Assembly: GCA_964552565.1 (NCBI GenBank)
Contig: CAZKGL010000001.1
Coordinates: forward strand, 237,113 to 301,112
Length of the DNA stretch: 64,000 nucleotides
Direction: 5' to 3'
Source: an uncultured Gammaproteobacteria bacterium
GTDB taxonomy: Bacteria > Patescibacteriota > Patescibacteriia > UBA9934
The notes under the pieces: generated by a model
Database searches by the model: none
Seen by the model: the letters and a program-made list of their open reading frames with translations, nothing else
What the model was told of the DNA's origin: nothing
Made by a program: the position numbers and the translations under genes
Shown: piece after piece, positions 1-64,000 of the stretch
Layout: each line of letters begins with the position of its first letter
Numbering within the stretch: position 1 is the first letter of the stretch

Positions 1-1025
1 CCGGCGAGCGTCTTCAAGAGCGTCGTCTTGCCTTGGCCATTGTTGCCGACGATAACGACGCGCTCGCCGCGCGGGATCTCGAACGTGATGTCGCTTGCGA
101 CGACGCGGCAATCGCCCCGCCCAGCGGGGTCGCCATAGCCGATCGCGAGGTTGTCGACGCGCACGGCGGTGCCGGGTTTCGTGACGACCGGCGGGATGGC
201 GATGCGCGCCGTGGCGAGCGCATGGTCGATGGCGATCGTTTTCAGCCGCGCAATCTGCTTGAGTTTTGACTGCGCCTGCGTCGCCTTGCTCGCCTTGTAG
301 CGGAAGCGGTCGACGAATTCCTGGAGATGTTCCTTGTGCGCGAGGATCTTTTTGTTCGTCTTGGCAATGAAGTCCGCCTGCTCCTGCTTGTATGCGATGT
401 AGTCCTCGACCGGGCCGGGGAAGGTGGTGAGGCGTCCGCGTTCGATGTCGATGGTCGAGGTGCACGTGCGCTTTAAAAACTCGCGGTCGTGCGAGATGAC
501 GAGCATGCTGCCGCGGTAGGTGCGGAGGAAGCGCTCGAGGAGGAGGAGCGTCGCGAGGTCGAGGTAGTTTGTCGGTTCGTCGAGCAGCAAGAGGTTCGGT
601 TCGTCGAGCAGCATCGCGGCAAGTTTGACGCGCATGCGGTAACCGCCCGAGAGGTCGGCGGCCGGTGTCGTGAGGAGGTCGCGTTTCAGCTGGAACTGCG
701 CGGCCATCTTCGCGCACGCCCAGTCTTCTTTTCCGCTGACGCGCGTGAGGGAGGCGATGACCGTTTCGCCTGCGGGGAACTCCGCATGCTGTTCGACATA
801 GCCGATCCGCACGCCCGGCAGGTGGCGGATGGCGCCGCCGTCCGGTTCCTCCTGCCCAAGGATGAGTTTGAAGAGCGTCGATTTGCCTGCGCCGTTGCGT
901 CCGATGACCGCAGTTTTCTGCGCATCGGAAAGAACAACGCCCACCTCGTCAAAGATGACCTGGTGCCCGAATTTCTTGCTGAGGTTGGTAATCTCGACGA
1001 GGGGGCGCATGATGCGCAAGAGCAT
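1..1025 (-). CDS. ABC-F family ATPase with two ABC domains, 5' part; the 3' end runs off the window start
   Basis: Minus-strand translation from the ATG at 1025 (alternative at 1010) reads MLLRIMRPLVEITNLSKKFGHQVIFDE. A second Walker A (VVIVGNNGQGKTTLLKTLAG) is encoded at 1-60 on the minus strand. It is absent from the ORF track because the frame is open at the window edge. Confidence 0.75.
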   Translation of the reverse strand, partial: MLLRIMRPLVEITNLSKKFGHQVIFDEVGVVLSDAQKTAVIGRNGAGKSTLFKLILGQEEPDGGAIRHLPGVRIGYVEQHAEFPAGETVIASLTRVSGKEDWACAKMAAQFQLKRDLLTTPAADLSGGYRMRVKLAAMLLDEPNLLLLDEPTNYLDLATLLLLERFLRTYRGSMLVISHDREFLKRTCTSTIDIERGRLTTFPGPVEDYIAYKQEQADFIAKTNKKILAHKEHLQEFVDRFRYKASKATQAQSKLKQIARLKTIAIDHALATARIAIPPVVTKPGTAVRVDNLAIGYGDPAGRGDCRVVASDITFEIPRGERVVIVGNNGQGKTTLLKTLA

Positions 1026-1265
1026 ACACAATTGCCGCGCCTGCCGCCACGTCGCGCTTGACCGGGGGCGGGGAAGGCGTTCCCTGGAAGGTGAGGGGCT
1101 GCCAGCCCCATGTCCTTCCGCATAGGACGTCGCGCCTTGTCCGGCGAGCTGGCAGCGCCCTCTTCACCCCCTCGGCCCCAGGGATCACGGTTCCTGGGGT
1201 TTCCGATTGATTTTTTCTTGGATTTGCGCTACCATCGACGGGAAAACCCGTGCCATTCGTACCAC

Positions 1266-1339
1266 TCCGGGATCGTCTAACGGCAGGACAGCGGCCTTTG
1301 AAGCCGTGAATCTTGGTTCGATTCCAAGTCCCGGAACCA
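1266..1339 (+). tRNA. tRNA-Gln (anticodon TTG), CCA encoded
   Basis: Hand-folded cloverleaf: acceptor TCCGGGA/TCCCGGA, T-arm GGTTCGATTCC, anticodon loop CTTTGAA. Confidence 0.8.
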
Positions 1340-1345
1340 CAAGAG

Positions 1346-1384
1346 CCCCCGCAGCAAATGCTGGGGTTTTTGTGTATTTTTTGG
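1346..1384 (+). terminator. Intrinsic terminator after tRNA-Gln
   Basis: Hairpin CCCCGCAGC-aaat-GCTGGGG followed by TTTTTGTGTATTTTTT. Confidence 0.5.
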
Positions 1385-1393
1385 CCTATTTCA

Positions 1394-1422
1394 TTGACAA
1401 AACGTCATTTTTGTGCTATATT
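1394..1422 (+). promoter_or_regulatory. Sigma70-like promoter TTGACA-17-TATATT with TGc extended -10
   Basis: ttcaTTGACAaaacgtcatttttgtgcTATATT. A near-identical module occurs downstream of tRNA-Glu at 51016-51044. Confidence 0.5.
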
Positions 1423-1537
1423 GGATGGTTCCTTTCGGTGAAAAAGAGTCCCTCCAGAGGCCTGGAAATGTGCATTGCAGCGGCATATTTCCGGACCCAT
1501 GGAGGGAGTCTCCAGCTGTTCACCCCCGGAGGAACGG

Positions 1538-2392
1538 ATGAATTTCCACACGCACCCGAACGCCATCGAGGGCGCCGCCGCCCGCAGCTTCGGACGCCGC
1601 GCGTCGCCCCTGGCGTCGCAGCAGGCCGCCTCGCAGCCCTCGGGCAGCAAGCTCGTGTTCCGTGGCGGCAAGTTCGTCGACGCGGACGCGGCGCCGCCGA
1701 TGCCGGTGCCGCGCCGCACGACGAGCAAGCCCGTCGCCGCGAAGCCCGCGCCGAAGATCTCGCCCCCGCCGACCGTCATCGTCCCCGAGTCCGCCCCCGT
1801 GGTGGTCGCGAAGGTCGAGCCGGAGCCGGTGATCGACGTCGCGGCGGAGCTCGCGCGCATCGAGGCCGATCGCGCCACCGCGGAGCGGCGGAAGCGGGAG
1901 GAGCAGCGGCGGCGCGAGGAAGCGCACGCCGCGGCCGAGCAGGCCCGTCGTGACGAAGCCGAGCGCGAGGCCCGTCGCGCGGCCGAGGCCCTGCAGGTCC
2001 GACTGCGCGAGGAGGAGCGCCGCGCCGCGCAGGCCAAGGCCGAGAAGGAGGCGCAGCGCAAGCGCGACGAGGACCGCCGCAAGGAGCGCGCCCTGGCGCA
2101 GTCGCGGGCCCGCGAGGCCGAGCAGCGCAGCCGCGACCTGAACGGGTGTGTCAAGAACGCCCGGGTCGGCGTCCCGGCCGCGAAGGCGGGCGACGAGCGG
2201 CCGATCGGCGAGCGCATCGCGGCGCTCACCGACGCGGCGATCGCGCAGGCCTACGCGAACGAGCGCGAGCTCAAGTGGCGGTTCTCGGACCGCGCCAAGC
2301 TCGTGAACGCCGCGAAGAACCCGGCCGGCGCCAAGCACGTCGTCGCGTTCGTCGAGGCCTGCGAGCGCATCATGCGCCAGGCCATATCCTAG
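1538..2392 (+). CDS. Hypothetical protein with a charged Arg/Glu/Ala-rich coiled-coil segment
   Basis: GGAGG RBS 5 nt upstream of ATG 1538. In frame with track ORF 1475..2392. The C-terminal 80 aa are of normal composition. Confidence 0.45.
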   Translation: MNFHTHPNAIEGAAARSFGRRASPLASQQAASQPSGSKLVFRGGKFVDADAAPPMPVPRRTTSKPVAAKPAPKISPPPTVIVPESAPVVVAKVEPEPVIDVAAELARIEADRATAERRKREEQRRREEAHAAAEQARRDEAEREARRAAEALQVRLREEERRAAQAKAEKEAQRKRDEDRRKERALAQSRAREAEQRSRDLNGCVKNARVGVPAAKAGDERPIGERIAALTDAAIAQAYANERELKWRFSDRAKLVNAAKNPAGAKHVVAFVEACERIMRQAIS

Positions 2393-2525
2393 TACCCGGG
2401 AACGCCCGGGGAGCGGAACGTGAGGGGTCGGACGAGTCTCATCTCGCCCGGCCCCTTCACTGTTTTTTTTCATTGAAACGATGCGCCGCCCGTCTGGAAT
2501 CCAGCGGGCGGCGGAGGTTGTGCGG

Positions 2526-3060
2526 TCACGCGGTGGCGAGCGCGAGTACTTCTTCGCGCGTGGTCTCGATCCGTTCGAACGGGCACTTGGCGCGGATGAG
2601 GTGCAGCGTGACGCCACGGGCGATCTCCTCCGCACCGCTGAGGCGTCGCGCCGCGCACTCGCGCAGATGCAGCAGCAGGACATGCGCGCGCAGCACATCG
2701 AGGTTGCGCAGGAACGTCCAGACGTCGACCACCTCTGCGTAGGGCATGAGCGCGAGCACCATGTTACGGTGCATCGCGTCCTCCCAGCGGTCGAGGAGCG
2801 ACTCGTCCCACAGCCCGGCGTCGACGGCGACCGCCGCTTCGATGAGGAGCGCCACGAGACGCTGGTCGTGGACCGCCAGGAGGCTCTCGCGGAACGCCGC
2901 GAGATCGAACGGCGGCAGGGGTTCTCCTGGTCCGACGCGGGTCACGGCCTCGCGCAGCGATGCGCCGTCGCGCAGGCATCGGGTGCCGGTCGCGAGCGCC
3001 GCGTCGGTGCACGGGCACCCGCAGGTGATGCGGTGCGAACAGGTGGTCAGTGCGGTCATC
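2526..3060 (-). CDS. Hypothetical protein with N-terminal Cys cluster (CSHRITCGCPC)
   Basis: Minus-strand ORF with a GGAGG RBS 5 nt before the MTALTT start. Composition is more protein-like than the overlapping plus-strand ORF 2481..3098. A convergent bidirectional terminator hairpin lies at 2491-2521. Confidence 0.45.
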
Positions 3061-3176
3061 GGGGCCTCCGGGGGTGTGGAACGAACGGCGTACCCTAGCA
3101 AAAAAACCGCCCGATGTCAACGCAGCAACGGGCGTGTTGCCGAGGCGTCGGCTCGGCGGTACCATGGCCAGTACGT

Positions 3177-4094
3177 ATGCAGATGGCCAAGGTCGTCCTC
3201 ATCCAGGAACCGAACCGCCGCAAGGCCGTGCGCGAGGCCGTGCACCAGCTTGGTGACGCGTGGATCGATAAGGTCAAGTCCAGCCGGCGCATCATCGTCA
3301 AGGTGAACCTCGTGCACCACGAGACGCAGCTCGCGTCGACCCACGTCGATGCGGTGCGCGGGCTCCTCGACGAGATCCGCCAGCACAGCCGCGTCGACGT
3401 ATTCGTCGGCGACGCGTCGTACCACGGGACAAAGGCGGCGTTTGCGAATTTCGGTTACGAGCGTCTCATCGAGGAGTACGAGCACACGATCCTCGTCGAC
3501 CTCAACGACGACGATACCGTGCTCGGCCACAGCGTCCGCGCGGACGGCAGCCTGAACGAGATCCGCCGCTCGAGGCTCGCGAGCGAGTGCGACCTCCGTA
3601 TCTCGTTGACGCCCATGAAGACGCACCGCGACGCCGGCATCTCGCTGTCGGTGAAAAACTGGACGCTCGGCACATGGGTCGTCCCACCGCGCGTCGGGAC
3701 GCACGGAAGGGTGTGGGCGCGCTGGCCATGGTTGCACAACGAGGGCATGAAGGCGTTCCATGAGACGGTGACGACGCTGTATGAGGAGTTGCCGTGCCAC
3801 GTCGGCATCGTAGACGGGACCATTGCGATGGAAGGCGACGGGCCGACGCGCGGCGATGCCGTGCAGATGGGCGTCGTGCTCGCCGGCCTCGACGCGGTCG
3901 CGGTCGACGCGGTGGGGGCCACGCTCATGGGGTTCGATCCCGGGGAGATCGGCTATCTGGTAAAATGTAGCGAACGAGGGCTCGGCGTCGCGGAGATGAG
4001 CCGCATCGATGCCCCGCCGCTCGTCCTGGAGCAGTTGCGCCGTTCGTTTTTGCGCCCGCCGGAGTTGGCGGAGAAATTAACTGCTTGGAAATAA
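3177..4094 (+). CDS. DUF362 domain protein
   Basis: MAKVVLIQ start and the THxxAGISLSVKN and DGTIAMEGDGP motifs are typical of DUF362. Confidence 0.6.
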   Translation: MQMAKVVLIQEPNRRKAVREAVHQLGDAWIDKVKSSRRIIVKVNLVHHETQLASTHVDAVRGLLDEIRQHSRVDVFVGDASYHGTKAAFANFGYERLIEEYEHTILVDLNDDDTVLGHSVRADGSLNEIRRSRLASECDLRISLTPMKTHRDAGISLSVKNWTLGTWVVPPRVGTHGRVWARWPWLHNEGMKAFHETVTTLYEELPCHVGIVDGTIAMEGDGPTRGDAVQMGVVLAGLDAVAVDAVGATLMGFDPGEIGYLVKCSERGLGVAEMSRIDAPPLVLEQLRRSFLRPPELAEKLTAWK

Positions 4095-4098
4095 CCGT

Positions 4099-4578
4099 AT
4101 GTCTACCTGCATCTTTCCCGGTCGCTTCCAACCGTTCCACGAAGGGCACCTGATGGTCGTCCAGGGGATGGTGAAATCGTGCGGCAACGCCTGCATCGTC
4201 ATTTGTGACGAAGGAAAGGCCGGAGCGGACGCCCCGTTTACGGTCGAGCAGCGCCGCGAGATGATCAGCGCCGCGCTCCTTGCGAAAGACATCATGGACG
4301 CGACCATCGTCGTCGTGAAAGACGGCGGCGAAGACGCCCAGTGGGCGCACCGCGTGCTGGATGAGTGCGGCAACCCGGAGGGTGCGACGGTGTGGAGCGG
4401 ACGCGAAGAGGTCCGCGCGCTGTTCGAAGGCATGGGGGTCGCGACGAAAAAGGTCGTTCCGGTGCCGGGTATTTCGAGCGAGACGATCCGCGAGCAGATG
4501 GTGGCGAACAACCCCGAGTTCCGCAAGCATATCCCGAGCGGCGCTATCGATGTGGTGATGGATGCCATCAAAAAGTAA
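4099..4578 (+). CDS. nadM: Nicotinamide-nucleotide adenylyltransferase, archaeal/NadM type (cytidylyltransferase fold)
   Basis: The N-terminal FPGRFQPFHEGH motif is the (H/T)xGH nucleotidyltransferase signature of NadM-type NMNAT. Confidence 0.7.
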   Translation: MSTCIFPGRFQPFHEGHLMVVQGMVKSCGNACIVICDEGKAGADAPFTVEQRREMISAALLAKDIMDATIVVVKDGGEDAQWAHRVLDECGNPEGATVWSGREEVRALFEGMGVATKKVVPVPGISSETIREQMVANNPEFRKHIPSGAIDVVMDAIKK

Positions 4579-4650
4579 GTCATCACGCCCATCCTGAGGC
4601 GAAGCCGAAGGATCTCTTGCGAGAGATCCCTCGCTCGGCCCGGGATGGTT
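4579..4650 (+). terminator. Terminator-like repeat element of the 'catcctgagg' family
   Basis: cccatcctgaggcgaagccgaaggatctcttgcgagagatccctcgctcggcccgggatgg followed by TTTTTTGTTTG. Related copies occur at 32390-32440 and 45716-45767. Confidence 0.5.
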
Positions 4651-4656
4651 TTTTGT

Positions 4657-4685
4657 TTGACTTTTGCTTTTGTTTCTGCTAACTT
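4657..4685 (+). promoter_or_regulatory. Promoter TTGACT-17-TAACTT, with TGc before the -10
   Basis: gtTTGACTtttgcttttgtttctgcTAACTT. Confidence 0.4.
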
Positions 4686-4746
4686 TTCGCCGCCGGTTTC
4701 ACTACTCCGGACAACCCAAACGGCCATTGGCCACTGAGAGGACTGT

Positions 4747-5964
4747 TTGCCCATCGACCCCCTCGACCAGCGCTGGACCACCCCCGTCCGCACCACCCTC
4801 GTGCTCGCGGGCGGCGCGCGCACCTGCACGTGCATCGGTCTCACCGACAAGCCGCTCGCCTTCATCGAGGTCGACAGCCCGGACGGCAAGGGCGGCTACC
4901 CGCTCATCGTCGACTGGCGGATGACCAAGGCCGCGTTCGCGCGCGGCGACCACCACATGGTGTTCGCCGGGTACGACAACGTCTACGGCGCCGAACGCGC
5001 GCAGAACGGCCACGCGACGACGTGGGTCGCGCACCAACTCAAGGTGCACGGCGACTGTCGCGAGCTCTTCGCGGGCAGCCTCCTCGAGGCCTACGGCCGT
5101 CCCATCGACGACGCCGAGCGCTTCTACGCGCTGCAGGAGGAGTACGCGCGGGTCTTCGCCGACGGCGTGGATCCGAAGGACTACCCGGTGCACAACGCGG
5201 ACTTCGCCCGTTCGGTCGCGCTCATCCGCACCGCCCGCGGCGTGAAGGGGAGCCGCAAGTACCCCGGTACGGCCTCCGCGCTGCGGCGCATGACGCGCCA
5301 GCTCGTGGCGCTCCACGAGGACAAGGAGCGCGTCGTGCCGCTCGGCGCGGTGCTCGCGAGCTACATCGAGGCGGTGCTGTCGCGCATCATCCGCCACCGC
5401 GCCGCCATCGAGCAGCTCATGGCGCTCGAGCCGAAGAAGCTCCTGACGCCCAACCGTCCGGATCGGCTCAAGGAGCTGCGCGAGGCGCTCAAGGAGATCC
5501 TCGTCGCCCGCCCGTTCCGCCGGAGCCGCGACATGATCGTCGAGGAGCTCGACCAGGTCACCGAGCTCGTCATCTACGCGCTCCACAACCCGAGCGACGA
5601 GGTGCGCACGCACGTCGTCAACCTCTCCCGCAGCATCCTCGGGACGGTGCGCGACGCGCTCCTCCTGCGGGAGCGGCAGTACGAGATCGAGCGTATCCTG
5701 AAGCGCGTCGCGGTCTGGGAACGCTGGGACCAGCGTCCGACGGAGGCGCAGTGGCTCCGGCTGCACCGGGAGATCGACGACGTCCTCGACCGCACGGGGG
5801 CGGGCCTCGGCCACGGTTTCCGCCGCAACCGGGTGCACGAGATCCGCGCGTACCTCGAAGAGGCCCGTTCGGTCTCGCGTACGGTGCGGCAGTTCGAGCC
5901 CGAGCCGTCCCGGCAGCTCGCCGCCATCGGTGCCAAGCTCCGCGCCGTTTCGAAGCTCATCTAG
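4747..5964 (+). CDS. Hypothetical protein (405 aa)
   Basis: Long ORF with normal composition and a TTG start preceded by GAGAGGA. The start is uncertain. The antisense ORF 4702..5838 is Arg-rich junk. Confidence 0.5.
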   Translation: MPIDPLDQRWTTPVRTTLVLAGGARTCTCIGLTDKPLAFIEVDSPDGKGGYPLIVDWRMTKAAFARGDHHMVFAGYDNVYGAERAQNGHATTWVAHQLKVHGDCRELFAGSLLEAYGRPIDDAERFYALQEEYARVFADGVDPKDYPVHNADFARSVALIRTARGVKGSRKYPGTASALRRMTRQLVALHEDKERVVPLGAVLASYIEAVLSRIIRHRAAIEQLMALEPKKLLTPNRPDRLKELREALKEILVARPFRRSRDMIVEELDQVTELVIYALHNPSDEVRTHVVNLSRSILGTVRDALLLRERQYEIERILKRVAVWERWDQRPTEAQWLRLHREIDDVLDRTGAGLGHGFRRNRVHEIRAYLEEARSVSRTVRQFEPEPSRQLAAIGAKLRAVSKLI

Positions 5965-5968
5965 CGCG

Positions 5969-6010
5969 TCGTCATCGCGTCCCGCCCTGGGTTCATGCCT
6001 GGGGCGGGCG
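5969..6010 (+). repeat. Terminator-like repeat, copy 1 (catcgcgtcccgccc(t/g)gggttcatgcctggggcgggcgcttct)
   Basis: About 40 nt near-identical to 7040-7082. GC hairpin CCCGCCCNGG/CCTGGGGCGGG followed by a T-rich tract. Confidence 0.55.
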
Positions 6011-7032
6011 CTTCTGTTCTTGTTGAGCGAACGCGGCTGTGGTTAACTCATGTCGGCCGATTCACGGCAAGTACGACGGAAGGCTCGTCGCCCCGCAACG
6101 GTAGGGCGCCAACAGAGAGGGCCGTGCGTGCGACTCGTCGGCAGGACATGCGTGCCTGCAGCAGGGAGTGTGTGGTGAACCGCTTGCAGAAGATCGTTGA
6201 CAAGACGTCGTATAGCGCGGCCTGCGCGGCATGCAAGGCCGCGAAGGATGTAGGTCTCAACAACGAAAGCGATGTCGCGCTTCGTACGGGCCCGCTGTTC
6301 TTGCTCGTGGGTTGCGCGGTGGTGGCCTTGGGATTCCACGGCATCGAAGACGCCGACATCGCCGCGGTGATGTTGCTGGTCGGGGCCATTTTCGGACTTG
6401 TTGGTCCCATCGTGACGCTCGTTGGCGTGTGGGCAAAGCTTACCGGAGGGCCGCGGCGCTTTGACTTCCTTGTGCCCACGGAGGCTGGGCTCGAGTACCA
6501 CGCGCACCGCGAGAATCCGGTTGCGCACATCAACCTCCTCGCAAAGGGGAAGTGGCACGACGCGGCCATTGTCCTCGAGCTCGAGGGAGAACGCACGCGG
6601 TGCACGCTGCTGCGCGTGGGGTTCGCGGCGCCGTCGTGGAAGCTCTCCCGGGTGTCCGGGAATGCGATCATCCACATGTCGGACGAGTATGGCTGCAGCA
6701 TCGATACGTCGCCGCTGGAGTGCATGCGCATCCTGCTCGCCTACATCGGTTCGGTCGGCCGGATCGTCGACGAGTGCCTTGATGAGGTGCGCAACGACCA
6801 TCGCGTGGGGGTGCTCTCCCGCGGATTGGTCGCGATTGGGCTCCTCACCGGACCGGACCGCAAGTTCAGCATCACCCGCCTGGGTCCGTCGGGACGGATC
6901 GTACACGAACGCGTGCGGCAGACGCTCGCGGCTGCCGGCGACGACGTCGACCCGGCGATCGAAGGGATGGCGGAAGAGGACGCCATCAAGATCCGGGACG
7001 CCTTCAAGGAGTCTCACGGCAAGGCGTTGTAG
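5995..7032 (+). CDS. Hypothetical membrane protein
   Basis: ORF with hydrophobic segments (LFLLVGCAVVALGF, LLVGAIFGLVGPIVTLVGV). The true start is probably internal, for example M at about 6148. Confidence 0.4.
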   Translation: MPGAGASVLVERTRLWLTHVGRFTASTTEGSSPRNGRAPTERAVRATRRQDMRACSRECVVNRLQKIVDKTSYSAACAACKAAKDVGLNNESDVALRTGPLFLLVGCAVVALGFHGIEDADIAAVMLLVGAIFGLVGPIVTLVGVWAKLTGGPRRFDFLVPTEAGLEYHAHRENPVAHINLLAKGKWHDAAIVLELEGERTRCTLLRVGFAAPSWKLSRVSGNAIIHMSDEYGCSIDTSPLECMRILLAYIGSVGRIVDECLDEVRNDHRVGVLSRGLVAIGLLTGPDRKFSITRLGPSGRIVHERVRQTLAAAGDDVDPAIEGMAEEDAIKIRDAFKESHGKAL

Positions 7033-7039
7033 TATTTCG

Positions 7040-7082
7040 CATCGCGTCCCGCCCGGGTTCATGCCTGGGGCGGGCGCTTTCT
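7040..7082 (+). repeat. Terminator-like repeat, copy 2
   Basis: catcgcgtcccgcccgggttcatgcctggggcgggcgctttctcttg, matching 5969-6010. Confidence 0.55.
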
Positions 7083-7230
7083 CTTGTGGATAACTTACTG
7101 CGAAACTAAGTTTCGAAACTTCGTTTCGGGGTGTGGATGATCGCTTGCGTGTTCGTAATCTGTACGGTATCGTTCGAATACAAATTACGATAGGTACCCC
7201 TAGAGCCCCGGCTCTCGGGGCATTTGCGTT

Positions 7231-9294
7231 ATGGAGTTTTCTCTCCGCTCACAATACCAACCCGCAGGCGACCAGCCGAAGGCGATACAGGAACTCACGG
7301 ACGGCCTCCGCGAGGGTTTGTCGCGCCAAACGCTGCTCGGCGTCACCGGGTCGGGCAAGACGTTCACGATGGCGAACGTCATCCAGCGCGTGCAGAAGCC
7401 GACGCTCGTCATTGCGCATAACAAAACGCTTGCAGCGCAGCTGTGCCAAGAGTTCCGCGAGTTCTTTCCGGAAAACGCGGTCGAGTATTTCGTGAGCTAT
7501 TACGATTACTACCAGCCGGAGGCGTACTTGCCGCGCACCGACACGTACATCGAGAAGGACGCGCAGATCAACGAAGAGATCGACCGCTTGCGCCACGCCG
7601 CGACGCAGGCGCTCCTCACGCGGCGCGACGTCATCATCGTCGCGTCGGTGTCGTGCATCTACGGCCTTGGTTCGCCGGCCGAGTATAGCAAGAGCGGCAT
7701 GCGCATCATGATCGGTGACCCGCTGTCGCGCACCGAACTGCTGCGCCGCCTCGTCGACATGCAGTTCACGCGCACGACGACGGACCTGTCGCGCGGCCAG
7801 TTCCGCGCCCAGGGCGACGTCATCGAACTCATGCCGATGAACGAAGAGGTGTTGTACCGCCTCACCATCGAGGACAATCGCGTGCACGAGATGCTGCTGC
7901 TTGACCACGTCACGCGCATGGTGCGCGAACGGTTGACGCAGATGTGGCTCTTCCCGGCAAAGCACTACATGACCGATGCGCTCAGCCGTGAACGTGCGCT
8001 CCAGGACATCGAGGCCGAGCTCAAGGAGCAGCTTGCGCGGTTTGAGAAGGAGGGCAAAGTGCTCGAGTACGAGCGGTTGTCGCGCCGCACCCGGTACGAC
8101 GTCGAGATGATCCGCAACATCGGGTTCTGCAGCGGCATCGAGAACTACTCGCGCCATTTCGACGGTCGTCGCGAAGGCCAACCGCCGTACACGCTGCTTG
8201 ACTACTTCCCGGACGATTTCCTGACCGTCATCGACGAGTCACACGTCACGCTGCCGCAGATCGGCGGCATGTACGCCGGCGACCAGGCGCGCAAGTCGGT
8301 GCTCGTCGAGCACGGGTTCCGCCTGCCGTCCGCAAAGGACAACCGGCCGCTCCAATTCGATGAGTTCATCGACCGCATCGGCGCGATGGTGTACGTCTCG
8401 GCGACACCGGGGGCGTATGAAGCGACGACATCGCAGAAGGTCGTCGAGCAGATCATCCGCCCGACCGGCCTCGTGGACCCGGAGACCATCGTGCTCCCAG
8501 TGGTCGCGTCCGGCGACTACCCGGGGCAGATCGGCGATCTCATCGTGCGTATTGAAGACCGTATCGGCAAAGGCGAGCGCACGCTCGTGACGACGCTCAC
8601 GAAAAAGATGGCGGAGGACCTCACCGAGTATCTCAAAGAACGGAAGATCAAGGTGGCGTACTTGCACTCCGACGTCGAGACGCTGGAGCGCATCACGGTG
8701 TTGTCCGACTTGCGCAAGGGGACGTACGACGTGGTCGTCGGCGTCAACCTGCTGCGCGAGGGCCTCGACCTGCCGGAGGTATCGCTCATCGGCATCCTCG
8801 ACGCGGACAAGGAAGGGTTCCTGCGCTCCGAGACGTCGCTCATCCAGACCATCGGACGCGCGGCGCGCAACGTCAACGGCCAAGTCGTGCTCTACGCCGA
8901 CCAGATGACCGGGTCGCTCACGCGCGCGCTGAAGGAGACGGAACGCCGCCGCACCTTGCAGCTGGCGTACAACAAGGAGCACGGCATTACGCCGGAGACG
9001 ATTAAGAAAAAGATCGGCGACATCCGCGCCGAGCTCATGAACGAGCGGCCGGGCGACATCCAGCAGGTGCTGAAGATCGAAATGACCGCGTCGGCGAAGG
9101 AGCTGCGCGAAGTCATCGCGGAAAAGAAAGAGGAGATGGCGATGGCGTCGGCGAACCTCTTGTTCGAAACCGCCGCGATCCTCCGCGACGAGATTATTGC
9201 GCTCGAAGCCGAGCTCGCCCAAGAAAAAAAGCGGACCGCCCGCGCCTCCACGAAAGGGAAGCGGGGCGGTACACGGACGAAGACGGCGGGCTAG
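7231..9294 (+). CDS. uvrB: Excinuclease ABC subunit B
   Basis: MEFSLRSQYQPAGDQPKAIQEL, GVTGSGKTF Walker A, full-length helicase domains, C-terminal UvrB/UvrC interaction motif. Confidence 0.95.
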   Translation: MEFSLRSQYQPAGDQPKAIQELTDGLREGLSRQTLLGVTGSGKTFTMANVIQRVQKPTLVIAHNKTLAAQLCQEFREFFPENAVEYFVSYYDYYQPEAYLPRTDTYIEKDAQINEEIDRLRHAATQALLTRRDVIIVASVSCIYGLGSPAEYSKSGMRIMIGDPLSRTELLRRLVDMQFTRTTTDLSRGQFRAQGDVIELMPMNEEVLYRLTIEDNRVHEMLLLDHVTRMVRERLTQMWLFPAKHYMTDALSRERALQDIEAELKEQLARFEKEGKVLEYERLSRRTRYDVEMIRNIGFCSGIENYSRHFDGRREGQPPYTLLDYFPDDFLTVIDESHVTLPQIGGMYAGDQARKSVLVEHGFRLPSAKDNRPLQFDEFIDRIGAMVYVSATPGAYEATTSQKVVEQIIRPTGLVDPETIVLPVVASGDYPGQIGDLIVRIEDRIGKGERTLVTTLTKKMAEDLTEYLKERKIKVAYLHSDVETLERITVLSDLRKGTYDVVVGVNLLREGLDLPEVSLIGILDADKEGFLRSETSLIQTIGRAARNVNGQVVLYADQMTGSLTRALKETERRRTLQLAYNKEHGITPETIKKKIGDIRAELMNERPGDIQQVLKIEMTASAKELREVIAEKKEEMAMASANLLFETAAILRDEIIALEAELAQEKKRTARASTKGKRGGTRTKTAG

Positions 9295-9701
9295 GAGAAC
9301 TTCGGCCGACGCGGCACCTGGCTGGGGCCATCGATCTTGCAGCGCTGAAGGAGCTCCTTCAGCTCACCGGTCGACATGCTCCGCACGGTCGCCTCGTCGG
9401 GGACATCCGTGAGGCGCTTCGCGGCCGTGCCGTTGCCGATGATCTCGAGCATCACGTTCACGAGCTGGTGCTGCGTGAACGCGGCGAAGCTGCCGACCGT
9501 CGGGTCGCGCGACGTCCCTTCCGGGCGGTAGTCCTCGCTCTTCGGCGAATGCTGGCCGGGGATGCGGCGGATGCCCCGACGCATCATCGGGCCCTGGCCG
9601 GCCGGGTCGTTCGGCAGCTGCATGCTGCCGGACGTGGCGCCGGGCGCGGAACGCGGGTCGAGGTCGACGCTGCCGTCGACGCCACCCATGCCGGTGTCCA
9701 T
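9291..9701 (-). CDS. Hypothetical small protein between uvrB and uvrA
   Basis: Minus ORF whose C-terminal half is protein-like ([24 protein letters not shown]). No clear RBS. The start was chosen at MDTGMGG. Confidence 0.3.
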
Positions 9702-9762
9702 GGTGGGATCGCTTGGGTCGGTCGGACGGGTCAAGATACCTCCAAGAGCACATAAACCATAT

Positions 9763-12306
9763 ATGCAAGACCACATCATCGTCAAAGGCGCGCGGGAGCA
9801 CAACCTAAAGAACATCTCCGTGTCCATGCCGCGCAACCAACTCATTTGCATTACCGGGCTTTCCGGTAGCGGGAAGTCGAGTTTGGCGTTCGACACCATT
9901 TTCGCCGAAGGCCAGCGCCGCTACATTGAGTCGCTTTCGGCGTATGCGCGGCAGTTCCTTGGCGCCATGCAAAAACCGGACGTCGACGAGATCGAAGGCC
10001 TGTCGCCCGCGATCTCCATCGACCAGAAGGCGCACAGCCGAAATCCGCGCTCGACGATCGCGACGATCACGGAGATCTACGATTACTTGCGCGTCCTTTT
10101 TGCGCGCATCGGCGAGCCGCACTGCCCGAACTGCAGCACGCGCATCGAAAAGCTCACCGTCGACGAGATGGCGGATATTGTGGTGCGGGAGGCGGGGAAG
10201 CGGGGGGAGAAGAAGGGGAAGAAGTCGAAGCCGGAGGATCGCGAAGTGAGCATCTTGGCCCCGGTCATCCGCGGTCGCAAAGGTGAGTATTATCAATTGC
10301 TGTACGATTTGTATAACAGCGGCTTCGCGAAGGTGCGTATCGACGGCAACATGCACCGCTTGAGCGAAAAGATCAGCCTGTCGCGGTACATGCAGCATAC
10401 GATCGAGGTCGTCGTCGACACGATTCCTGTCGTCGATCTCCGGCAGCCGACGAAGGACACGCGCCAGCGCTTGAGCGAGGCGCTCGAGACCGCCACCGAC
10501 CGCGGCGACGGCGTGGCCGTCATCCTGTACGGCGAACAGGAGGAGCGCACGCTGTCCGCACGGTTCAGCTGCGTGCGGTGCGGGTTCTCGTTTCCCGAAA
10601 TCGAGCCGCGCCTGTTTTCGTTCAACAGCCCGTACGGCGCTTGCCAGGCGTGTTCCGGCCTGGGCACCGTCGACCTGTTTTCGGACGAGGTCTGCCCGAA
10701 GTGCAACGGCATGCGCCTGCGTCCCGAGGCGTTGTACGTGTGGATCGGCGAGCGCAACATCGTCGACGTCACTTCGATGTCGGTCGACGCTGCAGTTGCG
10801 TTTTTCCTTACCCTCGACCTCCAGGAACGGCAGCGCGAGATCGCGAGCACGGTATTGAAGGAGATCGAGGCGCGCTTGAGCTTTCTTTTGGACGTCGGCC
10901 TGCACTACCTGACGCTGAATCGCACTGCGGGCACGCTGTCGGGCGGCGAGGCGCAGCGCATCCGCCTCGCGTCGCAGATCGGCTCGCGGCTCACCGGCGC
11001 GCTCTACGTGCTCGACGAGCCGACCATCGGCTTGCACCAGCGCGACAACGAACGGCTCATCAAGACGCTCGAAGACTTGCGCGACCTCGGCAACACCGTG
11101 CTCGTCGTCGAACACGACGAAGACACGATCCGTCGTTCGGACTACATGGTGGAAATCGGTCCGGGGGCGGGCGTGCACGGCGGCCATGTTGTCGCGGCCG
11201 GCCCGGTGCCGGAGATTTTCAAGGACAAGAAGTCGCGGACGGCGGCGTATCTCCGTGGCGACGCGACGATTCCCGTTCCCGACACACGCCGCACAAAAGA
11301 ATCGGGCGCCATCAAAGTGCGCGGCGCGACCGAAAACAACTTGAAGAACGTCGACATCGACTTCCCGTTGCGGCGTTTCGTGTGCGTGACCGGCGTGTCG
11401 GGCAGCGGCAAGTCGTCGCTGGCGTATGACGTCATGTACAAAGCGGTCGCGAAGAAGTTGTACGGCGGCAAGGACAATCCGGGCAGCCACAAGGCGATCC
11501 TCGGCATCGAGTACATCGACAAGGCGATCCTCATCGACCAGTCCGCGATCGGCCGTACGCCGCGCAGCAACCCGGCGACCTACACCGGCGCGTGGGGCCC
11601 CGTTCGCGACCTGTTTGCGATGACCGAAGAGGCGCGCTTCCGCGGCTACAAGCCGGGGCGCTTCAGCTTCAACGTGCCGGGCGGGCGCTGCGACCATTGC
11701 GAAGGGCACGGCGTCATCGAGATCGAGATGCACTTCCTGCCGACGGTGTACGTGACGTGCGAGGTCTGCAAAGGCAAGCGCTTCAACCGCGAGACGCTCG
11801 AGGTGACATACAAGGAGAAGAACATCGCGCAAGTGCTCGAGATGACTATTGAAGAAGCGGCAACGTTCTTCGTCGACATCCCCGAAATCCACGACAAACT
11901 GAAGGCGCTGAACGACGTCGGCTTGAGCTATGTCACCCTCGGCCAGAGCGCGACGACGCTCTCCGGCGGCGAGGCGCAGCGCGTGAAGCTCGCGGCCGAA
12001 CTCAGCAAGCGCCAGACCGGCAAGACGCTGTATCTGCTTGACGAGCCGACGACCGGGCTCCATTTCGACGACGTCAAAAAGCTCCTTGAGGTGCTCCATT
12101 CGCTCGTCGACAAGGGCAACACGATCGTCGTCATCGAACATAACCTCGACGTCATCAAGACCGCGGACTACATTATCGACATGGGCCCCGAGGGCGGCGA
12201 CCAGGGCGGCACCGTCGTCGCGACCGGCACGCCGGAAGAAATTGCGCGCCGCGCGGACAGCCACACGGCGAAATACCTGCGGCCGATGCTGAAGAACAAA
12301 CGTTAG
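9763..12306 (+). CDS. uvrA: Excinuclease ABC subunit A
   Basis: [20 protein letters not shown], two ABC ATPase modules, zinc fingers CPNCSTRI and CEVCKGKRF. Confidence 0.95.
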
Positions 12307-12480
12307 CCGCGAATAACCTTCCTTGGGAGGATCTCTTCGAGGAGTTCGCGTAGATTGCTTCGTCATCGGACTCCTCCCAATGACGGATGAATAATGAGAT
12401 CTCGTATAAAGAACTTGTCGTTCTGATCCGGCGATTTACGAAAAATTCCTAGACAATATTGAAATTGACTAGGAAATACG

Positions 12481-12509
12481 TTGACGCGACGGCGTTTCGG
12501 TGCTAACCT
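12481..12509 (+). promoter_or_regulatory. Promoter TTGACG-17-TAACCT (TGc extended)
   Basis: Lies in an AT-richer intergenic region upstream of the 12597 gene. Confidence 0.35.
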
Positions 12510-12596
12510 GCACCGTTCCTTTCCTCCATCGGCGCGAGGCCTCGGGAGCTCTCAAAAGGGTTCCTGGGGCCTCGTTCTGAAGGAGGATGGAATCGC

Positions 12597-13316
12597 ATGC
12601 CCGAAGAGATCCCGATCGACGTCATGGGGGCGCTGCGCAAGGCGCCGCTCGTCGAGTTCACCCGGCACGGCCACGCCGACTACCCGGAGTACGGCCTGGC
12701 CTGCGGCCACGCCGGCGGACGGATGGTGTTCGCGCGCTACCGGTCCGGACGCATCGTGCTCGGCACGCTCGAGGCGAAGGAGGAGGTGCGCTTCATCAAC
12801 GGCGTCGGGCTTGGCGACCTCGTCGCCAAGGCGTACGACGACCCGCGTCGTCACGACGACTGGGTCCGCATCGAGTACCTCGACCCCGAGGACCAGGAGC
12901 GCGTCATCCGCCAGGTCGCCGACTTCAGCGCGTGGCGCGCTGCGGAGTTCGTGAAGTACGCGACCTTCAACGGCGCGCGCCGCATCGCGCGGAACGCTGC
13001 GCTGCCGGTCATCGTGCGCATCGCGGCTTACCCGAAGATCCGCACGCCCCGGCTGCGCGCGAAGCTCGAGGCGCTCGTCCACTCGAGCGCCTGGCCCGAG
13101 GGCGAGGCGCGGCACGAGTACATGGTTGGCGCGGCGGTCGTCGCGCTGGCGCAGATCCGCGCCGGGCAGCCGCTGACCGACCCGGATGCGCTGCCGGTCA
13201 TCGTGCAGCAGCAGATCGCGCTCAACGCGGCGGGCACGTACAAGCTTTTCGACGGCTCGTGGATGACGGAAGTCCGGGCGCTCCACGAAGCGGCGGGCGA
13301 CACGGGTATCGAGTGA
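12597..13316 (+). CDS. Hypothetical protein (239 aa)
   Basis: GGAGG RBS (gaaGGAGGatggaatcgcATG). No recognisable domain. Confidence 0.55.
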   Translation: MPEEIPIDVMGALRKAPLVEFTRHGHADYPEYGLACGHAGGRMVFARYRSGRIVLGTLEAKEEVRFINGVGLGDLVAKAYDDPRRHDDWVRIEYLDPEDQERVIRQVADFSAWRAAEFVKYATFNGARRIARNAALPVIVRIAAYPKIRTPRLRAKLEALVHSSAWPEGEARHEYMVGAAVVALAQIRAGQPLTDPDALPVIVQQQIALNAAGTYKLFDGSWMTEVRALHEAAGDTGIE

Positions 13317-13444
13317 ACGTCGGGGGTGCGGGGTTCGGGTCCATGCCCGACCTCGTACCCTCGCGAGACCAAAGATTCGAAGACCGCTTCGGTGCTTTGG
13401 CCTCGCCTGGACCAGATAGAAAGGCGCAGGGTAAGGAGGCGATC

Positions 13445-13597
13445 ATGACCCAGAAGGACAAGCTCGTGCCCACGGTGTGCCGTGGCCCCGAAGCGATTCG
13501 TGCGACGCCGCAGCCGCCGCCGAAGGGGTGCGAGCCGAAGGGATGTACGCGCGTGGGGTGCGGCCTCCGACGAGGCGTGAAGCGCGACGTCATGTAG
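13445..13597 (+). CDS. Small Cys-rich peptide (50 aa), pattern C-x16-C-x4-C-x4-C
   Basis: Strong RBS AAGGAGG 5 nt upstream. High GC3. Sequence MTQKDKLVPTVCRGPEAIRATPQPPPKGCEPKGCTRVGCGLRRGVKRDVM. It lies in a long open frame (12587..13597), so it could be spurious. Confidence 0.35.
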   Translation: MTQKDKLVPTVCRGPEAIRATPQPPPKGCEPKGCTRVGCGLRRGVKRDVM

Positions 13598-13743
13598 CGG
13601 AGGACGTTGCAGGCGCGAGGGAAGGCAATGCCTCCCTCGCGCCGCGAGACCGGACTGCTGAACCTGTTTCAGCCGCGCGGTCTCGCTGAGACGTTGGCGA
13701 GGAAATCACCAGTGTGTGGTCACCAAAGGGAGGGTATCGATCC

Positions 13744-14010
13744 ATGGTCAATCAATCCGTCGCGTCCCGTCGGGGGGACATCCAACACCGCGTGATCGAG
13801 GTCATGAACGGGTTCCGCAGCCCGGACGTCACCCGGTCGGTCACGCTCGAGGATGCGATCATCGACGTCGTCAACGATTCGATGGACTGGGTGGAGGCGT
13901 GCATGGATCTCGAGCAGCAGTTCAAGGTCACGCTCGAGATCGGCGACTACTACGAGAAGCGGAGGCCGATCCGCGACATCGTCGACGCGATCATGCAGGC
14001 CAACGCGTAG
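13744..14010 (+). CDS. Acyl carrier protein-like phosphopantetheine-binding protein (orphan)
   Basis: The DSMDWVEACMDLEQQFKVTLEI...IRDIVDAIMQ region matches the ACP helix II DSL motif and the helix III/IV pattern. GGAGG RBS 10 nt upstream. Confidence 0.6.
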   Translation: MVNQSVASRRGDIQHRVIEVMNGFRSPDVTRSVTLEDAIIDVVNDSMDWVEACMDLEQQFKVTLEIGDYYEKRRPIRDIVDAIMQANA

Positions 14011-14161
14011 GGCCGGGGTGCGGGGCAGGATGGGGTTCGCCCGTCCGCTCCGCACCCTCGCCAAGCATCTTTTTTTGTTTTAGGGTGCCTTGTTCAAAAA
14101 CTGACGATCGGCAGATTTTGAGCAGTTGCATGTGCCGTCTCTTTTCGGCAAACTGGAACGC

Positions 14162-15505
14162 ATGGTACGCGCAGATATTGTCATTAAAAACGGAGGCCTG
14201 CCCGACAATCCTGGGGTCTACTTTTATTACGACAAGAACGGCACGCTGCTGTACATCGGCAAGGCGACGAGTCTGCGGAAGCGTGTCGGGTCATACTTTG
14301 TGAAGGCGCACGACGCGCGCATCGAAGACCTTGTGCGCACCATTGCGCGTATCGAGTACATCGAGACGCCGACGGTCATCGAGGCGCTCGTGCTTGAGGC
14401 GAACCAGATCAAGAAGCACCAGCCGCCGTACAACGTCATGCAGCGGGACGACAAGAGCTTCTTGTACCTGTGCATCACGAATGAAGACTTTCCGAAGCCC
14501 GTGCTTTTGCGCGGCTTCGATCTCGAGCGCATGGGCATCAAGCCGTTCTCGCGGACGCTTTCGCTTGCGGCGCGCCGGAAGTTTCTTGGCGTCTACGGCC
14601 CCTACATCAGCGGCCGGTCGCTGCGCACCGCGCTTGAGCTCGTTCGGAAGTCGATTCCTTGGTCAACCTGCGCGCCCGGCCAGAACCGTCCGTGTTTTGA
14701 TGCGCAAATTGGGAAGTGCCCGGGCGTGTGCGTCGGTGTCGTATCCAAAAACGCATACCGCAAAACGATGCGCCAGCTCATGCTGTTCTTTTCCGGCAAG
14801 AAGGACCAACTGCTGCGCCAGCTGACGCGCGAGATGCAGCGTGCCGCAAAAGCGGGAAGGTTCGAAGAGGCCGCGAAACTGCGCGACCGTGTCTTTGCGC
14901 TCGAACACATTAAAGACATTTCGCTCATCACCCGTGAAGAGGAGGATTTGCGCGCGAAATGGCGCAGCGATAACGCGGTGCGCCCGTTCATCGACATCGA
15001 CGGGCGTATTGAGGCGTACGACATCGCGCATCTTTCCGGCACGTCGAACGTCGCGTCGATGGTCGTGTTTGAGGGTGGCCGCCCGAGCAAGAGCCAGTAC
15101 CGCCGGTTCCGCATCAAAGGGTTTGAGGGCGCGAACGATGTCGCCGCGATGGAGGAGGTGATTCGCCGTCGTGTCAAACGGAACGTGGTGACGCCGAATG
15201 CTTGGCCGCTGCCGGAGCTGATGGTGATCGATGGCGGCGAGTTGCAGGTGGCAGCGGCGCAGCACGTACTCGACGAACTCGGCGTGAAGGTGCCGGTCGT
15301 CGGCATTGCAAAGGGCGTTGACCGGAAACAGGATCGTTTGGTGTATGACGAGTCGGATGCAGAGTTGAAACGCGTCGTCACGAGTTTTAAAACCGTGCTG
15401 CAGGCCGCGCGCGACGAAGCGCACCGGTTTGCCGGGGCGTATCATCGCGTGCTCCGCAGCAAGCGCTCGCTGGGCATTTCGCCGATCAAAAAGAAGCGCG
15501 CATAA
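14162..15505 (+). CDS. uvrC: Excinuclease ABC subunit C, short form (447 aa) lacking the C-terminal HhH region
   Basis: GIY-YIG N-terminus (GVYFYYDKNGTLLYIGKATSLRKRVGSYF), UvrBC-interaction region and RNase H-like endonuclease domain. Ends at SKRSLGISPIKKKRA. Confidence 0.9.
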   Translation: MVRADIVIKNGGLPDNPGVYFYYDKNGTLLYIGKATSLRKRVGSYFVKAHDARIEDLVRTIARIEYIETPTVIEALVLEANQIKKHQPPYNVMQRDDKSFLYLCITNEDFPKPVLLRGFDLERMGIKPFSRTLSLAARRKFLGVYGPYISGRSLRTALELVRKSIPWSTCAPGQNRPCFDAQIGKCPGVCVGVVSKNAYRKTMRQLMLFFSGKKDQLLRQLTREMQRAAKAGRFEEAAKLRDRVFALEHIKDISLITREEEDLRAKWRSDNAVRPFIDIDGRIEAYDIAHLSGTSNVASMVVFEGGRPSKSQYRRFRIKGFEGANDVAAMEEVIRRRVKRNVVTPNAWPLPELMVIDGGELQVAAAQHVLDELGVKVPVVGIAKGVDRKQDRLVYDESDAELKRVVTSFKTVLQAARDEAHRFAGAYHRVLRSKRSLGISPIKKKRA

Positions 15506-15563
15506 CAACACCGAACCCCGCGCGAAGCGAGGTTCGGCGGGGTGGAGACGACGGAGGGGTGCG

Positions 15564-15872
15564 CTAGTGCGGAGGGTTGTTGCAGTCCTCGACGGCTTCG
15601 TCGAACGACCAGCCCTCGTTGCGGACGCGGTAGCTGACGCACGCCCGAGTCTTGCTCGACTCAGTGGAGCTGGTGAGCCAGGCGCTGAAGGCGGCATCTT
15701 CTTCCGGGACGAGCATCCCGTCCTCGTCGAGGAACGGGAGGCGATCCGCGCCGCCATCGGCGGTGGTGCCGTCGGCGTCGTGGTCGGGTTGCGTGGGGCA
15801 GGCGGCCAGGGTGCTGCCGAGGACGGTTCCCATGAACGCGATGAGCAGGAAGGAGCGGAGAAGCGAGGACAA
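15564..15872 (-). CDS. Small secreted lipoprotein (hypothetical)
   Basis: TTG start 7 nt after GGAGG. Lipoprotein signal peptide MSSLLRSFLLIAFMGTVLGSTLAAC with LAAC lipobox. Convergent with uvrC. Confidence 0.4.
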   Translation of the reverse strand: MSSLLRSFLLIAFMGTVLGSTLAACPTQPDHDADGTTADGGADRLPFLDEDGMLVPEEDAAFSAWLTSSTESSKTRACVSYRVRNEGWSFDEAVEDCNNPPH

Positions 15873-16037
15873 GACGGGGCCTCCGGAGTGCGCATACAGG
15901 ATACTGCTTCCACGTGAAAATGCAACGTCCGGTGGGGAATCGATGTCGGGAACGTTTATGCACAAGAACAAACGCCGAACGCGTTTTTTGTTTTGTGCCA
16001 GCGGAAAACTTCGTCGTGAGCAATTTGGAACGTTGTG

Positions 16038-16090
16038 TTGACCTTTGGAGTGTCGTGGGGTAAAGTGGTGTTGTTAGGCATGAAGTGGGG
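16038..16090 (+). promoter_or_regulatory. mraZ promoter (TTGACC-17-TAAAGT) with three GTGG(G/T)G MraZ-box-like direct repeats at 10/20-bp spacing
   Basis: GTGGGG 16055, GTGGTG 16065 and GTGGGG 16085 resemble the known MraZ autoregulatory arrangement. Confidence 0.45.
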
Positions 16091-16192
16091 CATGCGCCGG
16101 CAACTAGAGGCCGGACGTAGGCAACACTTCTTTTTGTGGAAAGAGCAGGGCGCTTCACCCCGGTGAGGAGTCCGAAGTAAGTCACGATCGCC

Positions 16193-16624
16193 ATGTTCCT
16201 TGGCGAATACCATCATTCCATCGACGACAAGGGGCGCGTCAGCGTCCCTACGAAGTTCCGCGACGACCTCGCAAAAGGGGCGGTCGTGACTCGAGGTCTC
16301 GACACTTCACTGTTCCTGCTTCCCTTGGAGGAGTGGGGCAAGCTTGCTGAGAAATTGGCAGGTTTGCCCCTGGGGCAGGCCAATTCACGTGCGTTCTCCC
16401 GACTCATGCTTGCGGGGGCAATGGACGTGCGGCTTGACGGGCAGGGACGGTTCGTCATTCCGGAGTACTTGCGAGAGTACGCCGGTCTCAAGAAGGACGT
16501 GGTGGTAGTAGGCGTCCACAACCGTTTGGAGTTGTGGGACGAGGAGGAGTGGAAGACGTACACCGCGAAGACAGAGGAGGATGCGGAAACGATCGCCGAA
16601 CAGCTCGGCGGCCTCGGCATCTAG
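16193..16624 (+). CDS. mraZ: Transcriptional regulator MraZ
   Basis: MFLGEYHHSIDDKGRVSVP. Duplicated MraZ domain. Confidence 0.9.
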   Translation: MFLGEYHHSIDDKGRVSVPTKFRDDLAKGAVVTRGLDTSLFLLPLEEWGKLAEKLAGLPLGQANSRAFSRLMLAGAMDVRLDGQGRFVIPEYLREYAGLKKDVVVVGVHNRLELWDEEEWKTYTAKTEEDAETIAEQLGGLGI

Positions 16625-16626
16625 CT

Positions 16627-17502
16627 ATGGAACACATCCCGGTACTTGCGAAGGAGGTTCTTGACGGTCTTGCGCTCCGCCCGGGCATGACGGTTCTTGA
16701 CGGCACCCTCGGCCTTGGCGGCCACGCGAACCTCATGCTCGACGCGACGGCGCCGGATGGGCAGTTGGTCGGCTTCGACCGTGACGCACGCAACCTTGCG
16801 CGGGCACAGGAACGGCTGGCGCGGTTCGCCGGACGGACGACGCTCGTCAACGACTCGTTTGGCAACGCCGCACAGTACGACATCCCCGCGCTCGACGCCG
16901 CACTGCTCGACCTTGGCTTCTCGTCGCTCCATGTGGACGACCCCGCACGCGGGTTCTCGTTCATGCACGACGGGCCGCTCGACATGCGGTACGACACGCG
17001 CCAGGAATTGACGGCCGAAGCGGTCGTCAACGGATGGTCGCGCGACGACCTTGCGCAGCTCTTCCGCGCATACGGCGAAGAACCGTACGCGAGCGGCATC
17101 GCGAAGGCGATCACCGAGGCGCGAAAGAAGCAGCGTATTGCGACGACGGGACAATTGGCAGACCTGATTTCATCACTCGCCGGAAGGCCCGCTGGGCGGG
17201 CCGGTGGAGGGCGCCGAACGCATCCTGCAACACGCGTGTTCCAGGCCCTGCGCATTGCGGTGAATGATGAGCTCGGAGAGCTCGCACGCGGACTCACGGC
17301 GCTTACCGAACGGTTGAAACCCGGCGGAAGGCTCGCGGTCATCACGTTCCATTCGCTCGAAGACCGGGCGGTGAAGCGGTTCATGAAGGAGACGGAGGGG
17401 CTCGCGACGTTGACGAAGAAACCGGTCGTCCCGTCCCGCGACGAAGTGGTCCGCAACCCGCGGTCGCGCAGCGCAAAGCTGCGGATCGCCATCAAGCAGT
17501 AA
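16627..17502 (+). CDS. rsmH: 16S rRNA (cytosine1402-N4)-methyltransferase
   Basis: MEHIPVL start and the DGTLGLGGH SAM motif. Adjacent to mraZ. Confidence 0.9.
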   Translation: MEHIPVLAKEVLDGLALRPGMTVLDGTLGLGGHANLMLDATAPDGQLVGFDRDARNLARAQERLARFAGRTTLVNDSFGNAAQYDIPALDAALLDLGFSSLHVDDPARGFSFMHDGPLDMRYDTRQELTAEAVVNGWSRDDLAQLFRAYGEEPYASGIAKAITEARKKQRIATTGQLADLISSLAGRPAGRAGGGRRTHPATRVFQALRIAVNDELGELARGLTALTERLKPGGRLAVITFHSLEDRAVKRFMKETEGLATLTKKPVVPSRDEVVRNPRSRSAKLRIAIKQ

Positions 17503-17519
17503 CGCATACGAAGGAGGAT

Positions 17520-17837
17520 ATGTCGGAGGCACGCACACGCATCGCCGTCTTACTCGGCAACAAAAAGCTCCTCAACACCGTCGTCGCCGGTCTCATCGTT
17601 GCGTTCGGCGTGTTGTACATCGCCCAAGTGAACGCCGCGGCGAGCAAGGGCTTGGCGTTGCGCGCCCTCGAAGAGCGGAACGACGCGCTGCGCGTTGAAG
17701 TGCAGATGACTGCGGCGAAAATCGATGAGCTGCGTTCGCTCGACAGCGTCATGCAGCGCGAACAATTGCTTGGCCTGGTAAAGGCGGAACGCGTTTCGTA
17801 CGTCAGCGTACCGAGCGGCGCCGTGGCGCTCCGTTAG
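17520..17837 (+). CDS. ftsL: Cell division protein FtsL-like (single TM plus coiled coil)
   Basis: Position after rsmH, AGGAGG RBS, TM helix, leucine-zipper-like segment. Confidence 0.6.
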   Translation: MSEARTRIAVLLGNKKLLNTVVAGLIVAFGVLYIAQVNAAASKGLALRALEERNDALRVEVQMTAAKIDELRSLDSVMQREQLLGLVKAERVSYVSVPSGAVALR

Positions 17838-17851
17838 GAAATGGTGCTACA

Positions 17852-19459
17852 ATGACGGCATCTATGCCGTCTGATGGTTCGAACACTCGACGACCGCGAC
17901 CGGCGGTTCTTGTTGTTCTCGACGGGTTTGGCGTTGCGCCGGACGGCGAAGGGAACGCCATCGCGCAGGCCGACGCACCGACGTTCGCCATGCTCACGTC
18001 GCGCTATCCTGTGATGACGCTGCGCGCATCCGGGGAGACCGTTGGGCTCTCATGGGGCGAGATGGGCAACTCGGAAGTCGGCCACCTCACGATCGGCGCG
18101 GGCCGCGTGTACTACCAGACGCTGCCGCGCATCAACCGCGCCATCCAAGACGGGAGTTTTGCGACGATGCCAGCGTTTCTCGGCGCGGTGGAGCACGTCA
18201 CACAGTCAAAAGGGACGCTGCACCTGCTTGGCATCGTGTCGGCCGGCAAGGTGCACGGGTTCGACGAACATTGCGTCGAGCTGTTGAAGGTTGCGAAGGC
18301 AAACGGGCTGAAGGACGTTGCGGTCCATGCCATCCTCGACGGCCGCGACACGCTGTACAACTCGGGCATCGATTTTCTCACTGCGCTCGAAGCGAAGATG
18401 GCGGAGATCGGCGTCGGGCGTATCGCGTCCTTGTCCGGCCGCTATTACGCGATGGATCGCGACAACCGTTGGGACCGCGTCGAAAAAGCGTATCACGCCA
18501 TCGCGCTCGGGCAGGGCAATACCGCGACGTCGGCGCGCCAGGCGATAACCGATTCCTACGCGAAAGAGGTCTACGACGAAGAGTTTGTCCCCACCGTGCT
18601 CACGGAGAGCGGGAAACCGGTCGCGCCCGTCGCGGAAGGCGATGCGGTCATCTTTTTCAATTTCCGTCCCGACCGCGCACGCGAACTCACGAAAGCGTTC
18701 GCGTTGCCGTCGTTCGACAAGTTTTCCCGCGCCTACATCAAGGACCTCATGTTCGTGACGTTTACGGAGTACGAAGAAGGGCTGCCGGTCACGGTCGCGT
18801 TCCCGCCGGTCGCGATTACGAATACGCTTGCCGAAGTGCTGTCGCAGCACGGGCTCGTGCAACTCCACATCGCCGAGACGGAAAAGTACGCCCACGTCAC
18901 GTTTTTCATGAACGGCACGCGGGAAGATCCGTTCCCGAACGAAGACCGCGTCATCATCCCGTCGCCGTCGGTCGCGAGTTATGACAAGGCTCCGGAGATG
19001 TCGGCGCGCGCCATTGCGGACCGCGTTGTCAAAGAGATCGGGACCGGCAACTACGACGCCATCATCATGAACCTCGCGAATCCCGACATGGTCGGCCACA
19101 CCGGCGACCTCCTCGCGACGAAGAAGGCGGTCGAGGTCGTCGACGGCTGCGTGCGCGACATCGTCGACGCGGCGCTTGCGGCGGACGGCGTGGTGTTCAT
19201 TACCGCCGACCACGGCAACGCGGAAGAGGTGCTCAACCTGCAAACGCGCGGCGTGGACAAGGAGCACAGCACGAACCCGGTGCCGTTTTGGATCGTCGGC
19301 AAGCAGTTTGAAGGGAAGACGTCGCCGAGCGGCGACGTCCCGAACGGCGACCTGTCGCTCGTCCCGCCGGTCGGTATGCTCGCCGACGTCGCCCCGACCA
19401 TCCTCAAGGTGCTTGGCATCCCCCAGCCGCCGGACATGACCGGCGCGCCACTGATTTGA
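17852..19459 (+). CDS. gpmI: 2,3-bisphosphoglycerate-independent phosphoglycerate mutase
   Basis: VLDGFG, SEVGHLTIGAGR and ADHGNAE motifs across the full length. Confidence 0.9.
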   Translation: MTASMPSDGSNTRRPRPAVLVVLDGFGVAPDGEGNAIAQADAPTFAMLTSRYPVMTLRASGETVGLSWGEMGNSEVGHLTIGAGRVYYQTLPRINRAIQDGSFATMPAFLGAVEHVTQSKGTLHLLGIVSAGKVHGFDEHCVELLKVAKANGLKDVAVHAILDGRDTLYNSGIDFLTALEAKMAEIGVGRIASLSGRYYAMDRDNRWDRVEKAYHAIALGQGNTATSARQAITDSYAKEVYDEEFVPTVLTESGKPVAPVAEGDAVIFFNFRPDRARELTKAFALPSFDKFSRAYIKDLMFVTFTEYEEGLPVTVAFPPVAITNTLAEVLSQHGLVQLHIAETEKYAHVTFFMNGTREDPFPNEDRVIIPSPSVASYDKAPEMSARAIADRVVKEIGTGNYDAIIMNLANPDMVGHTGDLLATKKAVEVVDGCVRDIVDAALAADGVVFITADHGNAEEVLNLQTRGVDKEHSTNPVPFWIVGKQFEGKTSPSGDVPNGDLSLVPPVGMLADVAPTILKVLGIPQPPDMTGAPLI

Positions 19460-19460
19460 T

Positions 19461-19592
19461 ATGTCCCCCCAAGATAAAAAAGTCCTCATTGTGTGCGGCA
19501 TCGTGCTCGTCGTCGGCGTTGTCATCCTCGCGGTCGCGGTGAGCGGCGGCGACTTCCGCTACGCCCCGGGCGGTTGGGTGCCGAACGCATAA
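19461..19592 (+). CDS. Small membrane peptide (43 aa), not in ORF track
   Basis: ATG 1 nt after the gpmI stop, single hydrophobic helix (VLIVCGIVLVVGVVILAVAV), high GC3. Confidence 0.35.
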   Translation: MSPQDKKVLIVCGIVLVVGVVILAVAVSGGDFRYAPGGWVPNA

Positions 19593-19594
19593 TT

Positions 19595-20314
19595 GTGCCC
19601 ACGCCTGCGCACATCGCCACGGCACTTAAGCGGCTCCGCGCGAGGTATCCCTCGAGCGGGGCGCTTGAAATCGGGACGCCGTACCACATGGTGTCGCTCG
19701 TCATCATGTCGGCGCGGACGCGCGACGACCAAGTGCTCAAACTCGCGCCGCGGTTTTTCCGCGCCTTCCCGACGGTGCACGACCTCGCAAGGGCCGACGT
19801 CGCGACGGTCGCGGCGACCATCAACACGATTGGCATGTACAAGCAGAAGGCGAAGAACCTCTGCGCGATGGCGCAGCGTCTCGTGAACGATTTCGGCGGC
19901 AAAGTTCCGAGTACGATGGACGAGCTCGTGTCGCTCCCGGGCGTGGGGCGCAAGACGGCGAGCGTCATCCTCGTTGCCGCGTTCGACGTCCCCGCGATCG
20001 CCGTCGACACGCATGTGCACCGCGTTACGAACCGTCTCGGCTGGGTGAAAACGAAAACGCCTGCGGAGACGGAACGGGAACTTCGCCGCCGTGTCGCGGA
20101 AAAGGACTGGCCGACCATCAACAAGGTCTTCGTCCCGTTCGGCCGCGCCATTTGCATTCCCGGGTCGCCGCGTTGCTCCCTGTGCCCGCTTGTCGATGTC
20201 TGCCAATTCAAGAAGAAAAACCTCGATGCGCCGCGCAATGTCGAGGCGATCACAGCCGCAATCGCACGCCAGGAGGCCGCACTTGCCCGGCTGAAAGCAA
20301 ATGCCGTACAGTAG
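19595..20314 (+). CDS. nth: Endonuclease III (DNA glycosylase/AP lyase)
   Basis: HhH-GPD (LPGVGRKTASVIL) and FeS cluster CxxxxxxCxxCxxxxxC (CIPGSPRCSLCPLVDVC). The start is uncertain (GTG assumed) because no in-frame ATG precedes the conserved N-terminus. Confidence 0.85.
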   Translation: MPTPAHIATALKRLRARYPSSGALEIGTPYHMVSLVIMSARTRDDQVLKLAPRFFRAFPTVHDLARADVATVAATINTIGMYKQKAKNLCAMAQRLVNDFGGKVPSTMDELVSLPGVGRKTASVILVAAFDVPAIAVDTHVHRVTNRLGWVKTKTPAETERELRRRVAEKDWPTINKVFVPFGRAICIPGSPRCSLCPLVDVCQFKKKNLDAPRNVEAITAAIARQEAALARLKANAVQ

Positions 20315-20323
20315 GGTCTCACT

Positions 20324-21076
20324 ATGGCAAAGATCCAGGCGGTTATTTTGGCCGGCGGGAAGGGGACGCGCCTTGCGCCGCTGACGGACAATCTCCCGAA
20401 ACCGTTGGTGCAGGTCGCGGGCGTGCCGATTCTTTGGTACGTGCTTGGCCATCTCCGCCGCGCCGGCATGACCGACGTCGCCATCTCCGTCGCGCACCTC
20501 GGGCACATGATTGAAGACGCGCTCGGCGACGGCGGCGCGTTTGGCATGCGGGTGACGTATCTGCGCGAACCGGAGCCGATGGGGACCGGTGGGTGGGCGA
20601 AGCTCGTCGATTGGGATGCGCTCGACGACCATTTCCTCGTGTTGAACGCCGACAACATGTTTTGGATCGACCTCCCGCAGTTCCTGGCGCGGCACCACGG
20701 CGAAGGCGGCGTCGCGACGCTCGCGGCGATCGAGCTGCCGGCGGGCGACATCATGAACTATGAAATCCTCCGGCCGTCAGACGCGAAGACACGGCTCGAC
20801 GCGTGGGTCGATCGTTCGCGCACCGCGGAGGAGCTTGCGGGGAAGGCGAGCGGGTTCATCAACTCCGGTTGGTATGTCATGACGCCGGCCGTGCGGCCGT
20901 TCGTGACGGACGTGTTGCCGTTCTCAAACGAAACGCATTTGTGGCCTGCGCTTGCCGCGTCCGGCGAAACGATTGGGTTCTACCACGCAACCGAACCGTG
21001 GTTTGATTCCGGCACGCACGAGCGGCTCGCCCGCATTGAAGAATTTTTGAAGAACAATCCGAACTATGGTGCGTAA
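20324..21076 (+). CDS. Sugar-phosphate nucleotidyltransferase (NTP_transferase domain)
   Basis: MAKIQAVILAGGKGTRLAPLT...PKPLV motif. Confidence 0.75.
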   Translation: MAKIQAVILAGGKGTRLAPLTDNLPKPLVQVAGVPILWYVLGHLRRAGMTDVAISVAHLGHMIEDALGDGGAFGMRVTYLREPEPMGTGGWAKLVDWDALDDHFLVLNADNMFWIDLPQFLARHHGEGGVATLAAIELPAGDIMNYEILRPSDAKTRLDAWVDRSRTAEELAGKASGFINSGWYVMTPAVRPFVTDVLPFSNETHLWPALAASGETIGFYHATEPWFDSGTHERLARIEEFLKNNPNYGA

Positions 21077-22085
21077 GATTTTGCTCGGACTTGTTGCGCT
21101 CGGCGCCGTCGTTCTCATCTTCATCGGCATCGCCGCGCGCCAAGCGTATCGGTTTTGGATCGCAACACCCGAATCGCTCGACACGGCGGAAATTATCGTC
21201 GAGGAAGGTGAGACGTTGTCGGAAGTCGTTCCCGAGCTCGCTGATGCCGGTCTCGTGAACCCGTTCTGGTTTAAAGTGTACGCAAAGCTTTTTGGCGGCA
21301 GTTATATCCAGGCCGGGGAGTACCAAGTCACGTATGGGACGAGCTACGCCGCTATCCTCGACACGCTGCAACACGCGACCGTGGGGGAGGTTTTTGTCAC
21401 GTTCCCCGAGGGCTTTACCATCGCGCAGATGGGGGAGCGAGTCGTCGCGAGTTTTCCGGAAATTACCCAAGAAGAATGGGCGAAGATGACCGGCCAGTTT
21501 TCGCCGCTAGAATCGCATGCCTTCATTGTTGCGGCGGAGAAGCCGGACGGCGTTGACCTCGAAGGATACCTCTTTCCGGACACCTACCAGTTCTTCGAAG
21601 ACGCGACGGCCGAGCAGATCGTCACGATCATGATCGACACGATGGCGGAGCGCGTGCGGACGGTCGGGCTCGCGGAACATCTGTCCGACGAGATCCCGAC
21701 GTTGCACGACGCGCTGACGCTCGCGTCCATCGTTGAGAAAGAGGTCCGCCAGCCCGAGACAATGGCGAACGTCGCCGACATTTTTTTGAAGCGCCTGGCG
21801 ATCGGCATGGCGTTGCAATCCGACGCGACCATCAACTACGTCACAGGCGGCGACGACCCGAGCGTGTCGCTTGCCGATCTCGAGATCGAATCCGAGTACA
21901 ACACGTACAAATATCCCGGCCTTCCGCCGGGCCCCATCAGCAACCCCGGACTGAACGCGCTTGCCGCGGTCGCAACGCCGGCGCAGAACAACTATTACTA
22001 CTTCCTCACGACCGACGACGGTGAGGTGTATTACGCGACAACGCACGACGAACACGTCGCCAACAAGGCGCGCTACTTGCGCTAA
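21066..22085 (+). CDS. mltG: Endolytic murein transglycosylase MltG (YceG family)
   Basis: N-terminal TM segment, YceG core and C-terminal motifs (EYNTYKYPGLPPGPISNPG). Confidence 0.85.
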   Translation: MVRKILLGLVALGAVVLIFIGIAARQAYRFWIATPESLDTAEIIVEEGETLSEVVPELADAGLVNPFWFKVYAKLFGGSYIQAGEYQVTYGTSYAAILDTLQHATVGEVFVTFPEGFTIAQMGERVVASFPEITQEEWAKMTGQFSPLESHAFIVAAEKPDGVDLEGYLFPDTYQFFEDATAEQIVTIMIDTMAERVRTVGLAEHLSDEIPTLHDALTLASIVEKEVRQPETMANVADIFLKRLAIGMALQSDATINYVTGGDDPSVSLADLEIESEYNTYKYPGLPPGPISNPGLNALAAVATPAQNNYYYFLTTDDGEVYYATTHDEHVANKARYLR

Positions 22086-22531
22086 TGGTTGACGCTGCTC
22101 GTACGGCGTGTAGGATAGAAACGCAGCCGTACCCGGCCTGGAAGGCGTGAGGGCTTTACTAGTGGGCCCGATCGACGACCTTGCTTGTGGTGAACCCCCG
22201 CGTCACATGTCTGCGCCTGTGGCGGGCGCATCCGGTAGTAGCATTGGGGACCGGCTCCCCCATGTGACGTGCCGTGCACTCCGGTGGCCGTGTCGTGTAA
22301 AGAAGCACGGTGGGAATGGTGAGGGTGTACGGCGCAAGAACGCCTGCATCCGGGAAGCGCCAGGGCTACCGTGGCGCGGTCGGTCCATCCGACTTGGGCA
22401 GTGCCGCACCGAGCGTCGATCCGTCTCCTCCATCTCGGCACGCCCACCCTCTCCTCGTCGACGAGCCCCTGTGCGCAGGGAATCGCGACCCAGTGCGGCG
22501 ACGTCCTTCGGGACGTCGCCGCTTCATTTTT
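22086..22531 (+). other. Long non-coding, structured region ending in a strong intrinsic terminator (candidate ncRNA or long 3' UTR)
   Basis: No credible ORF. Perfect terminator GCGGCGACGTCC-ttcg-GGACGTCGCCGC + TTCATTTTT at 22495-22531. No match recognised to RNase P, tmRNA or SRP consensus. Confidence 0.3.
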
Positions 22532-22593
22532 AGCCAAATTTTGTTCTGAATCCGGGTGACTTAGACACACGGGTGTGGTAAAATCCACGCATT

Positions 22594-24714
22594 ATGAAAG
22601 AGTTCGTGCTCAGCGGTGCCGGGTTCGGCAGCCGGAAGATCGACTACGCCGCGGAGCTGAACGACGAGCAGCGCGAACCGGTCGTGCACGGTGACGGCGC
22701 GACCCTGGTGCTCGCCGGCGCGGGAAGCGGCAAGACGCGCGTCATCACGTACCGCGTCGCATGGCTCCTCGAGCAGGGCGTGCCGCCGGAGCGCATCCTG
22801 CTCCTCACGTTTACCAACAAGGCGGCGCGCGAAATGGTGAGCCGCGTCGAAGCGCTGCTTGGCGTCTATCCGCACGGGCTGTGGGCCGGCACATTTCACT
22901 CCATCGCCAACCGCATCTTGCGCATGTACGGCAGCCGCGAGGGCTTTGCGCCGAACTTTTCTATCCTCGACGAAGAGGACGCGGGCGACCTCATCAAGTT
23001 GTGCACGAAGCACCTGAAGATCGACACCGCGGGCAAGCGCTTCCCGAGTCCGAACGTGCTGAAGGGCGTCATCTCGTACCGCCGCAACGCCGCCATGTCG
23101 ATGGAAGACGTGCTCAGCCGCAAGCATCCGCACCTCTTGCCGATGCTCGCGGACATCGAACGCGTCGCGGACATGTACGAACGCCAAAAGGCGGAGCAGC
23201 AGGCGATGGACTTCGACGACTTGCTGACGGTGCTCTTGCGCCTGCTCCGCAACCATCCGGACGTGCGCGAAAAACTCGCGGACCAGTTTGCGTACATCCT
23301 CGTCGACGAGTTCCAGGACACGAACGTCATCCAGGCGGACATCGTCCACGCGCTGGCCGGGACGCACGGCAATATCCTCGCGGTCGGCGACGACGCGCAG
23401 AGCATCTACTCGTTCCGCGCCGCGGAGATCCGCAACATCCTCGACTTCCCGCGCCGCTACCCGGACGCGAAGGTGTTCCGTTTGGTGACGAATTACCGCT
23501 CAACGCCGCAGATCCTCGCTATCGCGAACAGCGTCATCGCGCACAACGAAAATCAGTTTGCAAAAGAACTCGTCGCCGCGGTGCACGACGGGGAGAGGCC
23601 GCAGCTCGTCCCTGCGAACTCCGCGTCGCAAGAGGCGCAGTTCGTCGTGGAACAGATCTGTGCGCTGCTTGACGAGGGCGCGGCGCCATCGTCCGTCGCC
23701 GTGCTGTTCCGCGCGGCATTCCACTCGCAACAAGTGGAATTCGAACTCATGAAGCGCGGTATTCCGTACGAGTACCGCGGCGGCATGAAGTTTTTCGAAC
23801 GCGCCCATGTCAAAGACGCGTTGGCGCATCTGCGCACCATCCATAACGTCAAAGACCTCATGGCGTGGAACCGCGCGCTGACGCTCCAGCCCGGACTCGG
23901 CCTCACGACCGCAAACAAGATCGCGACGACGCTCGCGCAGGCGGCGACGATCGACGAGGCGGTCGCATCGACGCCGGTGACGGCGCCCAAAGCACGGGCC
24001 GGATGGGAGGGGACGCAGCGTATGCTCCGCGCCATGCTCGCGGCACGGCCGTCGGTCGCCGACGTGCTCCGTGCGTTCGCCGCAAGCGACGACTACCGCG
24101 CGTATCTCGAAGGGGAATACCCGAACTGGCGCGAGCGCCTCGATGACGTCGAACAGCTCGCCGTGTTTGCGGAGCAGTACCAGGAACTCGGCGGGTTCCT
24201 CGACGCGGTGAGCTTGACCGCGGAATTCGGGGCGCGCATCGACGACCCGGCGCAACCTGAGGATGAAGCGGAAGGCGACGCGCTCGTGCTTTCAACGATC
24301 CACCAGGCCAAGGGGCTCGAGTGGGACACCGTCTTCATCATCAACCTTTCGGAGGGCGGGTTCCCGAGCGGACGCGCGCTCGACGAAGAGGGTGGGCTTG
24401 AAGAAGAGCGTCGGCTGTTCTATGTTGCCGCCACGCGCGCGCGGAAAAAACTCTTCCTCACATACCCCATCACTGCGGGCTACGAGCACGTGGAGCTCCG
24501 CCAGCCGTCGACGTTCCTCACGGAGATTCCCAAGCACGAGCTCGAAGAAGTGCGCTTGCGGTACGGCGGATCATGGCAAGCGACACAAGAACATCGCCGG
24601 GGTCCCCGCACCCCGGCATGGGACGACGAACCGACGATCGTGCTCGACGACGACGGCGAGCGCGTCACGAAGCCTGCGCCGAAATCATTCTTGCGTGATC
24701 TCGATGACCTGTAG
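22594..24714 (+). CDS. uvrD: ATP-dependent DNA helicase UvrD/PcrA family
   Basis: Walker A LAGAGSGKT, helicase motifs I-VI, 706 aa. A REP-like palindrome is embedded in-frame near the C-terminus (24596-24617). Confidence 0.9.
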   Translation: MKEFVLSGAGFGSRKIDYAAELNDEQREPVVHGDGATLVLAGAGSGKTRVITYRVAWLLEQGVPPERILLLTFTNKAAREMVSRVEALLGVYPHGLWAGTFHSIANRILRMYGSREGFAPNFSILDEEDAGDLIKLCTKHLKIDTAGKRFPSPNVLKGVISYRRNAAMSMEDVLSRKHPHLLPMLADIERVADMYERQKAEQQAMDFDDLLTVLLRLLRNHPDVREKLADQFAYILVDEFQDTNVIQADIVHALAGTHGNILAVGDDAQSIYSFRAAEIRNILDFPRRYPDAKVFRLVTNYRSTPQILAIANSVIAHNENQFAKELVAAVHDGERPQLVPANSASQEAQFVVEQICALLDEGAAPSSVAVLFRAAFHSQQVEFELMKRGIPYEYRGGMKFFERAHVKDALAHLRTIHNVKDLMAWNRALTLQPGLGLTTANKIATTLAQAATIDEAVASTPVTAPKARAGWEGTQRMLRAMLAARPSVADVLRAFAASDDYRAYLEGEYPNWRERLDDVEQLAVFAEQYQELGGFLDAVSLTAEFGARIDDPAQPEDEAEGDALVLSTIHQAKGLEWDTVFIINLSEGGFPSGRALDEEGGLEEERRLFYVAATRARKKLFLTYPITAGYEHVELRQPSTFLTEIPKHELEEVRLRYGGSWQATQEHRRGPRTPAWDDEPTIVLDDDGERVTKPAPKSFLRDLDDL

Positions 24715-24890
24715 AAGTGGCCGGGTCCTGCCGCCTCGGACCCCGTCGCGCTAAGCGCGACCCCGCTGGGTGCTCGAGTCGCTTCGCTCCCTGTGCGCCC
24801 ATCGGGGGCCTCCCTCGGCGTCACCCCTTTATTGGTCGAGGCGCAGCGTTCATGTCTCGCATTGTCACGCGACCGCATACAAATTCTTCT

Positions 24891-26027
24891 ATGAACTACG
24901 CTGAACGATCCCTCGAAGCACACGCGACGCACCGCGGAAAGTGGACGATTGCGAGCAAGATGCCGCTCGAAACAAAGGATGATTTGTCGATCGCCTACAC
25001 GCCCGGCGTCGCGGAGCCGTGCCGCGCGATTGCCGCAGACCCCGCGAAGGCCATGACGCTCACTATGAAAGGGAATGCGGTTGCGGTGGTGAGCGACGGT
25101 TCGTCCGTGCTCGGGCTCGGCAACATCGGTCCCATGGCCGGGCTTCCGGTGATGGAAGGGAAGGCGGTGTTGTATAAAAAATATGCGGATATCGACGCGG
25201 TGCCGATCGTGCTTGCGTCGCAGGATGTGGACGACATCGTCCACGCCGTTGCAATGATTGCGCCGACGTTCGGCGGCATCCACCTCGAGGACATCGCCGC
25301 GCCCGCGTGTTTTGCCGTCGAGCGCCGGCTGTCGGAGATGCTCGACATCCCGGTGATGCATGACGACCAGCACGCGACCGCGATCGTGACCGTCGCCGCG
25401 CTCACGAACGCGCTCAAGGTCGTCGGCAAGGAGATGGCCGGCGTGCGCATCGTCGTGAACGGCGCGGGCGCAGCTGGCATTGCCATCACGAAGCTCCTCC
25501 TTGCCGCCAGTGCGACGCAACTCGTGCTTGTCGATTCGAAAGGCATTATCGCCACCGGCCGTGAAGGGATGAATGCGGAGAAAGAAGAGCTCGCGGCGCG
25601 GATCAATCCGTCTGCTGCGACAGGGACGCTTGCCGACGCGTTGGCGGGAGCCGACGTCTTCATCGGCGTCAGCAAGCCGAACCTCGTGACGCAAGAGATG
25701 GTGCGTTCGATGCGTCCGTCGCCGATCGTCTTCGCGCTCGCGAATCCCGATCCGGAGATCCGTCCCGAGGATGCAAAGGCTGCGGGCGCCGCCGTCGTCG
25801 CGACCGGCCGGTCGGACTTCCCGAACCAAGTGAACAACGTGCTCGTGTACCCCGGGCTGTTCCGCGGCTTGCTCGATACGCATCGGAAGCTCGACGACAC
25901 GGCACGCATCGCCGCAGCGCGGGCGCTTGCCGCGATGGTCGCCGAACCGACGGCGGAGCAGATCATTCCGTCTATTTTGGATGTGAACCCCGCGCCGGTT
26001 ATCGCCGACGCGATCCGCGGGCTATGA
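24891..26027 (+). CDS. NAD(P)-dependent malic enzyme (short, MaeB N-domain type)
   Basis: Malic enzyme N-terminal and NAD-binding domains (AYTPGVA, VNGAGAAG). Start chosen at MNYAERSLEAHATHRGK. Confidence 0.8.
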   Translation: MNYAERSLEAHATHRGKWTIASKMPLETKDDLSIAYTPGVAEPCRAIAADPAKAMTLTMKGNAVAVVSDGSSVLGLGNIGPMAGLPVMEGKAVLYKKYADIDAVPIVLASQDVDDIVHAVAMIAPTFGGIHLEDIAAPACFAVERRLSEMLDIPVMHDDQHATAIVTVAALTNALKVVGKEMAGVRIVVNGAGAAGIAITKLLLAASATQLVLVDSKGIIATGREGMNAEKEELAARINPSAATGTLADALAGADVFIGVSKPNLVTQEMVRSMRPSPIVFALANPDPEIRPEDAKAAGAAVVATGRSDFPNQVNNVLVYPGLFRGLLDTHRKLDDTARIAAARALAAMVAEPTAEQIIPSILDVNPAPVIADAIRGL

Positions 26028-26632
26028 ACTACATGTACCGTAGCTCGTATTCCGCAAACCGCGGCGGCCGAGGTCCGTCGCGGTTCGGTGCGATTGCGCG
26101 CATCGCCGCGCTCGTGCTGCTCGCCGTCGGCATCTTCGTGCTGGCGGTGTGGTGGTTCCGCCGCGACGCGTCCGACGCCGAGACCGCAGGTGCGGAATCG
26201 CCGGTGGAGGACGGCGCCGACGCGACGGTTGCAGAAGATGGTAATGCACTTCCAAATGGGAATGCATTACCATTTGCGGCCGCGTCCACTGTCGCGTTGA
26301 CCGCACGCGGGGGGAGCGGCGCAGCGGGCACGGCGATGCGGACGCAAGAGTCCGGCGCGTTCCGCATCACCATCGTGGCCGACATGCCTTCGATCGATAG
26401 CGCCACGACGACGTATGAAGCGTGGTACGTGAAGCCGGGCATCACGGATTTTTTCTCGCTGGGTGAATTGTTCCCGCGCGACGACGGCAAGTGGGGCTTG
26501 GTGTGGGAGACGACCGACGCCCTTGCGCGCACCGATATTTTGGAGTTCAATCGCATCCTTGTTACCCGGGAAGCGCGGGACGGAAATCCTGCGGTATCCG
26601 CGGACCAAGTGTTGGATGGGACGTTTGAATGA
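26024..26632 (+). CDS. Hypothetical membrane-anchored protein
   Basis: ATGA start/stop overlap with the upstream gene. N-terminal TM (IARIAALVLLAVGIFVLAVWWF). Confidence 0.5.
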   Translation: MNYMYRSSYSANRGGRGPSRFGAIARIAALVLLAVGIFVLAVWWFRRDASDAETAGAESPVEDGADATVAEDGNALPNGNALPFAAASTVALTARGGSGAAGTAMRTQESGAFRITIVADMPSIDSATTTYEAWYVKPGITDFFSLGELFPRDDGKWGLVWETTDALARTDILEFNRILVTREARDGNPAVSADQVLDGTFE

Positions 26633-26733
26633 GCGATGAAAGATGGAACCATCCCGAGGCGGCTGCCGAGGGACCTCGCAAACGCTCTAGGCCCCTCCTG
26701 GCGTCGGGGTGGTTGCATGGAGCGACGACCAAT

Positions 26734-28041
26734 ATGAAAATCGCAATTATTGGAACCGGCTATGTGGGACTCGTGTCCGGCGCGGATTTCGCGTCGCGGG
26801 GGTTTGACGTCGTCTGCGTTGACATTGACGCCGGACGTATCGCGGGACTGCAGCAGGGCGTCATGCCGTTTTTCGAAGAGGGGCTCGAGCGGTTGGTGAC
26901 GGACGGCGTTGCGGCGGGGACGCTGTCGTTTACGACGGACGGCGCGACGGCGATCGTCGGTGCCGACGTCGTCATGACCGCGGTTGGGACGCCGCTTGGC
27001 GCCGACGGACGCGCGGACCTTTCTGCGGTGTACGACGTTGCCGCGCAGTTTGGCGCATCGGTCACGGGCCGCGCCGTCCTCGTCAACAAGTCAACGGTCC
27101 CGGTCGGCACCGCGGAAGCGTGCGAGGCGATCGTCCGCGGCGCGCTCGCAAAACGCGGCGTCTCGTTCGATGTCGCCGTGGTGTCGAACCCGGAGTTTTT
27201 GAGCCAGGGGACTGCGGTACGCGACACGGCGCGACCGTCGCGCATCATCGTCGGTGCGGAAGAGGATTGGGCGCGCGAGGTCATGCGGGAGCTCAACGCA
27301 TCCTTCATCGATGCGGGCGTGCCGTACCGCGAGATGTCGCGCCGCAGCGCGGAGATGGCGAAGGTCGCGGCGAACGCGTTCCTTGCGACGAAAATCAGTT
27401 TCATTAATGAGATCGCGAACCTCTGCGAGCGGACCGGCGCCCGCGTCGACGAGGTCGCGGAGAGCATGGGCCTCGACAGCCGTATCGGCCCCGCATTTCT
27501 CCGTGCCGGCCTCGGCTACGGCGGCGGGTGCATCCCGAAGGACGCCGCGGCGCTCATTGCCGCCGGCCGCGACGTTGGCTACGACTTTCGCATCCTTCCG
27601 GCGGTCGAGGAAGTCAACGCGCTCCAGCGCGAACTGTTGTACGCCAAGTTGTGCGAGATGCTTCCGGAACGCAAAGGGACGCGCGTCGCGGTTTGGGGGC
27701 TGGCGTTCAAGCCGGGAACCGACGACCTGCGCCTTGCGCCGGCGCTTTCGCTTCTCGCCCACCTTCTCGACGACGGCGTCGACGTCGTCGCGTTCGACCC
27801 CGCCGCGGCGGCGAATGCGGCGAAGCGTTTCCCGTCCGTCACGTTTGTCGACGACCCGATGGCCGCGCTTGCGGGCGCCGATGCGCTCGCCATCTGTACG
27901 GAGTGGAATATGTTCTCTTCCTCTACGCTCTCCGACATCCGCGATGCGTTGCGCGGCGACATTGTGCTCGACGGCCGCGGAGTTTTTCGCACGCAAAAAC
28001 CGCCGCAAGGACTGCGCTATTGGAGCATCGGATGTGGATAA
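26734..28041 (+). CDS. ugd: UDP-glucose 6-dehydrogenase
   Basis: MKIAIIGTGYVGLV Rossmann motif and catalytic Cys region (GYGGGCIPKD). Confidence 0.9.
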   Translation: MKIAIIGTGYVGLVSGADFASRGFDVVCVDIDAGRIAGLQQGVMPFFEEGLERLVTDGVAAGTLSFTTDGATAIVGADVVMTAVGTPLGADGRADLSAVYDVAAQFGASVTGRAVLVNKSTVPVGTAEACEAIVRGALAKRGVSFDVAVVSNPEFLSQGTAVRDTARPSRIIVGAEEDWAREVMRELNASFIDAGVPYREMSRRSAEMAKVAANAFLATKISFINEIANLCERTGARVDEVAESMGLDSRIGPAFLRAGLGYGGGCIPKDAAALIAAGRDVGYDFRILPAVEEVNALQRELLYAKLCEMLPERKGTRVAVWGLAFKPGTDDLRLAPALSLLAHLLDDGVDVVAFDPAAAANAAKRFPSVTFVDDPMAALAGADALAICTEWNMFSSSTLSDIRDALRGDIVLDGRGVFRTQKPPQGLRYWSIGCG

Positions 28042-28113
28042 CTAACGTTGAAAAACGAGCAGGGCATTCGGAATAGAGGTATCATATGTCCAAGTAATAA
28101 ATGCCTTATTCCT

Positions 28114-31100
28114 ATGCTCGCACGTTTGTTGACGTTTCGGCAGGCCCGTCCTTTGGCCTACCTCCTCGCCATTCTTGGCGCAGGTATCGTGTTTCTCCTC
28201 ACCGCGCAAAGCGCGTTTGCGGCGAACACTATCAGCACGAGTAAGTACGAAGAGTCGGGTACCGCGGACGGTACGCTCGACCGCATCCGCTTCGCGATGG
28301 ACGAGAACGTCACGGCGTGCACGTACGAGTCGGGCGACTGGAGTATCGACGCAGCGGGTACCGTTGGCCTGACCGCGATCACCGCGGTCTCCTGCACGAC
28401 GCTCGACGTGAACCTCGACATCACCGCGACATTTACCGCGAACATCACGGGCGGCGCAGTGAACCCGCAGATTGACTATAACAACCAGGGTCAGCCAAAC
28501 AGCATCTACCTCACGAGCGGCGCGATGACGAACAAGTTGAACCAGGCGATCACGGACGGCGCCAAGCCGCAAGCGAACGCGTTCACCTATGCCGACAACG
28601 ACGGCGACGGGAAGATTGACCGCGTGACCATCACCTGGTCGGAAGAAGTAGCGGCAGGATCTGTCATTGCGAAAAACGACCTCACCTTCCAGAACGTCGG
28701 TGACTTCACGGGCATTGCATTCGGTACGGATAACACCGACCTCATCACCGGCTCGACGTCAACAACACTCCTCGACCTCACGGCAGGTGCCGGCGCCGCA
28801 GAAGCGACTGCGCTGGACACGGCCGATTCCGGCAGTATCCGTATCGACTCGCAGAACGCCTGGTCCATTACTGACGGTACGAACGCGAACACCACGCTCG
28901 GTTCGCAGTCGGCGATTGCGACATATACTGACGGTGCCAAACCGGTCATCTCGACATTCGACTATTCGGACGCGGACGATGACGGCAAGGTCGATACCAT
29001 CACCGTCAACTACACGGAAACGGTTACGGCCGCATCGGTGCTCGCGGCAAACGACCTTACGCTCTCCGCGGTCGGCGACTTTACCTCGCTCGCATTCGGC
29101 GCCAACTCCACGGACCTTATTACGGGTTCGGTGACCTCTACCGCAATTACGCTCGGCACCGAGTCGACGGTAAAGGATACCGAAGACAACGCCGGCACGC
29201 TCGCCATCACGTCGCAAAATCTCTTCTCGCTGACGGACGGTACCAACACGAACGCCGACCTCGAGGCGCAGGCGCAGGCGACTGCGGTGGACGAGGCGAA
29301 GCCGGTCATCACCGCCTTCGACTACCAGGACGCGGACGATGACGGCAAGATCGACACGATCGTTACGAACTTCTCTGAAGAAGTCGTCGCGGGTAGTGTG
29401 TTGCGTCCGGCAGACTTGACGTTCTCGGCGGTCGGCGACTTTACGGCCGCGGCATTCGGCGCGAACACGACCGATGCGATCACCGGTACGGTCACCTCCG
29501 CGACGCTGACGCTCGGTACGGAATCCACGGCGAAGGACACTGCGGAAGGCGCCGGAACCATCGCCATTACCGCGCAAAACAACTTCTCCCTTGTCGACAC
29601 CGCGACGGCCGCGAACACGAACAACACCCTCGATGCACAGAGTTCGAGCGCGACGTTCGTGGACGAAGCCGCTCCGCAAATTGCGACGGTTACTTACTCT
29701 GATGCGGACGGCGATGCCAAAGTCGACACGCTAACCCTCGCCTACACCGAAACCGTGACTGCCGCGAGCGTCCTTGGCCAAAACGACCTCACGCTCTCCG
29801 CAGTCGGCGACTTCACGGCGCTCGCGTTCAGCAACTCGGCGACGGACCTTATTACCGGTTCGGTCTCGAGCACGGCGATCACCATGGGTACCGAATCGTC
29901 CGCGCAGGATACGGGTGACGATAGCCCGGCGCTCGCGATGACGAGCCAGAACCTCTTCTCCCTTACGGACGGCACGAACGCGAACGCCGAACTCGAGGCG
30001 CAGATGTCGAGCAGCGCGACGGTCGCCGACGGCGCACGTCCGATGCTCCTCACCACGTCGCCGGTAAACGGCGCCACGGGCGTCTCGGCCACGGCGAACA
30101 CGGTGCTCACGTTCTCCGAACCGATCAGCACCGGCTCGTTCACCTGGACCTCGACCGGCGGCCCTGCAATGGCAGACTTCGCGGCGGCGTGGACGGTTGG
30201 CGACACGGTCGTTACGCTGAACCCGCCGGGCAACATGGGCGGCGGCCTCCATACGGTCGACGTCACCGCAGCGCCGGACACTGGGAGTAACACGTATAAC
30301 GGCGCGGTCGCAGCGATCGCCGATCCATTCACTTTCACGGTGTCGACAAGCGGCACCACGAGCACGGGCACCTCGAGCACGGTTGGTGGCTCGGCAAACT
30401 ACTCGGTCCTCGTCGAGGCGCCGAACGGCGGCGAGACGCTGACTCCGGGCGAGAGCTACGACATCCGCTGGTCGACCGACGGCGGTTCGACAATGAGCGC
30501 GATGAACATTGCATACTCGACGAACAACGGCGACAGCTACACGGCGATCGTCTCTGACACGGCAAACGACGGCAGCTACACCTGGACCGTGCCGGACATC
30601 GATTCCGACCAGGTCTTCATCCGCATCCAGGGCACCGACCTTGCGACCGTCCTCGCGTACGACCGCTCGGACAGCGAGTTCACCATCGGTACCGTCGCGG
30701 CATCCGATGACGAGGATACGACGGACGAAGATGAGGACACGTCGAGCGACGACTCGGATACGGCGGAAACGTCGGATGATGTCACGGTCCCGTCGAGCGG
30801 TGAAACCGGCGCGTCGCCGGTGACCGGCGAGACGGAAGAGATCTCCGCGGTCGAGGCCGGCATGTACGTGCGCAGCGTGTACTTCGACACCGTCTACTAC
30901 CTGGAAGGCCAGGATGACGGTTCGATCGTCCGCCGCCCGTTCATGGACTCCCAGACCTACTTCACCTACTTCGACAGCTGGGATGAAGTGGAGACGGTGA
31001 CCGACGCCACGCTTCCGACCTTGACCCTCGGCGCCCCGATGCTTCCGCAGGCCGGCGTGGTCCTGGTCAAGATCCAGAGCGTCGCCAAGGTCTACGCCAT

Positions 31101-31293
31101 CGAAGGCGACGGCGAGCTCCGCTGGGTCACCAGCGAGTCGGTCGCCGAGGAGATCTACGGCGAAGACTGGGCCGACTACGTCATCGACATCCCGGACACG
31201 CTCTGGCCGCGGTTCGACCAGGGTGATGACATCGACTCGGATGAAGGCTTTGACACGAGCAACATGAAGACCCGCATGGAGGTGAACTCCTAG
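28114..31293 (+). CDS. Giant secreted surface protein with four tandem ~122-aa repeats, an Ig-like region, a Kre9/KNH-like beta-sandwich, an acidic linker and a conserved C-terminal domain
   Basis: Signal peptide MLARLL...SAFA. Repeats begin AFTYADNDGDGKIDRVTITWSEEV, AKPVISTFDYSDADDDGKVDTITVNYTETV, AKPVITAFDYQDADDDGKIDTIVTNFSEEV and AAPQIATVTYSDADGDAKVDTLTLAYTETV. The C-terminal module is shared with the 31389 gene. Confidence 0.8.
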   Translation: MLARLLTFRQARPLAYLLAILGAGIVFLLTAQSAFAANTISTSKYEESGTADGTLDRIRFAMDENVTACTYESGDWSIDAAGTVGLTAITAVSCTTLDVNLDITATFTANITGGAVNPQIDYNNQGQPNSIYLTSGAMTNKLNQAITDGAKPQANAFTYADNDGDGKIDRVTITWSEEVAAGSVIAKNDLTFQNVGDFTGIAFGTDNTDLITGSTSTTLLDLTAGAGAAEATALDTADSGSIRIDSQNAWSITDGTNANTTLGSQSAIATYTDGAKPVISTFDYSDADDDGKVDTITVNYTETVTAASVLAANDLTLSAVGDFTSLAFGANSTDLITGSVTSTAITLGTESTVKDTEDNAGTLAITSQNLFSLTDGTNTNADLEAQAQATAVDEAKPVITAFDYQDADDDGKIDTIVTNFSEEVVAGSVLRPADLTFSAVGDFTAAAFGANTTDAITGTVTSATLTLGTESTAKDTAEGAGTIAITAQNNFSLVDTATAANTNNTLDAQSSSATFVDEAAPQIATVTYSDADGDAKVDTLTLAYTETVTAASVLGQNDLTLSAVGDFTALAFSNSATDLITGSVSSTAITMGTESSAQDTGDDSPALAMTSQNLFSLTDGTNANAELEAQMSSSATVADGARPMLLTTSPVNGATGVSATANTVLTFSEPISTGSFTWTSTGGPAMADFAAAWTVGDTVVTLNPPGNMGGGLHTVDVTAAPDTGSNTYNGAVAAIADPFTFTVSTSGTTSTGTSSTVGGSANYSVLVEAPNGGETLTPGESYDIRWSTDGGSTMSAMNIAYSTNNGDSYTAIVSDTANDGSYTWTVPDIDSDQVFIRIQGTDLATVLAYDRSDSEFTIGTVAASDDEDTTDEDEDTSSDDSDTAETSDDVTVPSSGETGASPVTGETEEISAVEAGMYVRSVYFDTVYYLEGQDDGSIVRRPFMDSQTYFTYFDSWDEVETVTDATLPTLTLGAPMLPQAGVVLVKIQSVAKVYAIEGDGELRWVTSESVAEEIYGEDWADYVIDIPDTLWPRFDQGDDIDSDEGFDTSNMKTRMEVNS
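28560..30040 (+). repeat. Intragenic tandem repeats (4 copies, period about 366-375 bp) in the surface protein gene
   Basis: Visible periodicity of DxDxDGKxD-containing units at the protein level. Confidence 0.7.
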
Positions 31294-31388
31294 CGGCCAC
31301 AACCAAGAGACGGGGGACGCGTCCCCCGTCTCTTGTGTTTTTGATCGCGTTCAGGTAAAAAATCACCGTCATTTTTCTTTCTCACCTT

Positions 31389-32375
31389 ATGATGTCGCGT
31401 TGGATACTCTTGGGAGGAGTTATTGCGCTGTCATTCGCGCTTGTGCCGCACGCGTTCGCCGCAGACACGGTGGACCATGACACCTCGGTCGACCTCATCG
31501 GCAACGATGCGAGCGGCCATACCACCCAGGTGGAGGGTGAGCTCGCGAAGCCGTTCACGGTCGTCTCCTCAATCTCATTCCGGACGTTCAAGGACGCCAC
31601 GGTGACGGTGTTCGCACCGGCCACGGGCGACGCGTTCGTCCCGGGCACGTCGCATGACATCCGTTGGGAGTGGGACAGTCAGGCGATGTCCGCGGTCAAC
31701 CTTTTCTACTCGAAAGATGGCGGCGCGACGTACACGGCTATCGCCACGAACGTCCCGAACCGCGGCTACTACGCGTGGAACGTCCCGGATGTCGTGACGG
31801 AGCACGCGAAGGTCCTGGTGCAGGGCACGGACGGCCTCGACGTCTTCGTGGAGGACGTTTCCGACGAGTTCACGATCCTCGGCACGGTCGAGTACGGCAC
31901 GTCGCCGGTCGACGGCACGACCGAGGAGCTCGCCGACGTCGATGCGGGACAAGTCGTCATGAGCCCGTCGTTCAGCGAAACGTATTACGTCGCCGAAGAC
32001 GGGACGCGCCGGCCGTTCATCGACACGCAGAGCATGTACACCTACATCCGCCATGCCGATGACGTCGCCATGGTGACCGACGCGACGGTCGCCTCGCTCG
32101 CGCTCGGCGCGCCGATGCTTCCGAAGTCCGGGACCGTGCTCGTCAAAGAGGCCATCTCGCCGGATGTGTACCTTGTGACGGGCGATGTCGAATCGCCGGT
32201 CATTCGCCACATCACGAGCGAACGGATCGCCGCCGAGATGTTCGGCGAGGATTGGGCCGACTACGTCATCGATGTACCGCCGACGGTCCTCGTCCGCTAC
32301 GCGCGCGGCGAAGCCATCGATCGCGCGATCATGGTGGATACCTCCGGCATGCGGAAACGAGAGACATTGCAGTAA
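31389..32375 (+). CDS. Secreted protein, paralog of the C-terminal half of the giant surface protein
   Basis: Signal peptide MMSRWILLGGVIALSFALVPHAFA. Shares the Kre9-like domain and the C-terminal domain (FGEDWADYVIDVPPTVL versus YGEDWADYVIDIPDTLW). Confidence 0.8.
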   Translation: MMSRWILLGGVIALSFALVPHAFAADTVDHDTSVDLIGNDASGHTTQVEGELAKPFTVVSSISFRTFKDATVTVFAPATGDAFVPGTSHDIRWEWDSQAMSAVNLFYSKDGGATYTAIATNVPNRGYYAWNVPDVVTEHAKVLVQGTDGLDVFVEDVSDEFTILGTVEYGTSPVDGTTEELADVDAGQVVMSPSFSETYYVAEDGTRRPFIDTQSMYTYIRHADDVAMVTDATVASLALGAPMLPKSGTVLVKEAISPDVYLVTGDVESPVIRHITSERIAAEMFGEDWADYVIDVPPTVLVRYARGEAIDRAIMVDTSGMRKRETLQ

Positions 32376-32389
32376 CGCTCCGAGCAACA

Positions 32390-32440
32390 CACCCATCCTG
32401 AGGCCGTCGGCTGACGCCTCCTCAGGATGGGTGTTTGGTG
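32390..32440 (+). terminator. Intrinsic terminator (14-bp stem CACCCATCCTGAGG/CCTCAGGATGGGTG), member of the 'catcctgagg' repeat family
   Basis: Hairpin followed by TTTGG. Shares the catcctgagg core with 4579 and 45716. Confidence 0.5.
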
Positions 32441-32447
32441 CTATACT
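32439..32447 (+). promoter_or_regulatory. Extended -10 TGcTATACT only 9 nt before the LOG start codon (leaderless-type)
   Basis: tgcTATACTggagcaagtATG. Confidence 0.4.
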
Positions 32448-32456
32448 GGAGCAAGT

Positions 32457-33212
32457 ATGGACATCTTCACGCAGCGCAAGAACGGCGCGACCGGGGTGAA
32501 AGACCCGTCGCGTGTTTGCCGCATCCCGCTGACGCCGGAGGAGCGCGCCATGTGCGCGACGCCGGACCAGGCGCCGAAGATGTCGGACATCACGTGGCGC
32601 ATCTTCCGCATCATGGCGGAGTTCGTCGAGGGCTTTCAGTTCTTGTCGACCACGACGCGCGAAGTCACGGTGTTCGGGTCCGCGCGCCTGCCGCCGACGA
32701 ACCGTTGGTACCAAGAGGCGGTGAAGTTCGGGCGGTTGCTTGGCGAGCACGGGTTCAGCGTCATCACCGGCGGCGGTCCGGGCATCATGGAGGGCGCGAA
32801 CAAGGGCGTATACGAGGTCGGCGGGGAATCCATCGGCCTGAATATCCAGTTGCCGCACGAACAGCGCATCAACCCGTACGTCACCCGGTCGCGCGCGTTT
32901 TACTACTTCTTCACGCGCAAGGTCATGCTCGCGGCGAGCGCCCAGGCCTACGTCTATTTCCCCGGCGGGTTCGGCACGCTTGACGAGCTGTTTGAAATTT
33001 TGACGCTCATCCAGACCAAGAAGTCCGAGAAGATCGCCGTCGTGCTCGTCGGCCATGCGTTTTGGGATCCGATGGTCGAATGGATCCGCGAGACCATGCT
33101 CGGCACCTTTGATGCGATTTCCGCCGAGGACCTGCATCTGTTCACCGTGGTCGATACCGCGGAGGAGGCCTTCGAACTTGTGAAGACCTCCCAGGAACGG
33201 TCATTCTTCTGA
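32457..33212 (+). CDS. LOG family protein (cytokinin riboside 5'-monophosphate phosphoribohydrolase-like, TIGR00730)
   Basis: TVFGSARL...GGGPGIMEGANKG...PGGFGTLDELFE motifs. Confidence 0.85.
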   Translation: MDIFTQRKNGATGVKDPSRVCRIPLTPEERAMCATPDQAPKMSDITWRIFRIMAEFVEGFQFLSTTTREVTVFGSARLPPTNRWYQEAVKFGRLLGEHGFSVITGGGPGIMEGANKGVYEVGGESIGLNIQLPHEQRINPYVTRSRAFYYFFTRKVMLAASAQAYVYFPGGFGTLDELFEILTLIQTKKSEKIAVVLVGHAFWDPMVEWIRETMLGTFDAISAEDLHLFTVVDTAEEAFELVKTSQERSFF

Positions 33213-33216
33213 TGCT

Positions 33217-34788
33217 ATGGCAGAACGCTTGCGCGCCCTGGCCCACGTGTTTGAAAAGCCCGACGGCTTTTCCGCGGCGGTCGGCGAAGAAGTCATCGAA
33301 GTCAGCGTGCCGGTGAGCACGGCTGCCGTGTTATACGAGAAGGTCCGCAACACGCTCGAATACCAGGAGGAGCATCTCCTCCGGCGCGGCGCCATCGAAC
33401 GGTTCTTCCAGCGCCACCTCGGAGAGCAGACCGCGCTGTCGTCGCTGTCGGGCGACCTCTTGCGGGAGCTCGTGTGGGCGAAGTACCTTCCGAACAAGGC
33501 GGTGCCGACGCACCTTGCGGACAAGGTCGCCGCGGTCGTCGCGAAGTACGACACGCTATTCAAGGCGGCAGAAGGGAAAGGCGATGCGCGGGAGCGCATT
33601 TCGGGCTTCGTGCTCGACACGCTTGCGACCGAAGTCGAGTACACCATCGCCCCGCCGCACCACGACGAGGCGTTGGCGAGTTACATGTACGAGGAGATGC
33701 GCGAGCGGACGGAATGGGATCCGGCGTACGGACTTTCGGACGAGGCGAAGGACCTCCGGCTGTTTATTGCCGTGCACCGCACGCTCCTCAAGTCGAACCA
33801 AGAAACGCTCCGGTTCCGCGTCCTGTCGCTGTACTACCCCGACTGGCCGGGCGCGAGCACGCCGGAACGTATCAACGAGATCGCGGCCAACCTGGTGAAG
33901 GTCGCGGACATGGTGGACGGCGAAAGCATGCATCCGTTGACCGACCGCGTGTCGCGCATGCTGCGCCGACGCGCAGGCGTGTTCCGCGTCGTCCGCGACG
34001 TCATCGACCATCACCCGGAGCACTTCCACGAACTCCTCGAAGACCCGGATGCGCTCGACCGGCAGGTCGGGGAAGCGCTGCACCACCGCACGGACCTCTT
34101 CCGCACCAGGCTCCGCCGTACCGTCGTCCGCGCCATCCTTTTCCTGTTCATCACGAAGATGCTGTTGGCGCTTGTCATGGAAGTCCCGTACGACCTCCTC
34201 GTCGTCGGCGAACTGGCGATGGGCCCGCTCCTCATTAACATCCTGTTCCCGCCGTTCTTCCTCGCGCTCCTCAGCCTGACGGTGACGATCCCGGAGAAGC
34301 GCAACACGGACGACTACCGGGCCGCCGTGCGCGCACTCGTCGTCCATGCCGACCATCCGGTCCTGAACCTCCGCATCAAGAAGGAGACGCGAAGCGCGTG
34401 GGCGACGATCTTTAACGTGCTTTACGCCGGGACGTTCATCTTCGTGTACGGCGTGATTGCGAGTTTCCTCCATAACGTCGGTTTCCATGCGCTGTCCATC
34501 GGGCTGTTCCTGTTTTTCCTCTCGCTCGTCACGTTCTTCGGCATCCGCATCCGCAGTTCCACCCGCGATATCGTCGCGCTCGACGCGCGCAGCGGCATCA
34601 TCGGCACGGCGTTCGACATCTTCATGCTCCCGATCGTCCGCGCCGGCTCCTGGCTTTCGGTGAAGGTCGCGAAGATCAACGTGTTCATCTTCTTCTTCGA
34701 CTTCATCATCGAGGCGCCGTTCAAGGTCGCGATCCGATTCATGGAAAGCTGGCTGAACTTCGTCCGCGAAAAGAAGGAAGAAATTTAA
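33217..34788 (+). CDS. Hypothetical membrane protein (about 300-aa soluble N-domain plus C-terminal TM bundle)
   Basis: ORF of 523 aa with normal composition and several C-terminal hydrophobic helices. Confidence 0.55.
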   Translation: MAERLRALAHVFEKPDGFSAAVGEEVIEVSVPVSTAAVLYEKVRNTLEYQEEHLLRRGAIERFFQRHLGEQTALSSLSGDLLRELVWAKYLPNKAVPTHLADKVAAVVAKYDTLFKAAEGKGDARERISGFVLDTLATEVEYTIAPPHHDEALASYMYEEMRERTEWDPAYGLSDEAKDLRLFIAVHRTLLKSNQETLRFRVLSLYYPDWPGASTPERINEIAANLVKVADMVDGESMHPLTDRVSRMLRRRAGVFRVVRDVIDHHPEHFHELLEDPDALDRQVGEALHHRTDLFRTRLRRTVVRAILFLFITKMLLALVMEVPYDLLVVGELAMGPLLINILFPPFFLALLSLTVTIPEKRNTDDYRAAVRALVVHADHPVLNLRIKKETRSAWATIFNVLYAGTFIFVYGVIASFLHNVGFHALSIGLFLFFLSLVTFFGIRIRSSTRDIVALDARSGIIGTAFDIFMLPIVRAGSWLSVKVAKINVFIFFFDFIIEAPFKVAIRFMESWLNFVREKKEEI

Positions 34789-34797
34789 CCCACGCCC

Positions 34798-35787
34798 GTG
34801 ACGCGGAGGACCGCAGCACTTCGGATCGTCTTTACGCTGACGCTCGCCCTCTCGGCCTTCGCGTCAACCGTGTTCGTATTGACGCGCCGGGTGGTTATAC
34901 CGGATGCGGCGACCGAGTTTGGCATCACGTTTTCTCCCCGTACCGCGTCGTACTACGGCGTCGACCCCCGCGCGGCATACACCGCGGCGCTCGACGAACT
35001 CGACGTGCGGCTCGTCCGCCTGCCCGTGTATTGGGACGACGTCGAGCCGTCCGACGACGCGTACGCATTCACGGACACGGATTGGTACATGGACGAGGCG
35101 GCGGCGCGCGGGGCGAAGGTGACGCTCGTCATCGGCATGAAGGTTCCGCGCTGGCCCGAGTGCCACGTGCCGGACTGGGTGCCGAGTGATGCGCCGCGCG
35201 AAGCGCTCCTGGATTACCTCGAAGCCGCCGTCGTGCGCTACGCGCACCATCCGGCATTGTATCGTTGGCAGGTCGAGAACGAGGTGCGGTTCCCGTTTGG
35301 GGAATGCCCCGCGCCCGACCTCGCGTTGTTCGCGGACGAGGTCGCGCTCGTCCGGAGTCTCGATGCCGATACGCCGATCCAGCTCACGGTGAGCGGCGAG
35401 CAAGAGGCATGGGCGGCGACCGCGGAGGACGCGGACGTGCTCGGTGCGAGCCTCTACCGATTTGCCTGGAACTCGACGTTCGGGCTCGTCGTCTTCCCGC
35501 ACCCGCCGTCGTATTACCGGTTGCAGTGGCGTACGCTTGGCGACCGCGTCGACACCGCGGTCATCTCCGAGCTGCAGGCGGAACCGTGGTTTGACGGCGA
35601 TGTCCCTGCGGACGTTGCGGAGCGGTATGCGCTCTTCCCTGAAGAGCGGCTGCGCGACCATGCGCGGTTTGCCGAGGCGACGGAGTTCCCCGAGGTGTAC
35701 CTCTGGGGGGCCGAATGGTGGTATGCTTTGCGTATCGCGGGCGAACCGCGGCTTTGGGATACGGCAAGGGATATTTTGCAGGAGTAA
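34798..35787 (+). CDS. Putative glycoside hydrolase (TIM barrel, GH5-like) with N-terminal membrane anchor
   Basis: WQVENE motif (catalytic acid/base NE(P)-like), GTG start, TM segment IVFTLTLALSAFASTVFVL. Confidence 0.5.
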   Translation: MTRRTAALRIVFTLTLALSAFASTVFVLTRRVVIPDAATEFGITFSPRTASYYGVDPRAAYTAALDELDVRLVRLPVYWDDVEPSDDAYAFTDTDWYMDEAAARGAKVTLVIGMKVPRWPECHVPDWVPSDAPREALLDYLEAAVVRYAHHPALYRWQVENEVRFPFGECPAPDLALFADEVALVRSLDADTPIQLTVSGEQEAWAATAEDADVLGASLYRFAWNSTFGLVVFPHPPSYYRLQWRTLGDRVDTAVISELQAEPWFDGDVPADVAERYALFPEERLRDHARFAEATEFPEVYLWGAEWWYALRIAGEPRLWDTARDILQE

Positions 35788-35788
35788 C

Positions 35789-37186
35789 ATGCCAAGGAGG
35801 ATTCCGACGACATTCGATGTCATCGTCATCGGCGGCGGTTCCGCAGGGATCGCCGCGGCTGATGTTGCGCGCCAAAACGGTGCGCGCGTGTGCATGATTG
35901 AGGCAGACCGCCTTGGCGGCGAGTGCCCAAATTGGGCGTGCGTCCCGACGAAGGCGATGCTGCGCGCGGCGATGCTCTATGACGAGATCCGGCACGCCGC
36001 GCCCGAGGCCGGCATCCGCACCGGCGACGTACAGTTCCATTTCGGCCGGCTCATGGCGCGCAAGGACGCGGTCGTCGATGCGGTGACGGGACATGGCAAA
36101 CGGCTTGCGGCATGGGCGAAGGCGAACGACATCGAGGTCGTGCGCGGCGACGCGGCGTTCGCCGACCCGCATGCGATCCGCGTCGGGACCATGAAGCTCC
36201 GGGCGCGCGCGTTTGTCATCGCGACCGGTTCGGTTGACGCCATCCCGCCCATCGCGGGCATCGAGGACGTCGACTATGCGACGTCGCGCGACGTCGTGTC
36301 GCTGAAGACGCTGCCCGACCGCATCGCCGTCATCGGCGGCGGCCCGGTCGGCATGGAATTCGCCACGTTCTTCTCGCTCTTGCGCAGGAAGGTGACGCTC
36401 ATTGAAGCCGGCAAGGCGGTGCTGCCGCGCGAGGATGCGGAGGTCGCGGCGCTCGCCGCAGCGGCGCTGCGCGGGCACGGCGCCGCGGTGTATGAGCATG
36501 CAAAGGTCCTTGCCGTGCGCCGCAAAGGGAAAACGACGGAGATCACGTTCCAGCGGGGGACGAAGCGGCGGGAAACGCTCCGGGCCGACCTGCTGCTTGT
36601 GGCGACCGGCAAGCGGCCGAATGTCGCCCACCTCGGCCTTGATGTCGCGGGCGTCCGGCGGGATGACCGCGGGCGGCTCGTCCTCAACCGCAACCTCCAG
36701 ACATCGGTACCGCACATTTATGCCGCGGGCGACGTGACATCGGGATATCTCTTTACGCACACGGCGCATGCGGAGGGGGCGTTTGTCGGCGCGTTGGCCG
36801 CCGGCGCGCCGGCGCCGCGCACCACAAAGCCGCTCTTGCCGGTTGTGCCGCGCGTCACGTTCGTCGTGCCCGAGGTCGCGTCGGTCGGCATGACGGAAGC
36901 CGCGGCGCGCAAGGCCGGAAAGAAGGTCGCCGTCGCGCGGTTCCCGATCGGCGCATTGAGCCGAGCGGTGATCGACGACACGCGTGACGGCCTCGTGAAG
37001 GTCGTCATGGAAACACGGACCGGAAAAATCCTCGGTGCCCACATCATCGGCAGCCGGGCGGGGGAGTGCATCCACGAACTTGCGCTCGCAATTCATGCGG
37101 GCATCCCATTTGACGAGGTCGCGGCCATGCTGCACGCTTTTCCCACGTATTCGGAGGGCATTGCCGCCGCGGCGGGGTCGCTATGA
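35789..37186 (+). CDS. FAD-dependent pyridine nucleotide-disulfide oxidoreductase, dihydrolipoyl dehydrogenase family
   Basis: FDVIVIGGGSAGIAAA FAD motif, redox-active GGECPNWACVPTK, C-terminal HAFPTYSE interface motif. Confidence 0.8.
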   Translation: MPRRIPTTFDVIVIGGGSAGIAAADVARQNGARVCMIEADRLGGECPNWACVPTKAMLRAAMLYDEIRHAAPEAGIRTGDVQFHFGRLMARKDAVVDAVTGHGKRLAAWAKANDIEVVRGDAAFADPHAIRVGTMKLRARAFVIATGSVDAIPPIAGIEDVDYATSRDVVSLKTLPDRIAVIGGGPVGMEFATFFSLLRRKVTLIEAGKAVLPREDAEVAALAAAALRGHGAAVYEHAKVLAVRRKGKTTEITFQRGTKRRETLRADLLLVATGKRPNVAHLGLDVAGVRRDDRGRLVLNRNLQTSVPHIYAAGDVTSGYLFTHTAHAEGAFVGALAAGAPAPRTTKPLLPVVPRVTFVVPEVASVGMTEAAARKAGKKVAVARFPIGALSRAVIDDTRDGLVKVVMETRTGKILGAHIIGSRAGECIHELALAIHAGIPFDEVAAMLHAFPTYSEGIAAAAGSL

Positions 37187-37680
37187 AGGAACACTTTCCG
37201 ACAATCTGGTCGCTCGTGACGCGCACAAGGCCGATGTGGGGCATGATCCCGCTCCGCGTCATGTTCGGCGTCATTATCATCCTCCAGGGCGTCGACCGCT
37301 TGACCGGCGTCCGCGAGGCGGGGAGCATCCTCGAGTCGTTGTCGCACGAGTGGCAGCTTGCGGTCGTGCTGATATTCAGCATCATCGAGATCCTTGCCGG
37401 CGTCATGGCGATCCCGGGGATCCTTGTCCGGCTCGTCGGTTTTGCCATCGTCATCGAGATGGCGGTCGCCATCTTCTTCGAGCGTATCCCGCTCGAGTTC
37501 AGCGGCAACCTCCAGGCGCAGCTCCTCATGACGGCCATCGCGGCCATGATGGTGTTTAGCGGCGCAGGACGGCATTCCGTCGACCATTGGCTGGCGTGCC
37601 GGCATTTGGTACGGTACCCGAATAAGAAATGGGAGTTGTACTGCCTCGCCGAGACGCCGTATACGAAGTGGTGGGAATAA
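37183..37680 (+). CDS. DoxX family membrane protein
   Basis: Four TM helices with a DoxX-like pattern. ATGA overlap with the upstream gene. Confidence 0.6.
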   Translation: MKEHFPTIWSLVTRTRPMWGMIPLRVMFGVIIILQGVDRLTGVREAGSILESLSHEWQLAVVLIFSIIEILAGVMAIPGILVRLVGFAIVIEMAVAIFFERIPLEFSGNLQAQLLMTAIAAMMVFSGAGRHSVDHWLACRHLVRYPNKKWELYCLAETPYTKWWE

Positions 37681-37731
37681 GGATTCCTCCACTCGGCCGT
37701 TTGGCGGCCTCGGTCGGAATGACATCATGTC

Positions 37732-38349
37732 ATGCCGAGCGCAGTCGAGGCATCCTTGCATCCTATGGATAGCGTCATGCTTACCGCTCTTGTCATTTTG
37801 CTCGTCATCCAACTTGTCGTGCTTTTCGTGCTGCTGAGCTTTGGCATCACGTTGTTTTTTGGCTCTCCATGGGTGCCGACGCATCCGTCGCGCGCAAAGC
37901 GCATGTTTGCATTTGCCGCATTGCAGCCGGGGGAGACGGTGCTTGACCTCGGAAGCGGCGACGGCGCCATCCTCATCTGCGCCATTGAAGACTTCGGCGC
38001 GCGGCATGCGTTCGGCTATGAGATTAACCCCGTGCTCATCGCCATGGCGCGCGTCCGCGCGAAGCTGCGCGGCATCCGCGACCGGGTGACGACCATCCGG
38101 GCGAACATCTTCACGGACAAAATCATCCACGCCGACGTCATCACGACGTTCCTTATTCCGAGCACCATGAAGCGCCTCCTGCCGCGCCTCGCCGCCCTGC
38201 CGCCGGAAACCCGCATCGTCTCGCGCGGGTTCCAAATCCCTGGCGTCGCTGCGACGAAGAAACAAGAAGGCCCGGAGGAGTGGCTGTACCTGTACACAGC
38301 GGGGGATTTGGCGGGAAGCGTGGGGCTGGAAGCGAAGGATGGGGTTTGA
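37732..38349 (+). CDS. Class I SAM-dependent methyltransferase with N-terminal TM helix
   Basis: VLDLGSGDGAI motif I. Confidence 0.6.
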   Translation: MPSAVEASLHPMDSVMLTALVILLVIQLVVLFVLLSFGITLFFGSPWVPTHPSRAKRMFAFAALQPGETVLDLGSGDGAILICAIEDFGARHAFGYEINPVLIAMARVRAKLRGIRDRVTTIRANIFTDKIIHADVITTFLIPSTMKRLLPRLAALPPETRIVSRGFQIPGVAATKKQEGPEEWLYLYTAGDLAGSVGLEAKDGV

Positions 38350-38941
38350 TAAACTGCCGCCAGCTATGTCGAATGAAATCGTCCTGGACATCGAGACCCA
38401 GAACACGTTTGAAGAGGTCGGTGGGTACTTTACGGACAAGCTGAAGGTCTCGCTCGTCGGCGTCTATTTTTACGAGACCGATGCGTACGAGAGCTTCCTC
38501 GAGCCCGACTTGCCGGCGCTGTTCCAGCGGCTGGAGAAGGGCGGGCGCATCATCGGCTATAACTCGATCGGCTTCGACATGCCGGTCATGAATAACTATT
38601 ACTCCGGCGACCTCCTCAAGCTGCCGCAGCTCGACATTCTCCGTGAGATTGAGAAGGCCCTCGGGCACCGCATCAAGCTCGACGATGTTGCGAAGGCGAC
38701 GCTCGGCACGCAAAAATCCGGCCATGGGCTCCAGGCCGTGACGTGGTGGAAACAGGGAAACATCGACGCCATCCGGGAGTACTGTTTGCAGGACGTAAAA
38801 GTGACCAGGGAGGTCTACGAGTTCGGATTGAAAAACGGGTTTGTGTTGTTTGACGACCGCATGGGCGAGCGCCGCGCCGTGACGGTCGATTTCCGCGCGC
38901 CGATCGCCGCGTCCCAGTTCAACATGACGATGGGGTTTTAG
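38339..38941 (+). CDS. 3'-5' exonuclease, DEDDy (DnaQ-like) family
   Basis: VLDIETQN (Exo I), YNSIGFDMPV (Exo II), YCLQDVKVTREVY (Exo III with Tyr). Confidence 0.65.
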   Translation: MGFDKLPPAMSNEIVLDIETQNTFEEVGGYFTDKLKVSLVGVYFYETDAYESFLEPDLPALFQRLEKGGRIIGYNSIGFDMPVMNNYYSGDLLKLPQLDILREIEKALGHRIKLDDVAKATLGTQKSGHGLQAVTWWKQGNIDAIREYCLQDVKVTREVYEFGLKNGFVLFDDRMGERRAVTVDFRAPIAASQFNMTMGF

Positions 38942-39417
38942 AGCCTTCCCGCGAACCAAAGCGCGGCCAGGATGCCGAGGATGCCGACGAGGCCGACGAG
39001 CGGAATCCAGGTCGGGTTGGGGAAGAGATGGCTTTTCGTCGGGTCGTCGGTCTGGTAGGTGACGGTCACCGTGGTGCCGACCGGATGCGTTTCGACGTAC
39101 GTCCGGAGCCCCGATGAGTTCATTGGGTTGTAGTAGACGTCGGAACCCTCGAATGTTTGCCCGTCTTCGGCCATGAACGTGTAGCGGAACGTCGCTTTCA
39201 TGGCGATGTCGCTGTTGGCGCCGGTCCATGGGTCGCGTCCTTCGGGAATGTCGGCCCACGAGCGGGTGTGGAGTGCGACGCTCGTGACGGTCGCTTCCGC
39301 CTTGGCGCGTTTTGCGAAGAGGTCGGAGAAATACCCGCTCCGTGCGGTCGTCACAAGTCCGAAGACGACGGCGACGGCGGCGATGCCGAGGGCGATGAAC
39401 GGGAGCTTGTCTTCCAT
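38938..39417 (-). CDS. DUF3592-like membrane protein (TM, beta-rich domain, C-terminal TM), paralog 1
   Basis: MEDKLPFIALGIAAVAVVFGLV start. Same architecture as the paralog directly upstream. Confidence 0.5.
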   Translation of the reverse strand: MEDKLPFIALGIAAVAVVFGLVTTARSGYFSDLFAKRAKAEATVTSVALHTRSWADIPEGRDPWTGANSDIAMKATFRYTFMAEDGQTFEGSDVYYNPMNSSGLRTYVETHPVGTTVTVTYQTDDPTKSHLFPNPTWIPLVGLVGILGILAALWFAGRL

Positions 39418-39418
39418 A

Positions 39419-40033
39419 CTATTTTCCGAGCGCGCCGGACACGATTCGATAGACGATGCCGAGCATGACCGCGGTGGCGAGTACGACGAACACGATATAG
39501 CCGGTCCCGTTGCCGCTCCGCAGCGCTTCTTTGATGATGACATGATAGACGAGGCCGCCGATCATTACGATGCCGAAAAGCGACAGGAAGATGGACCACG
39601 CGATGTGGCGCTCCCGGAAGAGCATGTGGTTGTACGGGTCTGCGGGGTCGTACTGCACGGTGATCGTCGAAGCGGGGGGGTGCGCGTCCGCATAATTCTC
39701 CGCGGTGAACGCCCATGCGAATTTCCTGCTGTCCGTGCCCTGCAGCATGATTGAGGCATTCTCCGGATTGGGGAACGTGTAGCTGACGTACACGTCGTAG
39801 TTGTGCCCAGTGCCCCACGTTGGTTTGCCGGTCGGCGCAGGCACGCTGGTTTCGACGATGCGGACATCCGTGACGGTCGCGGTTGCGGTCGCCGTGAGGT
39901 CCGCGCCCTCCGATGCGTCTTGGAAGCCGCCCCAGACGAGGATGCCCATGGGGACGGACACGATGCCAATGATGAGGAGCACGACGAGGAACATGATGAC
40001 GTCGCCCATACGAGATCCCTTGGGGGTGTGCAT
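39419..40033 (-). CDS. DUF3592-like membrane protein, paralog 2
   Basis: N-TM, about 110-aa domain, two C-terminal TMs. Alternative start at 40009 (MGDVIMF). Its stop abuts the paralog 1 start. Confidence 0.5.
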   Translation of the reverse strand: MHTPKGSRMGDVIMFLVVLLIIGIVSVPMGILVWGGFQDASEGADLTATATATVTDVRIVETSVPAPTGKPTWGTGHNYDVYVSYTFPNPENASIMLQGTDSRKFAWAFTAENYADAHPPASTITVQYDPADPYNHMLFRERHIAWSIFLSLFGIVMIGGLVYHVIIKEALRSGNGTGYIVFVVLATAVMLGIVYRIVSGALGK

Positions 40034-40170
40034 AGGTGAAAGATTGTTCCTCCCCAGTATACATCGCGCGGTTCTCGCGACGAAAATGCGCTGTGCGCAC
40101 GACCCCGTTTGTCGTCTTGCCGCGGACGGTTCCCGTTATCCCCATCCCCCTCCTTCACCACAACCGCTAG

Positions 40171-40206
40171 TGGTATACTTTGGGGTACGGACACAACATG
40201 TTGTGT
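40171..40206 (+). promoter_or_regulatory. nrdJ promoter (extended -10 TGgTATACT) followed by a perfect 16-bp palindrome ACACAACATGTTGTGT (NrdR-box-like operator)
   Basis: The palindrome at 40191-40206 matches the NrdR box consensus acaCwAtATaTwGtgt. It sits about 12 nt downstream of the -10, overlapping the likely transcription start. Confidence 0.5.
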
Positions 40207-40337
40207 TCGGATGGAATGGTGGAGGGACAAAGCAAAACCCCTCGGTCGGGTTATTTTTTTCCCAAATTCACGGTTTTTTCACGAAACACGAGTCCGGGTA
40301 ATCTCATAAACCCATAAGATTACTTCCTTCACGGGCT

Positions 40338-43300
40338 ATGTCAGAAATCACAGCGCGCGTCGCCCCCCAGGCGGCGTCGGAAGGTCAGATTGCAGGTGCG
40401 GTTTGGCAGTTTATGACCTCGGTCAAAGAAGTGAAAAAACGCGACGGAGCAAGCCAGGCGTTTTCCGCTGACAAGCTTCGTGCGTCCGTCGAGAAGGCGC
40501 TCGCCGCAGCCGGGCAGAACAATGCCGACGCCTATGCCGGCCGCATCACGTCGCAGGTCGTGTCCCGCCTGACGCGCCAGTTTGACGGACACCGCGTTCC
40601 GACCACGTCGGAGATCCGCGAAGTCGTGTCCGTTGCCATCATCGACAACAACCTGATCCACGTCGCGAAGGCGTACATGGGGTTCAAGGCGCGGACGGAG
40701 GCTGCGGTGCCGGGCGAGAAGTACGGCAAGGGCCTTCCGTTCAGCCGCTACTTTACGAAGGACGGCGTGGCGCCGTACGCCATGCTCGAGTGGGAGAAGC
40801 GCAGCGCGGTCATCACGAACGAGAAGGGCAAGGTCGTGTTCGAACAGCACGACATCGAGGTTCCGAAGGGGTGGTCGCAGACCGCCACGAACATCGTCGC
40901 CCAGAAGTATTTCCGCGGGAAGGTCGGCACGCCGGAGCGCGAGACGTCCATGAAGCAGCTCATCGACCGCGTGGCCAAGACCATGGCGAACTGGGGCCGC
41001 AAGGACGGTTATTTCGCGACGAAAGAGGATGCGCAGGTTTTTGAAGATGAACTGACGTGGATTCTCATTAACCAGATGGCCGCGTTCAACAGCCCGGTCT
41101 GGTTCAATGTGGGCATTAATCCGCACCCGCAGTGTTCCGCGTGCTTCATCAACTCCGTGCAGGACGACATGCGTTCGATTTTGAACCTCGCGGTCACGGA
41201 AAGCATGCTCTTCAAGCAGGGCTCGGGCACGGGCAGCAACCTCTCCAAGCTCCGCTCGTCGCAGGAATACCTCGGCGGCAGCAACGGCAAGTCGTCCGGC
41301 CCCGTATCGTTCATGAAGGGCCTCGATGCCTTCGCGGGCATCGTCAAGAGCGGCGGCAAGACGCGCCGCGCGGCGAAGATGGTCATCTTGAACGTCGACC
41401 ATCCCGATGTCATGCAGTTCATCGAGTGCAAGGCGAAGGAGGAGCGGAAGGCCTGGACGCTGGTCGACGCCGGCTACGACAGCAGCATGGACGGCGAGGC
41501 GTACTCGAGTATTTTCTTCCAGAACGCGAACAACTCGGTGCGCGTGACGGATGGCTTCATGCGTGCGGTGGAGAAGGACGAGGAGTGGGTGACGAAGGAG
41601 ATTACGACCGGTAAGGATTCGCTGAAGTACAAGGCGCGCGACCTTTTCCGCGCCATGGCCGAGGCGGCGTGGCAGTGCGGCGACCCGGGCATCCAGTACG
41701 ACACGACCGTGAACCTCTGGCACACGAGCAAGAATACGGACCGCATCAACGCGTCGAACCCGTGCTCGGAATACATGTTCCTCGACGACACCGCCTGCAA
41801 CCTTTCGTCGCTCAACCTCATGAAGTTCCGCAAGGAAGCAAACGGCGTCATGGAGTTCGACGTGGAGGCGTTCACGAAGGCGTCGGAGGTCATGATTACC
41901 GCGATGGAGATCACGGTCGGCAACTCGAGCTACCCGACGCCGGCCATCGAGCAGAACAGCCACGACTTCCGCCCGCTCGGTATCGGCTACGCGAACTTGG
42001 GCGCGCTCCTCATGAGCCGGGGCCTTGCATACGACTCGGACGAGGGACGCAACCTCGCCGCCGCGATTACCGCGCTCCTTTCGGGCGCGACCTATGCGCA
42101 GTCGGCGCGCATCGCCGAGAAGATCGGCGCGTTCTCGGCCTTTGCCGTGAACCGCGAGCCGTGCATGGGCGTCATGGAGATGCACCGCCGCGCGTCCTAC
42201 GAGATGGCGCCCGCGGGCGTCCCGGCAGACCTCATGGCGGCGGCGAAGAAGAGCTGGGACGAGGTCGTCGACCGCGGCTACCAGCACGGGCTGCGTAACG
42301 CGCAGATTTCGGTCATCGCCCCGACCGGCACCATTTCGTTCCTCATGGATTGCGACACGACCGGCATCGAGCCGGACATCGCGCTCGTGAAGTACAAGTG
42401 GCTTGTGGGCGGCGGCATGCTGAAAATCGTGAACAATACCGTCCCGGAGGCGCTGACCCGCCTTGGCTACGGCGAGGCGGAGTGCAAGGATATCCTCGCC
42501 TACATCGACGAGAAGGACACCATTGAAGGCGCCCCGCACCTGAAGCCGGAGCACGTCGGCGTGTTTGACTGCGCGTTCAAGGCGAAGAACGGGACGCGCA
42601 CCATCCACCACATGGCGCACATCAACATGATGGCCGCGGTGCAGCCGTTCGTGTCCGGGGCCATCTCGAAGACGGTCAACATGCCGAACGAGGCGACGGT
42701 CGAAGATATCATGGACGTCTACATGAAGGGCTGGAAGCTCGGCTTGAAGGCGATCGCCATCTACCGCGACGGCAGCAAGCGCCAACAGGCACTTACCACG
42801 TCGAAAGAAAAAGACTCTGCGAAGGCGAATGCGAAAGAACTAGGCGGGGCCACCGCGCCCCGCCCGGAAGAGAAGAAGGATGAAACGGTCGCCGCGGCGA
42901 TCGAAACCGTAAAGGTGCAGGTGAACCCCGCAACCGCGTCGCGCCGCCGCCGCTTGCCGGACGAGCGCCGCGCCCTCACGCACAAGTTTGCGATCGGCAG
43001 CCACGAGGGCTATATCACCATCGGCCTCTACGACGACGGGACGCCGGGCGAGCTCTTCGTCACCATGTCGAAGGAAGGTTCGGTCATCAGCGGCCTCATG
43101 GATGCGTTCTCGACCAGCGTGTCGATTGGCCTGCAATACGGCGTGCCGCTCCACGTGCTCGTGAACAAGTTCGCGCACATGCGCTTTGAGCCGTCGGGCT
43201 TCACGAACAATCCCAACATCCGCATCGCGAAGTCCATCATCGACTACATCTTCCGCTACCTCGCCATGAAGTTCCTCCCGGTCGATGCACAGCTCCAGGT

Positions 43301-43601
43301 CGGCATCAACGTCGTCGAGACGCATGGCAATGACATAGGCGGGGTCACCGCGCCCCGCCAGGAAACGGTCGTGCAGCCGATCACCGACGCACAGCCGACG
43401 ATCTTCGCCTCACCGCTCGCGACCGACACGAACCCCGTCATGTCGCCGGGCACTGCGCCCGCGAAGACGACGCCCGGCCTCACGGCGACGTTCGACAACC
43501 AGTCGGACGCCCCGACGTGCGACACGTGCGGCAGCATGATGGTCCGCAACGCCGCGTGCTACAAGTGCCTGAATTGTGGGAGTACGAGTGGATGCAGTTA
43601 A
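40338..43601 (+). CDS. nrdJ: Ribonucleotide reductase class II (adenosylcobalamin-dependent), with N-terminal ATP cone and C-terminal zinc ribbon
   Basis: ATP cone, NPCSEY active-site motif, C-terminal CDTCGSMMVRNAACYKCLNC. Two REP-variant palindromes are embedded in-frame (42843-42864 and 43338-43359). Confidence 0.9.
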   Translation: MSEITARVAPQAASEGQIAGAVWQFMTSVKEVKKRDGASQAFSADKLRASVEKALAAAGQNNADAYAGRITSQVVSRLTRQFDGHRVPTTSEIREVVSVAIIDNNLIHVAKAYMGFKARTEAAVPGEKYGKGLPFSRYFTKDGVAPYAMLEWEKRSAVITNEKGKVVFEQHDIEVPKGWSQTATNIVAQKYFRGKVGTPERETSMKQLIDRVAKTMANWGRKDGYFATKEDAQVFEDELTWILINQMAAFNSPVWFNVGINPHPQCSACFINSVQDDMRSILNLAVTESMLFKQGSGTGSNLSKLRSSQEYLGGSNGKSSGPVSFMKGLDAFAGIVKSGGKTRRAAKMVILNVDHPDVMQFIECKAKEERKAWTLVDAGYDSSMDGEAYSSIFFQNANNSVRVTDGFMRAVEKDEEWVTKEITTGKDSLKYKARDLFRAMAEAAWQCGDPGIQYDTTVNLWHTSKNTDRINASNPCSEYMFLDDTACNLSSLNLMKFRKEANGVMEFDVEAFTKASEVMITAMEITVGNSSYPTPAIEQNSHDFRPLGIGYANLGALLMSRGLAYDSDEGRNLAAAITALLSGATYAQSARIAEKIGAFSAFAVNREPCMGVMEMHRRASYEMAPAGVPADLMAAAKKSWDEVVDRGYQHGLRNAQISVIAPTGTISFLMDCDTTGIEPDIALVKYKWLVGGGMLKIVNNTVPEALTRLGYGEAECKDILAYIDEKDTIEGAPHLKPEHVGVFDCAFKAKNGTRTIHHMAHINMMAAVQPFVSGAISKTVNMPNEATVEDIMDVYMKGWKLGLKAIAIYRDGSKRQQALTTSKEKDSAKANAKELGGATAPRPEEKKDETVAAAIETVKVQVNPATASRRRRLPDERRALTHKFAIGSHEGYITIGLYDDGTPGELFVTMSKEGSVISGLMDAFSTSVSIGLQYGVPLHVLVNKFAHMRFEPSGFTNNPNIRIAKSIIDYIFRYLAMKFLPVDAQLQVGINVVETHGNDIGGVTAPRQETVVQPITDAQPTIFASPLATDTNPVMSPGTAPAKTTPGLTATFDNQSDAPTCDTCGSMMVRNAACYKCLNCGSTSGCS

Positions 43602-43610
43602 ACGAGAGAG

Positions 43611-43640
43611 CATAGACGGGGTCCCCGCACCCCGTCTATG
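43611..43640 (+). repeat. REP palindrome, copy 1 (catagacggggtccccgcaccccgtctatg)
   Basis: Perfect 10-bp stem ATAGACGGGG/CCCCGTCTAT with loop TCCCCGCA. Confidence 0.8.
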
Positions 43641-43650
43641 ATTTTCCTGT

Positions 43651-44049
43651 ATGCGCCAAATCACCAAGCGTCTCCTACCAGGACAGGATCTTCGCGATGA
43701 AATCGAGAAGGTCGTCCATGACCATGATGTGAAAGCAGGAGTTCTGCTTTCCATCGTCGGATGTCTTACGTCCTTACGGCTTCGCGTCGCTGACGGGGTG
43801 ACGGTCAAGGAATGGAGCGAGAAGTTTGAAATCGTATCCGGCACCGGGACGGTATCGGTCAACGATAGCCACATCCATATCGCGGCCGCAAACCAGGAGG
43901 GCATGACGATTGGCGGGCATCTTAAACAGGGCTGCATCGTGGGAACGACGGTAGAGCTCGTGGTTCTTGCGTTCGATGACATTGCATATGTTCGCGAACC
44001 GGATGCTGCGACCGGATACGATGAGCTCGTTATCCGCGAAAAACCATAG
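43651..44049 (+). CDS. PPC/DUF296 domain protein (PD1-like DNA-binding)
   Basis: DUF296 fold pattern (IHIAAANQEGMTIGGHL...GTTVELVVLAFDD). The stop codon lies inside REP copy 2. Confidence 0.55.
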   Translation: MRQITKRLLPGQDLRDEIEKVVHDHDVKAGVLLSIVGCLTSLRLRVADGVTVKEWSEKFEIVSGTGTVSVNDSHIHIAAANQEGMTIGGHLKQGCIVGTTVELVVLAFDDIAYVREPDAATGYDELVIREKP

Positions 44050-44075
44050 ACGGGGGTCCCCGCACCCCGTCTATG
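44045..44075 (+). repeat. REP palindrome, copy 2
   Basis: catagacgggggtccccgcaccccgtctatg. Confidence 0.8.
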
Positions 44076-44082
44076 CTGTTCT

Positions 44083-44553
44083 ATGCGAACCTTTCGATGG
44101 CACGACGAACTGAAAAACGATAACGCGATTCATTTTGTTACTTCGGTGACGAAGGGGCGTACGCGGACTTTTGATGACGTGGCGCTCGCACTGTTACTGC
44201 TCGGAGAGATTCACGGATATGCGGAGAGATACTCGATGACGTTGTTTGCGTCGGTGGTCATGCCCGACCACTTCCATGCAATCCTTTGGCCGCAAGGGAA
44301 ACGGACTGTTCCGGAGTTTATGAAAGGGGTGAAGGGTTTTACCGCAAAGAAGGTCGCCGAGTATAGGCGGGGTGCGGGGACCCCGCCTATGGACGTGTGG
44401 CAAGACGAGTATTTTGATCACCTGATTACAGATGAGACTACGCTTGAAGAAAAGATTTGGTACATCATCCGCAATCCGATTGAGGACAACCTCATTGCCG
44501 AAGGCGGCGAGTACCCGTACCTTTTCGTCCAGCCCGATTACGATCCTCGCTAA
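44083..44553 (+). CDS. REP-associated tyrosine transposase (RAYT; IS200/IS605-like Y1 HUH transposase)
   Basis: HUH motif PDHFHAIL and C-terminal WQDEYFDHLI matching the RAYT WQxxY(F/W)DH motif. It contains an in-frame inverted REP copy (44363-44392) and is flanked by REPs. Confidence 0.75.
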   Translation: MRTFRWHDELKNDNAIHFVTSVTKGRTRTFDDVALALLLLGEIHGYAERYSMTLFASVVMPDHFHAILWPQGKRTVPEFMKGVKGFTAKKVAEYRRGAGTPPMDVWQDEYFDHLITDETTLEEKIWYIIRNPIEDNLIAEGGEYPYLFVQPDYDPR

Positions 44554-44579
44554 AGGCGGGGTGCGGGACCCCGCCTATG
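44552..44579 (-). repeat. REP palindrome, copy 4 (inverted), spanning the RAYT stop and the ATG of the next gene
   Basis: aaaggcggggtgcgggaccccgcctATGa. Confidence 0.7.
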
Positions 44580-45176
44580 AAAAAGAACGAACAGCCGGTT
44601 CTCGACGAACGCATCAAAGGCTTCCAAGGTTACGGCTTGGTGCAGCTCATCCATGGCACGGGGAAGGGGAAGACGACCGCTGCGCTCGGGCAGGCTATCC
44701 GGTGCGTGGGTTCCGGCCGGCGCGTCTGCATCGTCTACTTCGACAAAGGCGGAACGACGCACTACAGCGAACGGAAGGTGCTCGATGCGCTGGATGGCAT
44801 CGACTATGTCGCGTCCGGTCGTGACCGCATCGACCCGGTGACGGGACGATTTGATTTTTCGATCACCGACGAGGACAAGGCCGAGGCGGCGCGGGGGCTT
44901 GCTGCGGCGCGCGATGCATTGGCGGGCGACCACGAGGGTCGCCCCTACGATCTCGTTATTCTCGATGAGATCAATTCCACCGTCGCGCTCGGCATGCTTG
45001 GCGAGCAGGATGTGCTCGATGTGCTCGCGAAGAAGCGTCCGGACGTCGAAGTCATCCTCACGGGACGCAATCCGCCCCAGGCGTTCATCGACGCCGCACA
45101 TCTTGTCACCGAAATGACACTGCAGCGTCACTACTTCTATTCCGGCGTGAAGGCGCGGGAGGGGCTTGACTACTAG
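44577..45176 (+). CDS. Cob(I)yrinic acid a,c-diamide / cob(I)alamin adenosyltransferase (CobA/CobO/BtuR type)
   Basis: P-loop HGTGKGKTTAALG, conserved DE and TGR motifs. About 200 aa, typical of this family. Confidence 0.8.
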   Translation: MKKNEQPVLDERIKGFQGYGLVQLIHGTGKGKTTAALGQAIRCVGSGRRVCIVYFDKGGTTHYSERKVLDALDGIDYVASGRDRIDPVTGRFDFSITDEDKAEAARGLAAARDALAGDHEGRPYDLVILDEINSTVALGMLGEQDVLDVLAKKRPDVEVILTGRNPPQAFIDAAHLVTEMTLQRHYFYSGVKAREGLDY

Positions 45177-45282
45177 CCCACCGCCCGCTACAACTCCGCG
45201 CGAACGGTGTGGATATCCGGCCGCTGGCCAAAATCCGCGAGCCGGGTATACTCAGCACCAGCATATTTTTCGCAACGGAATT

Positions 45283-45714
45283 ATGACCATCAACGAAGTG
45301 CTCGAGGCGCTGCAGAATGACTGCGCAGTCGTCGTCGGGGACAGCACGTTTGACCCGCGCGGGCTCGACGCCGTGACGCTGGAAACGGGCGAGACCGTGT
45401 ACTGGGCGTACGAAAAGGACGGCAGCTGGTTGTCCATCGACCCGTCTGGCGAAGAGATCATCCTGTTTGAAGACATCGATGAGGAACTCGAGCCCGAGGA
45501 TGACGTCGTGGTGTACGGCGGGGAGGACTACGAGTTCTCCTACGAAGGGACGGCGACGATTACGAGCGAAGACGGCGAAGAGACGGTCATGACGTTCCGC
45601 GAGTTCGAGTCGCCGGAAGGGGAGATCATCCGTCTGACCGAATCGGAATCGACTGGGGACACGCGTGTTTCCGTCGGCACGAAGCTGACGGAGGACGAAC
45701 TCCAGCCGGCCTAA
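45283..45714 (+). CDS. Hypothetical acidic protein
   Basis: ORF with Asp/Glu-rich sequence. TATACT -10 at 45247. Confidence 0.4.
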   Translation: MTINEVLEALQNDCAVVVGDSTFDPRGLDAVTLETGETVYWAYEKDGSWLSIDPSGEEIILFEDIDEELEPEDDVVVYGGEDYEFSYEGTATITSEDGEETVMTFREFESPEGEIIRLTESESTGDTRVSVGTKLTEDELQPA

Positions 45715-45715
45715 A

Positions 45716-45807
45716 CCATCCTGAGGAGCGTTAGCGACGAAGGATCCCTGGCGAGAGGTCCATCACTTCAACTTGGAAGCTGAGCTTCGAAGCTCAGCTT
45801 CCAAGTT
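45716..45807 (+). repeat. 'catcctgagg' family element followed by a perfect 38-bp palindrome (AACTTGGAAGCTGAGCTTCGAAGCTCAGCTTCCAAGTT)
   Basis: The palindrome at 45770-45807 sits immediately upstream of the GGAGG at the 5' end of the PBP2 gene. Confidence 0.6.
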
Positions 45808-45838
45808 CAGGAGGGATTTATGGTAAAATGGTCCCGGT

Positions 45839-47689
45839 ATGGCATACGAGCGTATGGCCACGCGGGGACCGGGAGCGTGGCGCCTGAGGGCGCTTCGCTT
45901 TTTCTTTCTCGCGTTCCTGTGCCTGATCGGCGTGCGCCTGTTCGTGCTCCAGGTCGTCGATGCGGCATGGTACCAGGCGCTGTCGCAGGGGCAGCACTCT
46001 ATCTACGAAGAATTGGTTCCGAAACGCGGAAGTATCTACGCAAAAGATTATGGCGACGATACGGAGTACGCGGTTGCGACAAACGAACCGCGTGCATTCG
46101 TCTATGCCGACCCGCGGCTCATCCTTGAACCGATCAACACCGGCCTTGCCATCGCAAAGATATTGCAGCTGGAAGGGTGGGATACGTACGGAAACGACCC
46201 CCTGGCCCCCATGAATGGGGGTAGCCTCGATGGTCAGGAAACCCCCTCCATTGATGGAGGGGGCACGGGGGTGGTCCCGACCGATACGGAAGTGCTCATC
46301 GAGCGCCTGTCGAAAGTCGATGACCCCTACGAACCGGTTGCGCGCGATGTCCACCAGGACGCGCTCGACCAGATTATCGCGCTCGACATCGACGGCATCG
46401 ACTACGTGCTCGAAGAGGCGCGCGATTACCCGGAGGAGAACTTTGGGGGGCATGTCCTCGGTTTTTTGGGACGCGATGACGAGGCCCGCCGCATCGGGTT
46501 GTATGGGCTTGAGGGATATTTCGACGAGTTCCTCGCCGGGCGCGCAGGGTCGCTCTACTCGCAGACCGACGCGACCGGCCGCTGGACCGGCGTCGGCGCG
46601 CGCAGCTTCACCCCGGCCGTGGACGGCGGCGACCTCCTCCTCACCATCGACCGCACCGTGCAGTATATGGCGTGCGCCATGCTGCGCGAGGGCATCGAGC
46701 AATTTGACGCGGACGGCGGCGCGCTTGTCATCTTGGAGCCGTCGACAGGGCGCGTGCTCGCCATGTGCGGCGGGCCGGACTTCGACCCGAACGAGTATGG
46801 CAACGTCGAGGATGTCAGCGTGTACAACAACCCGGCGATTTTTGAGCCGTACGAGCCGGGTTCCATCTTCAAGCCGGTGACGATGGCCGCGGCGATCGAC
46901 GCGGGCGTGGTCACGCCGCACACGACGTTCGAGGATACGGGCGAAGTGAAAGTCGACGACCGCACGATCCGCAACTCGGACCTCAAGGCGCACGGCGTGG
47001 TGACGATGACCGAGGTGCTCGACGAGTCGCTGAACACCGGCATGGTGTGGGTCATGCGCAAGATGGGGCGCGACGTGTTTGAAGCCTATGTGCGGAAATT
47101 CCACTTCGGCGACCTGTTCGGCATCGAGCTCGACACCGAAGTCGCCGGCACCATCGCGTCGCTCGACGAGTCCGCGGAAGTGTATGCGGCGACCGCGAGT
47201 TTCGGCCAAGGTATCACGGTGACGCCGCTCCAGATCGCCGCGGCGTATGCGGCGATCGCGAACGGCGGCGCACTCATGAAGCCGTACATCGTCGAGGAAG
47301 TGCGGTATGCGGATGGCACGGTGGAGACGCGGCGGCCGGAAAAAGTCGAGCAAGTCATTTCGCAAAAGGCCGCCACGACCGCGAGCGCGATGCTGGTCTC
47401 TGTGGTCGAGAACGGGCACGGCAAGCGCGCCGCGGTGCCCGGCTACTATATTGCCGGCAAAACCGGTACCGCGCAGGTTGCGGGCCAGGGCGGGTACCTC
47501 GAAGGGGTGACGAACGGCTCGTTCGCCGGCTTTGGGCCGGTCGGTAACCCGCGGTTCGCCATGGTGGTCAAACTTGAGAATCCGAAGACGGTTGAATGGG
47601 CCGAGTCGTCCGCCGCCCCGATCTTCGGCCGCATCGCCGATTTCCTTCTCGAATATTACGACATCGCTCCTGAACGGCCCTTGCCATAA
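45839..47689 (+). CDS. Penicillin-binding protein 2 / FtsI-type transpeptidase
   Basis: N-terminal TM (LRALRFFFLAFLCLIGVRLFVLQV), dimerisation domain, transpeptidase motifs SxxK (SIFK), SxN and KTG(T). The start is uncertain because the GGAGG is 24 nt upstream. Confidence 0.85.
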   Translation: MAYERMATRGPGAWRLRALRFFFLAFLCLIGVRLFVLQVVDAAWYQALSQGQHSIYEELVPKRGSIYAKDYGDDTEYAVATNEPRAFVYADPRLILEPINTGLAIAKILQLEGWDTYGNDPLAPMNGGSLDGQETPSIDGGGTGVVPTDTEVLIERLSKVDDPYEPVARDVHQDALDQIIALDIDGIDYVLEEARDYPEENFGGHVLGFLGRDDEARRIGLYGLEGYFDEFLAGRAGSLYSQTDATGRWTGVGARSFTPAVDGGDLLLTIDRTVQYMACAMLREGIEQFDADGGALVILEPSTGRVLAMCGGPDFDPNEYGNVEDVSVYNNPAIFEPYEPGSIFKPVTMAAAIDAGVVTPHTTFEDTGEVKVDDRTIRNSDLKAHGVVTMTEVLDESLNTGMVWVMRKMGRDVFEAYVRKFHFGDLFGIELDTEVAGTIASLDESAEVYAATASFGQGITVTPLQIAAAYAAIANGGALMKPYIVEEVRYADGTVETRRPEKVEQVISQKAATTASAMLVSVVENGHGKRAAVPGYYIAGKTGTAQVAGQGGYLEGVTNGSFAGFGPVGNPRFAMVVKLENPKTVEWAESSAAPIFGRIADFLLEYYDIAPERPLP

Positions 47690-47699
47690 AAAAGAACGC

Positions 47700-47727
47700 G
47701 CCGCCCGGTAGAGCCGGGCGGCGAGGT
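47700..47727 (-). terminator. Intrinsic terminator of glmS (minus strand)
   Basis: GCGCCGCCCGG-tagag-CCGGGCGGCG with a T-run on the minus strand (plus-strand aaaaagaac). Confidence 0.5.
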
Positions 47728-47849
47728 GTTGGCGCACATGCGGTTGCCGGGAAGGAGCAGCTGTGCACAGGGCCCGAGCGTGCTTATCCGGATTGTGCCC
47801 ACGTACGCCAACCCCCTATCTTCCACGTCCAGATTCTCCTGTCAAGGGT

Positions 47850-49673
47850 CTAGTCGACGGTCACGGCTTTTGCGAGGTTTCTGGGCTTATCTGGGTTAAG
47901 GCCTTTCATGACCGCGAGTTCGTAGGCGATGCATTGGAAGGGGACGACGGCGAGGAGCGGGGTCAGCACCCCGTCGTGCGGGATGACGATGGTGGCATCG
48001 GCAACGCCCTCGGCGAGCGCGGGCTTGTCCGTGACGACGATGGTGCGCGCCCCGCGCGCACGGACCTCTTCCGCCGCAGTGCGCATGAGACCGGCGTGGT
48101 TGTCGTCGATGATGATCAGGAAGACCGGCGTGCCATGCTCGATAAGCGCAAACGGGCCGTGCTTGAGTGCGCCGGCGGCGTACCCTTCGGCATGGATGTA
48201 CGTAATCTCTTTTATTTTCAGTGCGGCCTCGTGTGCGATCGGCTCCGCCGCGCCTTTGCCGAGTATGAAGCAATGCGCCGCGCCGCGGAGCGTTTCGGCG
48301 ATCGCGCGGTACCGGTCCCGGGATTGGAGTGCGAGCCCGATGTTCGTCGGCAGGCGATGGAGGTCTTCGATGACTTTGCGCCGCCGCCCCTCTTCGGCGC
48401 CGCGCCGCTCCGCAAACCATGCCGCAACAAGCTCGAGCGCCGTGACTTGCGTGACGAACGCCTTCGTTGACGCCACGCCGAACTCGCGGCCCGCGTTCAG
48501 GTAGACGCCGCACTGCGTGGTGCGGGCGATGAGCGATCCGACCGCGTTCACGACGGAGAAGACGGGCACATTCCGTTTTTCCGCAAGCATGAGCGCGCGG
48601 TGCACGTCCTTCGTCTCGCCGGACTGGGAAATGACGAGGAGTCCTGCGCCTTCGGGGGCGAAGTGATGGAACGTGAGCTCCGACGCATCGACGACCTGCA
48701 CGGTATCGAACGCCTTCATGGCGCGCATGGCGAGCGCGCCGAACAGTCCGGCGTGGTACGACGTGCCGCACGCCGCGATGACGAGGTGTCGGATGCCGCG
48801 CAACCGTTCCTCCGCGCGTTCAAGGCCTCCGAGTTTGACCCCGCTCTCGCCGTTGATGCGCGCGCCGTGGTTCAGGGTACGGAGCACGGCGTCGGGTTGC
48901 TCCATGATTTCTTTTTCGGTCCAGTGGGTGTATGGGGCGGGGGAGAGCGCGACCGTTTCTTCCGGTGCGCGTTCCATGCGCGTCGTCGCAAGCGAGTGGC
49001 CGTCTTGCGTGATGCATGCGAGTTCGCCGTTTTCGAGCGCAATGAAGTTGCGCGTGGATGGGCCGAACGCGACCGGTTCGGACGCGATGAACATCTTGCC
49101 CTCGCCGACGCCGATGACGAGCGGGCTACCGTTGCGCGCAGCCATGATCGTACCCGGCATCGTCGTCGAAAGGATGCCGAGGCCCCATGTGCCTTCCAGC
49201 CGGGCGATTGCGCGGCGCACGGCGTCGGTCAGCGGGTCGCCGTGGTCAAGGTAGTGTCCGATGAGCTGGGCGATGACTTCGGTGTCGGTTTCGGACCGGA
49301 ACGCGACGCCGAACCCCTCGAGCTCGCGCCGCAGCGCGTGGGAGTTTTCGATGACGCCGTTATGCACGACGGCGACGCGATTGTTCGCGTCGAGGTGGGG
49401 GTGGGCGTTCGGGTCGGTCTTGCCGCCATGGGTCGCCCAACGGGTGTGCCCGATGCCGATGGTGTGGCCGACGTGGCGCGCCGCTTCGCCTTTGCAGCGG
49501 GCGATCGCGTCCGAGGTCCCCTGGCTTGCGTATTTGGTTACGACAAATCGGTTTTCAGGCGCGAGCGTAGCGATACCGGCAGAGTCATAGCCGCGGTTTT
49601 CGAGTATGGTAAGACCGTCAAGAATAACATTGACAGCATCTTCCCGTCCTACGAATCCGATAATGCCACACAT
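47850..49673 (-). CDS. glmS: Glutamine--fructose-6-phosphate aminotransferase
   Basis: MCGIIGFVG N-terminal nucleophile, two SIS domains, 607 aa. Confidence 0.95.
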   Translation of the reverse strand: MCGIIGFVGREDAVNVILDGLTILENRGYDSAGIATLAPENRFVVTKYASQGTSDAIARCKGEAARHVGHTIGIGHTRWATHGGKTDPNAHPHLDANNRVAVVHNGVIENSHALRRELEGFGVAFRSETDTEVIAQLIGHYLDHGDPLTDAVRRAIARLEGTWGLGILSTTMPGTIMAARNGSPLVIGVGEGKMFIASEPVAFGPSTRNFIALENGELACITQDGHSLATTRMERAPEETVALSPAPYTHWTEKEIMEQPDAVLRTLNHGARINGESGVKLGGLERAEERLRGIRHLVIAACGTSYHAGLFGALAMRAMKAFDTVQVVDASELTFHHFAPEGAGLLVISQSGETKDVHRALMLAEKRNVPVFSVVNAVGSLIARTTQCGVYLNAGREFGVASTKAFVTQVTALELVAAWFAERRGAEEGRRRKVIEDLHRLPTNIGLALQSRDRYRAIAETLRGAAHCFILGKGAAEPIAHEAALKIKEITYIHAEGYAAGALKHGPFALIEHGTPVFLIIIDDNHAGLMRTAAEEVRARGARTIVVTDKPALAEGVADATIVIPHDGVLTPLLAVVPFQCIAYELAVMKGLNPDKPRNLAKAVTVD

Positions 49674-49778
49674 AGCTCTTACGCCATTAATAGTGTCAGC
49701 ATTTATTTTGACACATGTGAGGCTCTTCCGGAAGTGGAAAACAAAACTCCGCGAGCACTCGCGGAGTTTTGTTGTTTG

Positions 49779-50552
49779 TTACGCGGCCTCTTTGTCAAAC
49801 CACGCTTTTTCTTGAGGTTCAAAGTCCTTTGTTTCGTCGAGTGGCATCATTGCGGCCGCATCAAGCGCCGCCGCGCCCCGTACCTCGCGCTTCGGCTGTT
49901 CGAAGAGCGCTGCTGCCACCGCGCCGACCGGGGAGGTGGTTACGAGTTTTGACCGCATCTGGAGGGCTTCGTTGCGGGAACGGAGGTTTGCGAGCTGCGC
50001 GTCGATGTCGCGGATGCGCCCCCAGTGGAACGGGTTCCAAAGTTTCAGCTTGCTGCGTTCTTCCTGCATGCGCCCAATCTGACTCTGGATGCGCGTTGTG
50101 TCTTTGCGGATTTTTTCGCGTTCGCGTTCGACCCGCAATCGCTTGGAAAGATGGCTCTCGTCGCCGTAGGGCGTCGCCGCCGACGGGGCGAGCTCTTTGT
50201 CGAGCGCCATCTGCTTCATGCGAAGGAACGCGAGCTCCTTCATCTCCTCGTCGCTCAGGTCTTCCTGATCCTTTTCGAGCTTCTTGATCTTCTTGTCGAG
50301 CGCTTTGCGGTAGGTGTCAATAGAAAAATTCGCAAGCTCGCGGTGCACCTCGTGGCGCGCCTCCGCGAGATCGATGTCGCGATTGACGGCGGCGGTGTCG
50401 GCGAAATGTTGCCGCTGCTCGAATTCGTCGAGCGCCTTGAGCTCCGGCGTCAACTCCACCGCGCCGCGACGGTGCACATCCGTCGCGCGGACGCCGCGTT
50501 CTGTGCGCGTCGTTTCGCGCTCAATCCTCCCTTCGCGCAGGAACTCGTTCAT
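49779..50552 (-). CDS. Hypothetical coiled-coil protein
   Basis: Start MNEFLREG. A TGCTATACT extended -10 lies only 9 nt upstream of the ATG (leaderless-type). Confidence 0.5.
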   Translation of the reverse strand: MNEFLREGRIERETTRTERGVRATDVHRRGAVELTPELKALDEFEQRQHFADTAAVNRDIDLAEARHEVHRELANFSIDTYRKALDKKIKKLEKDQEDLSDEEMKELAFLRMKQMALDKELAPSAATPYGDESHLSKRLRVEREREKIRKDTTRIQSQIGRMQEERSKLKLWNPFHWGRIRDIDAQLANLRSRNEALQMRSKLVTTSPVGAVAAALFEQPKREVRGAAALDAAAMMPLDETKDFEPQEKAWFDKEAA

Positions 50553-50576
50553 AGTGCTTGCAGTATAGCATGCGCG

Positions 50577-50618
50577 GAACTGAAAACGCACCCGAGGGCA
50601 GTGCGCCTTCAGGGTGCG
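50577..50618 (-). terminator. Terminator repeat, copy A (42 nt identical to 53106-53147 in inverted orientation)
   Basis: aactgaaaacgcacccgagggcagtgcgccttcagggtgcgt. On the minus strand it reads ACGCACCC...GGGTGCGTTTTCAGTT, immediately after the stop of the 50641 gene. Confidence 0.6.
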
Positions 50619-50640
50619 TGCGTCGCAACCGGACGTTCGT

Positions 50641-50991
50641 CTAGCCCTCCTCGGCCAGCTTCTTCAGGATCTCGCGGACCTGGCCGTCAGTCCTGAAGTT
50701 GGTGTGGAACATGTCGCCGCTGTCGATGACGACGTAGTAGGACATGAGCCCCTCGATGACGCGCGGGTTGTCGTCCTTGATGGACTCCCAGCCCTGCGGG
50801 GTCTGGATGAGCGTCGACTCGCCCTGGTCGTTGAAGAGGTTGCCATCGAGGCGCCAGCGCGCGACCTCCTGATCGACGATCATGACGAGCACGCAGAGCG
50901 CCGCGGGCGCGCCGGCGAGGATTGCGACAGTGTTGACGATGTCTGCGATCGACATCTTCTGCCGCGGCGAGGCGGAACGGGAAATGGACAT
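50641..50991 (-). CDS. Small hypothetical membrane-anchored protein
   Basis: Start MSISRSASP. Hydrophobic segment IVNTVAILAGAPAALCVLVMIV. GGAG RBS. Confidence 0.45.
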   Translation of the reverse strand: MSISRSASPRQKMSIADIVNTVAILAGAPAALCVLVMIVDQEVARWRLDGNLFNDQGESTLIQTPQGWESIKDDNPRVIEGLMSYYVVIDSGDMFHTNFRTDGQVREILKKLAEEG

Positions 50992-51015
50992 GTAAAGGCT
51001 CCGGGTTGCAGGAGA

Positions 51016-51044
51016 ACTGTAGCATAAAAATGGTGTTTTGTCAA
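51016..51044 (-). promoter_or_regulatory. Promoter TTGACA-17-TACAGT (minus strand), near-identical to the one after tRNA-Gln
   Basis: Minus-strand ttcaTTGACAaaacaccatttttatgcTACAGT, to be compared with 1394-1422. Confidence 0.45.
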
Positions 51045-51060
51045 TGAAATTTCCATAAAT

Positions 51061-51103
51061 TCTGCAAAACAAAAGCGCCCTCGGCCGAAGCCGATGGCGC
51101 TTT
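51061..51103 (-). terminator. Bidirectional terminator hairpin following tRNA-Glu
   Basis: GCGCCCTCGGC-cgaa-GCCGATGGCGC flanked by A-run and T-run. Confidence 0.45.
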
Positions 51104-51178
51104 TGGTGACCCTACGGGGATTCGAACCCCGATTTGATCCGTGAGAGGGATCCGTCCTAGCCCTTAGACGATAGGGCC
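51104..51178 (-). tRNA. tRNA-Glu (anticodon CTC), CCA encoded
   Basis: Hand-folded: acceptor GGCCCTA/TAGGGTC (one G-U pair), T-arm CGGGGTTCGAATCCCCG, anticodon stem GATCC/GGATC with loop CTCTCAC. Confidence 0.7.
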
Positions 51179-51209
51179 GCACTTTTGCGGCGGAATCATA
51201 ACAAAATGA

Positions 51210-51593
51210 TCACCGCCCGTCAACGATCGGGTCTCCGGTTTCCGGAGTCCGCCACCCACGGCTGATTTCTTCGTGCTCGAGCGCATCGTCGTCCCAGCCG
51301 AGATGATGGCCGATTTCGTGCCAGAGCGTGCGGCGGATTTCTTCACGAATTGCCTCAGGATCGTCGCCGCATTCGTTTTCGATGGCGCGTTGGTAGATGG
51401 CGATTTTGTCCGGCAGCATGCCGGTCGGGTCGCCGATTCGGTCCACGCGCGGCGTGCCGAAATACTCGCCAAGCGGCCCGTCGTCCGTCCCCGGTTCCGC
51501 GCAGAACGCCACGTTATCGAGCGCGGAAAGCACATCGGGAGGTAGTTCATTTACTGCGCGTTCAACTTCGGCAAGGAATGCGTCGGGGGACAT
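51210..51593 (-). CDS. Small zinc metallopeptidase family protein (Zincin_1 / DUF1025-like)
   Basis: HExxH motif in LWHEIGHHLG. About 127 aa from MSPDAFLAEVERAV. Confidence 0.55.
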   Translation of the reverse strand: MSPDAFLAEVERAVNELPPDVLSALDNVAFCAEPGTDDGPLGEYFGTPRVDRIGDPTGMLPDKIAIYQRAIENECGDDPEAIREEIRRTLWHEIGHHLGWDDDALEHEEISRGWRTPETGDPIVDGR

Positions 51594-51636
51594 AGTAAGA
51601 CTATTTTTCCGAATTCGGATGAAAAGGGAAAGAGAC

Positions 51637-51665
51637 TTGCAAAAAGTGCAAAAACTTGCTAGTAT
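51637..51665 (+). promoter_or_regulatory. Promoter TTGCAA-17-TAGTAT for the B12-rSAM gene
   Basis: cTTGCAAaaagtgcaaaaacttgcTAGTAT. Confidence 0.4.
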
Positions 51666-51727
51666 TCGGACAGTTCTTTGGGACGAGAGTCCCGTTTTTC
51701 GTATCAACCCAAACCATAGGAGGCGAC

Positions 51728-53095
51728 ATGAAGGTCGTCCTGGTCCAGCCTCGCTCCCCATGGGGCAAGCAACCGTACCTCCCGAACGGCCTCCTCATGG
51801 TGGCCGCGCAGCTCATGTCCGTGGGCGTCAAGGTCGTCATCCTCGACGAGAACCTCGGCGACCGCATCGACGCGCTCGGCATGTGCGAGCACTTCGCGGA
51901 TGCGGACGCCATCGGCATCGGCGCGCTCGGCGCGCCGTACGTCCCGGAGGCGATCCGCGTGGCGGAGCGGCTGCGCAACCGTTACGGCACCCCGATCTTC
52001 GTGGGCGGTGAGGTCATCAACAACCTCGCGCCGGCGCAGTTCGTCCGCATGTTCGGCCACGTCGGGAGCATCGTGCAGATCAACGGCGACGCCGTGCTCG
52101 GCGAGAAGCTCGGGCTGGCGCTGCCGTCGATGTACGACACCTCGATGGCGCCGGCGATCGCCGCGCTTCCCGAGCGCGCCAAGGAGGCCTACTTCCGCAA
52201 GGAGTGGTGCCTCTTCACCTCGCAGGGCTGCATCTTCAACTGCAACTTCTGCGCGGCGGCGAAGGACCGGCGCGAGCGTTTCCGCGACCTGGATGCCTTC
52301 CGCGACGAGGTCACGTACCTCGCGCAGATGGTGCGGCGCTACGCCGGCCGCACGCCGCGGTACGAGGTGTACTGCTCCACGCTCGACGGGTGTCAAAACC
52401 CGGACGAGATGGAGCAGACGCTCGCGACCGTCACGGAAGTCTGCGCCGATGTCGACGTGTTCTTCCCGTTGCGGTTCCTCGCGACGGCGACGTGCACGGC
52501 GCGGGCGGTCCGCAAGGACCCGGACGTACTCCGGCGCTGGGGCGGCTACGGGCTCGGGTGCATCGGCATCGGCGTCGACGGCAACGACCCCGCGGTGTGG
52601 GCTCGCGAGAACAAGCGGCACAACACCGAGTCGGTCATCGCCGAGGCGCTCGCGCAGATCGCCCGTGCCGGGATCCAGCCCGAGGCCTTCATGGTCATGG
52701 GACTCCCCGGGGATGACATCGACGCGGTGGCCCGCGGCATGCGTGCGTGCTTCCGCTTCGCGGCGGAAGGCATCCGTCCCCGGCCGTACCTCGGCAAAGG
52801 GCATGCGCCGGGATCGGTGGGCTGGAAGGCGGGTGGGGCGGTCGTGGACGAGTTCCTGGAGCGCCCCGAGCGCCTGCTCGAGCTCGACTACGGCGGCCTC
52901 GCGTCGCCGGCCACCCACCCGGAGAGCCGCGCGAAGCGCTGGGCCGCGAACGCCGCGTTCCTCGCGACGTGCTACGGCCTCAAGCTCACCGAGGTCGGGT
53001 GCCCGACCCAGCCGCTGTTCCCGACCGAGAGCGTGTCGTTGCCCTGGCGCATGTTTGGCCGCGTAGCGAACCGCTTCGCCGGGCAGGACCGATAG
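51728..53095 (+). CDS. Cobalamin (B12)-binding domain radical SAM protein (class B radical SAM)
   Basis: N-terminal B12-binding Rossmann-like domain (MKVVLVQPRSPW...) and radical SAM CxxxCxxC (SQGCIFNCNFCAA). GGAGG RBS. Confidence 0.7.
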   Translation: MKVVLVQPRSPWGKQPYLPNGLLMVAAQLMSVGVKVVILDENLGDRIDALGMCEHFADADAIGIGALGAPYVPEAIRVAERLRNRYGTPIFVGGEVINNLAPAQFVRMFGHVGSIVQINGDAVLGEKLGLALPSMYDTSMAPAIAALPERAKEAYFRKEWCLFTSQGCIFNCNFCAAAKDRRERFRDLDAFRDEVTYLAQMVRRYAGRTPRYEVYCSTLDGCQNPDEMEQTLATVTEVCADVDVFFPLRFLATATCTARAVRKDPDVLRRWGGYGLGCIGIGVDGNDPAVWARENKRHNTESVIAEALAQIARAGIQPEAFMVMGLPGDDIDAVARGMRACFRFAAEGIRPRPYLGKGHAPGSVGWKAGGAVVDEFLERPERLLELDYGGLASPATHPESRAKRWAANAAFLATCYGLKLTEVGCPTQPLFPTESVSLPWRMFGRVANRFAGQDR

Positions 53096-53105
53096 GACAA
53101 TCCGT

Positions 53106-53147
53106 GACGCACCCTGAAGGCGCACTGCCCTCGGGTGCGTTTTCAGT
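53106..53147 (+). terminator. Terminator repeat, copy B (inverted duplicate of 50577-50618)
   Basis: ACGCACCCtgaaggcgcactgccctcGGGTGCGTTTTCAGTT directly after the rSAM stop. Confidence 0.6.
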
Positions 53148-53258
53148 TTCCACTGAGCCAATAAGGCCCCGATCGGCCCGTTATTGGATACGAGGCTCTC
53201 CACAAAAGAAGAACCGCCCGACGAAGCGCCGGGCGGTGCTTCATCGGACGGGAGGAGT

Positions 53259-53783
53259 TCAGCTCGCGCGCAGGAGGCCGGGGCGGGTGATGCCGTCGGT
53301 CGCGTGGCGGACGGCGTTCAGCTCGGCGATGATCTGCGAGGTCATCCAGCGGCGGCCGTCGACCATCAGGCGTTCGAGGACCGCGGGAACCTCCGCGGGG
53401 ATCGAGTTCGCGAAGAGCTCGTGCCAGCTCGAGTGCCAGCCTCGCGGCAGCACGACGATGTTTCCATCGCGGGTGCCGCCTCGCGAATCGGGCCGGATGT
53501 GGTGGTCCGTCGGCTTCGTGTCGAGTCCCTCGCTGCACGTGATGCGACGACGGATGACGCGCTGGCCGACGCCCGCCACCGCGTAGCGCGCTTCGAGCAG
53601 GCGCGCCACGTCCCATTTCTTGCCAGGGGTCATCACCTCCGTGACGTATGGCATGACGAGAGAGAGGGGGAGATCGCCGAAGACGCGAGCCCATTCGAGT
53701 GCGAACCGGGGCGGAACCCACATGACGAGGGTATCCTGGTCATCGGCGGTGCGGGAGATGGCGAACTTTTCGAAATCCTGCAA
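53259..53783 (-). CDS. Hypothetical protein with HNH-nuclease-like motif
   Basis: DHHIRPDSRGGTRDGNIVVLPRGWHSSWHELF resembles HNH (H-H...N...H) but lacks the Cys zinc ligands. Confidence 0.35.
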   Translation of the reverse strand: MQDFEKFAISRTADDQDTLVMWVPPRFALEWARVFGDLPLSLVMPYVTEVMTPGKKWDVARLLEARYAVAGVGQRVIRRRITCSEGLDTKPTDHHIRPDSRGGTRDGNIVVLPRGWHSSWHELFANSIPAEVPAVLERLMVDGRRWMTSQIIAELNAVRHATDGITRPGLLRAS

Positions 53784-53854
53784 AGAGCCTCCGCATGGCG
53801 CGTTTCTAGTCTGTCGAATTTTCCTCAGGTTGGCAACTCAACCGTTCCACAGGG

Positions 53855-53863
53855 TGGTATACT
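53855..53863 (+). promoter_or_regulatory. Extended -10 TGgTATACT 16 nt before the antiporter ATG
   Basis: agggTGgTATACTgaaggcaaccatcggtATG. No SD sequence. Confidence 0.4.
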
Positions 53864-53879
53864 GAAGGCAACCATCGGT

Positions 53880-55541
53880 ATGGAGGGCTATTTGTTCGTG
53901 GAAGTCGGAGCGGTCATCGTCGTCGCAGGGCTCTTTTCGGTATTGGCGTACCGGCTCCGGCAGCCGCTGATCATTGCATACATCCTGACCGGCGTCCTCG
54001 TGGGGCCGGGCGTGTTCGGGCTCGTCCATTCGCCCGAGATCTTCGCCGGGCTCTCGCAGATCGGCATCGCGTTCCTCTTGTTCATCGTCGGCCTCAACCT
54101 GAACTGGCGCAACGTGCGTGAAGTCGGCGGCGTGGCGTTCCTCGGCGGCGTCTCGCAGGTCGTCTTCACCTCGCTCCTCGGGTACGCCATCGCGCGGCTC
54201 CTCGACTTCGACGCGACGACCAGCATCTTCCTCGCTATCGCGTTCTCGTTCTCGTCGACCATCATCATCGTCAAGCTGCTCTCGGACAAGGAGGACCTCG
54301 ACCGGCTGTACGGACGCATCGCCGTCGGCATGCTCATCGTGCAGGACATCATCGCGATGTTCCTGCTCCTCGGTATCGCCGCATTACGCGACGGCGGCGC
54401 GCTCACGACGGTCCTCACGGTGTCGCTCGGCAAAGGCGCGCTGGTCCTCGTCGCGCTTTTCGTCATTACGCGGTTCATGCTCCCGCCGCTCTTCAAGTTC
54501 GCCGCACGGTCGCAGGAGCTGCTCTTCCTTATCGCCATCGCGTGGTGTTTCGCCATCGCGTCCGCGCTCCTTGCGGTCGGCTTCGGCATCGAGATCGGCG
54601 CGCTCATGGCCGGCATCAGCCTCGCGGGGACCGGGTTCCAGCACGACATCGAGGCGAAGGTGCGCCCGCTGCGCGACTTCTTCCTCATCATCTTCTTCAT
54701 CGTGCTCGGCACGCAGCTCACCGTGTCCGCGGTGGCGACGCTGTGGCTGCCGGCGCTCATCATGAGCCTCTACGTCCTCATCGGGAACCCGCTGATCGCC
54801 ATGGCCATCATGCGCCTCATGGGCTACCACCCGCGCAGCGCGTTTTTGACCGGTACGACCGTCGCGCAGATCAGCGAGTTCTCGTTCATCTTGCTCTCCG
54901 GCGGCATGGCGGCCGGGCTTGTCGCGCAGGAGTCCATCCCGCTCGCGACCGCCGTGGCCCTCGTGACGATTACGCTTTCGTCGTACCTCATCGAATACAA
55001 CGAACAGGTCTACGAGCGCCTCGCATTCGTCTTTGAGCGGTTCGGCCTCGGTCACCGCGCCGAAGGGCATCGCGCGAAAGTCCCGGACTATATCCTCTTC
55101 GGGTACAACCGCATGGGCAGGCGGCTCTTGCCGCAGCTCGAGGCGTTGCCGGGGCAGACGGTCGTCGTCGACTACAACCCTACGGTCATCGACGAGCTTG
55201 CGGAACACGGCGTCCCGAGCATGTACGGCGACGCGGGCAGCGAGGACGTGCTGCGGTTCCTCCACGCGGAGAAAGCGAAGCTCCTTGTGTCGACCGTGCC
55301 CGACATCGAAGTGACGAAGGACATGTTGGACTATTTCCGCGCCCACCGCGCGCGCGGCACCATTATCGTCACGGCGCGCAGCGCCGACGAAGCGGCGCAG
55401 TGCTACGGCCTTGGCGCAACGTACGTGGTTATCCCCAGCGTGCTTGGCGGCGAGGCCTTGGGGCAGTACCTTAAGGCGAAGAAGACGACAAAGTCGGGCT
55501 GGCAGGCGCTGGCGCGAAAGCAAGAACATCATGAACGATAG
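53880..55541 (+). CDS. Monovalent cation:proton antiporter-2 (CPA2, Kef-type) with C-terminal TrkA-N/RCK domain
   Basis: Twelve to thirteen TM helices with Na_H_Exchanger motifs, then an RCK Rossmann domain (ILFGYNRMGRRL). Confidence 0.85.
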   Translation: MEGYLFVEVGAVIVVAGLFSVLAYRLRQPLIIAYILTGVLVGPGVFGLVHSPEIFAGLSQIGIAFLLFIVGLNLNWRNVREVGGVAFLGGVSQVVFTSLLGYAIARLLDFDATTSIFLAIAFSFSSTIIIVKLLSDKEDLDRLYGRIAVGMLIVQDIIAMFLLLGIAALRDGGALTTVLTVSLGKGALVLVALFVITRFMLPPLFKFAARSQELLFLIAIAWCFAIASALLAVGFGIEIGALMAGISLAGTGFQHDIEAKVRPLRDFFLIIFFIVLGTQLTVSAVATLWLPALIMSLYVLIGNPLIAMAIMRLMGYHPRSAFLTGTTVAQISEFSFILLSGGMAAGLVAQESIPLATAVALVTITLSSYLIEYNEQVYERLAFVFERFGLGHRAEGHRAKVPDYILFGYNRMGRRLLPQLEALPGQTVVVDYNPTVIDELAEHGVPSMYGDAGSEDVLRFLHAEKAKLLVSTVPDIEVTKDMLDYFRAHRARGTIIVTARSADEAAQCYGLGATYVVIPSVLGGEALGQYLKAKKTTKSGWQALARKQEHHER

Positions 55542-55546
55542 ACCAT

Positions 55547-56080
55547 ATGGAACGACAAGAATGGCGCGGCGCGCCGCCGATTGACCTGCGCAAGCAAGAA
55601 GTCCGCGAATGGGCGGAGGAGCGCGGGCCCGAAGACGAACCGACGAACGTGGAGGAGTTGCCTGCGGCCGAACCGGAGCCGACGTCTGAAGCGGATGCAC
55701 TCGAGGAGTTGCGGCAGGACGAGGACTTCGCACATGCCGAGCGCTACCATGAAGGTCTTGAGCACTTCCGTGGTGACTTGCAGCACATCGTCGAAACCGG
55801 ATCGCTTGGTTCGTATGACAATGAAGGCAACCTCTCGTCTGTCGTCAACAAGGATTTGTCGAAGCAGGTTGCGGAGGTCATGAAATCGCGCGACTGGGAC
55901 GAGGCCGCCGCGGCGCTGTACGTCGCTGCGCAATGGCGCCAACATGCGCTCGAGTCGTATAGCGCCATCCTTGACCGTGCGAATGACGCGACCATGCGCC
56001 GGATCATTATCGAAAAGATGCATGCAGTCGAGAAGATGGTCGTCCACGGAGCCGACCAGAAACGCGTGTCCAGCATGTAG
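55547..56080 (+). CDS. Hypothetical acidic protein
   Basis: ORF of 177 aa with normal composition. Confidence 0.4.
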   Translation: MERQEWRGAPPIDLRKQEVREWAEERGPEDEPTNVEELPAAEPEPTSEADALEELRQDEDFAHAERYHEGLEHFRGDLQHIVETGSLGSYDNEGNLSSVVNKDLSKQVAEVMKSRDWDEAAAALYVAAQWRQHALESYSAILDRANDATMRRIIIEKMHAVEKMVVHGADQKRVSSM

Positions 56081-56107
56081 TTTCCGCGGCGCTTGACGAC
56101 GGTTCAG

Positions 56108-56134
56108 TTAGCACTCTATAATCCCGAGTGCTAA
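56108..56134 (+). promoter_or_regulatory. CIRCE operator (TTAGCACTC-N9-GAGTGCTAA), HrcA binding site
   Basis: Perfect match TTAGCACTCtataatcccGAGTGCTAA ending 2 nt before the hrcA ATG. The spacer contains TATAAT. Confidence 0.9.
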
Positions 56135-56136
56135 CT

Positions 56137-56850
56137 ATGTTGAACGATCGTCAAGCGAAAATTTTGCGCGCCGTCGTCGAGGAGTACATCCGTACTGCCG
56201 AGCCGGTGGCGTCAAAGACGATTACGGACAAGTACGTGTCGGCGGTATCGCCGGCCACGGTTCGCAATGATTTGATGGCCTTGACTGAGGCCCTCTTTTT
56301 GTTGCAGCCACACACCTCTGCCGGCCGCGTGCCGACGGAGCAGGGGTACCGCTATTACCTCGACAACTTCCTCAAGGTGGAGCGCGCCGAACGTGTCGCC
56401 GCGGAGCTGAAAGCTGCGGTGACGCATGCGCAGACGCCGGAAGCCGTGCTCCGCGCCGTGTCGCGCGCACTCGTCGACCTGTCCGGGGAGACCGCGTTCG
56501 TGGCGAGCGACGAACACGGCTCGCAGTATGCCGGCCTGGCGAACCTCATGCGCAAGCCCGAGTTCGAGGACGCGGAGCGGCGCGAGAAGATTGCGCACGC
56601 CATCGACCACGTCGATCACGCCGTGGCCGAACTGCTGGAACTCGCCGGCGAAGACGTCCGCGTGTGGATGGGAAACGAAAATCCGTTGTCTGCCGAAATG
56701 GCGACCGTCGTCGTGCGCGTCCGCCTGCCGGACGGCAGCATCGGCCTCCTCGGCCTCCTCGGCCCCTTGCGTATGCGCTACGGCCGCAACATCGGCCTCC
56801 TCCAAGAGGTGAAACGCATGCTCGATACCACATTTGAAGAACGTGAATAG
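56137..56850 (+). CDS. hrcA: Heat-inducible transcription repressor HrcA (short, 237 aa)
   Basis: N-terminal wHTH (DRQAKILRAVVEEYIRTAEPVASKTI), CIRCE upstream, followed by grpE-dnaK. Confidence 0.85.
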   Translation: MLNDRQAKILRAVVEEYIRTAEPVASKTITDKYVSAVSPATVRNDLMALTEALFLLQPHTSAGRVPTEQGYRYYLDNFLKVERAERVAAELKAAVTHAQTPEAVLRAVSRALVDLSGETAFVASDEHGSQYAGLANLMRKPEFEDAERREKIAHAIDHVDHAVAELLELAGEDVRVWMGNENPLSAEMATVVVRVRLPDGSIGLLGLLGPLRMRYGRNIGLLQEVKRMLDTTFEERE

Positions 56851-56852
56851 CT

Positions 56853-57350
56853 ATGACGGATGAACAGCACAACACAATAGACGGGGTCCCCGCACCCCGT
56901 CCGAGCGATGACCTCCAAGCGAAGTGCGACGAGTATCTCGCCGGATGGAAACGCGCGCTGGCCGACTACGAAAACTTGCAAAAGCATAACGCACAGGAAC
57001 GCGAGAACGACCGACGCCGCATCCGCACGAACCTCGCGCTCGACCTCCTGCCCGTCGTCGACAACTTCGACCAGGCGCTCAAGTTCGCTCCGAAGGACGT
57101 CGATGCGAACTGGTTCGCCGGCGTCGCGCACATCGCGCGGCAGTTCGCGGAGGCGCTCAAGAACATGGGCATCGAACCCATCGAGTCCGTCGGCCATGTC
57201 TTTGACCCGAACCTCCACGAGAGCGGCGGGTCGCGCTGGGAGGACGACACGCCGGAGGGCGTGGTCATCGAAGAAGTCATCCGCGGATGGAAGATGGGCG
57301 ATATGGTCATCCGTCCTGCAAAAGTCATCGTGAACCAAAAATCCGAATAA
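56853..57350 (+). CDS. grpE: Nucleotide exchange factor GrpE
   Basis: GrpE coiled coil and C-terminal beta domain. A REP palindrome (56887-56913) is embedded in-frame near the N-terminus ([12 protein letters not shown]). Confidence 0.9.
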
Positions 57351-59249
<1,899 letters not shown>

Positions 59250-59252
59250 CCT

Positions 59253-59849
59253 ATGCGCAAATTAAGTAGTGAGACAAAGATGGGCCAGGTTCTAGAAACC
59301 GCAAATTATATCTCACGCTTAATTTCTCAGATAGAACAGGGGGATCTTGATGCGGCAAGAAGTCTTGCGACAAACGTCTCGAAAGTTCTTCTTAAGGACA
59401 AGTATGCCAGGACATCACGCCTGTCCGACCTTGCAACCGAAGTTGGTGTCCCGTTGAACGTTTTCTTCAAGCCACCCGTCGATACCGTGCAAAAACTTGC
59501 AAGGATTGGGATCCCGGCCCCTACGATTGTGTACGAAGGAGAAACGTTCTCGTGTGAGCCCACTGAACCGTGGCAGGTCCAGACTTCCCTTGAAGAATTC
59601 CTGGGTTCGCGTTGCTTCTGGATTAAAGGAACAGAGATTTCATTCGAAACGGTTCTGAAGACTGTGCGAGATAAGTTGGATGCGCACTTAGACGACGCAC
59701 TACCCGATGAGTACATTCTTATGCAGGGGGTCGGCATCGGAGGTGCGCAAGGTTACGGGAGGCCTATCTACGCCCTGGGTAAATTGACCCTTGAGTTAAT
59801 CGATGTGGTGTATGGAGGATGGAAGATGCGCTACGGCGAGCTTCGATAG
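59253..59849 (+). CDS. Hypothetical protein encoded in a low-GC (about 50%) segment inserted after dnaK
   Basis: ORF of 198 aa. Its nucleotide composition is clearly lower in GC than the flanking sequence. Alternative start at 59280. Confidence 0.5.
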   Translation: MRKLSSETKMGQVLETANYISRLISQIEQGDLDAARSLATNVSKVLLKDKYARTSRLSDLATEVGVPLNVFFKPPVDTVQKLARIGIPAPTIVYEGETFSCEPTEPWQVQTSLEEFLGSRCFWIKGTEISFETVLKTVRDKLDAHLDDALPDEYILMQGVGIGGAQGYGRPIYALGKLTLELIDVVYGGWKMRYGELR

Positions 59850-60321
59850 ACAACCTACGGAGATTCACAGGCGCATCATCGCGTTATTAGATGAGAAGGA
59901 CGTCCAGTACACGACGGCGCATCATGACCCGACGTATACGAGCGAGCAAGCGTCACAGATGCGCAACGTCCCGATGCATGCCGGCGCAAAGGCGCTGGTG
60001 ATGCGCGGGAAGAAAACCGGGGCGCACTGGCTGTTCGTCATGCCGGCCGACCTTCGGCTCGACACGAAAAAGGCGCAAGCGGTCGTTGGCGAACCTGTCT
60101 GCTTTGCACCGGAACCCGAGGAAGTGACCGGGTGCGTGAAGGGGAGCGTGCCGCCGTTCGGGAGCGCCATCGGCCTGAAAACGTACTGCGACACGCGACT
60201 CGCCGAGAACGAAACGATCCATTTCAACGCCGGCAGCCTCACGGATTCCGTCTCGATGCGTTATCATGACTACGTCGCCATCGAGCAGCCGACACTTGTC
60301 GAGATTGCCGCAGCGGCCTAA
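59812..60321 (+). CDS. YbaK/ProX-type aminoacyl-tRNA deacylase domain protein
   Basis: YbaK domain pattern (HHDPTYTSEQAS...GAKALVMRGKKTG...GSVPPFG). The start is uncertain: no in-frame ATG after the upstream stop, so the overlapping ATG at 59812 was used. Confidence 0.6.
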   Translation: MEDGRCATASFDRQPTEIHRRIIALLDEKDVQYTTAHHDPTYTSEQASQMRNVPMHAGAKALVMRGKKTGAHWLFVMPADLRLDTKKAQAVVGEPVCFAPEPEEVTGCVKGSVPPFGSAIGLKTYCDTRLAENETIHFNAGSLTDSVSMRYHDYVAIEQPTLVEIAAAA

Positions 60322-60332
60322 GGTCCCTCTCT

Positions 60333-61295
60333 ATGCGCAGATTCGAAACCGGAGGTTTCCTCCTCGGTGTCGTCGCCGTCATGGCGGTCGCCACCTTCGC
60401 GTACATCGGCTTCATGCTTGCCCGTGACCCGCAGAAGGCGGAGACGGTGTCGGAAGGCATTGAAGAGGCGACCGAGACCACCGAGGTCGTGGCGGCGACG
60501 GAGGCGACTGCGGAGTCGCAGGCGCTCCACGACCGGTATGTCGCACTCGGGTACCCGGACGACGCCGCATTGCCGGCGGAGTTCGTTGCGGAAATCCTCG
60601 TCGCGTACGAGTCTGGGAAGCTCCCGGTGGTCGACCAGCTCGCGCACGGCGACGACGGCAATTACGCCGTCATCGTCTCGGCGGCGGAGATCGGTGCGCC
60701 CAATCCGAATTACTGCGGCCTCTACGGCCAAGATGTCTGCTTCTTGCTCTACCATGATGACGAGGGGACCGAGGTATTGACGGTATTCGACGCGATCCGC
60801 GGAAGCCCGCAGGCGACCATGGGCAGCCCGATCCTCGAAGAGTTCCTTGGCGACGGCTCGTTGCTTGTCGTCGCGGCGTCCGGCGACGGACCGGAGGTGA
60901 ACGAAAAGGGATATGCGGTCGTGCCGGGGTCGCCGGGGAACGTGTTCGAAGTCGCTGCGGTCAGCATGACGCTGTCGCCGCCGCTGCGGGCCACCGTCTC
61001 GGTTCGCGGCGAGGCCGAGCACGCGCTGACATTCGCCATGGAAGAAACCGGGCAGAAAGTCGCCGGCGACCTCGTCATCACCGACATGCGCATTGCGGTG
61101 TCCGATGACAGCGGCGACCTTGGCGTTCTCGAAGGTTCGTACAACGCGGACACGGAGACCGCAGTCAGCGTCGACTACGCGAAGACGTTTTCGGACAGTC
61201 TGTTCGTCATCGACGACCGCTTCGGCATCAACGTCTGGGTGCTCGGCACCCTGTACCGGTACGACGGCAGTACGTTTACTGAAGTCACTGAATAA
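60333..61295 (+). CDS. Hypothetical membrane-anchored protein
   Basis: N-terminal TM (FLLGVVAVMAVATFAYIGFML), acidic linker, about 250-aa extracytoplasmic domain. Confidence 0.5.
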   Translation: MRRFETGGFLLGVVAVMAVATFAYIGFMLARDPQKAETVSEGIEEATETTEVVAATEATAESQALHDRYVALGYPDDAALPAEFVAEILVAYESGKLPVVDQLAHGDDGNYAVIVSAAEIGAPNPNYCGLYGQDVCFLLYHDDEGTEVLTVFDAIRGSPQATMGSPILEEFLGDGSLLVVAASGDGPEVNEKGYAVVPGSPGNVFEVAAVSMTLSPPLRATVSVRGEAEHALTFAMEETGQKVAGDLVITDMRIAVSDDSGDLGVLEGSYNADTETAVSVDYAKTFSDSLFVIDDRFGINVWVLGTLYRYDGSTFTEVTE

Positions 61296-61303
61296 TCTCT
61301 CGC

Positions 61304-61690
61304 ATGAACCCGCAAAAAGAATACGCGCTCCTGTGTGAATTCCTGACGCAGTCCGCGAACGGCTTGTACAGTTACCTGCATGTGTTCGACCGCACCAACT
61401 TCAAGGAGGGCGCGCCGCTCATGCTGAACGCCAACCTCGCGGTGCGCTTCCGTGGCATGCCGGACGGCGCGAACCTCGAAATCTACATGACCGACGACAC
61501 GAACACGCTGCTCGACAAAGGCACGGTGTTCAAACAGCAGGTGAAGGGCAGCAACGTGCATATCATCGCGAAGATCCGCGGTCTCGTCGTGCCGCGTCAC
61601 GGCGAGTACCGCTTCGCCGCGCGCATCGACGGGGGCGAGCCGGTCGCGTTGTGCGCGTGGATGGCGGACAAAGCCCCGGTGTCCTCGTGA
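61304..61690 (+). CDS. Hypothetical protein (128 aa)
   Basis: ORF with normal composition. Confidence 0.45.
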   Translation: MNPQKEYALLCEFLTQSANGLYSYLHVFDRTNFKEGAPLMLNANLAVRFRGMPDGANLEIYMTDDTNTLLDKGTVFKQQVKGSNVHIIAKIRGLVVPRHGEYRFAARIDGGEPVALCAWMADKAPVSS

Positions 61691-61691
61691 T

Positions 61692-61853
61692 ATGCTGATC
61701 CGCCGTCTGCTTGTTCGTACATTCTCGGCAATCTTCTCGGCGCTGTTGTGGTTGCTGACATTCAAGCGCGTCCGCTCCTGGCTTTGGCGCCGGGTGACGC
61801 GTCCGCCAAAGGCAGGGAAGGTGATCGATGCGGAAGGAAAGGTCATCGAGTAG
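61692..61853 (+). CDS. Small membrane peptide (53 aa), not in ORF track
   Basis: ATG 1 nt after the upstream stop. Hydrophobic helix FSAIFSALLWLLTF. Confidence 0.3.
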   Translation: MLIRRLLVRTFSAIFSALLWLLTFKRVRSWLWRRVTRPPKAGKVIDAEGKVIE

Positions 61854-61871
61854 GACACCCGCTCGTTTGCT

Positions 61872-62927
61872 ATGGCAAAAGATTATTACGCAATGTTGGG
61901 TATCACGAAGTCCGCGAGTCAGGACGAGATTAAGGCCGCGTTTCGCAAGCTCGCGCACCAGCATCACCCGGACAAGGGCGGCGACGAGGCGAAGTTTAAG
62001 GAGATCAACGAGGCATACCAGATTCTTGGCGACGAAAAGAAGCGCGCACAGTACGACCAGTTTGGCGGTGCGGCGTTTGACGGTACCGGCAACTTCAACG
62101 GGGGTTTCGGCGGTTTCGGCCAAGGATTCGACCCCTCGATGTTTGGCGACCTCGGCGATATCCTGGGCGGCATGTTTGGCGGCATGGGGGGCGGGACGCG
62201 GCGCGCACGCGGCGGCGACATCGCGGTCGACGTCGCGCTGAGTTTTAAGGAGGCGGTGTTCGGCGTGGAAAAAGAGATCCCGCTCAACAAGTCGTTTGCG
62301 TGCGACCGTTGCGGCGGCGTCGGCGCGGAGCCGGGGACGGGCATGAAGAAATGCCACACCTGCAACGGCCAAGGCTACACCGTCGGTGCGCAGCGCACGG
62401 TGTTTGGCACCATGCAAACGCGCAGCGCATGCGGTACGTGCCACGGCCGCGGCGAAATCCCGGAAAAGCCGTGCAGCACCTGCAGCGGCAGCGGCGTCGT
62501 GCACACCCGCAAGACGATCCGCGTCGACATCCCACCTGGCGTCGAGGACGGCGTGCAGATCCGCGTGCGCGGGCAAGGAGAGGCGATCGGGGCGGCAGGC
62601 GAACCGGGCGACCTGTACCTGCAGGTCCACGTGCAGTCCGACCCGCGCTTCACGCGGGAAGGTGCTACAATTTACGTCACGAAGCCGGTTGGCTTTACGC
62701 AGGCCGCGCTCGGCGACGAGGTCGAAGTCGACACGGTTGACGGGAAGGTCAGCATGAAGATCCCGCCCGGAACGCAATCCGGCGACGAGTTGCGCTTGCG
62801 CGGCAAGGGCGTTGCAATCGGACGCGGGCGCGGCGACCAGATCGTCGTCATCCAGGTCGTGACCCCGAAAAAGCTTGGACGCAAGGAGCGGGAACTGCTC
62901 GAAGCATTGAATCTGCGCGAATCGTAA
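61872..62927 (+). CDS. dnaJ: Molecular chaperone DnaJ (short, 351 aa)
   Basis: J domain with HPD (HHPDKGG), G/F region, four CxxCxGxG zinc-finger repeats, C-terminal domains. Confidence 0.95.
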   Translation: MAKDYYAMLGITKSASQDEIKAAFRKLAHQHHPDKGGDEAKFKEINEAYQILGDEKKRAQYDQFGGAAFDGTGNFNGGFGGFGQGFDPSMFGDLGDILGGMFGGMGGGTRRARGGDIAVDVALSFKEAVFGVEKEIPLNKSFACDRCGGVGAEPGTGMKKCHTCNGQGYTVGAQRTVFGTMQTRSACGTCHGRGEIPEKPCSTCSGSGVVHTRKTIRVDIPPGVEDGVQIRVRGQGEAIGAAGEPGDLYLQVHVQSDPRFTREGATIYVTKPVGFTQAALGDEVEVDTVDGKVSMKIPPGTQSGDELRLRGKGVAIGRGRGDQIVVIQVVTPKKLGRKERELLEALNLRES

Positions 62928-62928
62928 T

Positions 62929-63630
62929 ATGGCGACACTGCTCGTCCTGCACGGCTGGGGGCACCACAAAGGAATGTGGACGTCGTTTGCGTCCATGATG
63001 CAGCCGGCGCTCCCGACGGTCGTCCTCGACCTGCCGGGTTTCGGCGACGAGCCGCTTGTTGACGCGAACTGGCAGATTCCCGACTACGCCCGTTGGGTCG
63101 CGGACGAGGTTGCGAAGCGCGGGCTCACGGATGTCATCATGCTCGGTCATTCGTTTGGCGGGCGGATCGCCGCATCTCTCGCCGCACAGCGACCGTCATG
63201 GCTCTGCGGACTCATCTTGTACGGCGCGCCGTGCCTGTACCGGCCGACTGCGCGCGTCGCGCTCCAAAATAGCGTTGCCCGGGTTCTCGGCCGCTTGCCG
63301 ATCCCCGCGTCGCTGCGCGCGATGGCGCGGAACGACGAAGACCGGGCGGCGCATGACGGCGGCCTCGGCGCCGTCTTCCGCAACACCGTGCGCTTCGACC
63401 AGACGTCGACCTTGCCGCGCATCGCCGTGCCGACGCTCCTCGTGTGGGGCGCGGAGGACGCGGACGTACCGCTTGGCATCGCGCGTGCAATGCTGGCGCT
63501 CATCCCGGGCGCAGCACTCGAGGTCATCGACCGCGCCGGTCACAACGCCCACCTTGACCAACCCGTGCTGTTTTACGGCATCATCACCCGCTATGTCGAA
63601 GCGCTCACGTCCGCTCATCCCGCTGCGTGA
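62929..63630 (+). CDS. Alpha/beta hydrolase fold protein
   Basis: LVLHGWG, nucleophile elbow GHSFGG. ATG overlaps the dnaJ stop region. Confidence 0.7.
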   Translation: MATLLVLHGWGHHKGMWTSFASMMQPALPTVVLDLPGFGDEPLVDANWQIPDYARWVADEVAKRGLTDVIMLGHSFGGRIAASLAAQRPSWLCGLILYGAPCLYRPTARVALQNSVARVLGRLPIPASLRAMARNDEDRAAHDGGLGAVFRNTVRFDQTSTLPRIAVPTLLVWGAEDADVPLGIARAMLALIPGAALEVIDRAGHNAHLDQPVLFYGIITRYVEALTSAHPAA

Positions 63631-64000
63631 TTTTCTCTACATCCTGCAGCTTGAGGAATACGAGACGCTGCAGTACGCGCGGAGCGCCCGCCGGCTGTGG
63701 TGGGGGCATCATTTCGAGCGGCGTGACCGGCTCCGCTTTACCGCCCGCGCCAAGGCGACGTTCGCGGTTTCCGTCGTGCTCTTTATCGCGCTTGTGCTCC
63801 TGGCGGGCGTTCTTGCGAAAGGCCATGGTCTTGTCATGCTGGGATCGGCGGTCATTGGGTCGCTCCTGACGCCGCTCATCGTTGGCGTTGCCAACGTCCT
63901 GCTCCTGCCGGTGACCGCCGTCGCGAAGTGGCGCGTCGTCCGCGCGGCGTCGAAACGCATGGCGCACGCCGGCGGCAAGGCGACGGTCGTCGCGGTGGCG
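63593..64000 (+). CDS. Hypothetical membrane protein, N-terminal part; the 3' end runs off the window
   Basis: Open frame from ATG 63593 (MSKRSRPLIPLRDFLYILQLEEYETLQY...) to the window end, with hydrophobic helices. Not in the track because it is truncated. Confidence 0.4.
   Translation, partial: MSKRSRPLIPLRDFLYILQLEEYETLQYARSARRLWWGHHFERRDRLRFTARAKATFAVSVVLFIALVLLAGVLAKGHGLVMLGSAVIGSLLTPLIVGVANVLLLPVTAVAKWRVVRAASKRMAHAGGKATVVAVA

Follow-up and report, generated by a model that had tools for sequence, protein, structure and literature searches.

A GC-poor gene between dnaK and a ybaK-like gene in a Candidatus Uhrbacteria heat-shock operon

The window, by which we mean the whole 64,000-nucleotide stretch of DNA analysed here, comes from a Candidatus Uhrbacteria (Patescibacteria) genome and carries its heat-shock operon, which is under CIRCE/HrcA control. 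The hrcA, grpE, dnaK and dnaJ genes are co-oriented, each has a Pfam match, and spacing within the operon is 1-18 nt. An earlier note on this DNA had counted five ORFs between dnaK and dnaJ, including two hypotheticals (ORF3 and ORF4) and a 53-aa membrane peptide, and our annotation agrees with that count. The features are as follows, with amino acid identities given relative to L082, the locus of the closest relative.

56093-56134, + strand: sigma-70-like promoter TTGACG-18-TATAAT with CIRCE (promoter scan, 11 of 12 positions match)
56128-56850, + strand: hrcA, 240 aa; PF01628 (4.7e-16) and PF03444; 89% identity
56853-57350, + strand: grpE, 165 aa; PF01025 (2.6e-36)
57354-59249, + strand: dnaK, 631 aa; PF00012 (7e-258); 91% identity
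59253-59849, + strand: ORF1, 198 aa; starts 3 nt past the dnaK stop
59812-60321 (frame open from 59803), + strand: ybaK/ProX-like gene; PF04073 (8.3e-25)
60333-61295, + strand: ORF3, 320 aa; N-terminal hydrophobic segment at residues ~4-31
61304-61690, + strand: ORF4, 128 aa; DUF6941 (PF22091)
61692-61853, + strand: ORF5, 53 aa; single hydrophobic segment at residues 6-24
61872-62927, + strand: dnaJ, 351 aa; PF00226, PF00684 and PF01556

The CIRCE operator, TTAGCACTC-N9-GAGTGCTAA at 56108-56134, has 0 mismatches and lies over the -10 box of the promoter; its pattern was matched in 0 of 100 shuffles. The interval between dnaK and dnaJ is tightly packed, with overlapping reading frames of ORF1 and ybaK. 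No promoter-like or terminator-like sites were found on the + strand of 59253-61871, and an Rfam scan of 55000-64000 found no RNA family. Further upstream, grpE contains an in-frame REP-like palindrome at 56879-56902 that is missing in the grpE of L082.

The ybaK-like protein matches PF04073 (tRNA_edit) at 87.7 bits against a cut-off of 25.5, and residues H59, G61, A62, K63 and A64 are invariant in an alignment of the family (A1); the Lys of the G-A-K-A motif presumably has a catalytic role. Its score of 52.7 bits for the YbaK_EbsC equivalog TIGR00011 does not reach the cut-off of 153.25, and the protein is thus not YbaK in the strict sense, that is, a Cys-tRNA(Pro) deacylase. Homologues are labelled Ala-tRNA(Pro) deacylase by JGI, and the nearest PDB structures are 3op6, TTHA1699 and ProXp-ala 5vxb. 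From its sequence we predict a protein closer to a ProX/ProXp-ala-like free-standing aminoacyl-tRNA trans-editing protein. It resembles the INS superfamily (YbaK, ProXp-ala/ProX, PrdX) in the PF04073 domain and the invariant residues including the G-A-K-A Lys, but unlike members of that superfamily it has lost its canonical start and carries a 15-18-residue non-homologous N-terminal extension over ORF1.

The start of this gene is displaced. As the earlier note had remarked, no usable ybaK start follows the ORF1 stop (TAG, 59847-59849): the next in-frame ATG, GTG or TTG is ATG 59959, and initiation there would remove ~30 conserved N-terminal residues. The ybaK homologues (>2700, mostly 152-153 aa) open M-(T)-E-V-Y where the window reads T-E-I-H, and the position of the ancestral start codon is now ACG (59857-59859). 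Because the ancestral ATG is ACG here, ybaK must initiate at an ATG inside the 3' end of ORF1. Canonical starts are limited to ATG 59803 and ATG 59812, both within ORF1, with an overlap of 47 or 38 nt, and the ybaK start is likely one of these two.

The ybaK-like gene, leaving aside slot occupants (ORFs lodged between dnaK and ybaK), is the next gene after dnaK at L082, L089, L090, L104, L108, L110 and L114-116; at L095 it lies upstream of DUF6941 on a contig that ends before dnaK. ORF4 matches PF22091 marginally, at 27.6 bits against a cut-off of 27, and homologues in a DUF6941 alignment (A2) share 48-81% identity with the window protein. DUF6941 genes lie within the interval in L002, L005 and L006, and all 18 loci from a metagenome scan encode one, between dnaK and dnaJ wherever a contig holds both, a count that is biased since the scan was anchored on DUF6941. 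No papers on DUF6941 were found in a full-text literature search. ORF3 has no Pfam match; homologues are present at L082 (64% identity), L110, L007 (31%), L100 and L101, and L002 has a shorter ORF3-related ORF with, by eye, the same C-terminal motif, directly after dnaK. Judged from these sequences, ORF3 is a clade-specific, putatively membrane-anchored resident of the interval. ORF5 has a C-terminal K-V-I-D-x-x-G-K-V-I-E motif, and similar peptides are conserved just 5' of dnaJ in most relatives examined (L002-L007, L087, L089, L093, L096 and L100).

Across the six closest genomes among species representatives, dnaK and dnaJ are 803-3407 nt apart, as against 50-260 nt in most non-Patescibacteria matches. 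Since ybaK, ORF3, DUF6941 and ORF5 recur between dnaK and dnaJ in Uhrbacteria-like relatives and are host-like in composition, the division of the operon is a clade trait and not an insertion. The earlier note had treated all five ORFs as an anomalous interruption, a view that does not survive the recurrence of four of them in relatives with a host-like GC3 of 0.74-0.88. It had also held that the same genes with uniform composition in relatives would speak against its reading; that is the situation of these four residents, and ORF1 alone departs from it.

ORF1 has a GC content of 0.499, against 0.629 in the operon genes on either side and 0.631 in the window as a whole (sd 0.036 in 600-bp windows), and the lowest-GC 600-bp stretch of the 64 kb is that of ORF1 (0.498). 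The earlier note's description of an AT-rich gene at about 50% GC was therefore accurate, although its ~66% for the surroundings was slightly too high against a measured ~63%. GC at the three codon positions is 0.56, 0.40 and 0.54, where neighbouring genes have a GC3 of 0.74-0.89 and the genome ~0.8. The 607-nt slot is stop-free for 199 codons, a length equalled in any of six frames in 0.26% of 5000 first-order-Markov resamplings (P ~0.003). No clear Shine-Dalgarno sequence precedes ORF1 (the closest is GAGG, 13 nt 5' of the ATG), its product has no hydrophobic window, and the borders of ORF1 lack, within the window, a mobility gene, a tRNA or a convincing flanking repeat.

Searching ORF1 against 5.8e9 proteins returned itself as the sole match. 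Nothing meaningful was found in Pfam (up to E 10), NCBIfam, PHROGs or PADLOC, and there was no match by tblastn against phage and plasmid collections, in an IMG/VR scan, or by phmmer and profile search of PDB sequences. An exhaustive HMMER search of 1.84e9 representative proteins identified four remote full-length homologues, P0124 (2e-7), P0125, P0126 and P0128. The five sequences are collinear, with 14 invariant residues (alignment A3), and the N-terminus of ORF1, MRKLSSETK, aligns with RRKLSFAER of P0128. On this evidence they form a very rare family of putative ~200-aa proteins, without a name or Pfam entry and with five known members.

The homologue at L111, on a contig labelled as a Chloroflexi MAG, has a GC content of 0.49 against 0.65 around it, and that at L113 has 0.476 against 0.57 and adjoins a PF00589 tyrosine integrase; these are the two of the three contigs with enough flank for a judgement, and the third, L112, shows no GC contrast. 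An integrase neighbour was seen for P0128 only among the ORF1 homologues. P0128 also matches phrog_7805, a PHROG of unknown function (9e-5), and the predicted structure had weak similarity in BFVD to phage proteins that are uncharacterised. Other family members are found in GC-poor patches, have an integrase as neighbour or show likeness to a phage protein family, which points to phage or mobile-element cargo. As a separate observation, the start of L112 reads by eye as a tRNA-like 3' end (GTAGG-TTCGAAT-CCTAC-GGGCTCA) cut by the contig end, which ARAGORN and Rfam did not confirm.

AlphaFold2 (AF2) run on ORF1 alone gave an unusable model (pLDDT 37.7), whereas the five-sequence family alignment yielded a pLDDT of 77.6 and a pTM of 0.79. 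The predicted fold would be a helical bundle carrying a small beta insert. Foldseek found no match to this model in the PDB at E<2, and fold matches were generic helical bundles. An anti-phage phospholipase remains a weak lead: ORF1 had no match and only P0126 scored marginally (PADLOC 3e-4, NCBIfam 6e-4). H145 and D147 are invariant in the family, but the R-x4-6-H motif of HEPN proteins (toxins, Csm6, AbiV and ANT C-terminal domains) is not conserved, the Arg being present in 2 of 5 members, and no HEPN profile match was found.

ORF1 is missing in every relative examined, mostly short metagenomic contigs, including seven loci with conserved flanks (L082, L110, L104, L089, L090, L108 and L114). 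The closest relative, L082, shares 82% nucleotide identity from hrcA to dnaK and 71% from ybaK to DUF6941, with no blastn alignment across the slot, which there holds a different, unrelated 206-aa ORF (BLASTP against ORF1, E=2.9). This ORF opens with long hydrophobic stretches, as read off the sequence. Further occupants are found at L104/105 (147 aa) and L110 (262 aa); the slot ORFs are mutually unrelated (all-vs-all E>3), and each of the other occupants lies 8-13 GC points under its flanks. A 3' tail shared by the window and L082 slot ORFs, GATGCGYTACG (..MRY..), was discarded as a signal, its local alignment score being reached by 51 of 500 shuffles.

At empty junctions the spacer is 40-47 nt long and contains a conserved GC hairpin of REP-like type, (T)AGGCGGGR-loop-YCCCGCC(T), seen in four lineages (L089, L090, L108/109 and L114-116); in L092 the hairpin also lies 3' of dnaK, with no ybaK there. 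With a hairpin spacer in some lineages and unrelated GC-poor ORFans in three others, the junction appears to be a hotspot where genes are repeatedly gained or replaced. In the ybaK-ORF3 subclade the slot is occupied in each of the three members (the window, L082 and L110), which is compatible with an old, repeatedly replaced occupant or with independent insertions.

The compositional extreme of ORF1, its absence from related loci and its remote homologues elsewhere, each directly observed, bear out the earlier note's suggestion of horizontal acquisition for this gene. We conclude that ORF1 alone was probably acquired recently, that the other four genes are residents, and that the slot is a recurrent hotspot of gain or replacement. 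A very unlikely alternative is that ORF1 is an old vertical resident evolving so fast that its orthologues in L082 (206 aa), L110 (262 aa) and L104 (147 aa) are unrecognisable. The occupied slot throughout the ybaK-ORF3 subclade and the similar lengths in the window and L082 (198 and 206 aa) would fit such a history, but the slot ORFs have no detectable similarity (E=2.9 for ORF1 against the L082 ORF, E>3 in the all-vs-all comparison) while the fast-evolving neighbour ORF3 keeps 64% identity, and the hydrophobic start of the L082 ORF differs in topology from ORF1. In addition, the significant full-length homologues of ORF1 sit in unrelated contexts, and a GC3 of 0.54 in a genome at ~0.8 argues for short residence. 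The segment might instead encode no functional protein, being either inserted DNA in decay or a spacer whose ORF is accidental, and be tolerated for the new ybaK start that it supplies. We consider this improbable: although the unclear ribosome-binding site, the unadapted codon composition, the want of close homologues and the poor single-sequence AF2 model are what one would expect of such DNA, ORF1 is full length and collinear with its four homologues, keeps the 14 family-invariant residues, runs through a slot that is stop-free throughout, has GC1 above GC2 as in coding sequence, and yields a confident model from the family alignment.

Two further readings concern how the DNA arrived. A 13-nt direct repeat, CTATGCGCAAATT (59251) and CTATGCGCAGATT (60331), matches at 12 of 13 positions, its two copies lying right at the start codons of ORF1 and ORF3, and an ORF3-like gene directly follows dnaK in L002, as though ORF1 and ybaK were one 1080-bp insertion between dnaK and ORF3. 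This is hardly credible, since ybaK follows dnaK without ORF1 in L089, L090, L108 and L114-116, different ORFs separate the two genes in L082, L104 and L110, the ybaK GC3 of 0.77 is host-like, and the first codons of ORF1 are homologous to its own family rather than to ORF3. By our own estimate, chance alone would give ~0.8 such 12/13 matches in the 1.6 kb covered by the search, and we ruled out the repeat, which is compatible with chance, as an insertion scar. The REP-like hairpin 3' of dnaK could also be an active target for hairpin-directed (RAYT/IS200-type or REP-targeting) cassette capture under heat-shock control. The empty sites carry the palindrome family that flanks a REP-associated tyrosine transposase (RAYT) in the window (ORF 44083-44553, NF047646 at 97.4 bits against a cut-off of 80; palindromes at 43616, 44050, 44367 and 44556), and four different occupants share one junction. 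However, the ORF1 borders have no half-REP remnants or target duplications, no transposase lies beside any occupant, and homologous recombination via the conserved dnaK and ybaK flanks explains the pattern equally well, leaving active targeting unlikely. A fuller version, which we regard as doubtful, would make the site 3' of dnaK a dedicated capture site, ancestrally marked by a RAYT-system REP hairpin, where unrelated foreign ORFs were repeatedly inserted or swapped under HrcA/CIRCE and where ORF1 represents a new, distantly phage-related family. If true, the capture site would be a slot for stress-induced accessory (perhaps anti-phage) genes in reduced-genome episymbionts. An integron cassette was rejected: no attC-type inverted repeat or cassette array was found, and there is no intI nearby. 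The ORF1 stop lies inside the ybaK frame with no intergenic space, so there is no room for an attC.

Extended dnaK operons have precedents in hrcA-grpE-dnaK-dnaJ-yqeT-yqeU-yqeV of Bacillus subtilis and dnaK-grpE-dnaJ-dafA of Thermus thermophilus, where DafA is an example of a small operon-encoded chaperone cofactor. The window operon resembles these as a CIRCE/HrcA-type unit with extra small conserved co-oriented genes (ORF3, DUF6941 and the 53-aa peptide), but its additions sit in the dnaK-dnaJ interval instead of downstream of dnaJ, and family searches found no homology of the interval genes to DafA or the yqe genes. The slot itself recalls the horizontal-transfer hotspots, or flexible genomic islets, reportedly found between conserved core genes, such as those that Oliveira et al. 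are said to have described in 2017. Like them, the junction of the highly conserved dnaK and ybaK genes holds different compositionally deviant strain-specific genes or is empty; unlike usual hotspots, it would be a single-gene islet inside a chaperone operon of a reduced genome, whose source contig measures about 0.84 Mb, with 3-nt spacing and borders that lack an integrase, a tRNA and repeats.

Under the preferred reading of recent acquisition of ORF1 alone, the dnaK-dnaJ interval of this clade would hold a variable subset of the deacylase, ORF3, DUF6941 and a ~50-aa membrane peptide, into which ORF1 was inserted by recent horizontal gain exactly at the junction of the dnaK stop and ybaK. 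After its arrival the ybaK ATG would have changed to ACG, with translation now beginning at an ATG in the 3' end of ORF1. Given the 3-nt spacing and no promoter- or terminator-like site of its own, ORF1 probably shares the dnaK transcript and is heat-induced with it. The gene would serve as a strain-specific accessory ("moron"-like, possibly phage-related) and not as a chaperone component.

Recognizing the split dnaK...dnaJ arrangement as the normal architecture of this Patescibacteria clade avoids a false alarm. ORF1, together with the unrelated ORFs that occupy its slot in sister genomes, would provide a clean natural case of a hotspot where reduced genomes gain or replace single genes, and of start-codon migration, with the inserted gene providing the ATG on which ybaK now relies. 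The five-member ORF1 family, with its confident predicted fold, is a candidate for naming and testing. The deacylase, DUF6941, the anchored protein and the tiny membrane peptide, lying inside the heat-shock operon of very small genomes, are candidates for proteostasis-linked roles.

In the window (63.1% GC), the genes from hrcA to an alpha/beta hydrolase form one dense row in a single orientation, with spacers of 1-18 nt and an overlap between the end of ORF1 and the ybaK frame.

Gene row, in window coordinates
56128-56850, + strand, hrcA
56853-57350, + strand, grpE
57354-59249, + strand, dnaK
59253-59849, + strand, ORF1, 198 aa
frame open 59803 to 60321, + strand, ybaK-like deacylase gene (PF04073, 8e-25)
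60333-61295, + strand, ORF3, 320 aa
61304-61690, + strand, ORF4, DUF6941, marginally above the cut-off
61692-61853, + strand, ORF5, 53 aa
61872-62927, + strand, dnaJ
62929-63630, + strand, alpha/beta hydrolase, next after dnaJ

The HrcA operator, a perfect CIRCE at 56108-56134, overlaps a sigma-70-like promoter (56093-56122); the row is a canonical HrcA-controlled heat-shock operon. On the + strand between 59253 and 61871 we found no promoter-like or terminator-like site. Immediately 5' of the hrcA promoter lies an acidic 177-aa ORF (55547-56080) with no Pfam match, and a homologous region with 74% nucleotide identity over 550 bp precedes hrcA in the comparison locus L082.

An earlier note had read the five ORFs between dnaK and dnaJ as an anomalous interruption. 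We retrieved loci via DnaJ, with one genome per GTDB species, and found a dnaK-dnaJ gap of 803-3407 nt in all six closest relatives (DnaJ identity 64-73%), those with a taxon label being Uhrbacteria or Patescibacteria; in matches outside the Patescibacteria the gap is mostly 50-260 nt. The relatives' intervals hold the small membrane peptide (L002-L007), DUF6941 (L002, L005, L006) and an ORF3 homologue (L007) or a shorter related ORF (L002), beside various other genes. Scanning metagenomes with an alignment of DUF6941 proteins gave 18 more loci; in every one whose contig carries both dnaK and dnaJ, DUF6941 lies between them, and several of the 18 (L089, L090, L095) encode ybaK too. On contigs of the closest YbaK homologues, ybaK is directly 3' of dnaK in L082, L104/105, L108/109, L110 and L114-116. 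In the window, ybaK, ORF3, DUF6941 and ORF5 have host-like GC3 (0.74-0.88). The split is therefore ancestral for the clade, and the picture of an interruption does not survive for four of the five ORFs, which recur in relatives and are host-like in composition; it stands for ORF1.

ORF1 has a GC content of 49.9% and supplies the lowest 600-bp GC window in the 64 kb (0.498; mean 0.631, sd 0.036); its GC3, 0.54, falls short of the 0.74-0.89 range of all other operon genes. The AT-richness that had been noticed is real, although the surroundings are at about 63% GC and not about 66%. The protein is MBI1908411.1 ('hypothetical protein HYS28_03270 [Candidatus Uhrbacteria bacterium]', assembly GCA_016177675.1), and the gene is also present in an 838,942-bp contig and a Logan assembly.

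The closest relative, L082 (a Logan contig; amino acid identity 91% for DnaK, 89% for HrcA and 82% for DUF6941), has the order hrcA-grpE-dnaK-[206-aa ORF]-ybaK-ORF3-DUF6941. Its hrcA-dnaK DNA is 82% identical to that of the window and its ybaK-DUF6941 DNA 71%, with no alignment across the slot between dnaK and ybaK (window 59237-59889, L082 4477-5148), and ORF1 is unrelated to the 206-aa ORF (E=2.9).

Occupancy of the dnaK-ybaK junction
Window: ORF1, 198 aa; GC 0.499 vs flanks 0.629
L082: 206-aa ORF; GC 0.473 vs flanks 0.576
L104/105: 147-aa ORF; GC 0.446 vs flanks 0.53
L110: 262-aa ORF; GC 0.446 vs flanks 0.545
L089, L090, L108/109, L114-116: empty, 40-47-nt spacer with hairpin

The four occupants show no similarity to one another (all-vs-all E>3). 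The hairpin of the empty spacers, (T)AGGCGGGR-loop-YCCCGCC(T), is conserved in 4/4 empty lineages, and the same hairpin stands right 3' of dnaK in L092, where there is no ybaK. Genes have been gained or replaced repeatedly at this junction, a hotspot of which ORF1 is one occupant.

A word-indexed search of 5.8e9 proteins matched ORF1 only to itself, and an exhaustive HMMER search of 1.84e9 representatives returned four remote homologues, each about 200 aa long: P0124 (E=2e-7, 30% identity), P0125, P0126 and P0128. All five align collinearly from end to end and share 14 invariant residues, H145, D147, P151 and G164 among them. The N-terminus MRKLSSETK matches RRKLSFAER of P0128, placing the ORF1 start at ATG 59253, 3 nt past the dnaK stop. 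The slot is free of stops across 199 codons (P about 0.003). With the five-sequence alignment, AlphaFold predicts a bundle of helices, long ones at both termini, with a small beta insert (pLDDT 77.6, pTM 0.79; single-sequence pLDDT 37.7). P0126 sits at GC 0.49 on a Chloroflexi-labelled contig otherwise at 0.65. P0128 (GC 0.476 vs 0.57) adjoins a phage-type tyrosine integrase (PF00589, 1e-23) and matches phrog_7805, of unknown function, over nearly its full length (9e-5). P0124 lies about 110 nt 3' of a putative tRNA 3' end that is cut off by the contig edge; this contig has no GC contrast. The best viral matches to the predicted ORF1 model are uncharacterised phage proteins (TM 0.5-0.57). The proposal of horizontal acquisition holds up on the GC minimum, absence from relatives and homologues in other contexts; these contexts, the phage matches, the composition and the presence/absence pattern support mobile-element or phage cargo. 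ORF1 is named by no family library among Pfam, NCBIfam, PHROG and PADLOC. HEPN membership fails, as the R of ORF1's R-x5-H string varies among family members. Marginal matches of P0126 to anti-phage phospholipase effector models offer a weak lead to such a function.

YbaK homologues of 152-153 aa start M-(T)-E-V-Y-x-K-I-I; the corresponding residues in the window are T-E-I-H-R-R-I-I, and the codon at the position of the relatives' ATG is ACG (59857-59859). The frame is open back to TAA 59797-59799, with ATGs at 59803 and 59812. The next ATG, 59959, used in the 120-aa NCBI-contig gene call, would delete conserved residues, which confirms that ybaK has no usable start past the ORF1 stop. Because only the upstream ATGs keep these residues, ybaK most likely initiates within the ORF1 3' end (overlap 38 or 47 nt), the inserted gene supplying a replacement start. 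The remainder of the protein retains every family-invariant residue; it scores below the YbaK equivalog cut-off and is nearest to ProX/ProXp-ala-type proteins. The genome is at 63% GC vs 40-57% in relatives (L002-L007, L082, L086-L110), and L082 is at 56.5% despite its DnaK identity, suggesting a strong recent upward shift in the window lineage; ATG to ACG runs in the same direction.

At the ORF1 borders we found no integrase, tRNA or convincing repeat, and window-L082 similarity at the slot ends is not above shuffles. One repeat of 13 nt, with copies where ORF1 and ORF3 start, was rejected as an insertion scar, being compatible with chance and contradicted by synteny. Insertion could have proceeded by homologous recombination in the flanking dnaK and ybaK, which are conserved, or possibly with the REP-like hairpin as target. 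That hairpin is one of a family of palindromes, (A)TAG[G/A]CGGGG-loop-CCCCG[C/T]CTATG, whose strict pattern has 4 matches vs 0.09 expected.

REP-like palindromes in the window
42844-42863
43339-43358
43616-43635
44050-44070
44367-44386
44556-44574
56881-56900

Six copies fall in 1.8 kb surrounding a REP-associated tyrosine transposase (RAYT) gene (44083-44553; NF047646, 97.4 bits vs cut-off 80). In-frame copies occur in nrdJ (two, ..GGATAPRP.. and ..GGVTAPRQ..), the RAYT gene and the grpE N-terminus, recalling Rickettsia palindromic elements; L082 grpE is without one. The 3' ...CTATG of 44556-44574 gives the ATG of a downstream ORF at 44577. The second lowest-GC patch (43651-44553, 0.52-0.55) comprises a PCC-domain protein gene (PF03479, 43651-44049) and then RAYT, each bracketed by palindromes, so that this part of a Patescibacteria genome resembles a REPtron.

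L114 (3521-5197) and L115 (2356-3443) encode an identical YbaK protein, P0013, followed by a 103-aa ORF in L114 and by DUF6941 in L115, so the interval varies even between very close strains. By eye, the L004 interval holds a Ham1/ITPase-like 213-aa ORF (8702-9343) and a DUF559/Vsr-type endonuclease-like 126-aa ORF (9578-9958). In L084, precomputed Pfam matches place a Vsr + GIY-YIG protein (6469-7134) after a ybaK that follows metK. Turnover at these loci may owe something to homing-endonuclease-like genes.

The single-pass membrane peptide (49-68 aa) is found clade-wide in the interval, usually adjoining dnaJ upstream.

Membrane peptide loci
window 61692-61853
L002 9755-9925
L004 9354-9542
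L005 9783-9989
L007 9825-9974
L089 8579-8761
L093 4066-4272
L096 937-1110
L100 5577-5744

In this peptide a TM helix precedes a basic stretch and a C-terminal K-V-I-D-x-x-G/A-K-V-I-E motif, also written (K/E)-V-I-D-V/A-x-x-K-V/I-I/K-E; no family is assigned to it. A role as a small protein associated with chaperones is conceivable, with Thermus DafA as a loose precedent.

ORF1 is an islet of one gene, brought in by horizontal transfer at a recurrent hotspot; phenomena of this kind are known. We infer provisionally that it would serve as a strain-specific accessory protein, expressed from a read-through transcript of the heat-shock promoter.
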